A stretch of DNA of 64,000 bases, from positions 1 to 64,000 of the IMG/VR virus record IMGVR_UViG_3300032295_002791. One strand, given 5' to 3'. The translations under genes were made by a program, and so were the position numbers. Of this stretch, positions 1 through 64,000 are shown one piece after another. The notes below the pieces were generated by a model that made no database searches, was not told the origin of the DNA, and saw only the letters and a program-made list of their open reading frames with translations. The DNA comes from a virus (taxonomy: Duplodnaviria > Caudoviricetes). Position 1 is the stretch's first letter, and each line of letters begins with the position of its first letter.

Positions 1-318
1 AACTGGACAAGAGATGTTCAGAAAAAAGTTCCTTACTACGCAGACCAAATTCCACCATTCGATATCACAGTTACATTTGTTAACGAATATGGAAACGCAG
101 CAGTAAGATCAATTTATGGAGTTGAGCTTTTGAACGAAGGTTCGGGAGCATCAATGGATGATATAGTAATTGAAGAAACAATGACCTACGTCGCTAGAGA
201 ACTTGGGCCAATGTATACCATTTCAACATCAGCTCTGGAAAAAGATCAGAGTAATCTTGCTGATATCATTAGCGGTAACGCCGTAAAGGGTATGAGACCA
301 GAAATAATCCGTCCATAA
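1..318 (+). CDS. Tail tube-like virion protein, C-terminal part (5' truncated by window edge); probable major tube protein
   Basis: Frame 1 is open from base 1: NWTRDVQKKVPYYADQIPPFDITVTFVNEYGNAAVRSIYGVELLNEGSGASMDDIVIEETMTYVAR. This aligns closely with the next ORF (PLADMLPPFDIVFTFFNEYGNASKMKIYGVTIVDEGQTMSIDDIMTEQTYTFMAR). A hairpin follows, and the gene lies upstream of the chaperones and tape measure. Confidence 0.7.
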   Translation, partial: NWTRDVQKKVPYYADQIPPFDITVTFVNEYGNAAVRSIYGVELLNEGSGASMDDIVIEETMTYVARELGPMYTISTSALEKDQSNLADIISGNAVKGMRPEIIRP

Positions 319-341
319 CTAGATCTTAATAGTTATTCTGA

Positions 342-380
342 GTAGTGCATGAGGGGAATACTTCCTTCATGCACTATTCT
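342..380 (+). terminator. Stem-loop, probable intrinsic terminator or attenuator after the first tube gene
   Basis: TAGTGCATGAGGGGAA-TAC-TTCCTTCATGCACTA inverted repeat (one G-U pair), followed by TTCTATTT. Confidence 0.7.
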
Positions 381-394
381 ATTTAGGAGATAAA

Positions 395-1102
395 ATGGCA
401 CAATCCAGCAAAACGTATACCATTTCTTCTGTCAATCCAAAAGATGGAACGTTTAATTTCGAAGATGCATTAAATAATATTTCTTATGCTGGAGCAGACA
501 TTGTTGCAACAATGATTTTGCCCCCAATGGGAACCGCCAATACAGCTGGTGACTATTTAGAAATAGGAGATCTACAAACTGTATCTTATTCAATCCACAG
601 AGAGAATACACCAATAAGAACATTGGGACATTCAAACGTAAGAGGATTTGTTAAGGGATCGAGAACAATTGCCGGATCATTAATCTTTACTGTATTCAAT
701 GAATACACTTGGTATAAAATTAAAGAGTATCAAGATTATCTATCTAGAAGCAATGGGTTCTTTGCACCATTGGCAGATATGTTGCCACCGTTTGATATCG
801 TCTTTACATTCTTTAATGAATACGGCAATGCTTCAAAAATGAAGATATATGGAGTTACTATAGTTGACGAAGGTCAAACCATGTCGATTGATGATATAAT
901 GACTGAACAGACATATACATTTATGGCTAGAGGCATTCAGCCAATGACTAATATAATTAATGAAAAAGAAATGATGAAAATGCCAGAGGAAGATGCTCGA
1001 AGAGCAGCTCAAAGAAATAGAAATATATTTGGCGACAGCACAGAGGGAGTAGGGATAACTACTCTCTATCAAAACTTTATAGAAGAAATTTATACTCTTT
1101 AG
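395..1102 (+). CDS. Tail tube-like protein (paralogue 2)
   Basis: RBS AGGAG. Motifs SYAGADI, LQTVSYSIHRE, GFVKGSRTIAGSLIFTVF, LPPFDI..FNEYG, YTFMARGI give a beta-rich tube-type pattern. Paralogous to both flanking ORFs. Confidence 0.65.
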   Translation: MAQSSKTYTISSVNPKDGTFNFEDALNNISYAGADIVATMILPPMGTANTAGDYLEIGDLQTVSYSIHRENTPIRTLGHSNVRGFVKGSRTIAGSLIFTVFNEYTWYKIKEYQDYLSRSNGFFAPLADMLPPFDIVFTFFNEYGNASKMKIYGVTIVDEGQTMSIDDIMTEQTYTFMARGIQPMTNIINEKEMMKMPEEDARRAAQRNRNIFGDSTEGVGITTLYQNFIEEIYTL

Positions 1103-1111
1103 TAGGTAAAA

Positions 1112-2104
1112 ATGGCCGGCAATAGAAGTGAAAGATTTGATCCGCTGTCTAATCAGTTAGACTTAATATGGTCTGGCAGTCCAACACCAGAAAAAAACTC
1201 ATTCAATAGTTATTATGATTACTTCTTTAGCGGAGAAGATATTAAGGTTTATATTGATGGATTATTTTCTGAAGAATATGAACTAGACATAGCTGCATTA
1301 TCTTATAATATAAGACAAGAAAAGCAACCACTCTATGGTTTCTGGTCGTACAACTATGATGCCATGATGTATGGTACAAGAATTATAACTGGAGAGTTTT
1401 CGGTATATACAAGATATCCAAGAAGAATAACAGATCTAATAGAAGAAGCTGCAAAAGCAAGAACGCAGCAGCCAGATCCAAGAAAAGATAATTCTTTAAT
1501 TAAATCTTCTTTAAGAAACATAGATTATGGCTCATCTAGTTCCGCAGTAAGAAGCTTGCAGGACGAAAAAAATGTTCAAAAATATTGGGCATATAGTCAG
1601 TTAGATAGAATATCTACTGATCCATTTTCAAAAAACGTTGTAGACTCAGGTAAGAATATTTTCAGTGCCCACCCACCATTTAACTTTATTATTCTTTATG
1701 GAGTTGAGGAAGTTTCAACAACAGCAAAAGATTACTTAAAAGCAGAAGATAAAGTTATAGAATCTAATTTAGATAGAATGATGATTTCTGACGTTAACGA
1801 AAGATTGATTAAGCCAAATACAAATAATCAAGCTAGCCCAATGAAGATAGTTCTACAGGAAATACAGCTCATGAGTATGACAACAACCTATGCTTCTGGC
1901 GGTTCTCCATTGGTTGAAAATTATCAATTTATGGCTAGAGATTATTATTTTAGCGAAGTTGATTTAGGCTTTATTAAGAATACCGTAACAAACAATACCT
2001 CAGAGGAGCCAATTGCATCCTCATGGCAAAATGGTGTTCCAACCCAAACCGCGACAAACTATAATGCTCCTTCAAGAAATGAAGCTCCACAGTACTTTTT
2101 GTAG
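1112..2104 (+). CDS. Tail tube-like protein (paralogue 3)
   Basis: FSGEDIKVYI, LSYNIRQEKQPLYG, GTRIITGEF, HPPFNFIILYG, ENYQFMARD follow the same motif order as the previous ORF. Confidence 0.6.
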   Translation: MAGNRSERFDPLSNQLDLIWSGSPTPEKNSFNSYYDYFFSGEDIKVYIDGLFSEEYELDIAALSYNIRQEKQPLYGFWSYNYDAMMYGTRIITGEFSVYTRYPRRITDLIEEAAKARTQQPDPRKDNSLIKSSLRNIDYGSSSSAVRSLQDEKNVQKYWAYSQLDRISTDPFSKNVVDSGKNIFSAHPPFNFIILYGVEEVSTTAKDYLKAEDKVIESNLDRMMISDVNERLIKPNTNNQASPMKIVLQEIQLMSMTTTYASGGSPLVENYQFMARDYYFSEVDLGFIKNTVTNNTSEEPIASSWQNGVPTQTATNYNAPSRNEAPQYFL

Positions 2105-2121
2105 GTAATTAATAGTTAAAT

Positions 2122-2150
2122 TTGTTATATAAAAACATATCATGTATAAT
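2122..2150 (+). promoter_or_regulatory. Sigma70/SigA-type promoter
   Basis: TTGTTA (2122-2127), 17 nt spacer, TATAAT (2145-2150) in the intergenic gap. RBS AAGGAG at 2172. Confidence 0.6.
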
Positions 2151-2178
2151 GTAAAGTAATTCTTTTATTTAAGGAGAA

Positions 2179-2697
2179 ATGATGACAGGAAGAAAAGTAA
2201 CAATCAAAAGCAACCCAGAAGCAGCAGAGCAAATGGGTGTTGATGAAGTAACCGAAGTAACAGTTGATGGCCCAGCTGGAGAAGACGTGGATGCAGAAGT
2301 AGTTCTTGAGGAGTCAGTCAGCATCGAATCTCTTCCTGATGATCAGGAAATATGGGACGGTGGCCCGAATGCTGGCATGATCAAAGCATGGAAAGAACAA
2401 TTTGGTGAAGTATATGTTACATCGATAACTTTTGATAAGCATATCGTATGGAGAGTTCTTAATAGACTCGAATACAAGAATCTTGTTAAGAAAATGGAAC
2501 AGCTTGTTCAGGCTGGTCAGTTAAGCTCAGCAGAAGCCAATATGTGGAACGAAGAAGCAATTGCTGAATTGTGCATTCTTTATCCGCAATTTGACAAAAT
2601 AGAGATGAAGGGCATTATGGCTGGTATTCCATCATTGATTTCCCAAGAGGTATTAGAAGCCTCCGGATTCGTTGCCTTGGAAGTAAGACAGTTATAA
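2179..2697 (+). CDS. Tail assembly chaperone-like protein 1
   Basis: Lies between tube genes and tape measure. Acidic N-terminus; WKEQFGEVY..IVWRVLNRLEY..CILYP..GIPSLISQEVLEASGF. Confidence 0.6.
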   Translation: MMTGRKVTIKSNPEAAEQMGVDEVTEVTVDGPAGEDVDAEVVLEESVSIESLPDDQEIWDGGPNAGMIKAWKEQFGEVYVTSITFDKHIVWRVLNRLEYKNLVKKMEQLVQAGQLSSAEANMWNEEAIAELCILYPQFDKIEMKGIMAGIPSLISQEVLEASGFVALEVRQL

Positions 2698-2706
2698 TTT
2701 TAAAAT

Positions 2707-3336
2707 ATGATAGAACCTGAAAAACTTTATGAACTTAAAAAGAAACATGGTTCTATATTCAGTGTTAACCTAAAAAGCCAGCAAGTAATTTTTAGGGAAT
2801 TAACATTTGATGAATATGACAAAATTCTTGAATATAAAAATTCTGAGGATACATCTTCCTTAGACGCAGAAGATTTAATTATTAATTCTGCAGTTGTATA
2901 TCCTGATGACTTTTCTGTAGATGCAGTCCAGCCCGGGCTGATAGCTTCGTTGGCTCAAGAGATAATGGACTTTTCTGGGTTCTATTCTGCCGGCCTGGCT
3001 AAGAGTATATTGGAATCCAAAAGAGAAAAAGCTAATGAAGTAAGAAGCTTAATGAAAGCTTTTGTTTTGGCTACTATAACTACGTACTCTCCTGAAGATT
3101 TAGATAAGATGACCTTTTCCCAGTTGGCGGAAATGGTTGCCTTATCTGAAAAAATTATAGAAATAAAACAGAATATAAATGGAATTGAATCAACCAATAT
3201 TACTCTTCAGTTAATAGATCCTGAAGAGGAATTGGCAAAGCAAAAGCAATCTGCGGCAAGACATAATCTTTCCAAGAAAACAGGAGAAGCAGAGTATCAA
3301 GACCCAATAGCACAAAAGCTTTGGGGTATGCAATAA
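2707..3336 (+). CDS. Tail assembly chaperone-like protein 2 (paralogue)
   Basis: LKKKHGSIF..VIFRELTFDEY..SAVVYP..GLIASLAQEIMDFSGF aligns with the previous ORF. Confidence 0.6.
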   Translation: MIEPEKLYELKKKHGSIFSVNLKSQQVIFRELTFDEYDKILEYKNSEDTSSLDAEDLIINSAVVYPDDFSVDAVQPGLIASLAQEIMDFSGFYSAGLAKSILESKREKANEVRSLMKAFVLATITTYSPEDLDKMTFSQLAEMVALSEKIIEIKQNINGIESTNITLQLIDPEEELAKQKQSAARHNLSKKTGEAEYQDPIAQKLWGMQ

Positions 3337-3354
3337 TAATCAAGGGGAATTAAA

Positions 3355-6300
3355 TTGATTAGAGATCGTGGACCGATTCATAACTTAGGTTATGGTGTTA
3401 CGTCCAGAGATCTATCTTTCAATGAAGGAGAGACTGAGGGCGTCTCACCTAATAGTGGCCAATTAACTAAGGCGCTTGATGGCCATCCGGTCATGAGATT
3501 TTTTGCTCACACTGGAGCAACAATAGCCGTTGCTGGCGTTATGTCGGCAATGATGAAAAAGGGTGGGCTAAAGCTAGCTCAAAAATTACAAAGTTCTACA
3601 ACTGATTTTGCAACCTCGTCAGTTAAAACAATAACAGATATAAGAAGACATCTTGATCAGCTACAAGGCGTTAAAAGATTTGTCGAAGATGGTGTTGATC
3701 CATACTCAAAACTTGTATTTGAAACTGAAGAAGGAATAACAACTGGTTATAAAGGTTCAAGTAGTGAATCTCATAGGCTTTATAATCTTACAAAAGATGA
3801 AATAAGACAAGCTCAGAGAGGTCCAACCCACTCCCCACCAGCCCTGTACACAATGCAGGATGAAATACAGAAAAGGTTGGTTAGAGCTGGAAGAAGACTG
3901 CCGTATGAGCTTCCCGCTTTATATGTTACACAAAGAGGTTTGACAGATAATCTTTTTGGAAAAAATGAAGACAAGAAAAAAGTAAATTGGTATAACCCGG
4001 TAGACGTAGTAACAGACTTTGTTAAAACATCGGTAACTAACCTTGCAACTACTATTCTTCCATTTGAAGTGCTTGGAAGTAGTGCAACTGTAACAAGAAG
4101 TTCTTTAATGAATTTCAAGAACTCAATGGGCTCATTAAGGAGTATGAGTCCAACAAGACAAGCAATGAACAAGGGGTTTGTAGATCTTTCTGAAGTTTTA
4201 TCAGAAGTAGGACATGACGCAGCTTCTGTTTCTAATAAGTTTTTAAAGAAAGCATCACAATTAAGTGGAACCTTCAATGCTGGAGCAGAAGCATTTAAAG
4301 AGCAACCACAATTTGTTAAATCCCTATATGATGCTAGACACGGTGCAAAAATTGCAGCCGATGCAGCTAGGGCAAAAAATGCAAGCTCAGCGCAAAGGGC
4401 AACAGAAGCAGTAAAAACTTTTGCATTTGGTCTTTCATCTCCAGCTACAATTCCAGGAACAAGCACACCAGTTCAGTATGGGGCTTTTGACGCCATCCCT
4501 GCATTTAGAGGTTTAAGCGGTGCAATAAAAGCTGGCTACAAAGAATTTAAAATGTCTGGGCAAGCATATGATGCAATTCAAAGTTCAATTAGATACAACG
4601 AAATTATATCAGATGCTACTATGGCAGTTGGGACAGCATCTCGCAACTCTTTTGAAAAATCAATACAAAGAATTCAATCTCAACATTCAAGTAGATTAAC
4701 GCGTCTTGCTGGCCAAGTATCCATACTTGGAGCGGGTGGACCAGGAGATAAAGCTTTTGGCAGATCAGATTTCTACAGGGGTCAGCAAACTCATGAATAT
4801 AAAAACCTTCTTGCACAAAGATTAACAGCAAAAGGTGTATTGGGCACCGAGGAAATAGATGATTTTGTAAATCAATTAAGAGTAAATACTCCAGGAAGAG
4901 GGTCTCATTCTACTAACGTAATTTCAATAGGTAGATCAACAATCGTTGCAGATGAGAGTGAATATTACGACATTGTTCTTAAGAAATATAAAACACTTAA
5001 GCATGGTAAGAGTTTTGAGCAATCTTTAACCGCCGCTGCTGGTGGAACTAGCCCACAAAATTTCCTAAAAGAAATTGTTGATGAAACAAATGCTCAATTT
5101 CTAAGTAAAGAATTCCAGCTTGGAATGAGAAATAAAATTGGAGAACAATGGAATTCATTCGCAAGAAATGACTTAGTAGATATTGCTGGGACAATTCTTA
5201 AACCACAAAAAGCTGTTTATAATGAATTTGTTGGACCACTGAGTTCTGCCAAACAACAATTCTTACAAAGGAAAACAGCACAAGTACTTGGCGTAAAATT
5301 AAAAAATGATTCTGGAAGAATGGTATCAGATGATATTGTTAAGAAAGGATTAGCAAATAGAGGATTTGATCCAAATGATTTTGTTGGATTAAGATCTTTC
5401 CTTCTAGAAAAAAGACAAATATCTTCTGGTCTATTTGGTGGTAACTACAACATATTTGGACTAAAGCCACTCCTAATAGATGAGGCAATACAGAGGGATA
5501 GATTTAAGGGACTACCTGATTCTCAAAAAAGAATAATATCAGACCTTGCTGGAAGAATGGCAATTAATGATCCAGTTTCTAAATCCATAGGACTTAGTAG
5601 GCTAGATGGAGTTTATAAAACTAGATCAGGAAATATATTAGACTTTAGTACAATAAAAAACACTTTTTCAAATACAGCTAATTTCTTTGCTTCTGAATTC
5701 CAAATACCAATTATCAAATTAAATCCAGCTGATTTATTTGGATTTAGATCCTTTGCAGATATAGCCAAGAGAGGCCCACTACAATATAGCCCAGGAAGAT
5801 CAGTACAACCATTTGGTGACTTAGCGTCTTCAAAAGCAGATTTCCACATGTGGCATAGCACTGGTGGATTTCTTGGAACAAAAGGTAAAATTACTAGCTA
5901 TTCTGTTAACTCAGAATCTGGTGCAACCTTTGGAAAAACACTAAGGGGAACATACAGGCCACTTCCAACCAATAGCACAGAGATGCTTACCAGGCATGCT
6001 AGGTATGCAGCTGGCCTTACTGGCCAAGCAGCATATGAAGTAACTGGGCAATCTGGTTCTAGATTTTTAGATAGAGTATTAAATAACTCTACCAATAATC
6101 AAAGAGCTACTAGATTCAAGAGTAGAATGGCAATCGACTCTGAGCAGCCAAACTCTATATTTGGTCTTTTGTCTAGATTCCAAAAAAGAAATGTTGATGT
6201 AAATAATCCAAAAATATTATCAAAATTATTAACCGGAGAAGAAGTAACACTTAAGACTGACAGTGTTTCTAAAAAAATTAGATTAAATTCTAACAGTAAC

Positions 6301-9300
6301 GGTGTTACCTTCATAGATGAAGCTGGTTTAGCAGTTAGCGGTATTGAAGAAAAGCAAATACTAACTGCAATGAATGACCTAAGAAAGAATACTTTCCAAT
6401 ACGGTCTGCCCAAAAAGGTAATGGAGCAATTAGAACTATTTGATAAAACTTTATTTACTTTTGGCGCAACAAATAAGAGTATAGCTAATATAACTACACA
6501 AAAAGAAGCGTTTGATTTTGCAGCAGAGATAGAGGCAGCTCTGCCAATGCTCAAGGCTCAAGCAAGAGAAATGGGAATAGATCCAAGGGTTATAGAACAA
6601 TCTTTTTCTAATATAAGAAAACTACAAAGAGAAACTAATCTTTTAGCTACTTCTCAATTAGCCCAAAGGTCTCCATCTATTTCGACAAAAATAGACGAAA
6701 TGCGAAATGAAATATTTAGATTTGTTTCGCAAACAAATGCAGCAATAACCGGAAATCCAGCATTGGGCGGTAGACAAGATGACATGTTTATCGCAATGCA
6801 AGATGTTATATTAAAATTAAAATCTCAACTACCGGCATCAGAATTTGCTGAAGCACAAGCTGCAGCGTTATCAACACTATTTAACACTAGTGCATTTTCA
6901 ACATACAAGAGAGACGCTCAACTATTTGATAACGCAAAGAGCGCAGCTGCTAAGCTAGCAGAATTTGCAACAGGTAAAGCTAGTGGAGCAGTAAAGACTT
7001 TCTTTAATCCGTACACATCTGGATCTGCATCTGTTATAAGTACAAATATAAAAAGGCCTTTTTCTTCTTTCCTTCCTCCATTTAAAAAAGCTTTCGGCAC
7101 TGCTCAATATAAGATCGGTGATTTATCAACAGATCCTTTGGGATCTTCTGGAAATGCAATAACTTTTGTTCCAACCTTTGGAACTGTATTCGAAAAAAAT
7201 CCATTTGGGGCAATCAAAAGTGCATTAGGTTTTACAACCTACTCTGATCCAGCTTCATATTCTGTAGCATCAACGCCAATATCTCAAGGCGTAGAGCGTT
7301 TAAATAGGTACTTTGGAACACTAGGAATGCAATTAGATGTATCCAAGTTTAAGGGTCCATTAGATCTATATGCAAGAGGAATGGTTGGCAAACGAGTTCT
7401 CCCAATATATGCTGCTGGTACAACTGTCTTCACCGCAGATAGAATGTTGGGTGGAGCACTTGGGCCAGAAGATAATTATGGAGAGAAAACTTATTCTCCA
7501 TTTGTCACAACAAAAGTCGCTAGAGCAATAGTTGAAACACAAGCAATTGCTGCAGGCCTAACTCCTGGTGGCATGACCAAGGAAGAAAAGAAGGAAGAAC
7601 TTTTAGATGGAGAAGTGCCAATTAGGCAGGGTAGATTCTGGCCGCTAGGCAACACTCCATTTAAGGGTGGAAAGATTCAATACTATAGACCATCTTGGTA
7701 TAGAAAACTACAAGGTGGAGCGCTATTCACATCTGATACCTATGGAAGTCCAGCAGAAAAATTCTTATTCTACAATGACATTTCGCCACTAAGGCCATTT
7801 GATCCATATAGATTTGAAAGAAAACATTATCAAGACAGACCATATCCTGTAACTGGAGAATATTTTACTGGTCCATTTGGTCCGATAAATACTGTCCTCA
7901 ATGCAACCGTAGGTAGAGTTCTAAAACCACAGGTCGCAATGCATCAGCAAGAAGTAATGCAGGGGCTTGGTCAATATGTGGCAACTGGGCAATATGGCGC
8001 ATATGACACAAGTGCGTATAATGCAGGAATGGCTGGTGGCTCTAATGTCATACCAATAAACAGGGGTGCACTTGGTGGTCCCGGTGGATCTTATTCATCT
8101 ACAATGGTTTCTTCTCAGGTTGGTGGCTCAAATGCAAACTTAAGAGGAGCAGCACAATACCCATTAAATACTGCTCGTGGCACCACACGCAATGCTATAG
8201 CTGGATTAAATCAGCCGCTGATGGAAATGTCGTATGGTCCTCCAAAACAAAGAGGAGTAATGCCACCAAGAATAACTACTGCTGGTCAACCGATAGCTTC
8301 TGATATGTCTGGAGAGTTTGGGTACAGAGCTCAGGAAATGGCTGGTATTTATGGATTTGGATTTGCAAGCCTTAGAGAAAAATTTGGATTTGGTGAAAGT
8401 GATTTTGAACCCAATAGAGCAATGCTACAATCAGCTTCAAAAGGTTATGGAACATCAAGAGCTTTCTGGGATTTGAATCTTGGTGGATTGGGCGACGTTC
8501 CGATTCCAGCACAAGGTGCTCTTGGTAACATAGAATTTTCTGAAATTGTAAGAAGATTTATTCCAAAAGAAAGAACTGGAATAGATTACATAAACCCAAT
8601 TGCAAATACAATGGGTAAGCAGTATCCGTTTATGCCCGGCCCAGAATATTATATTAACTTTCAAACAGGTGATCCATTTACAAAAGTCCAAGAAGGAGAA
8701 GTAAGACTTCCTGGAAGGGGGTATGAAAGATTTAATAGAATATCAGCGGATGATACTGGCAAGTATGGATTGGTTGATCAATTTAAAATTCTTGCTGATG
8801 TTGCTCCATACTCTCAGCAATTTAAATCTTTGAATAAGATGATGGACAAGATGGCTTTAAGTCCTGATCAAAAAATAAAAATTCAAGAGATTAGAGGCCG
8901 GGTAGAAGAAACAACAAGTAAATATGAATTCACTCCTTATCCTGATCAAAAAAATACAGTAGGCGGTAGCATAGGCAGAATGCAAAGGCTTGGAGAGTAT
9001 GTTGCTCATCGAGATACTTTGTTTAATACCAAGTTCTTAAACAAGAGAACAGCAACCGAAGATTGGGAAAGAAGAAATGTTTATGGAGCGACTTTCCCAC
9101 AGTGGCAAAGGCCGTTTGAAAGCTTCATTGAACCAATGCTCAATAAAGCAACTCAGAGAGATCCATTAACAGCAGCAGCAGCTTTGGGTGTAACTGGTTC
9201 ATTTTTTGGTAGAACTCCAAAAGCAAGATTGTTTGGTAGCGCTGTAGGAACGGTGGTTGGTGGAGGTGTATCTGCAATATCTCAACTTGGTCAAAAATTA

Positions 9301-9981
9301 ACTGGCGAAAGATATATTCCTCTTCAGAGAAAGAAAGAACTTGCTCTTGAAGAATATTCCGATATATTAACTTATACAAAAAATACTAGATTAGCATCCA
9401 TGGCCCAACAGGCTGGAGACTCTGCCGCAGCAAATCAATATAGACAAGCTGCAAAAAGAACAATGTATGGAGCAGACCTCTATGGAATGCCTATCGATAT
9501 GTTGAAACTCGCTATACCAAAAAGAAAAAGAGAACATTTTGTAGAAATGTTAAATGCTCCAGGCTCAGAAAGAGAAAGAATTCTTTCAACAGCTGGAAGA
9601 TTAGAGAGAAGAATTTATCAAGCAGCATGGGGTATGCCGGTTGAAGAAAAACCAGATTTAGCCGAGTACTTTGAAAGACACCAGCTTCCAGATTTATCAT
9701 GGGAAGGCTGGCATCCAAACACAAACATGGATCATGTAAAAGTTAAGATAGGTCAATCAATGGGTCTTGAAATGTCTCAAATGGGTTACTATCCACAACA
9801 GATAAAAGAAGCTAATTTGGCAAATCCAAGTTACCCAGTTTTTGATTCATCTTCCGCTAGAACAGATGTTCTATATAGGCTAAGGCAAATAATGAGTGGT
9901 ACTGGGGTGTCTGGAACGGTAACTCCAGTAATGAATCCATTTGGTTCTAATGAGATTAGTATTGCAGCAGGGATGAGATAA
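3355..9981 (+). CDS. Tape measure protein candidate (2208 aa)
   Basis: Very long, Ala/Gly/Ser-rich and largely helical, with several glycine-rich hydrophobic segments. Directly follows the chaperones. TTG start after AAGGGG. Confidence 0.6.
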   Translation: MIRDRGPIHNLGYGVTSRDLSFNEGETEGVSPNSGQLTKALDGHPVMRFFAHTGATIAVAGVMSAMMKKGGLKLAQKLQSSTTDFATSSVKTITDIRRHLDQLQGVKRFVEDGVDPYSKLVFETEEGITTGYKGSSSESHRLYNLTKDEIRQAQRGPTHSPPALYTMQDEIQKRLVRAGRRLPYELPALYVTQRGLTDNLFGKNEDKKKVNWYNPVDVVTDFVKTSVTNLATTILPFEVLGSSATVTRSSLMNFKNSMGSLRSMSPTRQAMNKGFVDLSEVLSEVGHDAASVSNKFLKKASQLSGTFNAGAEAFKEQPQFVKSLYDARHGAKIAADAARAKNASSAQRATEAVKTFAFGLSSPATIPGTSTPVQYGAFDAIPAFRGLSGAIKAGYKEFKMSGQAYDAIQSSIRYNEIISDATMAVGTASRNSFEKSIQRIQSQHSSRLTRLAGQVSILGAGGPGDKAFGRSDFYRGQQTHEYKNLLAQRLTAKGVLGTEEIDDFVNQLRVNTPGRGSHSTNVISIGRSTIVADESEYYDIVLKKYKTLKHGKSFEQSLTAAAGGTSPQNFLKEIVDETNAQFLSKEFQLGMRNKIGEQWNSFARNDLVDIAGTILKPQKAVYNEFVGPLSSAKQQFLQRKTAQVLGVKLKNDSGRMVSDDIVKKGLANRGFDPNDFVGLRSFLLEKRQISSGLFGGNYNIFGLKPLLIDEAIQRDRFKGLPDSQKRIISDLAGRMAINDPVSKSIGLSRLDGVYKTRSGNILDFSTIKNTFSNTANFFASEFQIPIIKLNPADLFGFRSFADIAKRGPLQYSPGRSVQPFGDLASSKADFHMWHSTGGFLGTKGKITSYSVNSESGATFGKTLRGTYRPLPTNSTEMLTRHARYAAGLTGQAAYEVTGQSGSRFLDRVLNNSTNNQRATRFKSRMAIDSEQPNSIFGLLSRFQKRNVDVNNPKILSKLLTGEEVTLKTDSVSKKIRLNSNSNGVTFIDEAGLAVSGIEEKQILTAMNDLRKNTFQYGLPKKVMEQLELFDKTLFTFGATNKSIANITTQKEAFDFAAEIEAALPMLKAQAREMGIDPRVIEQSFSNIRKLQRETNLLATSQLAQRSPSISTKIDEMRNEIFRFVSQTNAAITGNPALGGRQDDMFIAMQDVILKLKSQLPASEFAEAQAAALSTLFNTSAFSTYKRDAQLFDNAKSAAAKLAEFATGKASGAVKTFFNPYTSGSASVISTNIKRPFSSFLPPFKKAFGTAQYKIGDLSTDPLGSSGNAITFVPTFGTVFEKNPFGAIKSALGFTTYSDPASYSVASTPISQGVERLNRYFGTLGMQLDVSKFKGPLDLYARGMVGKRVLPIYAAGTTVFTADRMLGGALGPEDNYGEKTYSPFVTTKVARAIVETQAIAAGLTPGGMTKEEKKEELLDGEVPIRQGRFWPLGNTPFKGGKIQYYRPSWYRKLQGGALFTSDTYGSPAEKFLFYNDISPLRPFDPYRFERKHYQDRPYPVTGEYFTGPFGPINTVLNATVGRVLKPQVAMHQQEVMQGLGQYVATGQYGAYDTSAYNAGMAGGSNVIPINRGALGGPGGSYSSTMVSSQVGGSNANLRGAAQYPLNTARGTTRNAIAGLNQPLMEMSYGPPKQRGVMPPRITTAGQPIASDMSGEFGYRAQEMAGIYGFGFASLREKFGFGESDFEPNRAMLQSASKGYGTSRAFWDLNLGGLGDVPIPAQGALGNIEFSEIVRRFIPKERTGIDYINPIANTMGKQYPFMPGPEYYINFQTGDPFTKVQEGEVRLPGRGYERFNRISADDTGKYGLVDQFKILADVAPYSQQFKSLNKMMDKMALSPDQKIKIQEIRGRVEETTSKYEFTPYPDQKNTVGGSIGRMQRLGEYVAHRDTLFNTKFLNKRTATEDWERRNVYGATFPQWQRPFESFIEPMLNKATQRDPLTAAAALGVTGSFFGRTPKARLFGSAVGTVVGGGVSAISQLGQKLTGERYIPLQRKKELALEEYSDILTYTKNTRLASMAQQAGDSAAANQYRQAAKRTMYGADLYGMPIDMLKLAIPKRKREHFVEMLNAPGSERERILSTAGRLERRIYQAAWGMPVEEKPDLAEYFERHQLPDLSWEGWHPNTNMDHVKVKIGQSMGLEMSQMGYYPQQIKEANLANPSYPVFDSSSARTDVLYRLRQIMSGTGVSGTVTPVMNPFGSNEISIAAGMR

Positions 9982-12900
9982 TGTTATTTGATTTTATTAA
10001 AGATCCAATTAAAAAACTTTCACTTGCGCAGCAGTCTCTTGGGAAAACAGAATTTGGTAGAGGTGGAGTTATAAGGGTGGAATTAAATCCATCTACAAAC
10101 GCCATACAATATGTCATTTCAGCAACTGGAGAAAGATTAGATACCCCACAAGAGGCTTTCTTTAAAGCAAGCACCTTGATGATGACACAATTTGAGTCTC
10201 TCAGTGCCGTGTCCGGTTCTGTATCTAATTTAATTAATAACCCAAATAACCCAAAGTACGCACAAGTTGGAGAAATATTAAGTAGTATACAAGAAAATTT
10301 AAAAAAGAAGAGTTTAGACCCAAATGCAGTAGCAAAACTCAAAGCCATGGGAATAGACATTGGCTCAACGGGCACAGACGTCAGTGCAAATATTATAGCA
10401 AGTAGAGCACAAAGGGGAGCAAAACCAAAAGACTTCCTTCAAGAAGTAAGAAGAATATCGGAAACAGCTTCATCAAAGGGTGGGTTTATTCCCTTTATAG
10501 ATGACGAAGGCGCAAACTTATTGCAACTTAAAGTTGGCGGTAAAATATTATCTGATGAACAAGCGTATTACATGTTAAGCGTTATAGGTAATCCAATATT
10601 TAATCAAGAAAAATTTGCTAGCGTTTTTGCAGGTGATAAACCAATTGATGCATTTATGGAAAAGATTGTAAAAAGAATGAAAGGTTTAATCTCAGAAAGA
10701 GATATAACCATAACTGAAGAGACATTGAGGCAGGCTTTTGGGGGTAAGAATCCTAAAGCAATTGTCCTTGAAGAGGGCCTAGATCTTTTGAAAAAACGTT
10801 TTAACCTAGGGGACGCAAATTCTTTAACGCAAAAAGCACTAATAGGAACAGATCCAAAAACACTTCTAGAAGTATCTGTAGGAAACTCAATTAAATCTTT
10901 AGATCCCAAAACTAGTGTAATTCAAGATCCACAAAAATTTATAGATGGTTTTTTTCAAAGATCGGACATAAAAGATTTAATACGCACTTCAACAAGCAAT
11001 GAAGAATTAGTAGCTAAATTAAAAAAAATAGAAGAAAAAGGTATTATTTCTAAAGATGAAATTACAATCTTTCAAAGATTTATGGATGACGCAGAAAAAG
11101 AAATTGACGGTATTACAGTTTTAAATGCAAGAGTCATCAATGCAAACGATAAAAAATCTAAAGGTGTAATTAAACAATTAGATGATCAAATAAAACAATT
11201 AAAGGAAAATATAAAGAATTCATCATCTCCGGCAGATAGAGAAAGATTGGCTAGAAAGCTAGACGAACTGCAGCAAAGAAGAAGCGTTATAGGCTCTGCA
11301 GAAAATCTTTATCAAGTAACTGGTAGAGGATCTTATGGTGGACGTGGAATAAAAACAGCATTTGATATTAGAGATCTTGTTGGTAAAGATTTTGAAGATG
11401 TTTATATGATAATAGGCAGATCTGGACTAAAGAAAGAAATAGGATTAGCTGGATCAGAAACATTTGTAACTATTAGCGGATTTGGCTCATCAAGCACCAG
11501 CGTATATTCAGACCCTGTATCAGTTGCTTTTCATCCTGAAATATTTGCAAGCAAAGAAGAATTAGAATCAATGCAACAATATTCAGCTCAAATAATGCGC
11601 GACTTTCAAGAAGCGATAGAGTCAGATGTTCTTCCTGAAAAAATTAGAAATATGTTAAACAAAAATATTACAGAAGATCTTTCATATGCTACGCCTTCTA
11701 TGAGATCAGCAAAAATAAGAAACCAACAGTATGCAAGAAGAATTTTAGAATTACATCAATCTGGAATAGGCCCTAAACAGTCTCCAGAAATGATGAACCT
11801 ATTACATAGTACATTTGCAGCAGAAGCTTTTAGAGTAACAACTAAAGAAGGGCAAGCAAGATATTTGCCCACAATGCCCAATGTGTTTAGATTTGCTGTC
11901 AGCACTGAAACAGCAGCTGCATTGGCAGGTGGAGAAGAATCAATACTTGGTAAGGGTATAGAAAATATTAATTTTAAATTAGCTGGAGAAGAAAAAACAG
12001 CAGAATTATTAAAATTTAGAATTAGTAATGGAAGGTTATTATTTGCAGCTGGTGGAGTTTCAGAATTTTTTGAATCATTGGGTGGATTTGACTTGGACGA
12101 CAAAGGTCTGCCAAGACTCATGACTTACGAAGATGCTCAAAATAATAGAAGATTAGCATTTAGTTTGACAAGACAGCCTTCTGGTATACAAGAAAGTATT
12201 ATAGCTAGTGCAAAATTGAACGACATAAGAACATTAAAAGCTCTTTTTGGAGAAAAAGAAGATTTCTTGCAAGCATTGCGATCTATAACCGTAAGGGGAA
12301 CGCTAGAAGAAACTTTGCTAAATTCACTTACTGGTACTGGTGCAAAGGCAATTAAATTTGATTCTATAAAAGAAGAAGATATAGGAACAATAATACAAAA
12401 TGTATATACAAAAATGGGCAGAAGTATAGGAAAAATGGATCCCAAAATGCTCCAAAACCTTGTTGATTATGGACCATCTGCATTAAGAAATACAAATCTT
12501 TATCAAAGAAGTGAAATTTATAAAGTATTTAAAGAAACAGGCGCATTTGATTTTACTTTAGATAAAGAAATGGGAGAATTGGTTGATAATTATAGACCAA
12601 TATTAGACTCAGGATTATACGATGAACTTAAAAGAACATTAAGCATTGCTGATACAGCAACAAGAAGGAATGACTTAACTAAATTAATTAATGCAAATCA
12701 AAATGATGTAGGCATAGAAGCTCTTTTGACTAACTCTATTTTTAGAAAAATGGAAACCGCTTCTCTTGAACCAGGAAACTCACTTGGACTTTATGTTAAC
12801 AGAACAATGGTTATTGGCTCTACATTAAATCAATTTGATGATTATATGAATTTTATAGAAAATAATATTCAAGTAAACGAAAGTTTAAAAGAAATCTTAC

Positions 12901-14744
12901 AAAAGCAAATAGGATTAGTTTCTTCAGAAACGGCAATTGACACAAGCGTTAACTATTCAAGTTCTCGTTTTGTGGCAAGAATGGAAAATACATTAGACTT
13001 AGCGCGAGCTGCTGTGGAAGCTGGCGGAAGTGCAGATGATATACAAAGAGCAGCATTTAAAGCCTTAGGCTATACTGATGATGATATAGCAAGAGGATTG
13101 AGTTTAGATATAGTTGGCACAAGAGCTATTTCGGGATTGGGAGAAAGAATAGGTACTGCAACAGCCTTAATGACATCTCAAGAATTTGTTGGACAATTTG
13201 TTGGACCATTTGATACAAGTTTAAGACCTGTGATAGATCAAATATTACTGGAAGACAGACTCTCTGATAGTGATATTTTAAATCTATTTGATTCTATTCA
13301 AAAAGGAATTAAAGATGCAAGGAAAGTTCAAACGTTAACAGGCACTGCATTAGATCAACTAGAAGAAGATCTACTAAATACTGGATCCTCTCTTGTTGAA
13401 AGAAGAGAAACACTTGGCAGAATATTTGGAGCATCTAAAGATCACAAGTATGCGTCAACGGCAAAACACAATGCTATGGCAGAAGTGCAAAATGCACAGT
13501 TTAATTTAATAAAAAAACTCGGTCTAAACTCAGTAGCAGAAGATCATATATTAGCAGCTAAAGGTATTTCTGAAGAATCAAGAAAGTTGGCAAATGTACT
13601 CCTGGATAAACATTCCGAAGCATATCAAGATGCAACTCGAAAATTATTAGGAGAATCTTCTCAACTTGAAGACTATGTACAAAATGCAAGAAGGTATGCG
13701 TTAGGTCAAAAAGTTTACGAAGATATAACTGGCGCTCAACAGATAACTGGTCTATCAAGAGAAGAAATAATAAATGCTATGGATAAGGTTGCGGCAGAAA
13801 GATCAGCTTTAACTCGTCAACGTGGAATGGATTTATCGTCACTCTATTATTCAGATGATGAAAATTTCGCAAGTCAGATTACAACTACAAGGGCAAAAAG
13901 AAGAGCAGACGCAATTAGAGTTACAGCTGGAGATTTAGAAGAGCAAGTATTAAATGATTTAGTAGACAATAAAATAATTGGTAAAGGGCCACTTGACTTA
14001 AGTGCTACTTCATCAATCATTAATAAACATTTTGAAAGTATACTTGAACCAACAACAACTGCTTCAGAAGAAGAAAAATATTTAGCACAAGCCATACTGG
14101 GCAAAAAAATAGAAACAACCGATGCAGAACAAGTTAGTTTAGCCAGAAAAAGAGCTGACGTTATCAGAACTCAAACACTAAACAAAGCTTTACAACAAGA
14201 TCAGGCAGTAGCTCAAGCTCTAACAGCAACTGGGCAATCAACATTCACTGGTGATGATAGTCTAAGAAGTGCAATCAATGCGGCCATGAACGATGAAGAT
14301 TATACTTCTTTCTTAAATGCAAAGGGTAAGTATGTTAGATTTTCTGAATATATTAAATCTGGAGAATTAAAAAATTTATTTAAAAATAATAATTTATTTA
14401 GAAGTTCAATATATGCAGCTGGTGCTTTAATAGTTGGCAGCTTTGCATATCAAAGTTTTAAAGATCATACTCCAGAAAAAGTACAAGGCCCACCTTTGCT
14501 TCCTGGTGGATCGGCTTATGAGGGACAGTATCCAAATAGAGCTGCAGAAATTCCGCAGATGGGAACAGTATCTTATAATCCAGGAGTAAGTTATAAAGTT
14601 AACTTATACGGCAATAGGAGACAGGTTTCGCAGTTCCAGGACATGGCTATGGGGCTCGGAAACTTCGATATGGACACTACTATGTATTCTGGAATCCCAC
14701 AAGTTGGAACGGATCCTTATCAGCAGCTAGCTAGCTCGTATTAA
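9981..14744 (+). CDS. Large virion protein with degenerate two-barrel RNA polymerase-like motifs (putative virion RNAP)
   Basis: DG (aa 376), QVTGR..GIK (445-458), IIGRSGLKK (to 485), GGFDLDDK (701-708), RQP (731-733), and a C-terminal hydrophobic helix. Stop/start overlap TAATG with the tape measure gene. The ORF is certain; the function is inferred. Confidence 0.45.
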   Translation: MLFDFIKDPIKKLSLAQQSLGKTEFGRGGVIRVELNPSTNAIQYVISATGERLDTPQEAFFKASTLMMTQFESLSAVSGSVSNLINNPNNPKYAQVGEILSSIQENLKKKSLDPNAVAKLKAMGIDIGSTGTDVSANIIASRAQRGAKPKDFLQEVRRISETASSKGGFIPFIDDEGANLLQLKVGGKILSDEQAYYMLSVIGNPIFNQEKFASVFAGDKPIDAFMEKIVKRMKGLISERDITITEETLRQAFGGKNPKAIVLEEGLDLLKKRFNLGDANSLTQKALIGTDPKTLLEVSVGNSIKSLDPKTSVIQDPQKFIDGFFQRSDIKDLIRTSTSNEELVAKLKKIEEKGIISKDEITIFQRFMDDAEKEIDGITVLNARVINANDKKSKGVIKQLDDQIKQLKENIKNSSSPADRERLARKLDELQQRRSVIGSAENLYQVTGRGSYGGRGIKTAFDIRDLVGKDFEDVYMIIGRSGLKKEIGLAGSETFVTISGFGSSSTSVYSDPVSVAFHPEIFASKEELESMQQYSAQIMRDFQEAIESDVLPEKIRNMLNKNITEDLSYATPSMRSAKIRNQQYARRILELHQSGIGPKQSPEMMNLLHSTFAAEAFRVTTKEGQARYLPTMPNVFRFAVSTETAAALAGGEESILGKGIENINFKLAGEEKTAELLKFRISNGRLLFAAGGVSEFFESLGGFDLDDKGLPRLMTYEDAQNNRRLAFSLTRQPSGIQESIIASAKLNDIRTLKALFGEKEDFLQALRSITVRGTLEETLLNSLTGTGAKAIKFDSIKEEDIGTIIQNVYTKMGRSIGKMDPKMLQNLVDYGPSALRNTNLYQRSEIYKVFKETGAFDFTLDKEMGELVDNYRPILDSGLYDELKRTLSIADTATRRNDLTKLINANQNDVGIEALLTNSIFRKMETASLEPGNSLGLYVNRTMVIGSTLNQFDDYMNFIENNIQVNESLKEILQKQIGLVSSETAIDTSVNYSSSRFVARMENTLDLARAAVEAGGSADDIQRAAFKALGYTDDDIARGLSLDIVGTRAISGLGERIGTATALMTSQEFVGQFVGPFDTSLRPVIDQILLEDRLSDSDILNLFDSIQKGIKDARKVQTLTGTALDQLEEDLLNTGSSLVERRETLGRIFGASKDHKYASTAKHNAMAEVQNAQFNLIKKLGLNSVAEDHILAAKGISEESRKLANVLLDKHSEAYQDATRKLLGESSQLEDYVQNARRYALGQKVYEDITGAQQITGLSREEIINAMDKVAAERSALTRQRGMDLSSLYYSDDENFASQITTTRAKRRADAIRVTAGDLEEQVLNDLVDNKIIGKGPLDLSATSSIINKHFESILEPTTTASEEEKYLAQAILGKKIETTDAEQVSLARKRADVIRTQTLNKALQQDQAVAQALTATGQSTFTGDDSLRSAINAAMNDEDYTSFLNAKGKYVRFSEYIKSGELKNLFKNNNLFRSSIYAAGALIVGSFAYQSFKDHTPEKVQGPPLLPGGSAYEGQYPNRAAEIPQMGTVSYNPGVSYKVNLYGNRRQVSQFQDMAMGLGNFDMDTTMYSGIPQVGTDPYQQLASSY

Positions 14745-14749
14745 GGTTA

Positions 14750-15211
14750 ATGTATATGATCTTTGGTGCAGACAAACAAAATAAGAATTTAAAAGACGCT
14801 GCATCTAAACGAATAGACACTAGTCCAAGGACACAAACTTCAAATAAGTATGCAGCCAAGATAGCTTCTAGTAAGAACATATCAAGCGGCTCAGAGGCTT
14901 CTGGAGCTCAAAGTACAGAATATAGCCCAAAGGGCGATATGAGGCAATCAGACCCTCTGAGAGGCTCCTGGGAGGGCTTAGACAAGGGTTCTTCGACACA
15001 TATCCAAATGAATGGAACTGGATACTTAAATCCAGCAATCCAAAAAGCTAGATATAATAAAACATTTGCCTCTCATTCTGGAAATTTAAGGCAAGATTCT
15101 TTTACAAAAAGAAATTTTAGAAGTATAATTGACAATAGAAGCGGTAATACTGTGGAAGGATCTTCTTCCGAAATTGTAAGTTCATTGAATAGAAGAAATA
15201 ATTTAATATAA
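14750..15211 (+). CDS. Hypothetical basic, Ser/Asn/Lys-rich protein, probably disordered
   Basis: ORF tightly packed between two giant genes; no recognisable motif. Confidence 0.6.
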   Translation: MYMIFGADKQNKNLKDAASKRIDTSPRTQTSNKYAAKIASSKNISSGSEASGAQSTEYSPKGDMRQSDPLRGSWEGLDKGSSTHIQMNGTGYLNPAIQKARYNKTFASHSGNLRQDSFTKRNFRSIIDNRSGNTVEGSSSEIVSSLNRRNNLI

Positions 15212-15214
15212 ACT

Positions 15215-18200
15215 ATGCCTATTAACGAAGCAGCATTAGAAGCAGAGAATAAAGAACTTAATAATTTTTCCGACCCTACAGTTTCTGGTGAAGATACCCT
15301 TAAACAACTATTGAATCTAATGGGAAGGTTCGACAATACTACCAATGGGTATGATAAAGATTTTGATTTTGTACTTGGCTCTCATTTTGCGATGAGTGGC
15401 AAGGGAGACTTTGAGCAAAAAAAAGCATCAGCTATAAGAATCTTTCAGGGAACAAATGTAGAAGCAATAGCACAATTAGATAGCAAATACCGCAAAAAAA
15501 TATTTAGTAAAATACAAGATACAGGATTATTTGGTCTAGCTTTCAAAGGTTTTTCTATTTCAGAATTTGGTAAAAAAAGATTATCTTCTATTACATCTGC
15601 AAAAAGGGGTGCAGCCGACGCACTTAACCCGACTACAGACACCGCTTGGTTAACCGAGCTCACTAAGGTTGTTAGAAATTTATCTTCAGATCCAATTACT
15701 CTTGGTATTATTAATTCTTATTTTCCTAGCCTTGTAACCTTTTTATTTGACGCCATTGCTGTAACTGCCGACTATTCAAGTGGCGGAGAAGTCAATGGCG
15801 AATCTGATGACAGCATAAATAGCATGAAAGACTTTATAGCAAGTCTTGAAAAAGCTTTTGGTCGAGGACTAAACGATTCAAATCAAACATTTAAACAAGC
15901 CGTATTTACAATGGCATTTAATTTTGAAAATACAGCAAAAAGAATGAAAGCTGTATTAGATAATTCTCCATATAGAGAAAATACTCAGCCAACATCTCCA
16001 GACGTTTTTCATTTGCGCTTGGGTGCAGCTAATTTCTTTGTCCCACCATTATCAATAGATGTTAATACATCTTTTAAAACAGGCAGCTTAACTGGTGGTG
16101 CTCTAAGACAAAAAAATACTCCAAAGTTTAATTCTGGTTACAAGGAAAGCTCTATTAGAATGAGACTATTCTTTCCTAACTATGAAGAAATTTGGGGAAT
16201 ATCAATAGACGATGCTTCTAAAATTGTTCTTGGAAATAATTATGAAATAGATTTTAAATCTGATGGTGCAAGCGATCAAAAGATAGATAAATTTTTATCA
16301 TCACTTCGTGGGTTGGTAGCTGCATTCAAATACTCTCCATTCCTTCCTATCAGAAATCAGTATCTTAATACTGTTCATGGAATCACCGCCGTAGCTCTAT
16401 CGAGTATGTCAATATCAACTGTTCCTAATTTCCCATTTGCCTTAGCCGTTGATATAGAACTTATGAACTTTAATCATAAGCCACTCTTGCCAATGATTAA
16501 CGATTTTAATCAAGCAATACACTGGGGTAAGTACAGGCAATTTATGGGCAAGGCAGCTGGAGCTCTTCATAGTTATGTAAACGAAAGTTTCTTAATGAAG
16601 ACAACTGACGAAAAAGCCCTAGACACACCAGTTAATACGGGAACGGTAACCGTTGGTACAGGGGAATATGAAATAAGCCCCTATGGTGCATCGCTGACAA
16701 AACAAGCTGCGTATTATGATGACATATTAAAAACTAATATAGTGTCGGAATGGAATGATGGAAAAAATATAAGCTTCTATGTTCCAGCAGAAACTCAAAC
16801 CAAAATCTTTTTACCTGACGCTACATCATTTAGAAATGATGAAGAAAGACTGTCGAGTGATCAAAGTCAGGATTTTTGGGGAAAAATTTTAAGTGGTTTT
16901 GGAGTAGACATAAATGAATCTGCTGGATATGGTCTTAATTTAAGTGGCGTATATAATTTATCTAAAAATACTGGAATTAATCCTAATATAAAATATCATT
17001 TATTAACTGTAATGGATATTCTAACCGCTGGATTAAATGATAATTCACAGCGTAAAAAAGTTTATAGCTATGTAGCAACATTATTTGTTAAAGAAAATTC
17101 ATTAGACGGAGCAGAACAAGCTTATATTCTTAATATTGATAGTACAAATGTTCCACCTGAAACAGGCGTAAGAACATATCAATTCAATTCAGTTTCTTTT
17201 GTGGATACTCAGGGCAATCCTAGAAGCCTTAGTTTTATGAAGGCTTATTTAAAAGAGATATCTAAAACTTCTAAAAATCTTTTGGATCAACAAACAAAAT
17301 CGTTAGCAGATAGTCAAGCTAGAAAAGCTGGAATAAAAGTTCCAGATACGTATGCTGATGGAACCGCCGCTTATAAAAATCTTTATGATAAGATAAAAGA
17401 TCAAATTAAAAATGGATTCAACTTAACTCTTTATGAAAGATTTTTTAAGAGTGCACCAATAGAACAGCTTCTTGAGGCAGCAAGAGCAAAGCAAGGAGCA
17501 TTCTCGTTCAGAGAATGGGAAGTCCCTATGCTTAAGATAGATCTTGATCCAGCCGCAGCGATAGTAACTGGAGTCTCCTTAACCCTTGGTAACAACATCG
17601 CCAAGTTGCAATTGCAGATGCAGGATGAGCCAACCTATCAGCATATAGGTGGAAAAGATACCTATATTAACATCTCGATGAGAATCATTGGCGAAAAAGA
17701 ATTAACCAAACTAAAGAGAATATTTGATCATGTCAACGCATTGGCAAGATTAGAACATTCGACTGGGGTTATTGGTTTTATCGGAATTAAGAATATAGTT
17801 ACCGCATTGTCTGGCGTTAAATATGTATTGCCATCAAACTTTTCAGTTAATACAATTCCAGGTTTCCCGCATGTGTATGAAGTAAATATAAGTTTGATTG
17901 ATTTTGATATTTTTCAACAATCAAGAGAGAGGTTGGACTCAAATCAACAAAGAGAATTAATAGAGCATTTCTCTAGTAAGAAAAATCCATTCCTTAGAAT
18001 TAAACAAATGTGGGGATTATTTAATGCGTACCCAGATCTTCCGCTTGACATAAAGAATGACAAGAATGAAGTTGTTGGACATTTAGATCCAGACTTCTAT
18101 TTTAGAAGTTTTGAAATGTTTGATAAAGATATCATTAATAATATATCAACAGCTCCAAAGCAATTAGACATTCCAAATCCAAATGATAATTTCGGTGTAA

Positions 18201-21200
18201 AAGTAACCGAATCAATGCACGTTCATGTGGCAAGTCAAATAGCTTCTTTCTTAAGAGTTTATCCATCTTCAAATTCATCAAATGCAGCTTTTCAAGAAAC
18301 TAGAAAAGATATACTAAATGATGTAATTTTTTATCTTGAAAAAACTGGTATAAATTTTGATCAATTTATTTCTATTTTTGAAAAAGTAATTTATAATCCA
18401 AATTATTTTGGACTAGATAGTTCGGATGAAAGAAGTAAAATTACTTCTCTTAAGAAAAATCTAATTACAGACTATCTAGATTACATAAAACCAAAAGATT
18501 CTAGTACTCAAGATGAATTTTTAAATAAAGTTTCTTCTGCTCCATACCAAGTTGGAGATATTAATTCTAGTAGTTCTGAACTTCTAGACGATTTAAAGAA
18601 AGCCCTAGCTGGAAAATACAGTTTAAAAAATGAAGAATTTGTAAGCTTTGATCCAGATGAGTTAGAGTTTCATCACATTATTACAACTTATCCGATCAAA
18701 GATAAAGATGAACCAAATAAAATACCAGCAATAATACAGACTGCTCTTGGCACTAATCTTGGGTACCTTGACATGGAAAAGGATGCAAGATTTTATCTTA
18801 CATTGGATGGCATTAATGTTAAGAAAACTGAAAACGGTGCAAAAATAGAACCAAGAGGCATATCAGATAAGCACTCAGATCCTTCATACTCTGCTACTCA
18901 AGCTTCAATAGCTGGATCTACAGCCTACTCTAATTATCAGCAACCGTATTCTCACGGAGCAGGAGCTGCCCCAGAGACAATGAATAGCTCAAAATCCGTA
19001 GATACTGTTGAAGCTCACTGGGAAAAAATGCTTGTTGACACATCTTACAGAGACGTGTCAGGCAGAATGCTTAGGGCATTCCCGACGTACATGTTGTGGT
19101 TAATTGACGAAGGAGGATATTTTGCTGGTGTTAAAGTATTCGATAATTTTTATGGATTACAATCAATAATAGATTTTTCTATTATACAGTCAGAAGATCT
19201 TCTTGGTGACACATTGGTATTTAGAGTATCAAATCTCTATTCAAAACTTTCCAGAAAAGAATCTGCTTCATTTTTTGCCGTAGACTCAGAATATTCTCAG
19301 GACAATCCAAGCTTGACCGATGGACTGTCAAGCGTAATAGATGTTACTTTAAATAAAGCCAGAAATATATTGGCTCATATGAAGAATGATTATGTTGTTG
19401 ACATAGAGAATATAAGATTAAAGCCAGGTGTAAGAGTTCATTTAAGAGGTGGTTATGGAGCAAATCCTAATTCACTTCAAACATTGTTCAATGGTGTTAT
19501 TAGCCAAGTAGAACTTGGAGAAATTGTCACTGTCACCGCACAATCTGACGCAATAGAGTTGGGTGCAGTTGTGAACTCAACAAACAAAAAGGGTGACAGT
19601 GGAAAAATAGATGGCGGAATAAATACTGGTCTTTGGTTGTCTGAACCAAGAGACTTGATGGTAAGGCTTCTTTCAATGGGAGCTTCTAGATTTAGAGAAG
19701 GAATAGCTTACGCTAATAGAGGATTGGTTTTCTCAGAAAATAAATTTGGAATAAGACACTTTGGTTCAATTGTTTATGAACCACTTACAATAGACGAAGA
19801 AAGAAAACAGCAGGCAAGAATAGATGCTGTAGCAGATGCTTATAATTCAGTTGGCACCGGGAACGCTGCTGGACTTGGAAAGTCTTCATTAGATATAGCA
19901 GTTGGTACAAATGAATTTAGAACTCCAGTATTTTCTTTAATGAATCAATTATGGTCAAATTTTTCTCAGGCAAGAGATTTTGAAATATTTAAGAGAAATA
20001 TTTATCCAGGAAATGGAACTGGAATAGCCCAATTCCTTGGTGGAGATTTAGGAGATGGTTGGACATCTGTGTCTTCAATAACACCAAGCAGTCAGCCAAA
20101 TGAAAGAATTGAATATCTATCTAGATTAACTGACAGAAGTTGGAATGGACTTGTTCAAAAATATGCAGAAGGAGATATTGATGCAAAGGCTCCAATTGAG
20201 CAATTAACAGGTGACGGACAAATAAGAGATAATTCTGGATCGTCAAAGTCTGCTTCAGCTGTTGGCTTAAGTGGTTTACTTGGTGTATCCGCAATTGTTG
20301 GTGGTCCAGTTGGAATTGTTGGCGCAACTATCGGTGCAGGGCTTCTTGGTGTTCTCTCTAAAAGAGGTGGCGATAATATTTTCAACATGCTCGGACTGAC
20401 TTCTAGCTTAGATGACGACATGCCTGGTTTTGATGAAGTTTCATTTAGGGCACAAACATATATGAGATCTGTGTGGGACCTATTCCAAACATGTGCAAGG
20501 CTGCTTCCAAATTACATAGTTGCAGTAAGACCATTCGAAGATAGATCAACAGTGTTTTACGGAAAACCACACTGGCTGTATACTTCTGGTGTTGTTCCAG
20601 TAACAACTGGATATCCGGGTGATGAAAAAATGGGAGAACTTGGGATTAATATGGGTCCCAAGATTGTTAGTCCAGATTTTGAATTGAGTAGAATAATAAC
20701 TGAAATAAATAAAAATTCGAGTTCATATGCAGACGCAGATGCCTTCATTAGAAGCACAGAGCCAACAGACGCAATCGCTGAATTAACAACTACTCAAAGA
20801 TATGCGCAAAGTTATTATGCAACATCGGCGGCTCTAAAGGGTCAATTAATTAATTTTGATTCGAATAGATCAAAAGTTTTAGTCGATTCAAACGGGAAAA
20901 CAGTTGCAAAACTTCCAAAAACAAAAGGTATAGTCACTATGGGATTCCATTTGCCAGTAGATAATAATACTGGTGGAGGATCAAAAATAAGTTCAACATC
21001 TAAAGTTATATATTCAACAGATCCGCATAGTCAAATTCCTCAACTCCCTGCAAGATTTAGATTTCCATTGTTTACAAACAGGGCTGATACAAACGGTTTC
21101 TATAGATTAGAAAATTTCTCATTTCAGTATGACGAAATAAGAGGATATTCTAAAGCCAGTAGAATTATTTCTGATTTGGGAAATTCTAAAGGTGACGCAG

Positions 21201-24200
21201 GAACTACTGGTACAGTCGGCATAGGTATGGGTGATGCTATAGCAGATTTAATTAGGGGAGTTTTTTCAGATAATCAAAGTCAAGTCGAATCTTATACAAA
21301 TGAAGATGTATATGATAATTACCTAGAAAATGTTGGCTCTGTTTATGGGGACGGATTTGCTGGTCAGCTAGTTTCCGATAATATAAACGTAATTGAAAGA
21401 AAACTTTCACCGGATCAAATAGCTGTAGTTACTGAAAACTCATATAATTTTAACGAAACTATTGATATGGGAAGTTTACAAGAGTCTCTAAGAATATCAA
21501 TGCCAGTTCCAGATCCATTTGACTTTAATGGAGATGATGAAATAAATTTTACTGAGTGGAAGATGCCTCAGAATTCAGAGGATGAACAATTTTACATTGC
21601 TATGAGATGGCCATATAAACCAAATGCAAATGAATCAGAAGTATTAAAATTTGCAAAAAAATATTTTGATTCAGAAACAAATGAATTAATTGGAAGTGTT
21701 CAAGACTATAAAAATGCTCACGTGCTAGTTTATAATCCAGATACTAATAACGCCGTAGTCTGCAAACCAGCATATTTCTTGTGGGGACAAACTAAATCAA
21801 ACTTTCTCTCTGATGGTACTTCTGATATTACTAGTGAATATAATTTAGATATAGCTGAAAAAACAATAGATGCAGTTGTATCACCAGATGCTGCATATTT
21901 TCTTAATGTAATTTCTGGTGACGATGTAATTTTTTCTGACGGTAGAAAAAAAGTATTCAGTAAAGGAAAAGGATACAGCGACCTTCCAATCCCAAGGGAA
22001 TGTTACTTTGCATTTGTCCCAAACACAATACCTTTAGGTGTTGCAACTAGTGCTTTTGTTCCAGCTAAAAGATTTACAATAGTAGATGATTCAGATAAAG
22101 AATTTGAAGATTTTTTAATTGGTTTTGGCAATTTTGAATCGACAGAAGATGCCTTGAAAGCCAGGACAATGGCAAAACTAGATTCTGGCTACAGAGGTGC
22201 TGGAGCAAATCCTGGTGGAGTACAGGGATTTGTTCCAGATAGAGTAGATGATTATGAGAAATATAGAACTAGCATTAATGAATACTATTCTGTGGCTGAA
22301 TTATCAAGTGATACAGATTTCACTTATGCAGGTAATTATAAAGATTATTATTTAAACATATTTACTGACATAGATACTGTAACAAGTAGAGATAAGGGTT
22401 ATGACATTTTAGATGGAGAAGTGGCAACAACCGGTAATCCACTCAGTGATTCTGGAAGAATACAATTTAGAACAGTCTATAATTTAGCTGATTCAATATC
22501 AATTGAAGCTAGAAAGTATTATGACGAAGCGTATGATCTAAATGTTTCTGTAATTGCTGGAGATGGTAGAAGTTTAAATACGGCTCAGGATATATGGGAT
22601 CAATTTAGATTCGGCTATCATACATATAGTTCTGTTAAGGCAATCTTCATGGATACATTCGGTCTTGATCCCGAAAGTCAAGAAGATTTTTCTGAAACTA
22701 TCTACGATGGTTTATTTAATGGCGATACATCAAAGAGTATGTTTAAAAAATATAAAGAAACATTAGGAACCGCAACAGACGAATTTGCAATATTATTTGG
22801 AAACGAAGAAGCCGCATCAAGAACAGCAGCAATAGAATTTGCAAGAAAAAACTTTATAGATGCACCTATAGCGGAGGGTGGTCTAATTGAATATTATGAT
22901 TTAATGATCAGAGATAAAGTAAAACTTTTTAGAGAAAACTTTTTAATAGATAATTCTGATGTTTTGGAAGAATTGACCGGGCAAAGTGGAGATTTTATCA
23001 AGAATGCTCAACAACTCTTTCTTATTACGGTTGGGCTATTTAGACAAGCTATGTGGTCAGATCCGTACGCAAGAGCCTGGTTAGTCCTTAAGCCATCTAG
23101 AAAGATAGGCATTGGATTTGGTACCGCAGGCGGTAGGGATCAATGGGATTTTAAAGTTATAGACAAAATATTTGCTGCATTTATTAATCCAAATAATACT
23201 TATGCAAAAGATAAAAAGAAATTTTTACAATTGTTATATAACAACAAGGGCGAAGGAAGTACTTCTTCAAACTTCGTTACAAGAGCAACTAGTGGAATAG
23301 ATAATTTCTGGGATAGAAATATAGGCCCTATCTTTGGTGCAATGGGAACGGCACTAACTGGTTTAGTTAATATGTTTAAGCTCAATATGCTTCAAACTGG
23401 CTATGGATTATCTCAAATAGGTTCTTTATCAAAGCAGGCAAACATTCTAAATAAAGCTCTTAATGATTCTATTTACTACCAACTTGGTAGACCTGGATCA
23501 TTGTTGAGGGCTGTAGACAATCCGTTTACAAGAGAATATGGTGAGCCTGTAGTAGAAATAAGAGAGCCTTTCCAAAGGGTGCACTATCTCAGTTCTTTTA
23601 GTCATATTCTTTCAAATCAGATTCAAGAAACAACAACAAACGTATCGACTGTTGTTACTGCTGTATCCGATGGTAAATATCCAGTTACTGTAGCCCTTGA
23701 CAAAGGTGCACCAGCAGAAAGGCAAATGGAGTCAACTGTTGAAACAGGAATTTACTTTGACAATATTGTTGGAAGTGGATTCTTTGGGTTTCTACATCCA
23801 CTCCTGCATCCATTCGAAACTGGAAGAGGAATATCAAAGAATTTAACTGGAGCTCCAGACGAGCTTTCCGCCAAGAGAATTGCCCTATCTCATCTTAAGG
23901 AAAATATTAAAGATATATATGGTGGAGAATTATTAATTATTGGCAACCCCGATATAAGACCTCATGACATAGTTTATATAGCAGACGTATATGAAAGAAT
24001 GTATGGCTTATTTGAAGTAGAACAAGTTATCCATCACTTTACTTCAGAACTTGGATTTGTAACATCAATAACACCAAACGCACTTGTAACAGTAAATGAT
24101 CCAGCAAAATGGTTTATGACATCCTGGATTCATTCATGGATGAATATGCAAGCAGTAAGAAATGACACTAGATTATTTCTAGATGCAATAAGAGCAGATA

Positions 24201-25762
24201 ACACTGGAATAACTCTTGGTGGAGATATATCCCTTGATAGACTAGCAGAAAATCTAAATCCACAAATGCTCGGCGGCATACAGTATACTCATGGATCTTC
24301 TGCGCTTATTAAAGATGTTGTTGCGAGTTTAACTCATGGTAGCTTTGATTCAAGTACAACATTTACGGATGCGATTAGAAAACAAGCCGGAATCAATGGT
24401 AATAATGGGACCGTATCTGGAGGAACAGCGGCAGCAGCAATCACTGGAGTCGTGGGTGGTTCAGCACTAACTGGCGCCGTAGCTGGATCGGCAATGGTTG
24501 GATTAAGTGCTCTTCCAATATTTGGGCAGCTTGCATGGAAGGGTTGGCAATGGGTTAGAGATAACTTATTAGATCAACACGGTTGCTATGTTCAGTACTT
24601 AAATAAGAATGGTCAACCAATGGATGCTGGCCTTTCATATAATCAAGGAATGGTTGTTGGAAGGTATCACTCAAAAGCCCTGCTTCCTGGTATGCTAGGA
24701 CTAAGAAGAAAAACTCGTACAGCAGACGGATATACTTATATAAGAAGCGATGACTTGTTTAAGGCTCTTGGTTGGCAAGAAACAGAAATAAAAGAATTAG
24801 TCAGATATATAAGTTATGAGAACGCCTTAGTACATGCGCAGGTGCTCAATTTATCTGGTCTTGGCCCAGAAAAAACTACGTTTGAACCATTCTTTAAAGT
24901 GCTGTGCAAATTAGATAAAACTATCGGTATAGAAAATACTGGAGTAAAAGACGCTGATACAATAAGGGTTGTAGATATATTGAGTGGCAACTCTTTTGAT
25001 GTTCGTTTTGATGGAATAAATGCTCCAGAAAAATCTGTAATAACTTCTTCTTATTCAAGTGCAACACCATCTGAAGCAGAAATAATTAGCAAATCATCTC
25101 CTGGATTTAGAAGTACTCAGTTTGTTATTAACGCATTAAAAAATAAAGTATTCTTATTAAGAATTAAGAAATCAAGAGAGACAGGCGGACTCGCTAATGA
25201 GTCGGATATAGAGAATTTTGATCCCGGTGCTGGATTTAATAGGGAAACAAATTATCTAAAAGAAATATATGGAAGAACTCTAGCTACAGTTTTTTATAAC
25301 GTTTCTGAAGAAAAGCTGATTAGTCTTAAAGATTTTGTGTATGGTTTATTCTCTTCTAATGAATTTAATAAATCAAAAATAGAAAAAGCTTTTAAAGATA
25401 GTTTTTCCGACTCAGTTATGCGTACAAAATATCAAAATATTTTTGATTCAATTTATTATTCCACAGCAGTAGATCACATAACAAATTACTCGATTGCAAA
25501 TACTGAAATAACAAATGAGGAATTAAGAAAGTTATTCTGTGCCATGGTTGAAATGAAGAGGCTAGAACAAATATATAAATCTGCATCAAGATGGCCAATG
25601 GTACTCTGGGATGAGTACTATGATGATGGAACTCCATACACTCTTAACTGGGAATTGGTGGCCAATAATTTGGCAACTGTGTTTACGAATGATCTATTAA
25701 CAGAATCTAATTCAGTTAACAAAGCAAAAGATTCTGTTGGAATACCAACCAAGGTGAAATAA
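15215..25762 (+). CDS. Baseplate hub megaprotein (3515 aa): tube-like repeats, gp27/gpD-like hub, RlpA-like barrel, C-terminal thermonuclease
   Basis: Hub-type segments RLKPGVRVHLRGGYG..LFNGVISQV..VTVTAQSDAIEL and YGGELLIIGNPDIRPHD..FEVEQVIHHF..GFVTSITP. SNase motifs VKDADTI, VRFDGINAPE, YGRTLATV, LNWELV. Confidence 0.65.
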   Translation: MPINEAALEAENKELNNFSDPTVSGEDTLKQLLNLMGRFDNTTNGYDKDFDFVLGSHFAMSGKGDFEQKKASAIRIFQGTNVEAIAQLDSKYRKKIFSKIQDTGLFGLAFKGFSISEFGKKRLSSITSAKRGAADALNPTTDTAWLTELTKVVRNLSSDPITLGIINSYFPSLVTFLFDAIAVTADYSSGGEVNGESDDSINSMKDFIASLEKAFGRGLNDSNQTFKQAVFTMAFNFENTAKRMKAVLDNSPYRENTQPTSPDVFHLRLGAANFFVPPLSIDVNTSFKTGSLTGGALRQKNTPKFNSGYKESSIRMRLFFPNYEEIWGISIDDASKIVLGNNYEIDFKSDGASDQKIDKFLSSLRGLVAAFKYSPFLPIRNQYLNTVHGITAVALSSMSISTVPNFPFALAVDIELMNFNHKPLLPMINDFNQAIHWGKYRQFMGKAAGALHSYVNESFLMKTTDEKALDTPVNTGTVTVGTGEYEISPYGASLTKQAAYYDDILKTNIVSEWNDGKNISFYVPAETQTKIFLPDATSFRNDEERLSSDQSQDFWGKILSGFGVDINESAGYGLNLSGVYNLSKNTGINPNIKYHLLTVMDILTAGLNDNSQRKKVYSYVATLFVKENSLDGAEQAYILNIDSTNVPPETGVRTYQFNSVSFVDTQGNPRSLSFMKAYLKEISKTSKNLLDQQTKSLADSQARKAGIKVPDTYADGTAAYKNLYDKIKDQIKNGFNLTLYERFFKSAPIEQLLEAARAKQGAFSFREWEVPMLKIDLDPAAAIVTGVSLTLGNNIAKLQLQMQDEPTYQHIGGKDTYINISMRIIGEKELTKLKRIFDHVNALARLEHSTGVIGFIGIKNIVTALSGVKYVLPSNFSVNTIPGFPHVYEVNISLIDFDIFQQSRERLDSNQQRELIEHFSSKKNPFLRIKQMWGLFNAYPDLPLDIKNDKNEVVGHLDPDFYFRSFEMFDKDIINNISTAPKQLDIPNPNDNFGVKVTESMHVHVASQIASFLRVYPSSNSSNAAFQETRKDILNDVIFYLEKTGINFDQFISIFEKVIYNPNYFGLDSSDERSKITSLKKNLITDYLDYIKPKDSSTQDEFLNKVSSAPYQVGDINSSSSELLDDLKKALAGKYSLKNEEFVSFDPDELEFHHIITTYPIKDKDEPNKIPAIIQTALGTNLGYLDMEKDARFYLTLDGINVKKTENGAKIEPRGISDKHSDPSYSATQASIAGSTAYSNYQQPYSHGAGAAPETMNSSKSVDTVEAHWEKMLVDTSYRDVSGRMLRAFPTYMLWLIDEGGYFAGVKVFDNFYGLQSIIDFSIIQSEDLLGDTLVFRVSNLYSKLSRKESASFFAVDSEYSQDNPSLTDGLSSVIDVTLNKARNILAHMKNDYVVDIENIRLKPGVRVHLRGGYGANPNSLQTLFNGVISQVELGEIVTVTAQSDAIELGAVVNSTNKKGDSGKIDGGINTGLWLSEPRDLMVRLLSMGASRFREGIAYANRGLVFSENKFGIRHFGSIVYEPLTIDEERKQQARIDAVADAYNSVGTGNAAGLGKSSLDIAVGTNEFRTPVFSLMNQLWSNFSQARDFEIFKRNIYPGNGTGIAQFLGGDLGDGWTSVSSITPSSQPNERIEYLSRLTDRSWNGLVQKYAEGDIDAKAPIEQLTGDGQIRDNSGSSKSASAVGLSGLLGVSAIVGGPVGIVGATIGAGLLGVLSKRGGDNIFNMLGLTSSLDDDMPGFDEVSFRAQTYMRSVWDLFQTCARLLPNYIVAVRPFEDRSTVFYGKPHWLYTSGVVPVTTGYPGDEKMGELGINMGPKIVSPDFELSRIITEINKNSSSYADADAFIRSTEPTDAIAELTTTQRYAQSYYATSAALKGQLINFDSNRSKVLVDSNGKTVAKLPKTKGIVTMGFHLPVDNNTGGGSKISSTSKVIYSTDPHSQIPQLPARFRFPLFTNRADTNGFYRLENFSFQYDEIRGYSKASRIISDLGNSKGDAGTTGTVGIGMGDAIADLIRGVFSDNQSQVESYTNEDVYDNYLENVGSVYGDGFAGQLVSDNINVIERKLSPDQIAVVTENSYNFNETIDMGSLQESLRISMPVPDPFDFNGDDEINFTEWKMPQNSEDEQFYIAMRWPYKPNANESEVLKFAKKYFDSETNELIGSVQDYKNAHVLVYNPDTNNAVVCKPAYFLWGQTKSNFLSDGTSDITSEYNLDIAEKTIDAVVSPDAAYFLNVISGDDVIFSDGRKKVFSKGKGYSDLPIPRECYFAFVPNTIPLGVATSAFVPAKRFTIVDDSDKEFEDFLIGFGNFESTEDALKARTMAKLDSGYRGAGANPGGVQGFVPDRVDDYEKYRTSINEYYSVAELSSDTDFTYAGNYKDYYLNIFTDIDTVTSRDKGYDILDGEVATTGNPLSDSGRIQFRTVYNLADSISIEARKYYDEAYDLNVSVIAGDGRSLNTAQDIWDQFRFGYHTYSSVKAIFMDTFGLDPESQEDFSETIYDGLFNGDTSKSMFKKYKETLGTATDEFAILFGNEEAASRTAAIEFARKNFIDAPIAEGGLIEYYDLMIRDKVKLFRENFLIDNSDVLEELTGQSGDFIKNAQQLFLITVGLFRQAMWSDPYARAWLVLKPSRKIGIGFGTAGGRDQWDFKVIDKIFAAFINPNNTYAKDKKKFLQLLYNNKGEGSTSSNFVTRATSGIDNFWDRNIGPIFGAMGTALTGLVNMFKLNMLQTGYGLSQIGSLSKQANILNKALNDSIYYQLGRPGSLLRAVDNPFTREYGEPVVEIREPFQRVHYLSSFSHILSNQIQETTTNVSTVVTAVSDGKYPVTVALDKGAPAERQMESTVETGIYFDNIVGSGFFGFLHPLLHPFETGRGISKNLTGAPDELSAKRIALSHLKENIKDIYGGELLIIGNPDIRPHDIVYIADVYERMYGLFEVEQVIHHFTSELGFVTSITPNALVTVNDPAKWFMTSWIHSWMNMQAVRNDTRLFLDAIRADNTGITLGGDISLDRLAENLNPQMLGGIQYTHGSSALIKDVVASLTHGSFDSSTTFTDAIRKQAGINGNNGTVSGGTAAAAITGVVGGSALTGAVAGSAMVGLSALPIFGQLAWKGWQWVRDNLLDQHGCYVQYLNKNGQPMDAGLSYNQGMVVGRYHSKALLPGMLGLRRKTRTADGYTYIRSDDLFKALGWQETEIKELVRYISYENALVHAQVLNLSGLGPEKTTFEPFFKVLCKLDKTIGIENTGVKDADTIRVVDILSGNSFDVRFDGINAPEKSVITSSYSSATPSEAEIISKSSPGFRSTQFVINALKNKVFLLRIKKSRETGGLANESDIENFDPGAGFNRETNYLKEIYGRTLATVFYNVSEEKLISLKDFVYGLFSSNEFNKSKIEKAFKDSFSDSVMRTKYQNIFDSIYYSTAVDHITNYSIANTEITNEELRKLFCAMVEMKRLEQIYKSASRWPMVLWDEYYDDGTPYTLNWELVANNLATVFTNDLLTESNSVNKAKDSVGIPTKVK

Positions 25763-25763
25763 T

Positions 25764-27819
25764 ATGTCTTTTTTTGATATCAATTCTGAAAGTTTAGCAG
25801 ATTCAAAATCTTTTGCAAAAGCTATAGTTGATAATATCGTTCCAAAAAATGGAATAGCCATTACAAAAACATCTTTAGCAGAGAGGCGGATATGAGGGTC
25901 AAAGTCTAGTTTCTACAGATCTTCTTTCCGCCGCTTCTGGCAAAGAACTTTTTGGTAACGAAAATTATGCAAATATGTTTAGGGCAGATATGGCTAGGGA
26001 AAGTCTGAATGCTGTTGCAACTAGTGCTTTTGAATATCAGGTAACAGATACTTCTGACAATGCTCCAGACGTAGTAAATAGTTTTTTGACTTCTGGATCT
26101 TTTGGCAAAAGATATAACGATGGGCTTATTAGTGACTTAAACTCTTCGATAAGAGCAAAGTATGGTATGGCTGCAGGCGCTGGTGTATATGATATAGGTG
26201 GATATGGCCACTCCTCTGTTAGTTACGGAGTATCGCCAATGCTCAGTGCTGGCATAATGCCAGTTGCCAAATTATCAGCATTAAATGATAATCAAAAATC
26301 ATGGTACTCAGAGAGAGCTGGTTTATTAGATTCTAAATTAGGTACATCAATTAAATCTGGTTTTTCTTTTGATATTGATAATTCAAAAACAGATGCAGCA
26401 TACGACACGGGAACCATAGTTCCCGGTTTAATAAATGCAGTTGATAGAAAAATATCATCAGACATTATATCTGCTTCAGAAGAAAAGGCTTTTGTTTCAG
26501 CTTCATTAACAGAATTTTTGTTAGCTTTGCTATCAGATACTTTTGGTTCGGCATTAAAAATTACTGGCGGATTTGGTCTTCAGAGACAAAATGATTCACC
26601 AAAAACTTCTGGAGCAGAAGCCAATACAATAACCGATCACGCATTTGGTAGAGCATTTGACTTTAGTCTTATACAGAAGGTTACTGGACCAAAGCCAAAT
26701 GGGATAAACACAGCCAATGGTCATGTAGAGCAATTGACAACGTTATTAGAAAAATTAAACGCAATGCCTGCGTATTTAATTCCAGACTACATTGCAGTAT
26801 CGGCAAAATATGTAGATAAGTCTTATGATACCTATGAAAGTAAAACAAATCAATTGTGGGCTAAATATCCAAATTTAAAATATTTAAAATTAAAGAGAGA
26901 TACTTCTGGAGTTCACGACAACCATATACACATTAGTTTTTCGCCAGCAAGAGGTGGAATATATGCTGGACCCGGTGGATTATTATATAATCCAGCCTCA
27001 GCTGCTGGTGTGTCTTCGCTTGCAGGAGCTGCAAAGAACAAAGCCTTATATTTAATTTCTCCTTATGGCGCAATGCCAACAAATATTCTTAAAAAAGATT
27101 TTACTGGAAATACAGAATCAGTTAAGCCAGACGAAATATTTTTAGCATTAACAGAAATTGGATATTTTTCAGATGAAACTGCGGCTATATTTGTTGCTCT
27201 GGCAAATAGAGAATCATTAAGAAAAGTTTATATAGTTGATACAATAGGTGCTGTTGGACTTTGGCAAATCTCTGGCGGATTCTCAGATGGCGGAAATATT
27301 ACTGTTCATATTAAACTACCTCAACCAGAATCGATTAACCCATTTAGTAAAATGGCATATGTTAATTGGCAAAAAGAAAACTTAACAAATGATCAAATTT
27401 GGCAAAAGATTAAAGAACAAGGAAAAACACAGGATAAAGGTATAGGAAATTACGATACAAGATTGTGGAATTTAACTAATCAAGTATGGATCTTAAGATC
27501 TAAGATTGACAGAGGTACAGGAAAATCAATAGTTAAAGATCTCCCCGTATATCCCTGGGGAGATTACATCGGAAAATTTGCGCCCAAGTATGGTTGGGTT
27601 TCGTCAACTAGTGGATCGTTTTGTAGATTCGCTGATGCAGCAGATGTATATACAAGGATGACAGGTAAAACCTCAGAAGACTTAAAAGAATTTTTGATTG
27701 CGGAAACTCCATCCGATTCAAGAACACTACAGAAAGATGTTTGGATAGCAAAAAATAATAAAACAATTTTAGAAAACTGGATTGATGGAGTTGATTATCC
27801 AAAGGTAAATCTAGGTTAA
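25764..27819 (+). CDS. Tail-associated peptidoglycan hydrolase (M15-like Zn peptidase plus lysozyme-like transglycosylase); +1 frameshift near 25879-25892
   Basis: DHAFGRAFD..HDNHIHISF (M15/DD-peptidase ligands) and ALANRES..AVGLWQI (SLT-like). An ATG at 25764, 1 nt after the previous stop, opens 43 codons. The +1 frame is open from 25879 into the 25975 ORF. Confidence 0.7.
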
Positions 27820-27828
27820 GGAAAAACA

Positions 27829-28197
27829 ATGGCAATAAATTATCCAAAATTTGATAATAAGATTCAATCTAAAATTGATAATTCAAGAATGCGTCAGTCA
27901 AAGACAAGGCCTGGCGTAATAATGAAATTTGATCCAGTAACCAATTCGGCTGACATAATAATGGATGATCAGTATTCTGGTGAAATAGGAAATATTATTT
28001 CTGGAGTACCGTGTCCAACAACACCTGGCATTCAAACGGTCGCCCCAAGCCCAGGAACACGATGCTTGGTAGGATTTAGAGATGACAATGAGAGATTTGC
28101 ATATGTAATTAATTTATTTGAAGAGGGAACATTAGATTCAAATTACATGTATAATTATACGGTTAATACCGGTGTACCAAAGTTTATGTCGAGGTAA
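27829..28197 (+). CDS. Baseplate spike OB-fold (gp5-N/gpV-like) protein
   Basis: RPGVIMKFD..ADI..VPCP..APSPGTRCLVGF..AYVI pattern and gene context. Confidence 0.55.
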   Translation: MAINYPKFDNKIQSKIDNSRMRQSKTRPGVIMKFDPVTNSADIIMDDQYSGEIGNIISGVPCPTTPGIQTVAPSPGTRCLVGFRDDNERFAYVINLFEEGTLDSNYMYNYTVNTGVPKFMSR

Positions 28198-28199
28198 AA

Positions 28200-28841
28200 A
28201 TGACCACTAGCTATCCAGGTGATATAGAGCCAGAAAAAAATTTCCCTATATCTGATGAATTAAAAAGAAGAAATGAATTCTCAAAAAGAGAAGTTGGATT
28301 AAATCATCCAGATAATAGTTCATTTATCAGACTAAATGATGATGGCGATATAGAAATATTTGCTGCTCCTGGAGTAGGAATGGTTATCAGTGGAGCAAGT
28401 AAAAGTATATCTTTATTTGCTGATAAGATTAAATTCTTTTGCTCTGAAAATGGGTTGAGATGGAATAATTTTAATTTTAATTATTCAGCTATAGACTACT
28501 CTCAGCCAACCCTAGTCCAGATTGACCATAAGTCAATTCACAGTGCACAAAACGACGCTCATCATTATCTAGCTAAACTTAAGAATTTAGAAGAATCAGA
28601 AAAACAAAAAACCATTACTATAGAAAGTGATTATGGTTTTGCCACAAAAGAACCACAAATCAATCAAAATTATAGTTCTCAAATTTCTACAGAAGGTTTA
28701 TCTGAAGATCAAATTTTATTAGTACAAAATATATTAACTGAGCACACCCCAGAATATATAGAGTATATGGTTGATTTAATTAAAGATGGTTATACATTTG
28801 CTCAAGCAAGAGACAAGGCGGATGAAATAAAGAATGTCTGA
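28200..28841 (+). CDS. Baseplate/spike-associated protein
   Basis: Short beta-strand run EVGLNHP..SFIRLNDDGDIEIFA..GMVISG resembles spike beta-roll starts. Context supports the call. Confidence 0.4.
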   Translation: MTTSYPGDIEPEKNFPISDELKRRNEFSKREVGLNHPDNSSFIRLNDDGDIEIFAAPGVGMVISGASKSISLFADKIKFFCSENGLRWNNFNFNYSAIDYSQPTLVQIDHKSIHSAQNDAHHYLAKLKNLEESEKQKTITIESDYGFATKEPQINQNYSSQISTEGLSEDQILLVQNILTEHTPEYIEYMVDLIKDGYTFAQARDKADEIKNV

Positions 28842-29214
28842 TTTATATTTTACAATGTCTGGTGATATATTAGTTAATGGAAATAAAGATATCGCCATAA
28901 CCACATCTTCTGCCCAAGACGACATACAACAGGTTTATCTTAGACTCATGACTGAGCCAGGGGATTTTTATATTTATCCTGCTTTAGGAACAGATTTGTC
29001 TGTACTATATGGCATGCCACAATCCAAGGAAACTGGAGAAATGGGAAAAATGTTAATAAGGGCTGCCCTAGAAAAGGAAGATGTTTTTAGGGGAAGAAAT
29101 ATTGTTATAGATGCGATACCAACTGGTCCGGACTCAATTAGATTTGATGTTCATATCATTACAGATAAAACAGATCCAATCGTTCTTTCTGTAACACAAA
29201 GCTTAGGAGCATAA
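28834..29214 (+). CDS. gp25/gpW-like baseplate wedge protein
   Basis: GDI..DDIQQVYLRLMTEPGDFYIYPALGTDL, 126 aa, directly upstream of baseplate J. Confidence 0.75.
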   Translation: MSDLYFTMSGDILVNGNKDIAITTSSAQDDIQQVYLRLMTEPGDFYIYPALGTDLSVLYGMPQSKETGEMGKMLIRAALEKEDVFRGRNIVIDAIPTGPDSIRFDVHIITDKTDPIVLSVTQSLGA

Positions 29215-30384
29215 ATGCCTATCTATGGAGAAAAAGAAAAGTCAGAGATTTTAACCACTGTATTAAACTCATTAGAGCGTAATGCAGGCGTCTCTGCTGC
29301 TTATCCTGGATCAATTGCTAGGGCTTTTGCTGAAGCGTTCAGTGCAGAAATAGCTGATTTGTATTCTTCTTTAAGTTTTAGCTTACGACAGGGTGCTCTT
29401 TCTACTGCAAGCGGAAGAAATCTTGACTTAATTGGTGAGCTTTATGGGGTTGTAAGAAAGCAAATATCAGATGCCGCCGCCCTCGAAAGACAATCCTTTA
29501 ATATAGAATTCATTATAGAGACTCCATATAGCCAGAATATTACAATTCCTGGTGGAACATACCTATATACCAATGTGGATAACTATGCAATAAGACAATA
29601 CAGATTTAAATTAAATGGCGATATAACTATCGCTGCTGGAACGACTAGGGCCTATGGATTAGTTGTTCCTGATTTTGATGACAATACTTATGTTGCACCA
29701 ATTGGATCTATAACTAAGCATAATTTTATAGCACCTCCCGGAGTAGTAGCTTACTGCACAAATGGAAAAGAAGTATATTCAGCAATCAATTCTGAATCAG
29801 ATGATAATTTTAGAAGACGAATAATATCATCAATTAAAACAAGATCAGCTGGGACGACAGAATCGATCAGATTTGCCGCTCTTTCAGTTAAGGGTGTAAG
29901 AGATGTGAGAATAAGAGAAAGTGCTTACGGAGTTGGGTCATGCGATGTCATTGTAGTTCCAGAATCACTGTCTGGGATTAAGAGAATGCCAGAGACAATC
30001 TTGTCTGCCATAGCCTCTGTTAAGCCAGCTGGTGTAAGATTCAACATTAGAATAGCAGAACAGATACCTGTAGATGTTCAGGTTAGTGTTACCATAGCAT
30101 CCGCCGCAAATGATACAATTGTAGCAGGAATAAAGAATCAGGTAGCCCTCTTTATAAAGAGATATTTAAATTCACTTACAATAGGAGATACTGTTTCTGT
30201 CAGCGAAATAGAAAGACAAATCAGATTATCATCTGACTTCGTTAGATATGCCACCATAAATGCAATGAGCGTAAATGGCGAATCAGTACCATTAAAAGAT
30301 TTTACTTCTTCAAGCGACAAAGTTTACCCCGCAGCTGGAAGTGTGAGCGTATTGTCTGTTATAATGGGTCAGTCAAACTATTAA
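29215..30384 (+). CDS. Baseplate J (gp6-like) wedge protein
   Basis: PGSIARA, STASGRNLDLIGELYGVVR, ITIPGGT, ESDDNFRRRI, GTTESIRFAALSVKGVRDV, VKPAGV. Indicates a contractile tail. Confidence 0.85.
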   Translation: MPIYGEKEKSEILTTVLNSLERNAGVSAAYPGSIARAFAEAFSAEIADLYSSLSFSLRQGALSTASGRNLDLIGELYGVVRKQISDAAALERQSFNIEFIIETPYSQNITIPGGTYLYTNVDNYAIRQYRFKLNGDITIAAGTTRAYGLVVPDFDDNTYVAPIGSITKHNFIAPPGVVAYCTNGKEVYSAINSESDDNFRRRIISSIKTRSAGTTESIRFAALSVKGVRDVRIRESAYGVGSCDVIVVPESLSGIKRMPETILSAIASVKPAGVRFNIRIAEQIPVDVQVSVTIASAANDTIVAGIKNQVALFIKRYLNSLTIGDTVSVSEIERQIRLSSDFVRYATINAMSVNGESVPLKDFTSSSDKVYPAAGSVSVLSVIMGQSNY

Positions 30385-30411
30385 CACCGAAAAGCTACAG
30401 GTCTTTGATAT

Positions 30412-31671
30412 ATGAAAAACTTTGTTATAACCAATAAGTATATAGTGCGTGCTCCAAATATTGGACAGGCAAAGAGTATTGTTTTCGAGGGTGCAGGAAA
30501 CGGAGACCTCTTGGGGGATTCGTTACACGCGATTGAAATTAGTGATGATGAGATTACTGATTTTATTAATGACAAAGATTCAATGTACACTCAGTCTTCT
30601 GTCATTACAGTAGAAGATCCTTCTATATATGAAGACGAAGAGTATGATCCCACTGATTCAGTGTCAGATATATCTGATTCACGAAATGAATTCTTAAGAT
30701 CAGAAAATAGAAGATTGGCTAAGAGAGTACAGACTCTTAAGAATGTACAAGATGAGGTTGTAAGAGCAGCTTATGCCGCAGCTTACGATGCCTTTGCCGG
30801 CTTTGAGTTCCCAGAAATTAAAGCTCCTTCTTTAAAAAAGAATAAAGAAAAAGTTCCAGAAACTGCAGTAGTAGTCTTTGCAGACTGGCAAATGGGCAAG
30901 GTAACACCTGATTACAATACTAATGTATTAGAAGAAAGAATAGAAAAATATACAGAAAAGCTGTTAGAAATAACAGAGATTCAAAGAATGGATCATGAAG
31001 TAAATGACCTTCATATCTGGCTGTTAGGCGACATAGTCGAAGGTGAAGAGATTTTTCCTGGACAAAGCCACCTTATAGACTCTGGCCTGTACAGACAAGT
31101 TGCCGTTAATGGCCCAAGAATACTTGGGAACTTTGTTAAGACCGCATTGGAAAATTTCAATCACGTACACATTACTGGCGTGATAGGAAACCATGGAGCG
31201 GTAGGCGGAAGAGCACGCAAGCAGCACGATCCAGAAACCAACATGGATAGAATGCTCTATAAGATTATAGAGTTGATTGTTGGAGATGACGAAAGAGTAA
31301 CCTTTAACATTCCAGATGGCGTAGGAGAAAGAAACTGGTATGCCATTGATACAATCGGCAATTACAGCAGTTTGTTAATTCATGGTGATCAAATGCCTGC
31401 ACCAAATGCTTTTCATGGTTACTATAAAAAAATAATGGGATGGAAAGATGGAGCAATTCCTGAACATTTTGATGATGTTTTCATGGGCCATTATCATCAG
31501 CAATTTAAGATGACGATAGGAAGTTCCATGTTAAGAATTTCTGGTTCTCCAGAAAGCTATAACACCTATGCCCAAGAATACTTCTCGTCTATGAGCAGAC
31601 CTTGTCAGCATTTAATGTTTGTGCACCCAGAAAATGGAATTACTTCTGAGTACTCTATTTGGTTAGACTAA
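30412..31671 (+). CDS. Calcineurin-like metallophosphoesterase with an extra N-terminal domain and coiled coil
   Basis: ADWQMG, LLGDIVEG, GNHG, IHGD, GHYHQ motifs. Confidence 0.85.
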   Translation: MKNFVITNKYIVRAPNIGQAKSIVFEGAGNGDLLGDSLHAIEISDDEITDFINDKDSMYTQSSVITVEDPSIYEDEEYDPTDSVSDISDSRNEFLRSENRRLAKRVQTLKNVQDEVVRAAYAAAYDAFAGFEFPEIKAPSLKKNKEKVPETAVVVFADWQMGKVTPDYNTNVLEERIEKYTEKLLEITEIQRMDHEVNDLHIWLLGDIVEGEEIFPGQSHLIDSGLYRQVAVNGPRILGNFVKTALENFNHVHITGVIGNHGAVGGRARKQHDPETNMDRMLYKIIELIVGDDERVTFNIPDGVGERNWYAIDTIGNYSSLLIHGDQMPAPNAFHGYYKKIMGWKDGAIPEHFDDVFMGHYHQQFKMTIGSSMLRISGSPESYNTYAQEYFSSMSRPCQHLMFVHPENGITSEYSIWLD

Positions 31672-31687
31672 TTAAAAAGGATCAGTA

Positions 31688-34600
31688 ATGAAAAATTATC
31701 TCTTGGGTCTCCGCAGTGGAGATTTCAACAAGGTTGGTAATGTTTGGACTACTGATCCTATTCATTTATATAATAATAAATTTTATAAAAACTATTCGTA
31801 TAAGAGATCCCCTACTGGACTAAATCTAATAGGGGACTATACGTTTGTTGGAACCGAGATGGCTTCGCCATCGCAAACTGGCCCCAACACCGAAGCACAT
31901 GACTCCAATGCCGTATATGTAACTAATTACGGAGAGGTCGTATATGAGTCAGCTACACCTGATCTTCTAAGATTTATAGATACAACATCTAGAATTGATA
32001 TTGTTTCCTATAAGCATGCTTTCACTAACTTAACGCGGAAGCGAAATACCAACATTTAATTTCCAAATATTTGAGTCAGACAATGAGTCTGGCCCTTGGA
32101 TGAAGTCAGAAATAACGATAGATTCTTCTTCTATATTCCTAACTAATTCAAAAAAATATATTAAAATACAATTAGAAATATTTTCTGAAGCAGAAGATGT
32201 AACTGCGCTCGGCCTGCTCCTATTTGTAAACGTATTGATACATGATGTAGACAGTCCAATTATATCGGATTCTGCTAGAAGCATACTTTCTAAGTTCCCA
32301 ACATGGACTGCACTGTACGAAGACTCGATAGAGGGAGCAACACCTTCATTGAAGGTCCCAGAGTCTGTTGGTGGAAAGTTTATCTCATCTTTGGTTGGAG
32401 AATATTTAGATAATTTTGAGTCTGAATTAAACTTACAAGATATAAATTCATTCATATCAACCGCAGATGAAGATGTCGTTGACTGGATATACATGACCTA
32501 TGCCGTGCCATCAGCGGCTCTTTCTGTTTCTGGTGATGGAATAGAATTGGCAAGATCTGGTTCATTAGAAAGTTTTTATGAATCAAGAAAAACAGACTAT
32601 ATCTATTATCATAATCTTATAGATAATCAAATAATAACTCTAAGAAAGTTTGATAATCTATCCATAGATGCAACAACATATGATCAAGATCCTATATTGT
32701 TCTTTAATATATTTGATGAATTTGGATCCAGGGTTGGATTAAGAAGGTTATATCTAGAAAATAATTCTAACTATAAGAAAAGAATTTTAGACGTATACCA
32801 AAATCCTCCATCAGTAGATTTAGATGGACTTAAATTAACCCTAAGAAGAGAGTTAGATATTTGGAGAGCATATGGGGCCACTCCAAATTCAGCTTATCTT
32901 GGAGCTACGCCTGAAATACTAGAGATGACCGACATAGAGTCGTCAACTCCATATTTTACTTTTGACGGAAACCCATCAAAAGACTTTAATTCATTTGTAA
33001 GATACATAAATGAAACCTATCCATCTAACTTGGGGTATGCAAATTGGGATGAGGGGATCTGGGACTATGCTGGACTTTCAGGTGAAGGCATGCTGCATAT
33101 TCCATTCATATATGACACTGCAACTCCGCTGGGAGAATATTTCCAACCTGGATTTGGCGACTTTGAAGATGGAAAACTATTAATTACATCTGAAGATTTT
33201 GCAACAGTATCTTTTGAGGGATACTTCCAGGCAGATGGATTTATGATTTCATCATACAAGGATCATTATAATCCAATAGAAATAGATTTTGAGTATTATG
33301 CAGATTACATATTAGGAGTTGTTCCTAATCCAGACGCAAGTAATCCAAACTCGGCAACGCCATATAACGCTGGCGTCTCTGTAGTTTACGAGATACACAT
33401 GCCGACACATAATCAATATGCAACTCCGTCTGTATTTTATACAAATATGTCCTATCTTGATAGGGATGATTTTTTTGTTAAGAATTACTACCTGCAGTCA
33501 AGCGATGCCAGTCCTGAATATAATTTAATACAAGTTGTCAATTCGGATGGATTAACAAATGTAAATCTTCCTTTCAGAGAAAAGACGTATGATTATCCAT
33601 ATGTAAATACTCAGGCCACACCTAATACTAATTCGATTGATGTTTCTAAGGCTTCTGAAATTAGAATAGTTGCAAAATCAAAATGGAATGAATCAGTAGA
33701 TTCCTATGTTACCAATTCATATGCCGCTTATAGAATTGCATTCAACGAAGATGGAAGAGGTTATTGGGTTAATCCAACCGCTGGTTCATATATTTCTCTT
33801 TCAACCCCAAATATAAACTATGTAAATTCAAACTTTAAAATAGGATCTACTGTATACGGAACAAAAAACATTACTGGAGTAACCGATACAATAGAAGGAA
33901 AGATGGTCGTTAATTCATTTAATGATCCATCCATAGTAGATGATGTCTTGATAACAAAGGATGAAATAAAGGCACCTTTGATTTTCCCAATTGGTTCAAC
34001 TCCACAAAGTATTTATTTTAGTAGCAAAAAAATAAATCCAGAACCCCTTTACAATACAGTCCAAATACTTTCTCTGAAAGACCCAAAGCATGGTGGCATA
34101 TCCTATAACCATATTGATGATTCGGAATACTTTGTACCAGCTTCTCCTAATATTGTATTAGAAATTTATAATCAAAAATTTGATTCTCTAGAAGAAAATA
34201 TATATTCTCCAGTTTCTTCAAGCTATTTTGAGACAGCAACAATTAACTATACAACAGGTTCCGAAACACTTGTGGTAACAAATGGATTAGCATCAACTCC
34301 GTACTACCCATTTAAATCTCCAATTTGGACGCAGCTGACACAGCCGCTGTCAAGCACTCCGATGATTCAGGGTTACCTAGACAGGTATGGCAATGCCTAT
34401 AAGGATGGGGAAATAATAGAAGATTCTGGTAGAACAACAAATCCTGGTCAGGTAGACTCCTTTGTTACAAGATGTAGTTTGTCTAGACAGTCATTTGGCT
34501 TAGGCCCAGAAGACAATGATACCTATGTAATAACTTCAATAGATGCAGTAAGTTTGAATGAAGACATTAATCTTGTTGTTCCAAACAAACAGGTTAGTTC

Positions 34601-36530
34601 AAGTGGGTTCTCTCCAGATTCACCCGTTAATTTTATACAAGAAATTTATAATGTAGATACTGGCACCTATGAATATGGCGAGTTGACAGTTAACGCCTAC
34701 GCAGCAGATTATTATGACAATAAAAACATAAGTTTGTTAGATACAAAGCAGCCAGATATAAATGTTGGATGGCTCGATCTGCCAAACAGTGAATACTACA
34801 TTTATTCTGCGCCTGTTATAGAGGCTTATAGTGGACAGTTCTTTGAGTTGCAATTGAATGATATTCCGAGACAAGGTGCACCGGTCATAGTCAATGTTTA
34901 TAGTGGCGATTCAACAATTCAATACGATGAATTAGTCTTTAATGACGAAGCAACGCCTGGTAATGTGACATTCTATAATGAAGAAACCGTTATTGGTTCT
35001 GATGATTTGGCCTTGTATTTGGCATATCCAAATATTTCTAACTTAACACTTCAAGATACATATAGCGGAAACGTATTAGTTCAATCAAGTTTAAATCCAG
35101 AATTCTATATTTGGACTTCAGTAGATCAAAGTGGAAATTACATCTTGGATGAAGATGAGAATACAGAGTATTATATATTTAATTCTGACTTCATTCAAAG
35201 TGGAGATCAAATATATACATTAGTTGGAAATAGATTTGCTATATTAAATAGCGAAACTTATGAGAGTAGAATAATTCCTGGCAGAGAATATCTTGTAACT
35301 TATACGATTAATAACTCCTATTACATTGACAGAAATTATTATGATTCTACTCCAGACGACTATTTCGGTAAAATATATTTTGCATCAACTCCAAAGATCA
35401 CTTCCTTGTATGAGGTAATATATGAAACTTCTAAGTATAAATCAAGCACGCCTTCTGGTTTATACTTAAATCCTTTATACAATCCAATAGATGAAGGATT
35501 CGTATTTGTATCTGATTCTGATTACGATTTTGATACAGCTGGAGTATGGATATCTCCACAGAAAATATTTGATGTTTCAGACGATATTATATATATATCA
35601 ATTGTTTCCTATGATACCAATGGAAATCCAAAGCCATATCAAACATTTAGAGTTTATGGCGATGAAATTACGGCAGAAAATGAATACGTAACCACAAATC
35701 AAAATGGCTTTGTCACTACCAGCTTTAGGTACTCTGGTATAAATCCAGCGGTAAAAACTACAATAGAAATATTTGTTTCTGGAATTTCATATCCAGCAGC
35801 AAACGCACACAGCAACAGCTCTTCTGGTTCATTTAGCGATTCGTATACTGTCGATCTTGCCCTAAGTAATACTTATACCTATGAATTCAAAGCCGCCCCA
35901 GACAAGATGAATATTAAAGCAGATGGCTTGGGAGACATATACATAAAGGGATATGTTAGACAGGGTAATGTTCCCCCAGCAAATGCTCCTGCAATTTATT
36001 GGAGAAAAGCGAGAACCGCCTACTCTGCCCTAGAGCAAATAAATTACTTAGCAAATTCAAGTACACCTGGTAGATATGGAACATCTGGATTTGTTTATGC
36101 AGATCAGTATGGCAATTTTAATATTGGCCCATTCTACGCACAGGATAGGACAAAGCCAGGCTATTGGTTTGTTGCCCTAGACACAGAATTAGCTTCCACT
36201 CCTTCGGCAACTCCTGTTACTATATACGGTGACATAGTTTATTGGTATGAAAATTATGACAATTTACATTATTCAAATGAGATTGTTCCACTACCAGGAT
36301 CCTACACGGCAATACCAACTTCTGGTTCGGAGATAATTGCCGACTCCAGTTTCACCTATAGACATTACGATATGGAATTTGACAATCAGTCTGCGGCAAC
36401 CATAAACTGGTTACCACCAAGATGGTTCCCAATAAGTAGATACGAACAATATCAGATGGGATTCTTTGGGTCAACACCAAATACTATTTCAGAATATCAA
36501 AACCTAAATGCAGATTATGAGGATAGCTAA
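31688..36530 (+). CDS. Large baseplate wedge/tail protein (about 1600 aa if joined by a +1 frameshift near 32034-32056)
   Basis: ORF 31688-32059 has RBS AAGGA. The +1 frame is open from 32034 into ORF 32100-36530, which has no evident RBS. Wedge-type motif FDEFGSRVGLRRLYLENNSNYKKRI; C-terminal Ig-like segment (YDTNGNP..VTTNQNG). Confidence 0.6.
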
Positions 36531-39500
36531 ATGAAGCTATTTAAAAATAGAACAGTTAGCGAAAAAGAAAACGCTATTAAAGTTGGATCGTCAGTTCCTG
36601 ACGACGCAGCAAACATTGCCTATTTTATTAATGAGCAGTTATCTCCCAAGAATAATCTTACGGTTATAGATATATCAAGTTCTATAGCTGAAAATAAAAT
36701 TTCTTTAGACAGAGGCGTCAAAACCTACTACGCTAATGAGTTGGGTGTATTGGAAGATGAGACAGGAAATACAATATTTCCAAGCGCAGACATTTCAATA
36801 AGTGATTCTTTCTTATTGAAAGATTACCAAACAGAAATGCTAAAAGTCGCAGAAATTAATTCTGATGAATTCTTTCATTATTATTATGTAAGTAGATTCT
36901 TCATATCTGCCCCAGCAAACTATAGTACATATGGATTGTCTGAGTATATACCTCAGTCACTTTATTCCGCTTTAAACATAAAGGTTTTGAATTCGCAAAA
37001 CCAAGATCATGTAGATATAAATACTGGAAGAAAAAAGTATAAGATACTCCTTGATCCATATGCAACAGAAGCCAATAGCGAAGATACAGAGCGCCCATAT
37101 AAGGTAATTATAGGTTTGGATTCTTCCGATCCAATTAATCTTAAATTAGTTTACGATAAAGTTGAATGCGATTCAGATGGCAAGGTAACCTCTCAATACC
37201 TAAGGTATTCAGAATCGATTAACGCAGTGCAATATTTTAAGCCTATAGCAGAAGAAACTTTTGTTGTAGATAATAATTATGATAAAAAAGTATTTTCTGT
37301 AAAAAAGTTTAATAAAAAATATTCAGATATATTTAATACAAATATTAATTCAACTGGATATCAAGTATTTGTTCCTAAGAGGGCAATAGCCGACAACAGA
37401 ACTTACGAAGTATTTAACTGGAGATTAGTAGCTAGATCCAATCAATCTGTTAACTTGGAGTTAATTGATTATTTTTCTGACCTAGAAACAACCACTGGTA
37501 TAAAGCAAAAGACAGTTAATGTTGGAGTTTTATATGACTCATTAGATACTCAATCCTTAGAGGTTATTAAGCCATATGTATTTTATAGGCTTGAAAAATC
37601 TCCATTTAACTTCTCTAAGTTTGCATTTAAAAATCCGGTAAGTGAAGCTGCAAATAACTTAGATAAGACTAAGGCAAACTATTGGATGATTGATATCCAA
37701 TCAATTGATTCATTAGAGAATTTTGATATACTTACATTTTGCCCAACAAAAAAGCTGTCTGAAAAAGCTAATATATTAATAAATAATTATGTAAAAATAC
37801 ATAATGGCACACTGCTAGTTGATGGTTCACTATATCCATCTGGAGAAGCTTTTATATCACCAGATATATCTATGGCAACATTTACCGCAAGTGTTGTCCC
37901 AACATATTACGGATATGTAACATCTTCCAAAATATTAGATGAAACAAAAAATGGTGGCTGGAATATAGATTCTACCATATTTGAAAATCAAGACTATGGA
38001 ATATTTGGTCTAAAAAAAGGCGCGTACAAGCAACTCTCTAACGTAAGTTCCTCTAACAGTTTCTTGAATATAGGAATAAGCTCATCATCAAACTCATCTG
38101 TTGGAGCTCTATTTGAATTCCCTACCGTAGGAGATGCTGTAGCTCAAGGCAATATAATATTTACTTCATTCTCTTTCTTAGAATATTGTAACTCAATATA
38201 CAGCGTTGCATCAAAGTCTACTGTTCTTAAATTAAATAATGAGAGTTCGGTTTTTGAAGAAAACGATACAAGTTTAATTTCCGCAGTTGTAGAAGGTCCA
38301 TTTAAGTTATTATATAACTCAGTTTCATTTGCTATGTATTCGAGATCCTATGCTTCAAGAGTTATTGATACAAGATCTTCTTTGTTTAACTTTGTTGGAG
38401 AATGGAATTCTTCTTGGGTGATGAATCAAGATGCACTTCTTACGCAGGAAAAAGAAGAGTTATTTGTTAACGTAACTGTTGGAACTAATGAGACTAGGTA
38501 TACAAGAAGTATCGTTCCTTCTCCTCTTAATATAGGTGAATACTATCTGCGTTCTCTAACAGACTCACTGCCGACTTATCAAAGAGATAAAATTTCTTTT
38601 ATAGATTTAGATTCTGTAGAATTTTTTATAGAAGTAACCAATCCAGATGTAATCATAGCCAATTCTACTTCTGTATCTTCGTCAATACAGGAAAATATAG
38701 CAAGTTCGTATAGCTTATTTAAGGTTCCATCTTCAAAGAATTTTGTCTACGCATATACAGATACAATATCTCCAATAATTAATATACCAGATGGATTTGG
38801 CCCGTATGTAGTAAAAGAAATTCCAAGTCTAAAGAGTTCAAATTTAAGATTACTTAATAATAATATAGATCCAACAAACTATTTTGCAGCTTATCCATTT
38901 GAACTCCAGACCGCATACTCATATCAAACAGCAACAGATAAGCCTCTTGGGTTCAATGGAACATATTCATCAAACATAAGAATACGTTATCAGGGTCAAG
39001 GACAACTGCAGCTCAAGAGAGCCGTAGGAACAGTAGTCAGAAACTATATCATAATACAGAAGGGCGAACCGACTTTAATTGATGCAGGTGGTGCAATTCC
39101 TGGTCAATCACAAAATGATGTCCCATGTGTAAACCTTACATCTGGAAGAGATTCAGTTTTTGTCTCTTCTGATTTAGTTTGGAGAAACTTTGATTACACT
39201 TGGGACTTAGATAACGGAAACGTTTCTAGTGCTTGGGTAATTGGCACAACGGGTGAATACGTTAAGTATATTAAATCAATGCTGAAGGCTGGTGGATTTT
39301 ACGGCGGAGCAATAAATACTAGTTACGACCAAGCCGCTTCTACAGCTGTTACTGCATTCCAAAATAGAATGCGAACAAGTGGTGTAAAGTTTGATGGAAT
39401 TGTTGACGGAAAAATAGACAGTCAGACAAAATCCTTGTTTGTAAGTGCTATGTCGCTTGGCATAATAAATGCTGCAACCGCAAAAACACTTTGCGCTTCA

Positions 39501-42296
39501 AATGGAGTTTCCAAATATTATGATGCTGCACTGTCTCAGGGTGATATAAGTGAAATAAATTCTGGTGGAAAATACAGAAGAATTAGCTATTCAGGTGGGG
39601 GAATTGGAAATGATGTAAAAACAATTCAAGATGTAATATTCTTTACCATTCCAGATGGTGCTGAAACCGTAAAGAGTATTAAGATTAATTTTGGAACAAT
39701 TGCTGGTTGGAATAATGTAACTGTAGTTTCTTATGGATATGCTCCGGTAAATCATGCAGCAAACAATATATCTTTTGCAAACACAATAAATAACAGCGCA
39801 TACAAGGGTTATACAGTTAACAAGAAGCCAGATGCTGCTGGAAACGTGACATTGTCAATGTATGATCTTCCAGTCTCTAATTGCAAGTATGGATATATCT
39901 TTTTTAAAACTAATAATACAGTAATAAATCAGTCAAAGTATGGCAATGCAGAAGGATACCAAATTAGGGGTCTTAGATGTGATATAGTTGGAAATGCAAC
40001 TACATCAGATCCTGTATATGGAGATCCGGAAGAAATTGAAGTTCCAGTATCGGAAACTTACAATGCATTTCCAAGTTTGACTAAGCCAGAAATTGAAGAC
40101 ATAGCAAACTATTGGGTTGAAAATAATCCAAAGGTTTATTATGATGGGAATAATCTCAAATCAACACAGTCTGGATATCTAATCTTTACTGTTGATACAG
40201 AAAAATATTATTCCTGGAACGGGTCTTCTTGGTCCCAGGTAACTTTTGCTGAGAGCACAGAAAAAAATATTAAGTTTGATACAACAGTGGTAACAAAAAT
40301 TGTAGATGCTTACGTTAATGCAACAACTTCAGAAAAGTTCTCCAGTTTATCAGCCCTTAAAAACCATACAGTTAAATACGATACCAATACAATTAAAACA
40401 ATTTCATTAACATTTGGCTCAATAGTGTATAGCTATTTGAATAAATCATACACAGAAACATTATCTAGTTCAACTAGTCTTTCTACAGCTAGCTTTACTG
40501 CAGGTTCGGGTGTCGTATTTGATTTTACCAAACCACTCTATGTTGATTTAAATGGATCAAATTCTGTTACATTAAATTCTGTTACGTCAGAAACTGGATC
40601 AAATGTAGCTTCACCGCTCACAGTACTTAGTATCAACTACCTAGAAACAAATCCAGCATCTGGCACTGCAACAAGAGTAACGATAGAAACCTCTGCTACG
40701 TATTACTCTGGATCAAATGTAGTAACCACACCGTTGACATATATTAATCAGTACGTAATGAAGAATCTAAAAAATGTAATAGTTCCCAAAAAGGAATCAA
40801 TAACAACTTTAGATGGTACACTGTTGCTCTGCAATGAGTCTGGAAAACCTGTTGGCATTCCTACTGGAGCAGAAATATCTAGCTACTTTAGTTCAACAGC
40901 AACAGAACAAGAAAAGGACGCAAGACTTGGTTTTGTTTATGTAAAGAATAGAATACCAGAGCAAAGTGGATTTGTATACGGTTTCTATGATTTCGCTCAA
41001 AAAGAATTCCTTGGAGATACAGTTGCATATGTAGATATGATCACTAGGGGAATAAACAATATATTCCTTGCAGTAGTTGCATATGACTCAGATGGCAACA
41101 CTCAGAATATCATAGACTATATCGGGCCAAAGGTTAGCACAACTTTTATTCCAACTAATGTTCCAATTAAAAAGATATGTCCAGTTTACTCTGTTAAGTA
41201 TAATTCTGGAACAGCAATTAAAATTGGAAGTATGGCTTCCTACGTTGACAAGAAGCAAGCTTGGCCTTTGGTAATAACTTCTGGATCTTTTACTAAGTCA
41301 GTTGAAATACCACAATCAATTTATGATGATTGGAAGTCTGATTATGCAAACCAAACATTAATTGCAACCTATGATACTACAATAGCAAAAGGAATCAATT
41401 GGTCAAATATCTTTGGCAGAGGATATTATGATGTTAAGAATGAAAAACCAATAATTGTTTCTGACAAACAAATTAAATTAAGACAAACACCTTTGGTTGT
41501 CTGGCCAGAGCCAAGTAGCTATCAGAATGCAGTTGCCCCATTATTTAAGCCTCAGATAGAAGTATACACAAGAGATACGACATCTTCGAATTGGGAAAAA
41601 TTATCCCTCTCCGAGATAAGGGATTATAACTGCAGCTCTGGAATTATAGAGTTTAATAATAGGGTAATTCCATCTGATGAAAATTTGATAAAAGTAGATT
41701 ACGTAATAAAGAATTCTGACTTGATGATATATCAATCAAACGGAGAGGCAGTCCCGCTCAATCCATTCTTAAATTCTAAGAATATCAAATTCAACAAGCC
41801 ACTATACATATACATAGTGCCTACAAAGATAAATAAATTGTCTACAGATTCTTCTGCTGTTGCGGAATACATACCGCTAGAAGATTACGTTCCAAGTTAC
41901 CCATATAACTTTACGTATAATTCTGAAATATTTAATGAATACTCACCAAAGTATGATCCATTTGCGTTGCCAATCGGGATTATTTACTTTACTAATAATC
42001 CTAATAAGCAGCAAACAGAAATATATGACACAAGATTAAGAGGTGGCGGAATAGCCGCTGAGTATCAGTTCATAGAAATAGACTCAGAAATAGATAACCT
42101 CCTTTCCAATTGGGATATGTATCCAATCCACGGAACATCCTATCCAAGAGGTGGATTTGTTATAGTTAGAATACCAGATGAAGTTAAAGACAACTTTGAA
42201 AATATCGAAGAAATATATGATATAATTCGTAGGAACCTAACTGCTGGTGTTTCTTTTCAGGTACAGAATTTAAGCGGAGAGCTCTGGGAAATATAA
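36531..42296 (+). CDS. Large baseplate/tail protein with an internal peptidoglycan-binding domain
   Basis: PG_binding_1-like GTTGEYVKYIKSMLKAGGF..AVTAFQ..VDGKIDSQT (about 39234-39435). C-terminal DTRLRGGG..YPRGGFVIVRIP. Confidence 0.6.
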   Translation: MKLFKNRTVSEKENAIKVGSSVPDDAANIAYFINEQLSPKNNLTVIDISSSIAENKISLDRGVKTYYANELGVLEDETGNTIFPSADISISDSFLLKDYQTEMLKVAEINSDEFFHYYYVSRFFISAPANYSTYGLSEYIPQSLYSALNIKVLNSQNQDHVDINTGRKKYKILLDPYATEANSEDTERPYKVIIGLDSSDPINLKLVYDKVECDSDGKVTSQYLRYSESINAVQYFKPIAEETFVVDNNYDKKVFSVKKFNKKYSDIFNTNINSTGYQVFVPKRAIADNRTYEVFNWRLVARSNQSVNLELIDYFSDLETTTGIKQKTVNVGVLYDSLDTQSLEVIKPYVFYRLEKSPFNFSKFAFKNPVSEAANNLDKTKANYWMIDIQSIDSLENFDILTFCPTKKLSEKANILINNYVKIHNGTLLVDGSLYPSGEAFISPDISMATFTASVVPTYYGYVTSSKILDETKNGGWNIDSTIFENQDYGIFGLKKGAYKQLSNVSSSNSFLNIGISSSSNSSVGALFEFPTVGDAVAQGNIIFTSFSFLEYCNSIYSVASKSTVLKLNNESSVFEENDTSLISAVVEGPFKLLYNSVSFAMYSRSYASRVIDTRSSLFNFVGEWNSSWVMNQDALLTQEKEELFVNVTVGTNETRYTRSIVPSPLNIGEYYLRSLTDSLPTYQRDKISFIDLDSVEFFIEVTNPDVIIANSTSVSSSIQENIASSYSLFKVPSSKNFVYAYTDTISPIINIPDGFGPYVVKEIPSLKSSNLRLLNNNIDPTNYFAAYPFELQTAYSYQTATDKPLGFNGTYSSNIRIRYQGQGQLQLKRAVGTVVRNYIIIQKGEPTLIDAGGAIPGQSQNDVPCVNLTSGRDSVFVSSDLVWRNFDYTWDLDNGNVSSAWVIGTTGEYVKYIKSMLKAGGFYGGAINTSYDQAASTAVTAFQNRMRTSGVKFDGIVDGKIDSQTKSLFVSAMSLGIINAATAKTLCASNGVSKYYDAALSQGDISEINSGGKYRRISYSGGGIGNDVKTIQDVIFFTIPDGAETVKSIKINFGTIAGWNNVTVVSYGYAPVNHAANNISFANTINNSAYKGYTVNKKPDAAGNVTLSMYDLPVSNCKYGYIFFKTNNTVINQSKYGNAEGYQIRGLRCDIVGNATTSDPVYGDPEEIEVPVSETYNAFPSLTKPEIEDIANYWVENNPKVYYDGNNLKSTQSGYLIFTVDTEKYYSWNGSSWSQVTFAESTEKNIKFDTTVVTKIVDAYVNATTSEKFSSLSALKNHTVKYDTNTIKTISLTFGSIVYSYLNKSYTETLSSSTSLSTASFTAGSGVVFDFTKPLYVDLNGSNSVTLNSVTSETGSNVASPLTVLSINYLETNPASGTATRVTIETSATYYSGSNVVTTPLTYINQYVMKNLKNVIVPKKESITTLDGTLLLCNESGKPVGIPTGAEISSYFSSTATEQEKDARLGFVYVKNRIPEQSGFVYGFYDFAQKEFLGDTVAYVDMITRGINNIFLAVVAYDSDGNTQNIIDYIGPKVSTTFIPTNVPIKKICPVYSVKYNSGTAIKIGSMASYVDKKQAWPLVITSGSFTKSVEIPQSIYDDWKSDYANQTLIATYDTTIAKGINWSNIFGRGYYDVKNEKPIIVSDKQIKLRQTPLVVWPEPSSYQNAVAPLFKPQIEVYTRDTTSSNWEKLSLSEIRDYNCSSGIIEFNNRVIPSDENLIKVDYVIKNSDLMIYQSNGEAVPLNPFLNSKNIKFNKPLYIYIVPTKINKLSTDSSAVAEYIPLEDYVPSYPYNFTYNSEIFNEYSPKYDPFALPIGIIYFTNNPNKQQTEIYDTRLRGGGIAAEYQFIEIDSEIDNLLSNWDMYPIHGTSYPRGGFVIVRIPDEVKDNFENIEEIYDIIRRNLTAGVSFQVQNLSGELWEI

Positions 42297-44971
42297 TGTT
42301 AAAACAACTTCCAAACGTAATTAACAGCTTTTCAAACAGTTCTCAGACCACCGTATCTTCTTTGATAAGACAAATGAAGATAGACAAATCAGATGTTTCT
42401 AGTCTAGTTTCAAAGCTTTCCCAGATAAGGGTAGACACAAGCTACTCTCCATCAATATTTAGTCAGTTCAGTTCTTTAAATAGAGAGTTCTTTGTTGACA
42501 TATTTAGAGATGCAGATGTAAGAATAAGAAGCTACTACACATCAGCCAACACAGTTGGGCTAATGCTTAATTCAATGATTGATATTTTCTTTTCTGAGAT
42601 TGAAAAAGTAGAAAAAGACTTAGACACACTGCAAGTATTTATAGATAATTATGAATTTATAGCTGGTAAAGATGATTTATATAATTCAAATTATGTAGAA
42701 AAATTTGATAATTATTTAAACGATTATAGAACTGATGGCTATCTATTTGATCTTATAGATAGAGATGGTTCCTATTTTGATGAAAATGGAAATGGTTTTG
42801 TAGATACAAGGGCTGGCGTATTCAAAATTGGAACTGGTGTTACGGCAAAGAACGCGCTAGATTTCATAGATGATATAAATATAAAAACGAACTATGACAA
42901 TTATAAGTCAAGTGACAGTGGTTTTTACGCAACCTTAAACGATAATAGATCAGATTCCTGGAATGTTACCATAAAATCTCCAGTTATTTTAACTTCAAAA
43001 ATAGATGATATAAAGAAATATATATCCTATGATTTATCTTATATCAACGGTGCTCAAAACATTGTTGAAATGTCATTTGCATTCCCTCAAGAGATTGACA
43101 CAATCTATATTACGCCAGGCCACGGAAATGGTTTACAACTATTGCAGGCCGTACTGTTTTCTGATGTTACAGAAAGTTACGTATATAAAGATTATGAAAC
43201 CATTCTTCAAGAGGCAACAGATGCGAACCAAACAATTGAGTCATACATTGAAGCAACAGCGGGGGATCCAATTTCTGCCACTACAACTGTCCCTATCTTA
43301 ACAGAACCAAAGCAATTGGATTCTATTACTGAAATATCATTTCCAAGAAGGAATGTTAGCAAAGTTGTATTGATATTTAATCAACCAGTTTATTCAAAAA
43401 ATGAGAATACTACATCGTCAAGCGAACTCAATGCCAAGGCAGTTTATGATATCGGCAGAGAGATCAGAGAAATTAGAAGATCAAGAACCGATAAATTGCA
43501 GGATCTAATATATAATTTGTTTTTAAGAAATAATTCTATTAAAGATTTATTCAAAAATAAATATATGAATGATAGTTATTACTCATATAAGTATCCTGTT
43601 TCAAACGAAACATTTGGCAATAAGAATGGCAGAGATAATTTTTCTGAAGAAAATATTCAGTCTGATTTGATAGATGATAAATGGAACACAATACTATCTA
43701 ATCTATTCCAAAACTTTTTCGTCCATATGATCAAAGATAATGGGGAAATTTTTGATACCTCAACATTTGTTGAGTCAGGATCCATGTCTTCGGATAGGTA
43801 TGATTTTAGAAATCCAGGCATGCTCCCGCAGAAAGATTCTAATAATTTATTTTTGGGCAAAACGAAAGAGCTGTTTGCTGAAACGGTTTCAAGGTCAAAC
43901 CATTCCATATTTAAAGATCTATTTATTCTAGAGAAAATAGATCAATATGAATATAGCTTCTCGATTAAATCGATAGAGTTCGCTGCAGTAGAAAAAATAG
44001 ATTCAAATAAAGCTTGTTTCGTTAGTAAAAAGATTCCATTTAACGGATATCCTTTGGCATTAAAGGCTTCTATGGTTAAGAGTAGTAATTTAATAGACTT
44101 TAATAGGTTTAACTTTGACCTTAAAGAACCAGTATCTTATGAGCTTTCTATTTCTAATACAGAAATACCAGTGTCCGAGAATGACTGGCTGCCAATATTA
44201 GAATACGGAAAAGATACTATAGACTCAGAAGTATTATTCTTTGATTCACAATCACTATCCGCATATACAAGGTTTTATTTTAAAAAAGAAACATTTGTTC
44301 TATACAAAGATGGATATATAGTTTCTCCAGACATATATTCGTTAAAAGAAAATTCAATATTTCTTAATTTATTAGACATTAATTCTATTTATGCATGTAA
44401 ATATAAAACAGATTTAACTTTATTTAACTATGATAATGTTGATTTCATTAAGAGTAAGCTGTTCCAGGAATCAACTAAATCATACTTCAATGATCAAGGC
44501 CAGGGTGAAAGATTTTCCACAACAGACTACACCGGAAGAATAACTCTTTCAAATCTCCCATACGTTAATACTACGTATACCGAGAGTGCTGGATATAACC
44601 CAGCATATGGCACTACGTTTTCTTCTGATTATCAAGGATATACTCCAGTAAAAGTACTTTTATCGGATGGTTCTTATGCGATTAACTTAACAAACTATAC
44701 TAACAGTAAGGATCTTGCATCGTTCCCGGATAGTTCAAGAGTTTATTTTATACAAAATGGTAAAGAAATAGTATTTAATCAGATTATATCTGATCCATTC
44801 TCTGTTGTTTATGAATATGTTTCTAATTCCACAAGATTTAGAATAATTCTCAGAAAGAATGTATCAATCATTCTTTATCAGGCATCCGTAGATGCGGTAA
44901 TAGTTAAAGCAAAAACTAAAAACTATGACCCGTACTACGATAAGTTAACTAAGGCATTAATAATCGGTTAA
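42296..44971 (+). CDS. Putative virion structural protein (891 aa)
   Basis: N-terminal coiled coil, then beta-rich domains. Translationally coupled within the tail module. Confidence 0.5.
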   Translation: MLKQLPNVINSFSNSSQTTVSSLIRQMKIDKSDVSSLVSKLSQIRVDTSYSPSIFSQFSSLNREFFVDIFRDADVRIRSYYTSANTVGLMLNSMIDIFFSEIEKVEKDLDTLQVFIDNYEFIAGKDDLYNSNYVEKFDNYLNDYRTDGYLFDLIDRDGSYFDENGNGFVDTRAGVFKIGTGVTAKNALDFIDDINIKTNYDNYKSSDSGFYATLNDNRSDSWNVTIKSPVILTSKIDDIKKYISYDLSYINGAQNIVEMSFAFPQEIDTIYITPGHGNGLQLLQAVLFSDVTESYVYKDYETILQEATDANQTIESYIEATAGDPISATTTVPILTEPKQLDSITEISFPRRNVSKVVLIFNQPVYSKNENTTSSSELNAKAVYDIGREIREIRRSRTDKLQDLIYNLFLRNNSIKDLFKNKYMNDSYYSYKYPVSNETFGNKNGRDNFSEENIQSDLIDDKWNTILSNLFQNFFVHMIKDNGEIFDTSTFVESGSMSSDRYDFRNPGMLPQKDSNNLFLGKTKELFAETVSRSNHSIFKDLFILEKIDQYEYSFSIKSIEFAAVEKIDSNKACFVSKKIPFNGYPLALKASMVKSSNLIDFNRFNFDLKEPVSYELSISNTEIPVSENDWLPILEYGKDTIDSEVLFFDSQSLSAYTRFYFKKETFVLYKDGYIVSPDIYSLKENSIFLNLLDINSIYACKYKTDLTLFNYDNVDFIKSKLFQESTKSYFNDQGQGERFSTTDYTGRITLSNLPYVNTTYTESAGYNPAYGTTFSSDYQGYTPVKVLLSDGSYAINLTNYTNSKDLASFPDSSRVYFIQNGKEIVFNQIISDPFSVVYEYVSNSTRFRIILRKNVSIILYQASVDAVIVKAKTKNYDPYYDKLTKALIIG

Positions 44972-44973
44972 TT

Positions 44974-46878
44974 ATGGCACAACTATCACCATCAACATCA
45001 ATCTTTGACCAAGTTGCTACGTCTCTTTCTGCAGTAGCTGAAAAATTAAAGAATGGAAAGTATGTAACTAAGCAGGATTTAATATCTGATTTTAACCAAG
45101 CCTTGAATGAAGCTTATAAAAATATAGATTCATTTAATACTAAATTAGATTTGTTTACAAAAGGTGAACCACCAACTTCAACCAAGATGAACAAGTTTGT
45201 TAATTCATTAAAAAATGATATCAACATATCTGCTAAGCAATTGGATTATTTAACAGCAAAAACTATAAGTATATTTAATTTATTTACTTCTGAAATAGAA
45301 AATGAAAAAAAATATTCTCAAAGAATATTTTCAAAAGCAAAAATATTACAAATGTATTCTTCAAGTCCAGCAGAAGACATAGTTTATATTGGTGATTCTT
45401 TTGACAATCAAGACTATATGGATTTTTCCAGGATGAAAGTAAATGAAAACCCTATGATACAGGGTGGAGCTGGAACTATTCAGGCAGCAAAAACAATTAA
45501 CTGGAATCCATCAAGGATAACAATAAACAATTCAAATGGTTTCATGGGCAATAATCATATTGTTGTAAAAAGCAAAGATGAATTAGATAAAATTAATTAT
45601 GAGTATGCTTTTAAAAATAGTCCTTCGATATCAAATCCATTAAATATAATGGATAAGAATCCATTAACATACTTTGAATACGAAGCCATAAACATTGACA
45701 GGAGTAAGTATCTAACTACGTTTGATTTTATTCCATCAGAAAATGAATTCTCATATATAGTTGACTCTGAAGAATTGTCTTCCGCACCAAAGCGTAGTTT
45801 AGTTAATTGGTCCAACCACAATCTACAAGAGCCTCTTATGCTGGACTTTACTATCGAATCTAATGCCCCAGCCTGGGCTAACTCCATAAAGATATCTCCA
45901 TATTTTGCATATGCAAAAATATTAAAGGTATCTAATATCTATGTCACCAATGATCTAGGGGAAACAGAAGACATAGTACAGGAATCTTTTTACATAGGTT
46001 TATCGCCAGAAAGCTTAACCAAAGAAGCTTATTCTAAATATTATTTTGATTCAGCAGTTGTTAAATTTTCTGATAGAAAAGTTTTAAAAGTTAGAGTTGT
46101 TCTTGAGCAACCATATTTCAGTGAAGAAGAAATTATGCACACCTATTGGGCTACCGACTATACGCAGTCTACATCTGACAACAGCCCATTTTTTGGATCA
46201 GTAAGGTTTAATCCAGATTCTTTAAGTAAAGATATTTATCAAGAAATAAATTATAACAAAGATGCTATAATTCCACCATTGAGTAATCCAAATATCTTTA
46301 AAAAGAATAACGTTACCAGCAAACAGGTAACTGTATCTGTAAAGAAAAAGATTACAGAAACGAATAAGGCTGAGTCGGTACAAACATTTAGCGTTCCACT
46401 CAAGCTGCAAAGAGATATAATCAAGTGCAAGAGAATGTCAATTGGCTTAAGAGATATTTCTATTGAGTATATTGAATACTTAGACTCAGCAGAGATTGTA
46501 TCCTTACCTTATAATTTTGATTATCCAGTAGAATCTGTAATGCTCGGGATAGAGAGTGACCTAAATAGCGTTTCTTCAACTGCTCAGCTTATAACCTCTT
46601 CTATTTCTGTTGATGATGGCAATAGTTGGATAGATATAAGTTCAACCCAATTTGGATTTAATTCAGCTTCGTCGTCAGAGAATCCAGAAGTCCTGGTGTT
46701 TAACCAAAATGTCCCACCGGGATACAAATTGCCTGGAGTAGGTTATCAAAATTATCCGAAGGTTCCTTCTGAAATTAAGAACATCTTAGTTAAGATAAAA
46801 ATGTTAAAGGATCCAAATACAAACGTTGTTCCAACCGTGTATTCGTACACATTGGCCGCAAAGGTTAAAAAAATATGA
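44974..46878 (+). CDS. Putative virion structural protein (634 aa)
   Basis: Coiled-coil N-terminus (GEPPTSTKMN), beta-sandwich C-terminus (SISVDDGNSW). Confidence 0.5.
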   Translation: MAQLSPSTSIFDQVATSLSAVAEKLKNGKYVTKQDLISDFNQALNEAYKNIDSFNTKLDLFTKGEPPTSTKMNKFVNSLKNDINISAKQLDYLTAKTISIFNLFTSEIENEKKYSQRIFSKAKILQMYSSSPAEDIVYIGDSFDNQDYMDFSRMKVNENPMIQGGAGTIQAAKTINWNPSRITINNSNGFMGNNHIVVKSKDELDKINYEYAFKNSPSISNPLNIMDKNPLTYFEYEAINIDRSKYLTTFDFIPSENEFSYIVDSEELSSAPKRSLVNWSNHNLQEPLMLDFTIESNAPAWANSIKISPYFAYAKILKVSNIYVTNDLGETEDIVQESFYIGLSPESLTKEAYSKYYFDSAVVKFSDRKVLKVRVVLEQPYFSEEEIMHTYWATDYTQSTSDNSPFFGSVRFNPDSLSKDIYQEINYNKDAIIPPLSNPNIFKKNNVTSKQVTVSVKKKITETNKAESVQTFSVPLKLQRDIIKCKRMSIGLRDISIEYIEYLDSAEIVSLPYNFDYPVESVMLGIESDLNSVSSTAQLITSSISVDDGNSWIDISSTQFGFNSASSSENPEVLVFNQNVPPGYKLPGVGYQNYPKVPSEIKNILVKIKMLKDPNTNVVPTVYSYTLAAKVKKI

Positions 46879-49013
46879 ACATTTCAACAGTACAGAAAAG
46901 AAGATTTTTAAATAATATATATAAATTAATATATTCTTCTGGGCAAAAACCTTCTGAGCAAGAAGTTAGAAGGGCATTTAATGAGTACTTTAGCGTAAAT
47001 CAACCTGGTTATCCTATTAGAGTTAACTATGATTTACTTAGAGCATCAAATAAAACAGATGTTGATTTGTTAAATCAAATAATGGCAAATACAATTTATA
47101 ATGTTGACGTATTATATGACACAATATTAGACAATAATGAAGAGTTATTTTCTATCGTAACATCTCTTAATAAAAAATTAGAAAATTTAAAAAAGAAGAG
47201 ACTGCAATTAGAATCTAAGATAGATGATCTTATATTCATGAATAATAATTCGGATGGATATTTTTATTCATTTACAGAAAATTTTATATCAGCAGATAAA
47301 TTAGATTTGTCATTAACTGACTCTGCGTTTTTTGATCCAAAGCTTAGAAATGTAACCATTAGCAAATTAAAGTCTGAACAATTTAATGTTATGACTGTTG
47401 ATAACTTGAATGGAAACAATGTTGATTTTGCTGTGACTGTTAACGGTCAGCAATTAAGTGACACAATTGATAAAACAAATTTCAATAATATATTTGATGG
47501 CCTAACAGACACATACTGGGATCACTCTGTGTCTGTGCAAAATCCGCAGCCAGTTTCATTAACAATAAGCATACCCGTGAACAGGGCTTCAGTGCTATCA
47601 AAGGTGGATGGTGTATTATTCACTTCTTCTCCAGTAAATATCATGATGAGAGCGATCTACTCTGATCCAGAAAAGCCAATCGAAATAAGAACAAAAACAT
47701 CAAGATCAGATTACGATGCATTTTCTTTCTCTATTCCAGCAGGGTCTTATTCGGCCATAGAAATAGTTCTATATAAGAATGAGCCAGATTATATAGATCA
47801 AAATAGCTCTAATCCATATGTTTACAAGTTTGGTTTAAGAGAAATGATAATAGGATCGAAATACTACGCTAAATCCGGCATACTTGTTTCTGCGCCAATA
47901 TCAATTCCAACAAAAACTAATTCAAATCTTGTAATAGATGCCGTATCCATGGAAGTTAAGGAGCAAGTTGTTTCAGGAACATCGGTAAATTACTACGTAG
48001 CTGCCGACAATCCATTTGCGGAAAAGATCAATGACTATAACTGGATTCCAGTTTCACCAAAAGGATCAGAAAGCTCTGGATACAATCCGGTAGTTTATCT
48101 TGATGGCTCAACAAGGAATAATGTATACATATCAGGCAGTCCAGAAGATGATGAGCTTGCCTACATACCAGTTAATTCTTCAACGGCTAACGTAAATGAA
48201 TTGAATCCAAATACTAAAATATATCCTGAAAAAAATACATACAGGATTGCGGCACTTAGTTCGGAAGAGAACTATTTAAATCCTATTTTGTTAGGTGGAA
48301 TAGACTGCCTGAAACACAACTATGTAATATACACAGGTACTTCTACTCTAGATGGCAAGTATAAAGACCTTGAGTATTGGACAGATGCCTTAAGCAATAA
48401 GCCAGCATCACTTTTGTCTAATACATTGAGAGAGCAGATTGGTTCAGTGAATCCAGGCGTAAACTCTTATAGCTCTGGCTACATAGAGACTTCAATCTTA
48501 AGACAAAGCCCTATAAGTGTTATACATACTGTGTCAAAATCTAATCCTAATTTTAATTTGGCAATATATCTGAATGGGATTCTAATAGCAGACCTCCCTA
48601 AGGGAACTGGTAGCAAGGTTGTAGAGTGGGAATTCAAGTCAGGTATAAATAAAATAGTTGTGACTTATGACAAATCACTATCTGGACAGGTTTCTTTTAA
48701 TTTAATAGAAGGTCTGTCTTTATCTAGGTATGGATTAGTGTTCGTTGATTATTTTAATTATTTAGATTCATTTGAATTCCAAAATAAAGCCAACGCAGAT
48801 AACTACTATTTTACTATAGATACAATCTTTGGAAGAAAAGAAGTACTGGCCTCAAAACAGTTAACTGGAAAATCAAACTTTATTTATACATCCAATAATC
48901 CATCGGCCGTCAACGCCGTTAGGTTCAGAGTTGATTTAAATAGATACGAAGATCCACTAGTATCTCCAATAGTTGAATCTGTAAGAATTAAGTTTAAACA
49001 TAGGGATGCGTAA
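46875..49013 (+). CDS. Putative virion structural protein (712 aa)
   Basis: Coiled coil followed by a discoidin/CBM-like segment (NIFDGLTDTYW). ATGA overlap with the previous gene. Confidence 0.5.
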   Translation: MNISTVQKRRFLNNIYKLIYSSGQKPSEQEVRRAFNEYFSVNQPGYPIRVNYDLLRASNKTDVDLLNQIMANTIYNVDVLYDTILDNNEELFSIVTSLNKKLENLKKKRLQLESKIDDLIFMNNNSDGYFYSFTENFISADKLDLSLTDSAFFDPKLRNVTISKLKSEQFNVMTVDNLNGNNVDFAVTVNGQQLSDTIDKTNFNNIFDGLTDTYWDHSVSVQNPQPVSLTISIPVNRASVLSKVDGVLFTSSPVNIMMRAIYSDPEKPIEIRTKTSRSDYDAFSFSIPAGSYSAIEIVLYKNEPDYIDQNSSNPYVYKFGLREMIIGSKYYAKSGILVSAPISIPTKTNSNLVIDAVSMEVKEQVVSGTSVNYYVAADNPFAEKINDYNWIPVSPKGSESSGYNPVVYLDGSTRNNVYISGSPEDDELAYIPVNSSTANVNELNPNTKIYPEKNTYRIAALSSEENYLNPILLGGIDCLKHNYVIYTGTSTLDGKYKDLEYWTDALSNKPASLLSNTLREQIGSVNPGVNSYSSGYIETSILRQSPISVIHTVSKSNPNFNLAIYLNGILIADLPKGTGSKVVEWEFKSGINKIVVTYDKSLSGQVSFNLIEGLSLSRYGLVFVDYFNYLDSFEFQNKANADNYYFTIDTIFGRKEVLASKQLTGKSNFIYTSNNPSAVNAVRFRVDLNRYEDPLVSPIVESVRIKFKHRDA

Positions 49014-49052
49014 AGCCAGTAATTCTGGTACTAATCAGTTAGGAATAATTAA

Positions 49053-49451
49053 ATGCCAATAACTTATACAAAACAATCCCATACCAAAAGACTTATAGAG
49101 CCTTTTTTTTCTAGATTTAGACAGAAATATAGAGGATCTAGAAACAGCAAAAGAGAGAATTTAGAAATGAATTCTTTAATTGTTGACTTTAATAGAATTG
49201 ACAATCAATTAGATTTGATAGATGCAAGCTGCAACAGTTATTCTGCAAGTATTAATGGTAAAATATCTTCAATAGTTGAAGAAGAAGTATTGGTTGATGG
49301 GGTTGATGTTGAAGTTGATGGCGTTACAGCATCTGCGGTAGATGAAATAACATACAACGCATCAATCATAGATATAAATGACATTGTAAAAATTACAGGA
49401 AAATTATCTAGGCTTCACAATAAAGTAAAATTTTTAGAAAACAGGATTTAA
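49053..49451 (+). CDS. Putative virion protein with YRG..S..N N-terminal motif
   Basis: QKYRGSRNSKREN resembles AQYRGPVDSAEYN of the next ORF; coiled coil. Confidence 0.5.
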   Translation: MPITYTKQSHTKRLIEPFFSRFRQKYRGSRNSKRENLEMNSLIVDFNRIDNQLDLIDASCNSYSASINGKISSIVEEEVLVDGVDVEVDGVTASAVDEITYNASIIDINDIVKITGKLSRLHNKVKFLENRI

Positions 49452-49452
49452 T

Positions 49453-50712
49453 ATGGCAGATTCAATCAACACCCAAAAGAGAGACGCTCAATATAGAGGT
49501 CCAGTAGACAGCGCAGAATACAATACTAGAATTGAAGAAAACTATAGAGACCTTTTGTATCTGTACAATAAATCAAATATTCTTGATCAGAAACTTTCTC
49601 AAGCATTTGAAAGAGTATTAAAAGATCAAGCATACCTGGTTAATGCCGTAGACGATCTCGTTGATAGAGTCGAGGCTTTGGAAAACGAAACAAACACTCT
49701 ATCAATATACTCTTTTTCACAGCTTGATTATGTTAATTTTGTTGGAACAAGCTTTGCCGTGTCAACAACGGATCTCCTGAGTTTGGATCCATACTATAAC
49801 GTCATAACACTTCCAAAGGTTAGTGGATCCTCAAATTCAAAACTTAAATTCCATACATCTGGAGCGTCTTCAACTCAGGTTGTTCCAGACTTCTTTAAAA
49901 CATATATACAAAACACCTATGCTGGAGTAGATACAGGTGGAGCGGTAGTTAATACCACGCCAACATTCCATGCAGTTATAGATGATCCAAATAAAGTTTG
50001 GAAGCGTAACATCATTACGCAATCCACGTCTGTATCTGGAGCTCAGATGATGTTTTATGTGAAGATTCCATCTGAATTTACCGGATCAACGAAAACAAAC
50101 TGCATTAAGTTTAATCCATTCCCTGTATATTCAGTTGATATATCAACAATAGAATATACAACAAAGCCAAATCCGACATTGACTGAATCAGATTCCTGGA
50201 TCCCATTAAACTCTTCTGCTCTTTACAATGGAGTTAGCACGGCAATAGGCAAAGTGCCACCTGGTGGATGGCTTGTTTCTGGATCTGATACGATCTACAA
50301 CTCTGGCCCACTCTGCTTCTATTTCCCAGACAAAGAAGTGACAGCAATAAGAGTAAAGATGGTGCAAAGAAGCTACATGGAAGAAGAAGGTAATTATGTC
50401 TATACATATGGCCTTTCTGATCTTGATGTAAGATACGATAAATTCCTTCCATCTGGTAAAACGATAATTAAATTTACTCCACCGGACGGATCTTTAATTA
50501 ATAATATAATTAGTGTGGATCCAGTCATTTACAACGTCCCTCTAAGCCAGATGTCAAATGCATTTAGTTATAGGGTAATCTACGACGATGCTGGAAACTA
50601 CAGCCTTACAAACCCAGGGGCATCTTCTAGTGTGTGGATAGAGGTCACTCTAAACATGCTAGAGGATAAGACGGCACCAGTGCTTTCTGACCTAAGAATT
50701 CAATATGATTAA
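49453..50712 (+). CDS. Putative virion structural protein (419 aa)
   Basis: YRGPVDSAEYN, coiled coil, beta-rich C-terminus (YTYGLSDLDVRY). Confidence 0.5.
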   Translation: MADSINTQKRDAQYRGPVDSAEYNTRIEENYRDLLYLYNKSNILDQKLSQAFERVLKDQAYLVNAVDDLVDRVEALENETNTLSIYSFSQLDYVNFVGTSFAVSTTDLLSLDPYYNVITLPKVSGSSNSKLKFHTSGASSTQVVPDFFKTYIQNTYAGVDTGGAVVNTTPTFHAVIDDPNKVWKRNIITQSTSVSGAQMMFYVKIPSEFTGSTKTNCIKFNPFPVYSVDISTIEYTTKPNPTLTESDSWIPLNSSALYNGVSTAIGKVPPGGWLVSGSDTIYNSGPLCFYFPDKEVTAIRVKMVQRSYMEEEGNYVYTYGLSDLDVRYDKFLPSGKTIIKFTPPDGSLINNIISVDPVIYNVPLSQMSNAFSYRVIYDDAGNYSLTNPGASSSVWIEVTLNMLEDKTAPVLSDLRIQYD

Positions 50713-50782
50713 TGGTTAAAAACCAAAAATCATTTTACTATAGATAGCGTAAACCGCATTATACAATAAGGAGATATCTCAT

Positions 50783-51391
50783 ATGGCAACCTTTTACGTA
50801 GGTCCAAGACCAGTCTTGAGGGGGCGTGACGCCGATGACATGGTCAACGTATTCAAGGGTACGGCTGGCACATATTCATTCTACCCACTATTTGCTAAGG
50901 GTCTTTTGGATGGAGCTCCAGACAATAACCATGTCCCAGGCACTGGTCGTCACCCAGGAAATGTTCTTTTATCACAACTATTTACTGGCTCGACACTCTA
51001 TGTTGGAACAACTCCACTAGCAGGAACTTTTGCTGACGGAGCAGGTTATGAAGGTGCTCGTTATAAGCCATTTGAATTTAAGGGTTTGGTCGGTGCAGCA
51101 GCATTTCCTTCTGGCTTTGGTCACGCTGACAGAGTAAGTGATTACAGCTACAACAACTATATATTTGACGGTGTTACATCTTCAAATATATTTGCTGGAA
51201 CTGGTCACGGCCCAAGAACAGAAGCACAAGGTGCGCCATCATCGTTTGGTGTTTTTAGACCAAATGAAGTTCATGGTGTAGCAAGCGCAACAGTGTTTAC
51301 TTCTGGTTATGGTCAAGCAAACACTGCATCTGACTACGGTAGAAACAAAGTATTGGAATACAAAGGTTTAGCTTCAACAAAAGCCTTGTAA
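50783..51391 (+). CDS. Gly-rich repeat protein, probably an abundant virion component
   Basis: Strong RBS TAAGGAG. About 3.5 internal repeats of roughly 30 aa. Last gene before a large hairpin. Confidence 0.5.
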   Translation: MATFYVGPRPVLRGRDADDMVNVFKGTAGTYSFYPLFAKGLLDGAPDNNHVPGTGRHPGNVLLSQLFTGSTLYVGTTPLAGTFADGAGYEGARYKPFEFKGLVGAAAFPSGFGHADRVSDYSYNNYIFDGVTSSNIFAGTGHGPRTEAQGAPSSFGVFRPNEVHGVASATVFTSGYGQANTASDYGRNKVLEYKGLASTKAL

Positions 51392-51415
51392 GTATCACTG
51401 ACAAAATATATTCTG

Positions 51416-51424
51416 TGCTATACT
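51416..51424 (+). promoter_or_regulatory. Extended -10 promoter at the start of the metabolism module
   Basis: TG-C-TATACT. CTGACA at 51398-51403 lies upstream with only a 15 nt spacer. Confidence 0.5.
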
Positions 51425-51434
51425 AATAGCACGG

Positions 51435-51475
51435 CGACAACAGTCCCGTCTGATATCAGACGGGATTGTCGTTTA
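51435..51475. terminator. Long hairpin with a 22-bp perfect palindrome at the structural/metabolic module boundary
   Basis: CGACAA-cag-TCCCGTCTGATATCAGACGGGA-TTGTCG followed by TTTA. Confidence 0.6.
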
Positions 51476-51521
51476 TATGGATCGTTTTTATAGGTTTTGA
51501 GTATTTTATTGAGGATTATAA

Positions 51522-52226
51522 ATGTCTTTAGAGGCTCTTGAAAAGGTAATAAAAGAAGATACGATACCGTTCGAGGTTGCAGAAAAATATTTAAACCTAT
51601 TTCTTGGCAAGTCAGATTGGGATAATCACCTAAAAAGACTTTGGACAATATCTGCTTCTAAAAACTCCACAGAAGAACAAAGAAAAAACTTTGTGAAAAA
51701 AGCCATAAGCTGTGCAATAATGCTTCCTCTACTAGAGGGCACTACTATACCTAGTCCTCCAGACAAACTTTTGTTTTGGTGCACAGCTTGGACTCAGTTT
51801 AATGAAAAAGATTGGTTTAAATTATTTCAAGAAAATATAGAAGAAGATATAAGAATTACAAAAGATAGAAATGCAATTATTATGTTAGGCGTTGTAGATC
51901 CAATAGATGTTTCTCCTTTAACTAGGCAGGCATTTAATTGGTTGTACAATAGGGCAAAAGAAGTTTCTGATTTAAATGAAGAGAATACAAAAGAACTAGA
52001 GGCAAAGTTTTTCAATCTAGTCAAGGCATATGGTGGGGCAGTGATATGTAATATGTTTGTTAAACACAAAAATAATATTAGTAAAGTATTTAACTGGAGA
52101 AGTGGTTATTTCTTTGAGAAAGAAATACATAAGGTATATAAGATCGATGAAATAATTAAGATAAAAAATACAGAACTACAAAAGCTTAATCAAAAATACG
52201 TAAAAAAAATAACACTCAATAAATAG
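51522..52226 (+). CDS. Hypothetical protein (234 aa, helical)
   Basis: RBS GAGGA; no recognisable motif. Confidence 0.7.
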   Translation: MSLEALEKVIKEDTIPFEVAEKYLNLFLGKSDWDNHLKRLWTISASKNSTEEQRKNFVKKAISCAIMLPLLEGTTIPSPPDKLLFWCTAWTQFNEKDWFKLFQENIEEDIRITKDRNAIIMLGVVDPIDVSPLTRQAFNWLYNRAKEVSDLNEENTKELEAKFFNLVKAYGGAVICNMFVKHKNNISKVFNWRSGYFFEKEIHKVYKIDEIIKIKNTELQKLNQKYVKKITLNK

Positions 52227-52231
52227 GAGAT

Positions 52232-54346
52232 ATGATGTCAACAGAAATCGAAAATGGTAATCCAGATCTAGCATACGCAGCTTCAAAACAGGCATCAATG
52301 TTTTCATTTAGGTTAACAGATGACTTTGTCACCACCTATAAAGACAAGGTAGTTCCATTTGGATATAGAGATGCTGCTGGAAATTCCGTTGGAGAAATAA
52401 CTTTCTTGCGCACATATTCTAGATTAAAAGATGATGGAACAAAAGAATCATGGACTGACGTTTGTGAAAGAGTAATCAATGGAATGTACTCATTGCAAAA
52501 GGATCACTGCAAAAAGAATCGTCTCCCATGGAATGATGCAAAGGCTCAGGCTTCAGCAAAAGAAGCATTTGATAGATTGTTTAATTTAAAGTGGACCCCA
52601 CCTGGACGTGGACTTTGGGCAATGGGAACAAACATTGTAAATATCCAAAAGAATTCGGCAGCACTTCAGAACTGCGCATTTGTATCTACAGCAGAAATGA
52701 ATAAGTTTAATCCAGCTAAGCCATTTGCATTCTTAATGGAAGCATCAATGCTGGGTGTTGGAGTTGGTTTTGACGACAAAGGTGCAGACAAAGACTTTAC
52801 TATCTTTGAGCCTAAAAAATCAGATACAAACATTCCAATTATAATAGCTGACACAAGAGAGGGCTGGGTTGAGTCAACCGCCCTACTGCTAAATTCATAT
52901 TTAAAACCAGATCAAGAGTCAGTAGAATTTGACTACACATTAATTCGCCCAGCTGGAACTCCAATTAAAACATTCGGTGGCGTAGCTGCAGGTCACGAGC
53001 CATTGGAAAAACTACATAATCATATAAGAAAGATGTTTACTGGACGTAAGGGCGATAAGTTAACGCGTGTAGATATAGCAGACATTGGGAACGTTATCGG
53101 AGTATGCGTAGTATCCGGAAATGTTCGTCGTTCAGCAGAGTTATTGATAGGTCGTTTGGATGATCAAGATTTCTTAAATCTTAAAAATTCAGAACGCTTT
53201 CCTGAGCGTAATTCATATGATTCATCTGCTCCAGGTTGGGGCTGGATGTCCAATAACTCAGTCGAGACAGCAGTCGGTGCAGATCTCTCTTCCATAGTTG
53301 AGGGTATATCTTTGAATGGTGAACCAGGTGTTATTTGGATGGACATGTCTCGTAAGTATGGAAGACTTGCAGATCCAGCAAATAATAAAGATCACAGAGT
53401 TGCTGGCTATAATCCATGTGCAGAGCAATCCCTGGAGTCATACGAGTGCTGCACGCTAGTAGAAACATACCTCAATCGTCACGATAGCTTGGAAGATTAT
53501 AAGCGTACTCTAAAGTTTGCGTATCTCTATGCTAAAACGGTTACACTACTCCCTACTCACTGGGAAGAAACAAACGCAATCATGCAACGTAATCGTCGCA
53601 TCGGTGCTTCAATGTCAGGTGTTGCAAACTTTGCCGATAGAGTAGGCGTACCAGCTTTGCGCGATTGGATGGATCAAGGTTATAAGACCATTCAGCGTTA
53701 TGACAATGTTTATTCTGAGTGGCTTGGAATTCGTGAGTCAATTAAGATGACAACAATTAAGCCATCTGGAACTGTTTCAATCCTTGTTGGAGAGTCACCA
53801 GGAGTCCACTGGACGCCAGGTGGAAAGTTCTTCAATAGAACAATACGCTTCTCAAATGATGACCCAATGCTACCATTATTTAGAATGGCAAACTATAGAG
53901 TTGAGCCAGCTTCTGAATCTCCAGACACTACGTCTGTAGTATATTTCCCAATCAAGTCTGATGCTGCAAGAGCAGAGCGTGACGTAACAATATTTGAAAA
54001 GATGTCTTTAGCTGCAACAGCTCAAAGATACTGGTCAGATAATTCCGTATCTGTTACAATATCATTCGATAAAGATACTGAAGCTCAGCACGTTGGGACG
54101 GTGTTGCATATGTATGATGGTCAATTAAAGACTGTATCATTCCTTCCTAGCGGAAATGACACCTATCCTCAAATGCCTTATACTCAGATAACAGAAGAAG
54201 AGTATGTAGATGCTGGTGTAAAGTTATTCCCGATAGATCTTACTGGTGTATACGCAGGAATGGCATCAGATGCAATTGGCGAAAGATACTGCACAACAGA
54301 TTCTTGTGAAATTAAGTTCATAAAGGATAACTCAAAAGCCAATTAA
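52232..54346 (+). CDS. nrdJ: Class II (adenosylcobalamin-dependent) ribonucleotide reductase
   Basis: PPGRGLW, ALQNCAF, VVSGNVRRSA, YNPCAEQSL, TTIKPSGTVS, C-terminal YCTTDSC. Confidence 0.95.
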   Translation: MMSTEIENGNPDLAYAASKQASMFSFRLTDDFVTTYKDKVVPFGYRDAAGNSVGEITFLRTYSRLKDDGTKESWTDVCERVINGMYSLQKDHCKKNRLPWNDAKAQASAKEAFDRLFNLKWTPPGRGLWAMGTNIVNIQKNSAALQNCAFVSTAEMNKFNPAKPFAFLMEASMLGVGVGFDDKGADKDFTIFEPKKSDTNIPIIIADTREGWVESTALLLNSYLKPDQESVEFDYTLIRPAGTPIKTFGGVAAGHEPLEKLHNHIRKMFTGRKGDKLTRVDIADIGNVIGVCVVSGNVRRSAELLIGRLDDQDFLNLKNSERFPERNSYDSSAPGWGWMSNNSVETAVGADLSSIVEGISLNGEPGVIWMDMSRKYGRLADPANNKDHRVAGYNPCAEQSLESYECCTLVETYLNRHDSLEDYKRTLKFAYLYAKTVTLLPTHWEETNAIMQRNRRIGASMSGVANFADRVGVPALRDWMDQGYKTIQRYDNVYSEWLGIRESIKMTTIKPSGTVSILVGESPGVHWTPGGKFFNRTIRFSNDDPMLPLFRMANYRVEPASESPDTTSVVYFPIKSDAARAERDVTIFEKMSLAATAQRYWSDNSVSVTISFDKDTEAQHVGTVLHMYDGQLKTVSFLPSGNDTYPQMPYTQITEEEYVDAGVKLFPIDLTGVYAGMASDAIGERYCTTDSCEIKFIKDNSKAN

Positions 54347-54347
54347 A

Positions 54348-54356
54348 TGATATAAT
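54348..54356 (+). promoter_or_regulatory. Extended -10 promoter giving a probable leaderless thyX mRNA
   Basis: TG-A-TATAAT ends 7 nt before ATG 54364; no SD sequence. Confidence 0.55.
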
Positions 54357-54363
54357 GTATCCT

Positions 54364-55077
54364 ATGGAAGATACTAATAATATAGGAAAATCTATAGCTG
54401 TTTTAGACAATGGCTATGTTAGATTAGTTGATGTTATGGGTTCGGATCTTTCTGTTGCAAATGCGGCTAGAGCTTCGTTTGCAAAAGAAAGTTCCCAAAT
54501 GTCAACAGACGACGCTAGATTGATAAATTTTCTTGCAAGAGAAAACCATATGTCGCCGTTCAGACACGCTTTTGCTACGTTTGAATTTAAGGCACCACTG
54601 CTTGTTGCTAGACAGCATTGGAAGTACGTCGTTGGCGCTGATCATACCATGGATTCCTGGAATGAATCATCCCGTAGATATGTTACGATGGACCCAGAAT
54701 TTTATATCCCAAAACTTGATGAATGGAGACTTGCTCCAGACAATAAAAAGCAGGGTTCTGGTGGCCCTATAGACCCGTGGACGGGCTCTGTTTTAACGGC
54801 AGAGCTAAAGAAGTATGTAGAGCAGGGCGAAGCCTTATATACAATGGCAATGGGCAATGGGGTAGCCCCAGAGCAAGCTCGCTTGTTCCTTCCAGCCTAC
54901 GGAATGCACGTTGTATATAGGTGGTCTTGCAGCTTACAATCAGTTGCGTTGTTTTTGAATCAAAGATTGTCAGAAGATGCTCAACATGAGATAACCGATT
55001 ATGCAAAAGCTGTACAGGAATTAATAAATCCACACTTCCCGATCTCACTATCATGTCTAGTAGCCAAATATGTATAA
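54364..55077 (+). CDS. thyX: Flavin-dependent thymidylate synthase
   Basis: VLDNGYVRLVD.MGSD..ANAARASF, HMSPFRH, WNESSRRY, GVAPEQARLFLP, AQHEI. The start is probably 54364 rather than 54355. Confidence 0.9.
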   Translation: MEDTNNIGKSIAVLDNGYVRLVDVMGSDLSVANAARASFAKESSQMSTDDARLINFLARENHMSPFRHAFATFEFKAPLLVARQHWKYVVGADHTMDSWNESSRRYVTMDPEFYIPKLDEWRLAPDNKKQGSGGPIDPWTGSVLTAELKKYVEQGEALYTMAMGNGVAPEQARLFLPAYGMHVVYRWSCSLQSVALFLNQRLSEDAQHEITDYAKAVQELINPHFPISLSCLVAKYV

Positions 55078-55240
55078 AGATTTATTATTATCATTTCTAT
55101 TAACAGTTTGCTTTAACTGGACAATAGCTATGCAGATACTTAATCAGACATCTAAAGATAAAAGAACTAGAGTAGTTTCTGTATCACTTGCCTTAGCCAC
55201 GCCATTCGTATTTGGTATGATCATATTTTCATTGTTATGA
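55070..55240 (+). CDS. Small two-TM membrane protein (56 aa; absent from the ORF track)
   Basis: MYKDLLLSFLLTVCFNWTIAMQILNQTSKDKRTRVVSVSLALATPFVFGMIIFSLL fills the gap exactly, with ATGA overlap into the next gene. Confidence 0.7.
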   Translation: MYKDLLLSFLLTVCFNWTIAMQILNQTSKDKRTRVVSVSLALATPFVFGMIIFSLL

Positions 55241-55704
55241 AACAATTTTCTAAAAAAGATATTCAATTCATGAAACTGTGTTTTGAGGCGTCAAAGATCT
55301 TTTCCACATGCGGAAAGAAACAGTATGCAGCTCTGCTTGTGGATGATATGAATCACATTGTTGGCTTTGGCTATAATGGTGGACCAAGAAATACAGTTCA
55401 TTGTAAAGATGGTGGCTGTAAAAGATTCTTAGAAAACTCTCAAAGTGGTTCAGTGTATGATAACTGCATAGCAATCCATGCAGAAGCAAATGCACTTCTT
55501 CATTCTGATTATAATTCAAAGCCAACAAAGCTTTACGTGAATGGACCACCCTGCTTCAATTGTGCTAAACTGATATGCAATAGCACATTAAAGACAGTCT
55601 ATTATTCAGAAGACTCAGATTATAAAAACTGGGAAGAAGTAAAGTCTTTTATTAATAATGCAAATATAGAAACTATAAAGGTAGATACGAGTGCCAGCAT
55701 CTAA
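55237..55704 (+). CDS. dCMP deaminase
   Basis: STC, GYNGGP, IHAEANAL, PCFNCAKLI zinc motifs. Confidence 0.9.
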   Translation: MKQFSKKDIQFMKLCFEASKIFSTCGKKQYAALLVDDMNHIVGFGYNGGPRNTVHCKDGGCKRFLENSQSGSVYDNCIAIHAEANALLHSDYNSKPTKLYVNGPPCFNCAKLICNSTLKTVYYSEDSDYKNWEEVKSFINNANIETIKVDTSASI

Positions 55705-55918
55705 ATTAAATTATGTTGTAGTATACAAAAACCATAGTCAAGTATATGGTTGCTCATCCCCAAAGATAGCAATTGAATCACCGGCTCCAGATGGCTTAAC
55801 ACAAGAGGACAAAAATATATTCTTTGTTACATTTGAACCAGATACTGATAATATATGTCTTCACAAATATGAGCATGACGCTATTGGCGGCTTTGATTTG
55901 GATGATAAAAGTAAGTAG
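55691..55918 (+). CDS. Hypothetical protein
   Basis: GTG-start ORF packed in the operon. Confidence 0.55.
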   Translation: MPASKLNYVVVYKNHSQVYGCSSPKIAIESPAPDGLTQEDKNIFFVTFEPDTDNICLHKYEHDAIGGFDLDDKSK

Positions 55919-55923
55919 GAATT

Positions 55924-56166
55924 ATGGCTAAGAAAATAAATGAAAAGAAAAAAGTAAATATTAAGCTTGAATCAGGTCAAACATATTTAATAACATCAAT
56001 AGATGAGATGTTGCAAATAGCAAATTCCCTGATACACTTAGCGTCTTCTGCAAAAGATGAAAAGGAAAGAATAAACATTCTTCATCTAAGCGAAGAAGCA
56101 ATAAAAGCCATAAATGAAAATCAATTCATTAGCAAAGTAACCCATGAGGAAGATGATAGCTGGTAA
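55924..56166 (+). CDS. Hypothetical protein
   Basis: RBS AGGA, packed ORF. Confidence 0.65.
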   Translation: MAKKINEKKKVNIKLESGQTYLITSIDEMLQIANSLIHLASSAKDEKERINILHLSEEAIKAINENQFISKVTHEEDDSW

Positions 56167-56168
56167 AA

Positions 56169-56972
56169 ATGATCGATCTATGTGTAGTCAACTATAATAC
56201 AAAAGATTTACTTAAACGCTTTTTGGATTCACTTCACAGTGATGTCAATGAGCAAAATAAGATATGGAATCTTTACGTATGTGATAATGGATCTTCTGAC
56301 GGAAGCTGGCCTTGGATAGAACAAAATAGAAGTTCATATCAGATTAATGCAGGATGGAACAATGATAACATTGGTTACTCCGCAGCGTGCAATGGTATGG
56401 CTAGCTACTCATCTGGAGATATAATTTGCTTGTTGAATGCAGATGTTTGGCTAACAACTAATGATCTAGTTAAAGTTCAAAACATATTTGATAGCAACTC
56501 TGATATCCACATTCTTGGACCAAAGCAAAGAGATGAAAATGGTTTCATTACACACGCTGGAATTGTAGGAACCAATACGGCTCCAGCACATAGGGGTTGG
56601 AGACAGCACGATCCTAATGATGTACTATTTAAAGATAGAATAGACTGCGTTACGGTTTCAGGTTCAGCATACTTCATTAGAAGATCTGTATGGGAAGCCC
56701 TGAGATATGACTCAGAGTATGCAAAAATGTATCCTGGAGCACTAGGAGCATTCTTACCAACTCCTCACTACTACGAAGAGACTTGGTGTTCGTACTTTGC
56801 ACGTCATCGCGGGTATAGAGTAGTGTATGATGGTAGCGTATCAATCGGTCATAGCTGGCACGCTTCTTCGCCAAAACCGGGTGAAGGCTTTAGTTATGCA
56901 GACAGTCAATTTAAGTTAAGTCAAGAAATATTTCGCAAAGCCTGCGACACTATAGGAATAGAAAGAGATTAA
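56169..56972 (+). CDS. Glycosyltransferase family 2
   Basis: VVNYN, CDNGSSDGS, NIGYSAACN, LLNAD, VSGSAYFIRR, YYEET. Confidence 0.9.
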   Translation: MIDLCVVNYNTKDLLKRFLDSLHSDVNEQNKIWNLYVCDNGSSDGSWPWIEQNRSSYQINAGWNNDNIGYSAACNGMASYSSGDIICLLNADVWLTTNDLVKVQNIFDSNSDIHILGPKQRDENGFITHAGIVGTNTAPAHRGWRQHDPNDVLFKDRIDCVTVSGSAYFIRRSVWEALRYDSEYAKMYPGALGAFLPTPHYYEETWCSYFARHRGYRVVYDGSVSIGHSWHASSPKPGEGFSYADSQFKLSQEIFRKACDTIGIERD

Positions 56973-56973
56973 A

Positions 56974-57372
56974 ATGTCAGATAAATTAAACCCATGGATT
57001 TATAATGCAGAAGTTAAAAAGGTAGTTGATGGTGATACATTCGATATTATTATTGACCTTGGATTTGACACCCTAAAGAAAGGCAGAGTTCGCATGTACG
57101 GAGTTAATACTCCAGAGAGCCGCACATCAAATCTTGAAGAAAAGAAAATGGGATTGGCCGCAAAAGAATTTACTGATCAATGGTTGACCAAGGCAAATCA
57201 TAAGGTAAAGATTGAAACAATCATTGACAAGAATGAGAAGTATGGTAGAATTCTTGCAAGAGTGTGGAATGAAGCTGGAGAATGTCTTAACACTGAAATT
57301 GTTAAGGCTGGATTAGCTAGAGAATACTTTGGTGTAGGCGACAAAACTTTTGAGGAATTCAAGAAGGCATAA
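56974..57372 (+). CDS. Thermonuclease (SNase-like)
   Basis: VVDGDT, VRMYGVNTPE, KYGRILA, LN.EIVKAGLA. Confidence 0.9.
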   Translation: MSDKLNPWIYNAEVKKVVDGDTFDIIIDLGFDTLKKGRVRMYGVNTPESRTSNLEEKKMGLAAKEFTDQWLTKANHKVKIETIIDKNEKYGRILARVWNEAGECLNTEIVKAGLAREYFGVGDKTFEEFKKA

Positions 57373-57800
57373 TGCAAACATTTTTACCATACGCAGATTT
57401 GCAAGAGTCAGTTCGGGTATTAGATTATCGTAGACTAGGAAAGCAACGAGTAGAAACTTTCCAAGTCTTAAACATTTTACTTGATCGCACTCCAACAAAA
57501 GGTTGGCGCAATCATCCAGTTACTGTTATGTGGACTGGCTATGAATCAGCATTACAGCTATATCAAAACTACACAATCCAGGAATGGATTAGCAGAGGGT
57601 ATAAAAACACAATGCTTTTAGAAGACTTTGATATGAATTCTGTGGTCATGCCGCACTGGTTTGGATTGGAAGAGTTTCATCGTTCACATAGATCCAATTT
57701 ACTGCGTAAAGATTATGAATATTATTCCCAATATTTTGACGAAGATCCAACGCTAGAATATTATTGGCCAACGGAGAAGTACAGTGCAGCACTTGGGTGA
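57372..57800 (+). CDS. Pyrimidine-dimer DNA glycosylase-like protein (DenV/MSMEG_6728-like)
   Basis: MQTFLPY..LDYRRLGKQRVE..WRNHPVTVMW..SHRSNLLRKD. Confidence 0.8.
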   Translation: MQTFLPYADLQESVRVLDYRRLGKQRVETFQVLNILLDRTPTKGWRNHPVTVMWTGYESALQLYQNYTIQEWISRGYKNTMLLEDFDMNSVVMPHWFGLEEFHRSHRSNLLRKDYEYYSQYFDEDPTLEYYWPTEKYSAALG

Positions 57801-58344
57801 CGGTATTTATTACCTTGAAGATTTTTTCCCTTTACATAAAGAATTAAAAAAAGAAGTAGAGATACAATGTGATGAGGTTACTTTTTTAGATTATGAAAAT
57901 AAAGAAATACCTCATAGTATTAAAGATAGGTCTGGTTATTTTTTAATTAAAAATGTATCTCCACTATCTAATCTAATATTAGAATTAAATTCTTTGATTC
58001 AATCAAAAATTGAATTGTCTTTAAATAAAAAACTTATAAGTCAGTGGAAAAATACAGAGAATGTTGGCGTAATAGGTCGTTATCCAATTGGTGGATCAAT
58101 GCCAGATCATCAGGATAGAGTATATTTAAGCAATGAATATTATTTTTATTCATCTGTTTATTATATAAATCAAAATTATAAAGGTGGTAGACTTTTTTTT
58201 CCAGAAAAAAATATAGGAATAAATCCAAAAGAAAATTCTATAGTTTTACTGCCTTCGCATCTAATGCATAGATCAGAAGAAATAATAGATGGTCAAAAAA
58301 TAATTTCAGCAACTTTTTTTAAGGAAGTACAAAATGCAAACTAG
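57784..58344 (+). CDS. 2OG-Fe(II) oxygenase (prolyl-4-hydroxylase-like)
   Basis: HQD, SSVYYINQNYKGGRLFF, distal H in HRSEEI..GQK. Confidence 0.8.
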   Translation: MQHLGDGIYYLEDFFPLHKELKKEVEIQCDEVTFLDYENKEIPHSIKDRSGYFLIKNVSPLSNLILELNSLIQSKIELSLNKKLISQWKNTENVGVIGRYPIGGSMPDHQDRVYLSNEYYFYSSVYYINQNYKGGRLFFPEKNIGINPKENSIVLLPSHLMHRSEEIIDGQKIISATFFKEVQNAN

Positions 58345-58747
58345 GGTTTTTTTATCCGGTGCAATAGAAGACGTTCAATCTGATTTTAAATATAGTTGGA
58401 GAGATGAAGCAACAGATCTATTGGAGTACAGAGGATTTAAGGCTGTTAACCCAATGGACTACGCTTTAGAGGAAGATGATTGTGAACCAAAAGAGATAGT
58501 AGATAAAAATCTTTTTCTACAAAAAAGTTGTGATATTCTTTTAGTAGAATACAGATTACTTTATAGAGCTTACATAGGCACAGACTTTGAAATGACGTGG
58601 GCACACCTAAATAATCAACCAATAATTGTTTGGGCTCACCAAGATTTACAACATAGAATTTATCTTAAGTTTCTTGCCACAAAACTTGCAGATACATTAG
58701 AAGAAGCTGTAGAATATATTTGCAATACATATCCATCAAGTAAATAG
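58334..58747 (+). CDS. Nucleoside 2-deoxyribosyltransferase-like / nucleotide N-hydrolase
   Basis: VFLSGAI, SWRD, NPMD, SCDILLV, IGTDFEM. Confidence 0.75.
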   Translation: MQTRVFLSGAIEDVQSDFKYSWRDEATDLLEYRGFKAVNPMDYALEEDDCEPKEIVDKNLFLQKSCDILLVEYRLLYRAYIGTDFEMTWAHLNNQPIIVWAHQDLQHRIYLKFLATKLADTLEEAVEYICNTYPSSK

Positions 58748-58762
58748 CCGAAAGGAAAACTA

Positions 58763-58957
58763 ATGGCTGAAAATAAATTCAAGTACTTCACAATTACTAC
58801 AACTTCAATTGTTAAGGCACCTACTGTAGCTGAAGCACAGAAGATTGCATCGAGCAATTCACGCAAGGTATCTGGAACTCGTGGAGAGCTTTTGTTCAAG
58901 GATGTTGATGTTCAGCGCATCACAGCTGTTGAAGCAAGAGAGCAAATCGAAGGTTAA
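58763..58957 (+). CDS. Small protein (64 aa) homologous to the N-terminal domain of the phosphoesterase
   Basis: RBS AAGGA and its own terminator. KYFTITTTSIVKAPTVAEAQKI..GELL matches KNFVITNKYIVRAPNIGQAKSI..GDLL. Confidence 0.7.
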   Translation: MAENKFKYFTITTTSIVKAPTVAEAQKIASSNSRKVSGTRGELLFKDVDVQRITAVEAREQIEG

Positions 58958-58970
58958 TTATTATTGGATC

Positions 58971-59005
58971 GGGGTGGTGGCGTAATAGCTGCCACCCCTT
59001 TAATT
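58971..59005 (+). terminator. Intrinsic terminator
   Basis: GGGGTGGTGGC-GTAATA-GCTGCCACCCC followed by TTTAATT. Confidence 0.8.
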
Positions 59006-59015
59006 AAGGACTACA

Positions 59016-59729
59016 ATGTCTAATCAAAAAATCATTGCCCAAATAGTTGGAAGAAATGAAGAAGATAGATTTTTAAAAAGCGTTTTAAGTAGACTATCAA
59101 CTCAGGTTGATGAAATTGTTTTTACCGACGACTGCTCCGAAGATAACACTGCAAAGATAGCCGCAGATTACGCTCACGTATATAGAACCCCTGAGCCAAC
59201 TTTTGCTGTGCATGAGGGAAGACTAAGAACAACTGCTTGGTCTAATTTAGAAAAGCATGCTAATCCAGGGGATTGGATTATTGCCATAGATTGTGATGAA
59301 ATGCTCTATAGCTTAGACAATATGGATTCTCCGGACGTAAGAACAGTATTAAATTCTTCAGAAAAAGATGTTGTAAACGTGAGATTTTATCACATGTGGA
59401 ATGAAACAGCGTATAGAGTAGATAAGCTTTGGGCACCAAACAATAGCTCAAGAATATTTAGGTTTATATCTGGTGGTCAATTTGCCGACAGAGCTTTGGC
59501 ATGTGGATCTGAGCCAACATATGTTTCTGAATGGATCAAGAGAAGAAACTTTTGGGTAAATTCGGGTCTAGTAATGCAACACCTTGGTTACATTTTTGAT
59601 CAAGATAAGCAAAAGAAATATGAAAGATACTCCCAAATAGATGGTGGAAAGTATCATAATTTATCTCACATTAATTCTATATTAGATGAATCTCCAGTGT
59701 TAATTAACTGGGGAAACTTTGGACTTTAA
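59016..59729 (+). CDS. Glycosyltransferase family 2-like (GT-A)
   Basis: GRNEEDRFL, TDDCSEDNT, DWIIAIDCDE, QHLGY. Confidence 0.85.
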   Translation: MSNQKIIAQIVGRNEEDRFLKSVLSRLSTQVDEIVFTDDCSEDNTAKIAADYAHVYRTPEPTFAVHEGRLRTTAWSNLEKHANPGDWIIAIDCDEMLYSLDNMDSPDVRTVLNSSEKDVVNVRFYHMWNETAYRVDKLWAPNNSSRIFRFISGGQFADRALACGSEPTYVSEWIKRRNFWVNSGLVMQHLGYIFDQDKQKKYERYSQIDGGKYHNLSHINSILDESPVLINWGNFGL

Positions 59730-59738
59730 GGAATAGCT

Positions 59739-60392
59739 ATGAAAAACGTAAACAAATCCCTTATTCAATTAACAAGTTTAATGAACAGCAACCAAAAATT
59801 TGCTTTTATTAACATATCAAAATCTTCAATTATAGGATTAAATAAAAAGAGCGAAAAGTCTTTTGCTCCAAATATCTCTAAAGAGATAATTAATTCTATT
59901 AACATCTCTGGAAATAGAGTTATGAAAAATGTTTCCTATGATTTAATGAAAGAAATATCTGAAGGAAAGCATTCGGCAATCGGATTAAATAAGGAAACAT
60001 ACTATCATTCTCCAAATGTTTTTGAGTACTACTTCGAAAACAATAAGGATGTATTTGATTCTATTGTTTCTTTCTACATTAGGAATACTCCATCAGTAGT
60101 CGTTTCTCTGCATGATCAAAAAAGAGTTTCAAATGTTCTTGGATTAAAAGATAATGTTATTAATATTTCATATGGGAATATGTATAAGAGACACGAAGAA
60201 ATCTTTAATGATATAGCAAAGTTAAATAACAAAGTTCAATATTGCCTGTTGGACTGCAGCTCATTAGGACTTGCTCTATCCCATAAGATATGGAACGAAT
60301 TAAATATGTCTATTATAGACCTAGGCAAAACATTAAACTTTATCAAGGACAACAACCAAAACTCGGCAGCTACAACAGCAGCACATGCCTAA
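59739..60392 (+). CDS. GT-D-fold-like protein
   Basis: The C-terminal CLLDCSSLGLALSHKIW..SIIDLGK resembles the GT-D/DUF1792 L..G..A..L..iDiG end. Adjacent to GT2. Confidence 0.45.
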   Translation: MKNVNKSLIQLTSLMNSNQKFAFINISKSSIIGLNKKSEKSFAPNISKEIINSINISGNRVMKNVSYDLMKEISEGKHSAIGLNKETYYHSPNVFEYYFENNKDVFDSIVSFYIRNTPSVVVSLHDQKRVSNVLGLKDNVINISYGNMYKRHEEIFNDIAKLNNKVQYCLLDCSSLGLALSHKIWNELNMSIIDLGKTLNFIKDNNQNSAATTAAHA

Positions 60393-61041
60393 TAGTTTCC
60401 AAGATAGAGAAGAAGTAGAACACTTAACCGATTTATTATTTGATACATCCATGTCCTTGGCTGAGATAGCCAAGGAGCTTGGATGGACTATAAATTATTT
60501 AAACAAAGAAATAAATAGACTTGGTTTGAATTGGTTAAAGAACTCTAAGAAAAAAATGTCTAGAGGACAAACTGCTCTAACTGCAATCATGCAGAAGCTT
60601 CTTCCTGGAGAAAAAATAATTAACGAGTTTCACATTGGTGATCGACTTAAGTTAGATGTTTACTGCCCAAAATATCAGATAGCCGCTGAATATCATGGCA
60701 GACAACATTTTTTTTATACTCAAAGATTTTTTGATTCAAAGTATGAATTCGAAGAAGCTCTTGAAAGAGACAATAAAAAAATGGAGTTGTGTAAGCAAAA
60801 CGGTATAGCTCTTATTGTTTTTAGGTATAATGATAAGCTAACAGAAGAGTCAGTCTTTGAAAGAATGATGGAAGCCATTAGGCATAGTCCATATCTTCCC
60901 AAGGATAAACCAAAAAAAAGCGTTGTAGATACAACAGCTTATAAGATGGTTAAGAAGAAGAATTCTGAGTACAGAAAAAAAGCATACAGATTGGCAAAAG
61001 AAAAAAGAAATGACAGTGGAAACAACAAACGAAATAAATAA
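60385..61041 (+). CDS. HTH plus Vsr/DUF559-like endonuclease
   Basis: MSLAEIAKELG HTH; LKLDVY..AAEYHGRQH..RDNKK..C..NGI.LIVF. Confidence 0.7.
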   Translation: MPNSFQDREEVEHLTDLLFDTSMSLAEIAKELGWTINYLNKEINRLGLNWLKNSKKKMSRGQTALTAIMQKLLPGEKIINEFHIGDRLKLDVYCPKYQIAAEYHGRQHFFYTQRFFDSKYEFEEALERDNKKMELCKQNGIALIVFRYNDKLTEESVFERMMEAIRHSPYLPKDKPKKSVVDTTAYKMVKKKNSEYRKKAYRLAKEKRNDSGNNKRNK

Positions 61042-62473
61042 AGATTCTGTACCTTTAGAGTATCAGATATTTGCTCTCTCCATTAGGGAAGAGGGTGCTA
61101 TTTCGTATTTCTATGACAATCTTCCAGAAGAAATTGTTGGAACTATTCATGGAGAAAAAGGAATCAATGAATTTTATGTTGCCCTTTTATCTTTTTACAA
61201 GGCAACTAACTTAAAAGTCGTTGACCCAATAGCCTTTAAGTCTTGGCTGCAAAGTGATTCAGATATTTATGAAGCCTTAGGTGGCAACGCTGGCGTCACA
61301 ATAATGTTGGACATACTAAATACTTTAGATCTATCTAGTCCAGACGCTATAGCGGAATTGGTTAAGCATAAGGCAAACAAAAGAAAACAGATTAATTATC
61401 TGCAAGAACTTCAAAACATTCTCACGCAAAAAGGCCTTAAAACAGAAGAGGATATTGCGCGTGTTCAGACTCTTACTTCTGAGATTAGAGAACTTGAAAA
61501 TCAAATTAAGTATAATCCCTTAGATAAAGTAACAACTGGACTTCAAATTATAGAAAGAGTTGATTCACTTCTAGACATTCCTAACTTCCTACCAACACAA
61601 TTCAAGGCCCTCAATAGGGCTATGGGTTACACTAATAGCGGTGGTTTCTTTAGGGGCGCAGTGCATGCTATCATCGCAGCTTCAGGCAAGGGAAAGAGCA
61701 CCTTTGCTAAGTGCCTAGCAAACAACTGGCTGGATAACGGTTATAGAGTTCTCTATGTAAACTTTGAAGAGGCAATTGGTCACTGGGAAAGAATTCTTAT
61801 GACCCAGATAATTGAAAAGAATGTATACTCAGAGTCCTCAAAGTGGTCTGAAGAAGAAAAGTCTAAATACCTAGAAATATTTAAAGCAAAACTATCTAGC
61901 TGGGGAGATAGATTGATGGTTAGACATGACCCAGACACTCCATATTTTGAAGACTTAGAGTTTTGGTTGAGAGACATAATAGGTCAGAATTCTATGATGC
62001 CAGATGTTGTGATTATAGATACGATACAATCAATGTTTACCAGAGGCAAGGGTAAGCCAAGATGGGGTGAGTTTGAAGAAATGATGGTTCGTTTAGAGAA
62101 GCTTGCTAGAGATATGAACTGTGCCTTAATTATTACAGCACAAGAAAACGCAAACCGAATGAAGGAAAAGCGTGAGGTGGTTCAGCAGTCAGATACTGGT
62201 GGATCATTAACTATTCAGCAGAAGTGTGCAGTAACTATATTCTTAACGGAAAAAAGACTAGCAACTGATGATGATACAGAAGATGAAAACATCATGCAAT
62301 TACAGATACCAAAGAATAGAATTACTGGTTCGTCATTCTTGTATGATCCACCGCTAGTAAAGTATATTGATTATAAAAAAACATATGAAGAATATGAGCC
62401 AGTAACTGATGACTCCTATACTTCATCCGACTCACTGCTAGACGAACTGTTAAGCGGTAAGGATTTTCACTAA
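61010..62473 (+). CDS. DnaB-like replicative helicase
   Basis: Walker A AASGKGKST, YVNFEE, Walker B VVIIDT, ITAQEN, KNR. Confidence 0.85.
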   Translation: MTVETTNEINKDSVPLEYQIFALSIREEGAISYFYDNLPEEIVGTIHGEKGINEFYVALLSFYKATNLKVVDPIAFKSWLQSDSDIYEALGGNAGVTIMLDILNTLDLSSPDAIAELVKHKANKRKQINYLQELQNILTQKGLKTEEDIARVQTLTSEIRELENQIKYNPLDKVTTGLQIIERVDSLLDIPNFLPTQFKALNRAMGYTNSGGFFRGAVHAIIAASGKGKSTFAKCLANNWLDNGYRVLYVNFEEAIGHWERILMTQIIEKNVYSESSKWSEEEKSKYLEIFKAKLSSWGDRLMVRHDPDTPYFEDLEFWLRDIIGQNSMMPDVVIIDTIQSMFTRGKGKPRWGEFEEMMVRLEKLARDMNCALIITAQENANRMKEKREVVQQSDTGGSLTIQQKCAVTIFLTEKRLATDDDTEDENIMQLQIPKNRITGSSFLYDPPLVKYIDYKKTYEEYEPVTDDSYTSSDSLLDELLSGKDFH

Positions 62474-63261
62474 TGACAAATATTACAGTAAATGGCCTAA
62501 AAGATTTTCAGATATGCGAAAGACTATATGACTATAGGCATGTCGAAAAGATGCCAGAAAAGATATACTCAAGAGATATCTATACGGATAAATTTGAAAA
62601 CACTATAAAGAATATTATTTATTTCTTTTTCTTTAAAAAACAATCTGGAATTGTACCCTCTTACTCGGCACTGCTGAATAGATGGGAGAAGATGTGGTTC
62701 CCAAAAGACACAACTTCATATGACATTGTTACAGAGCAACATGAAACTGTGTACGGAAATATAGCCAGCCTTACATCAAAAGCAGCAGCGTCTCTACTAA
62801 TGTTCTACGAAACTTATAGCGACTCAGCTTATATCCCAATAGCTATTGCTGAAGATTTCTTAGTGCCAGGAAAAAATGGTCAGAATATATCTGATACTTT
62901 TGATGTTATCTTGTATAAGGATAAAACTTTTCATGTTATCAAGCTAATGTTTAACTATAAACAAAGCAATAGAGATCAATACAAGATTGATTTTGCCACC
63001 CTATATAAGGGGTTTGAAACGAGACACCCAGAAAGAATGTCTGAAGCAAAGTTTGGAATGATAGATATGATGAGTCAGAACTTAAACTTTTCTGAATTTC
63101 TTGTATCAGATTCTGATATTAATAACTTAGAATTGTGGTATGACAAGCTACATGGTACTGAAATATTTGCCCCAAAAAGAGGGCTGATACCCTATTGTAA
63201 AAAATGTCCTTTTGACGACCCATGCTCAAAATGGACCGGATGGAAAAAGGATAATCAATAA
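62473..63261 (+). CDS. Cas4/RecB-like PD-(D/E)XK-fold protein, possibly inactive
   Basis: N-terminal FQICER plus C-terminal CKKCPFDDPC (4 Cys). DTFDVIL is present but the D/E-x-K motif reads IKLM. Confidence 0.65.
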   Translation: MTNITVNGLKDFQICERLYDYRHVEKMPEKIYSRDIYTDKFENTIKNIIYFFFFKKQSGIVPSYSALLNRWEKMWFPKDTTSYDIVTEQHETVYGNIASLTSKAAASLLMFYETYSDSAYIPIAIAEDFLVPGKNGQNISDTFDVILYKDKTFHVIKLMFNYKQSNRDQYKIDFATLYKGFETRHPERMSEAKFGMIDMMSQNLNFSEFLVSDSDINNLELWYDKLHGTEIFAPKRGLIPYCKKCPFDDPCSKWTGWKKDNQ

Positions 63262-63950
63262 TGAGTAAATCAATACTAGATGATATTTTAGTAAATCAAA
63301 AAGAAGATAGTCCACTATCATCTGAAGATGAGATGTTAGCTCCTCTTTTAGACGAAATTAATTTAATCAATGATGAAAGTGTAAAATCTTTTGTTAGATC
63401 TATTTTAATAAAAGCCGATTTCTTTTGGAAAATACCATCAAGCTTTAGTGGAAAATATCACCCAGCAGATGAGCATGGCGAGGGTGGTAATGCTCTACAT
63501 ACAAAGAGAGTAGTAAGAATAGCAAATGTGCTTTGTGAATCATATAATCTTTCTCTTGAAGAAAGAGACATAGTTATATCAGCAAGCCTGCTACATGACG
63601 TCTGTAAGGGTATAAAAAATAAAGATACAGATACATTTGAGTATGATCCTATGCATCCATATACTGTTGGAAAGTTTGTTTCAAACTGCCAGAAAAGCGA
63701 CAAGCAGTTTGCTTCAGAACTAGAGTCTTCTACATTGTATCTGTCTGAAGATATTGTTCAATCAATATTGAGATTAGTTAGATGTCACCTAGGTCCGTGG
63801 TCGCCAGTTCCTGAGACGTATCCAATAACGTATCTAGATTATATTGTTCATATTGCGGACAACGTTGCCTCTAAGATACATAGTATAATAGAGGATAGCG
63901 ATTTGATAAATCCAGTATGGAGAAAAGATGGAACCGGAACAAAGAATTAA
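63261..63950 (+). CDS. HD-domain phosphohydrolase
   Basis: SGKYHP, LHTKRV, LLHDVCK, HLGPW, VHIAD. Confidence 0.85.
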   Translation: MSKSILDDILVNQKEDSPLSSEDEMLAPLLDEINLINDESVKSFVRSILIKADFFWKIPSSFSGKYHPADEHGEGGNALHTKRVVRIANVLCESYNLSLEERDIVISASLLHDVCKGIKNKDTDTFEYDPMHPYTVGKFVSNCQKSDKQFASELESSTLYLSEDIVQSILRLVRCHLGPWSPVPETYPITYLDYIVHIADNVASKIHSIIEDSDLINPVWRKDGTGTKN

Positions 63951-64000
63951 AAGAAGAAACCATCTTCTAAATCATTTAGAGTATCTTATATCAGAGTCTG
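63928..64000 (+). CDS. Start of the next ORF (3' truncated)
   Basis: ATG at 63928 after GGAG; MEPEQRIKRRNHLLNHLEYLISES is open to the window end. Confidence 0.5.
   Translation, partial: MEPEQRIKRRNHLLNHLEYLISES

Follow-up and report, generated by a model that had tools for sequence, protein, structure and literature searches.

A tail-module gene of an uncultured lake phage encodes a candidate two-barrel RNA polymerase with an atypical D-x-D-D metal loop

Gene order in the tail module and layout of P0001

The window, which is the whole 64,000-nucleotide stretch analysed here, comprises positions 1 to 64,000 of IMG/VR record IMGVR_UViG_3300032295_002791, a record that is 43% complete and derives from an uncultured ~200-kb lake phage. 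The gene of interest, P0001, is flanked by genes for giant tail proteins, in the following arrangement.

2179..3336, + strand: two small paralogous ORFs of 172 and 209 aa, at the position of gp143/gp144 (both match phrog_29362)
3355..9981, + strand: upstream giant gene P0002, 2,208 aa, homologue of 0305phi8-36 gp145 (BLASTP E 5e-53, plus further segments)
9981..14744, + strand: whole gene P0001, 1,587 aa, tail-module two-barrel polymerase-like protein (single open frame)
14750..15211, + strand: small ORF of 153 aa separating P0001 and the hub gene (ORF call)
15215..25762, + strand: giant baseplate-hub protein P0003, 3,515 aa, homologue of 0305phi8-36 gp147 (phrog_20474, E 6e-126)

We find that P0001 starts with an ATG at 9981 that overlaps the TAA stop of the preceding ORF of 2,208 aa (TAATG), as first noted, and that the P0001 frame contains no in-frame CGG codon. 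P0002 is the gene that had been called the tape measure; it is homologous to gp145 of Bacillus phage 0305phi8-36, has no Pfam or PHROG matches, and is at most a putative tape measure. P0003 matches, by tblastn, the hub or endolysin genes of 0305phi8-36, KLEB27-3 and MTATph1, and the phage has a baseplate of the contractile-tail type. The 153-aa ORF has no PHROG matches, and the two small ORFs at 2179..3336 would, from their position, be a tail-chaperone pair.

The order P0002-like, P0001-like, P0003-like is kept in 69 of 69 loci. P0001 itself occupies the slot of 0305phi8-36 gp146, a hypothetical tape measure protein, in that both follow the chaperone pair and a gp145 homologue and directly precede a gp147 homologue. 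Mass spectrometry has detected both gp145, a virion structural protein, and gp146 in virions of 0305phi8-36. Comparison by hhalign/HMM reveals no similarity of P0001 to either gp145 or gp146, and gp146 has no Asp-loop motif. No tape-measure domain in P0001 is found by Pfam or PHROG searches, and the composition in helix-forming residues did not settle which of the giant genes is the tape measure.

The P0001 product can be divided into the following segments.

9981..11075, + strand: conserved N-terminal domain, aa 1-365, in which K228, K231, R232 and R240 of a basic helix are invariant (conservation)
11076..11540, + strand: candidate first barrel (beta-like, DPBB-B), aa 366-520, with D376-G377, a hairpin insert at aa 383-443, Q445, R449, K458 and K484 (strands and hairpin in the models, QDE-1 alignment)
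11541..11828, + strand: helical connector joining the barrels, aa 521-616 (helices, model residues 183-287)
11829..12212, + strand: candidate second barrel (beta-prime-like, DPBB-A), aa 617-744, with R637, F679-R680, the metal loop at aa 701-708, R731-Q-P733 and E738 (pLDDT >90, alignments, invariance)
12780..12950, + strand: candidate bridge-helix/trigger-loop region, aa 934-990, with G936, N940, R941, E983 and D987 (long helices, conserved block, range arithmetic)
12978..14402, + strand: C-terminal half, aa 1000-1474, poorly conserved, of helix-favouring composition (conservation profile, composition)
14403..14741, + strand: conserved hydrophobic segment, aa 1475-1492, and C-terminal domain, aa 1493-1587, with a PPLLPGGSAYE motif (column identity, invariant columns)

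The motifs that first drew attention to the gene are all found where they had been placed in the translation of ORF 9981-14744: EIDGITVLN (aa 374-382), QVTGRGSYGGRGIK (aa 445-458), MIIGRSGLKK (aa 476-485), GGFDLDDK (aa 701-708, nt 12081-12104) and LTRQP (aa 729-733, with RQP at nt 12171-12179). The insert between D376 and Q445 (aa 383-443) is a predicted helical hairpin in the AlphaFold2 model, and a first VIA-wide listing was swamped by helical-hairpin matches to it. The protein had been described as ending in a hydrophobic helix; a moderately hydrophobic, highly conserved segment is indeed present at aa 1475-1492 (nt 14403-14456), but it is not the terminus, as 95 residues lie beyond it, and this C-terminal region is the best-conserved part of P0001 (column identity 0.62-0.73). 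The poorly conserved stretch ahead of it, aa 1000-1474, is possibly a tail-lumen or tape-measure-like part; the ESM Atlas gives no match for the C-terminal half, and returns weak tape-measure-cluster look-alikes (0.76-0.80) for the P0001 core.

Predicted fold and candidate active site

Searches with P0001 or its profile against Pfam, PHROGs and PDB sequences return nothing meaningful, Pfam RdRP PF05183 does not match P0001, and neither tblastn nor blastn finds a match to it among 50,697 phage records; no sequence method links the family to a known polymerase. Two AlphaFold2 models were used for structural comparison, one of aa 330-1010 (681 residues; pLDDT 81, pTM 0.78) and one of aa 444-790 (347 residues; pLDDT 90, pTM 0.84). 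Foldseek searches of the PDB with these models yield no match at E <= 1e-3, and the top 12 matches, with a best E of 4.7e-3, are QDE-1 and RDR2 only. VIA re-alignment gives Z 8.0 over 315 residues for AtRDR2, Z 7.6 over 342 for QDE-1 and Z 7.3 for ZmRDR2, followed by P74-26 gp62 (Z 5.7, 269 residues) and P23-45 gp64 (Z 5.5, 258 residues). When the 347-residue core was run against 48,161 chains in an unbiased search, QDE-1 ranked first with 210 residues aligned and was the sole chain at Z of at least 5, with RDR2 at rank 3, gp62 at rank 6 and gp96 at rank 34. A further set of alignments places the RdRPs at Z 5.0-6.3 over 199-220 residues and the next unrelated chain at Z 3.6 over 90 residues.

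Neurospora QDE-1 and plant RDR2, RNAi polymerases of eukaryotes (PDB 2J7N, 7Y7P, 7EU1, 7W82), are the best structural matches overall, with Z of 5-8 over 199-358 residues, values that are modest even for these best two-barrel matches; gp64/gp62 score Z 4.4-5.7 and gp96 Z 3.6. The long matches of P0001 across the two barrels and connector are single-chain two-barrel polymerases only, and they are collinear throughout. Among the polymerases named for comparison in the original prediction, QDE-1 and P23-45 gp64/gp96 are matched, but crAss gp66 (6VR4) and the multisubunit beta/beta-prime chains, like YonO, are absent among the long matches listed and not thereby excluded. Weak matches to crAss-like proteins occur in BFVD (E 0.1-0.4). 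The proposed two-barrel RNAP is supported as to predicted fold, in which the core most resembles the single-chain two-barrel RNAPs, but finds no counterpart at the level of sequence. The barrel topology is inferred from alignment ranges and secondary structure. QDE-1 and RDR2 differ from P0001 in being eukaryotic and dimeric, with a canonical DxDGD loop, and share only 10-12% identity with it; the inter-barrel connector of QDE-1 and crAss gp66 is ~140 residues long.

The alignment ranges allow individual residues to be compared. The catalytic residues of QDE-1 include D709, Q736, R738, K743 and K767 (PMC9508822). Residue 36 of the 681-residue model aligns with QDE-1 700, residue 1 of the 347-residue model with QDE-1 733, and residue 272 of the latter with QDE-1 1019, which places D707 near D1011. 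By this range arithmetic, the invariant residues of P0001 fall within about 2 residues of QDE-1 D709, Q736, R738, K743, K767 and D1007-D1011, in agreement with the earlier reading of the Asp, Gln/Arg and Lys motifs. D376, Q445, R449, K458, K484 and D704/706/707 would then be the equivalents of the QDE-1 catalytic residues, and the Asp, Lys and Arg residues of P0001 may, to judge by ranges and secondary structure, converge on one site. Model residue 295 aligns with gp96 812, which lays the P0001 Asp loop over DFDGD 779-783 of gp96. Beyond the barrels, the alignment with QDE-1 runs out in a region of long helices (aa 934-960, model residues 605-631) and a conserved block containing E983/D987; model residue 668 aligns with QDE-1 1124, which by the same arithmetic puts D987 near the trigger-loop residue D1116.

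The candidate active site departs from the canonical one in two respects. The metal loop, GGFDLDD, reads D-x-D-D and does not contain the DxDxD triad of the two-barrel superfamily, and no R-x-P is found ahead of it, where the canonical Pro-gate lies 35-45 residues before the loop (in QDE-1, R962-S-P964 lies 45 residues ahead). F679-R680 precedes the loop by 24 residues and is not universal in the family, and a tight turn occupies the position of the canonical Arg-x-Pro. The invariant R731-Q-P733 instead follows the loop by 24 residues, at the tip of an extra hairpin. A DxDD loop lying before RxP had been taken to suggest a circularly permuted catalytic barrel or a catalytically altered relic, and the DxDD composition and the motif order themselves hold in all of 244 relatives. 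We considered a true circular permutation of the second barrel and rejected it: the sequential structural alignments cross both barrels to the Asp loop in canonical order, and the secondary structure around the loop (strand, strand, helix, Asp loop, strand) is canonical as well. As modelled, the second barrel of P0001 is probably not permuted, and RQP looks relocated, because it sits in an extra hairpin past the strand that follows the Asp loop.

Conservation in relatives and compact paralogues

The family comprises 118 P0001 homologues, at least 170 clusters at 50% identity and 169 IMG/VR stretches. Conservation of GGxDxDD, RxP and both Lys residues had been put forward as a check, and they are kept. 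In 25 diverse homologues, D376, G377, K458, K484, G701, G702, D704-K708 and R731-P733 are invariant, and D704, D706, D707, R731, P733 and E738 remain so throughout 129 sequences with identities as low as 21%; K458, K484 and D376, the two Lys and one Asp of the beta-like barrel, are invariant or nearly so across the family and are spaced like K743, K767 and D709 of QDE-1. Every one of the 244 relatives has the loop in the form G-[GT/S]-x-D-x-D-D, never DxDxD, with R-x-P 20-31 residues after it. The relic reading is disfavoured because all candidate catalytic residues are invariant.

Near-complete relatives encode additional, compact polymerase-like proteins. Paralogue 2 (861 aa), present in 4 of 4 such relatives, carries GGHDEDD followed by RSPNG, and its core aligns with the P0001 core by hhalign at E 0.0016 over 240 columns with the motifs all in register. 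That value is obtained with cropped cores only, as the full-length profiles of the P0001 family are not significantly similar to those of paralogues 2 and 3. Three of the 4 relatives also have paralogue 3 (about 880 aa), a homologue of paralogue 2 (E 2.8e-9) in which RSPNG comes after a canonical DQDGD. RxP thus follows the Asp loop in both, and in paralogue 2, which has no tail context, the DxDD and RxP signature is invariant. Neither paralogue is present in the 43%-complete record, and sequence searches of the PDB with both give no matches. In the four relatives, which are 92-100% complete, no beta-prime-type or RdRP-Pfam polymerase was found. The hydrophobic C-terminal module of P0001 is missing from the compact paralogues, which would be the non-virion enzymes.

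Probable function and competing explanations

P0001 very probably contains a highly diverged copy of the catalytic core of cellular-type RNAPs, and may accordingly be a polymerase that the phage brings into its host. A precedent is Thermus phage P23-45, in which gp96 is a virion RNAP fused to the tape measure and gp64 its compact paralogue outside the virion (Chaban et al., bioRxiv 10.1101/2022.12.01.518664 / PMC10770324). Both systems have a single-chain two-barrel enzyme in the tail module just ahead of the tail-tip genes and compact paralogue(s) in the same phage lineage, and gp96, gp64 and P0001 have in common the first-barrel pattern DG ... Q/V-R ... KG ... K. They differ in that gp96 and gp64 have canonical DFDGD/DYDGD loops with R-N/R-P 36-38 residues ahead, whereas P0001 has DxDD with RxP after the loop, and in that gp96 forms the N-terminal part of a siphovirus tape measure of 5,002 aa, whereas P0001 stands as a gene of its own (1,587 aa) and its phage has a contractile-tail-type baseplate. 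Comparison of P0001 with gp96 and gp64 by hhalign/HMM is not significant and detects no sequence similarity. In crAss-like phage phi14:2, gp66 (PDB 6VR4; Drobysheva et al.) is virion-packaged and active with a DFDID loop; it is a 2,180-aa podovirus protein that retains the 1-3-5 Asp spacing, in contrast to the DxDD of P0001. YonO and the YonO-like proteins of SPbeta prophage and phages are single-chain, non-virion two-barrel RNAPs related to the RdRP group; they belong to a double-barrel group described as having a DxDxD triad, which by that description sets them apart from P0001, and they matched in none of our searches. A separate YonO-like polymerase is reported elsewhere in the 0305phi8-36 genome (ABS83659.1).

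We regard it as reasonably probable that P0001 is a divergent single-chain two-barrel polymerase, most probably a DNA-dependent RNAP, with a DxDD active site, which is built into the tail and delivered with the DNA for pre-early transcripts. In such an enzyme, D376, Q445/R449, K458 and K484 of the first barrel would hold the product 3′ end and the NTP phosphates, and the three invariant Asp of the second barrel, arranged as D-x-D-D rather than D-x-D-G-D, would bind the catalytic Mg2+; with the usual Arg-x-Pro 'Pro-gate' missing, R731-Q-P733 at the hairpin tip probably substitutes for it. The fixed block of giant tail genes, the gp146 slot and the conserved hydrophobic C-terminal module make it probable that P0001 is a component of the tail or ejection apparatus, and synteny is consistent with packaging in the virion and injection. 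Delivered with the DNA, the protein would make the first (pre-early) transcripts as does P23-45 gp96.

The polymerase might instead be real and yet neither packaged nor injected, as one of three intracellular phage polymerases serving late genes, priming or other RNA or DNA synthesis, with its place among tail genes reflecting co-expression or history. The three paralogues in relatives mean that labour could be divided otherwise, and host-type promoters are enriched in non-structural intergenic regions. Host-type extended -10 promoters occur in the non-structural part of the phage fragment, which also carries a weak sigma-like gene, and the intergenic enrichment is confined to exact TATAAT, a generic sigma-70 promoter scan of 70-90 kb revealing none (65 sites against 61 +/- 8 expected). 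Sigma70_r2 has no match in the phage record or its relatives, and Pfam RdRP and Rpb1 domain 2 have none in the phage record; a T7-type RNAP profile likewise has none there, a result that is uninformative, since the T7 control also failed to match anywhere. With such promoters and a sigma-like gene, the host enzyme probably does much of the transcription, and the need for a virion polymerase is not obvious. We nonetheless consider an intracellular role unlikely, given that P0001 keeps its position between homologues of virion proteins at every locus, overlaps the upstream gene, ends, unlike the compact paralogues, in a conserved hydrophobic module, and has a virion protein, gp146, as positional counterpart, with the P23-45 precedent besides.

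Alternatively, P0001 could be a structural, tape-measure-type tail protein in which the polymerase-like domain is a catalytically dead scaffold relic. The non-canonical metal loop, the loss of the canonical Arg-x-Pro position, the weak tape-measure look-alikes of the core and the gp146 slot all fit such a protein. This is quite improbable in view of the selective retention of the three Asp, two Lys, D376, R731 and P733, invariant or nearly so in the 129 sequences (21-84% identity) while the rest diverges, and of the same DxDD and RxP signature in a compact paralogue outside any tail context; the active DFDID loop of crAss gp66 indicates that a non-canonical loop can work. That the fold similarity is spurious, and the motifs those of another metal-dependent enzyme (a nuclease, glycosyl- or nucleotidyl-transferase) or a structural feature, accords with structural scores that all lie in the range of chance arrangements and with the missing sequence-level link, but is very improbable when four separate families of two-barrel polymerase, and no other long alignment, top the unbiased search, the alignments run collinearly over barrels and connector with invariant residues landing on catalytic positions at both ends, and one paralogue has the canonical DxDGD.

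A divergent injected polymerase of this kind fits into a broader picture that we put forward tentatively, as somewhat short of an even chance. A widespread freshwater clade of ~200-kb phages would use three paralogous two-barrel polymerases for all or part of its transcription, with the nucleotide-gating Arg-x-Pro loop now following the metal loop that it used to precede and D-x-D-D replacing the universal 1-3-5 Asp triad in two of the three. One of the three would be built into the ejection apparatus of a phage with a contractile-tail-type baseplate and injected to start infection. If true, a third, independent kind would join the virion two-barrel RNAPs, the first of them to have its active site rewired, and an abundant family that keeps the fold while rewiring that site would reveal how much change the site tolerates. 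In the history of RNAPs, and in that of the phage-like RNAi polymerases, the family would represent a further deep branch. Injection of the tail-module copy would extend the virion-polymerase strategy of N4, crAss, phiKZ and P23-45 to another large, uncultured phage group, on whose infection programme the P0001 family offers a handle. Because Pfam, PHROGs and profile searches all miss the family, its genes, numbering in the thousands, are at present annotated as hypothetical.

Conservation of the P0001 family and its place in the tail module

We find that the reading frame of the polymerase-like protein P0001 is open throughout, with all five motifs named in the original prediction present at the residues and nucleotides claimed, and that its start codon does share bases (TAATG) with the stop of the 2,208-aa ORF upstream. 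The three large genes discussed here are as follows.

3355-9981, + strand: P0002, giant protein of 2,208 aa, putative tape measure
9981-14744, + strand: P0001, open for 1,587 codons
15215-25762, + strand: P0003, hub protein of 3,515 aa

The segment between D376 and Q445 (aa 383-443) is predicted to form a helical hairpin. The hydrophobic helix with which P0001 was said to end corresponds to aa 1475-1492, a segment of moderate hydrophobicity and strong conservation, but it is not terminal; 95 residues lie beyond it, and these are the best-conserved portion of the protein.

P0001 has no match in Pfam, PHROGs, PDB sequences or a phage collection of 50,697 records. A protein collection clustered at 90% yields 118 homologues, and the family comprises 170 clusters at 50% identity and 169 IMG/VR stretches, the contigs being as long as 219 kb. 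Invariant positions in 25 diverse members include D376, G377, K458, K484, G701, G702, D704, L705, D706 and D707, together with K708, R731, Q732 and P733. Across 129 members, with identity down to 21%, D704, D706, D707, R731, P733 and E738 are invariant, and D376, G377, R449, K458, K484, R637, G701 and F703 are kept in at least 90%. All 244 collected proteins carry the Asp loop (GGFDLDDK, aa 701-708, in P0001) as G-[G/T/S]-x-D-x-D-D, none as D-x-D-x-D, with R-x-P 20-31 residues after it. The Asp loop, R-x-P and both lysines (K458 and K484) of the predicted active site are therefore kept among homologues, and conservation in these sets of 25, 129 and 244 sequences argues that the motif pattern is real and far beyond chance.

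The genes of the P0001 neighbourhood all lie on the + strand. P0002 is clearly homologous to gp145 of Bacillus phage 0305phi8-36 (E 5e-53), and P0003 to the baseplate hub gp147 of that phage and its relatives. In 0305phi8-36 a tube paralogue is followed by gp142, two chaperones, gp145, gp146 ("hypothetical tape measure") and hub gp147; gp145 and gp146 were detected in virions by mass spectrometry, and gp147 is annotated as baseplate hub. The window repeats this gene order, P0001 taking the slot of gp146 despite having no detectable similarity to it, and the order P0002-like, P0001-like, P0003-like recurs in 69 of 69 IMG/VR loci that include flanks.

Several further features of this region were observed. 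In P0002, stretches rich in Pro, Gly and aromatic residues look globular, and a hydrophobic segment rich in Gly lies near aa 1937-1980. Two long stretches of P0003 (aa 1679-1715 and 3072-3103) are hydrophobic and rich in Gly/Ala, and its C-terminal part resembles a staphylococcal-nuclease domain, with no Pfam match at E ≤1. Two adjacent short ORFs, at 1-318 (105 aa, 5' end open) and 395-1102 (235 aa), each match phrog_9206, "major head protein", over its N-terminal third, but synteny with 0305phi8-36 suggests that they may be paralogues of the tail tube instead. An exonuclease gene (30412-31671; phrog_284, E 7.5e-46) lies between a baseplate wedge gene and the structural genes that come next, an unusual location for a DNA-metabolism gene.

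Predicted fold and structural matches

Two AlphaFold2 models of P0001, both confident, were built on family alignments, one of the folded span, aa 330-1010 (pLDDT 81, pTM 0.78), and one of a 347-residue core, aa 444-790 (pLDDT 90.1, pTM 0.84). The top 12 Foldseek PDB matches of the longer model are all QDE-1 or RDR2, eukaryotic single-chain two-barrel polymerases, with a best E of only 4.7e-3.

VIA re-alignment of the model of aa 330-1010
A. thaliana RDR2: Z 8.0, 315 residues aligned
QDE-1: Z 7.2-7.6, 306-358 residues aligned
Maize RDR2: Z 7.3, 290 residues aligned
P74-26 gp62: Z 5.7, 269 residues aligned
P23-45 gp64: Z 5.5, 258 residues aligned

Apart from one match of 117 residues at an rmsd of 20.8, none of the other VIA matches listed exceeds 96 residues, and these fall almost entirely on the helical hairpin. 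In a Foldseek-independent search of 48,161 representative chains with the 347-residue core, QDE-1 ranks first (Z 5.1, rmsd 6.2, 210 residues aligned) and is the sole chain at Z ≥5, with maize RDR2 at rank 3, gp62 at 6 and gp96 at 34; four two-barrel representatives in the top 35 have a chance of ≈1e-10, by arithmetic that assumes about 10 such representatives in the library. A second look with the same core gives RdRPs at Z 5.0-6.3 (199-220 residues aligned), the next chain reaching Z 3.6 over 90. Among the predicted viral structures of BFVD, three uncharacterised proteins from uncultured phages lead the matches (851, 1,141 and 861 aa; E 7e-10 to 2e-7), with P23-45 gp64 and crAss-like proteins as weak matches lower in the list. 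Given the specificity and collinearity of these matches, and though absolute Z scores are modest, a shared two-barrel polymerase fold is the best reading of the modelled core.

Residue equivalences, obtained by arithmetic on alignment ranges rather than from residue pairs, can be set against the QDE-1 catalytic residues D709, Q736, R738, K743 and K767 in barrel 1, and Pro-gate R962-S-P964, D1007/D1009/D1011 and trigger-loop D1116 in and after barrel 2 (PMC9508822). With residue 36 of the 681-residue model at QDE-1 700, D376 falls at ≈709-711, and with residue 668 at 1124, D987 falls at ≈1114. In the 347-residue model, residue 1 at QDE-1 733 places Q445 and R449 at ≈734-738, residue 272 at 1019 places D707 on 1011 and D704/D706 on 1008/1010, and residue 295 at gp96 812 places the Asp loop at 778-781, where gp96 reads DFDGD at 779-783. 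The first-barrel pattern G-D-G, then Q/V-R, then K-G is common to P0001, gp96 and gp64.

Motif order, the permutation question and the compact paralogues

An Arg-x-Pro that follows the Asp loop had suggested a circularly permuted barrel. The model of aa 444-790 predicts strands 660-667, 670-682 and 685-688, helix 693-700, the Asp loop and strand 708-718. This succession of strand, strand, helix, metal loop and strand is canonical for the second half of a double-psi barrel, and sequential structural alignments traverse the second barrel in order; both speak against permutation, and the second barrel is probably not permuted. Topology and site convergence are here read from ranges and secondary structure over aa 330-1010. 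The site expected for the canonical Pro-gate holds a tight turn, with F679-R680 resembling gp96 F-R-N-P..G-H; the Pro is lacking, and distant members do not all have the pair. The invariant R731-Q-P733 ends a second strand, 723-732, that we read as pairing as a hairpin with strand 708-718 leaving the Asp loop, a register that would bring P733 next to K708 and D707. Since R731-Q-P733 would lie in this hairpin and the Pro-gate site is only a tight turn, the Arg-x-Pro element looks to have moved to a hairpin inserted next to the metal loop.

Four near-complete relatives carry one P0001-type locus each and no beta-prime-type or RdRP-Pfam gene. One of these, G002, is complete (209.7 kb, terminal repeats), with a P0001 homologue 35% identical, and encodes two compact polymerase-like proteins.

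G002 160174-162756 (L087:8174-10756): paralogue 2, 861 aa, GGHDEDD, then RSPNG..E 23 residues later
G002 ~148839-151478 (L086:15839-18478): paralogue 3, ~880 aa, canonical DQDGD, then RSPNG

Paralogue 2, present in all four relatives at 55-59% identity, is one member of a family, at least 214 proteins strong, whose Asp-loop and RxP residues never vary, nor does a series of D-G-G, N-x-R, K-G and K-x-E; its cropped core aligns with that of P0001 at E 0.0016 over 240 columns, with K458, K484, the Asp loop and RxP all in register. Paralogue 3, homologous to paralogue 2 (probability 96%, E 2.8e-9), occurs in three of the four with W-D-Q-D-G-D and RSPNG 40-54 residues downstream. Neither was found on the 91.6-kb source record, of which the window is the first 64 kb and which IMG/VR rates 43% complete, for a genome therefore of ≈200 kb; at that completeness their absence carries little weight. 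The motifs of paralogues 2 and 3 indicate that the whole lineage shares an RxP placed after the metal loop and that DxDD is derived from DxDGD. The loop register itself is open to two readings by choice of anchor: flank-anchored against gp96 (S-x-G anchor) or paralogue 3, the loop is of equal length with Asp at 2, 4 and 5, not 1, 3 and 5; with the Gly that precedes the first Asp as anchor (compare QDE-1 G1005), it reads D-x-D-(G deleted)-D.

Judged by its motifs, the P0001 family lacks two features by which sequences of the superfamily are defined, namely the DxDxD triad and an Arg-x-Pro before it, and is predicted to keep the two-barrel fold and the other catalytic residues; full-text literature searches turned up no account of a family like this. 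The closest known system in predicted function and position is P23-45 gp96 with gp64, the closest in core fold are QDE-1 and RDR2, and crAss gp66 is a precedent for an active non-canonical loop.

Transcription setting and frame breaks in relatives

Exact TATAAT is enriched in intergenic DNA of the record's non-structural part (10 observed versus ≈3 expected, p ≈1e-3; 3.2 kb of intergenic DNA at 70-91 kb of the whole record, G000, outside the window), six of the ten with a TG-type extended -10, which points to host sigma-70-type transcription of the non-structural genes. TG-n-TATAAT elements lie, for example, at G000 78116, 79816, 81163 and 85611, and another at window 2145. Sigma70_r2 was not detected in G000 or the four relatives, and a weak Sigma70_r4 match (G000:71938-72063, E 3.9e-4) falls under the Pfam cut-off; given this match and the TATAAT enrichment, the host polymerase probably reads many phage genes. 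By analogy with P23-45, the candidate role of a virion enzyme would more plausibly be a short pre-early step than the whole programme.

The window copy of P0001 is intact; in-frame CGG is absent from P0001 and P0003 and occurs once in P0002. The G002 homologue is in four pieces, and that of a second relative, G001, breaks into two frames within the second barrel, the break falling at an in-frame CAC-CGG-G (193897-193905, L078), where skipping one base restores the frame and reads GGG TTT GAT.
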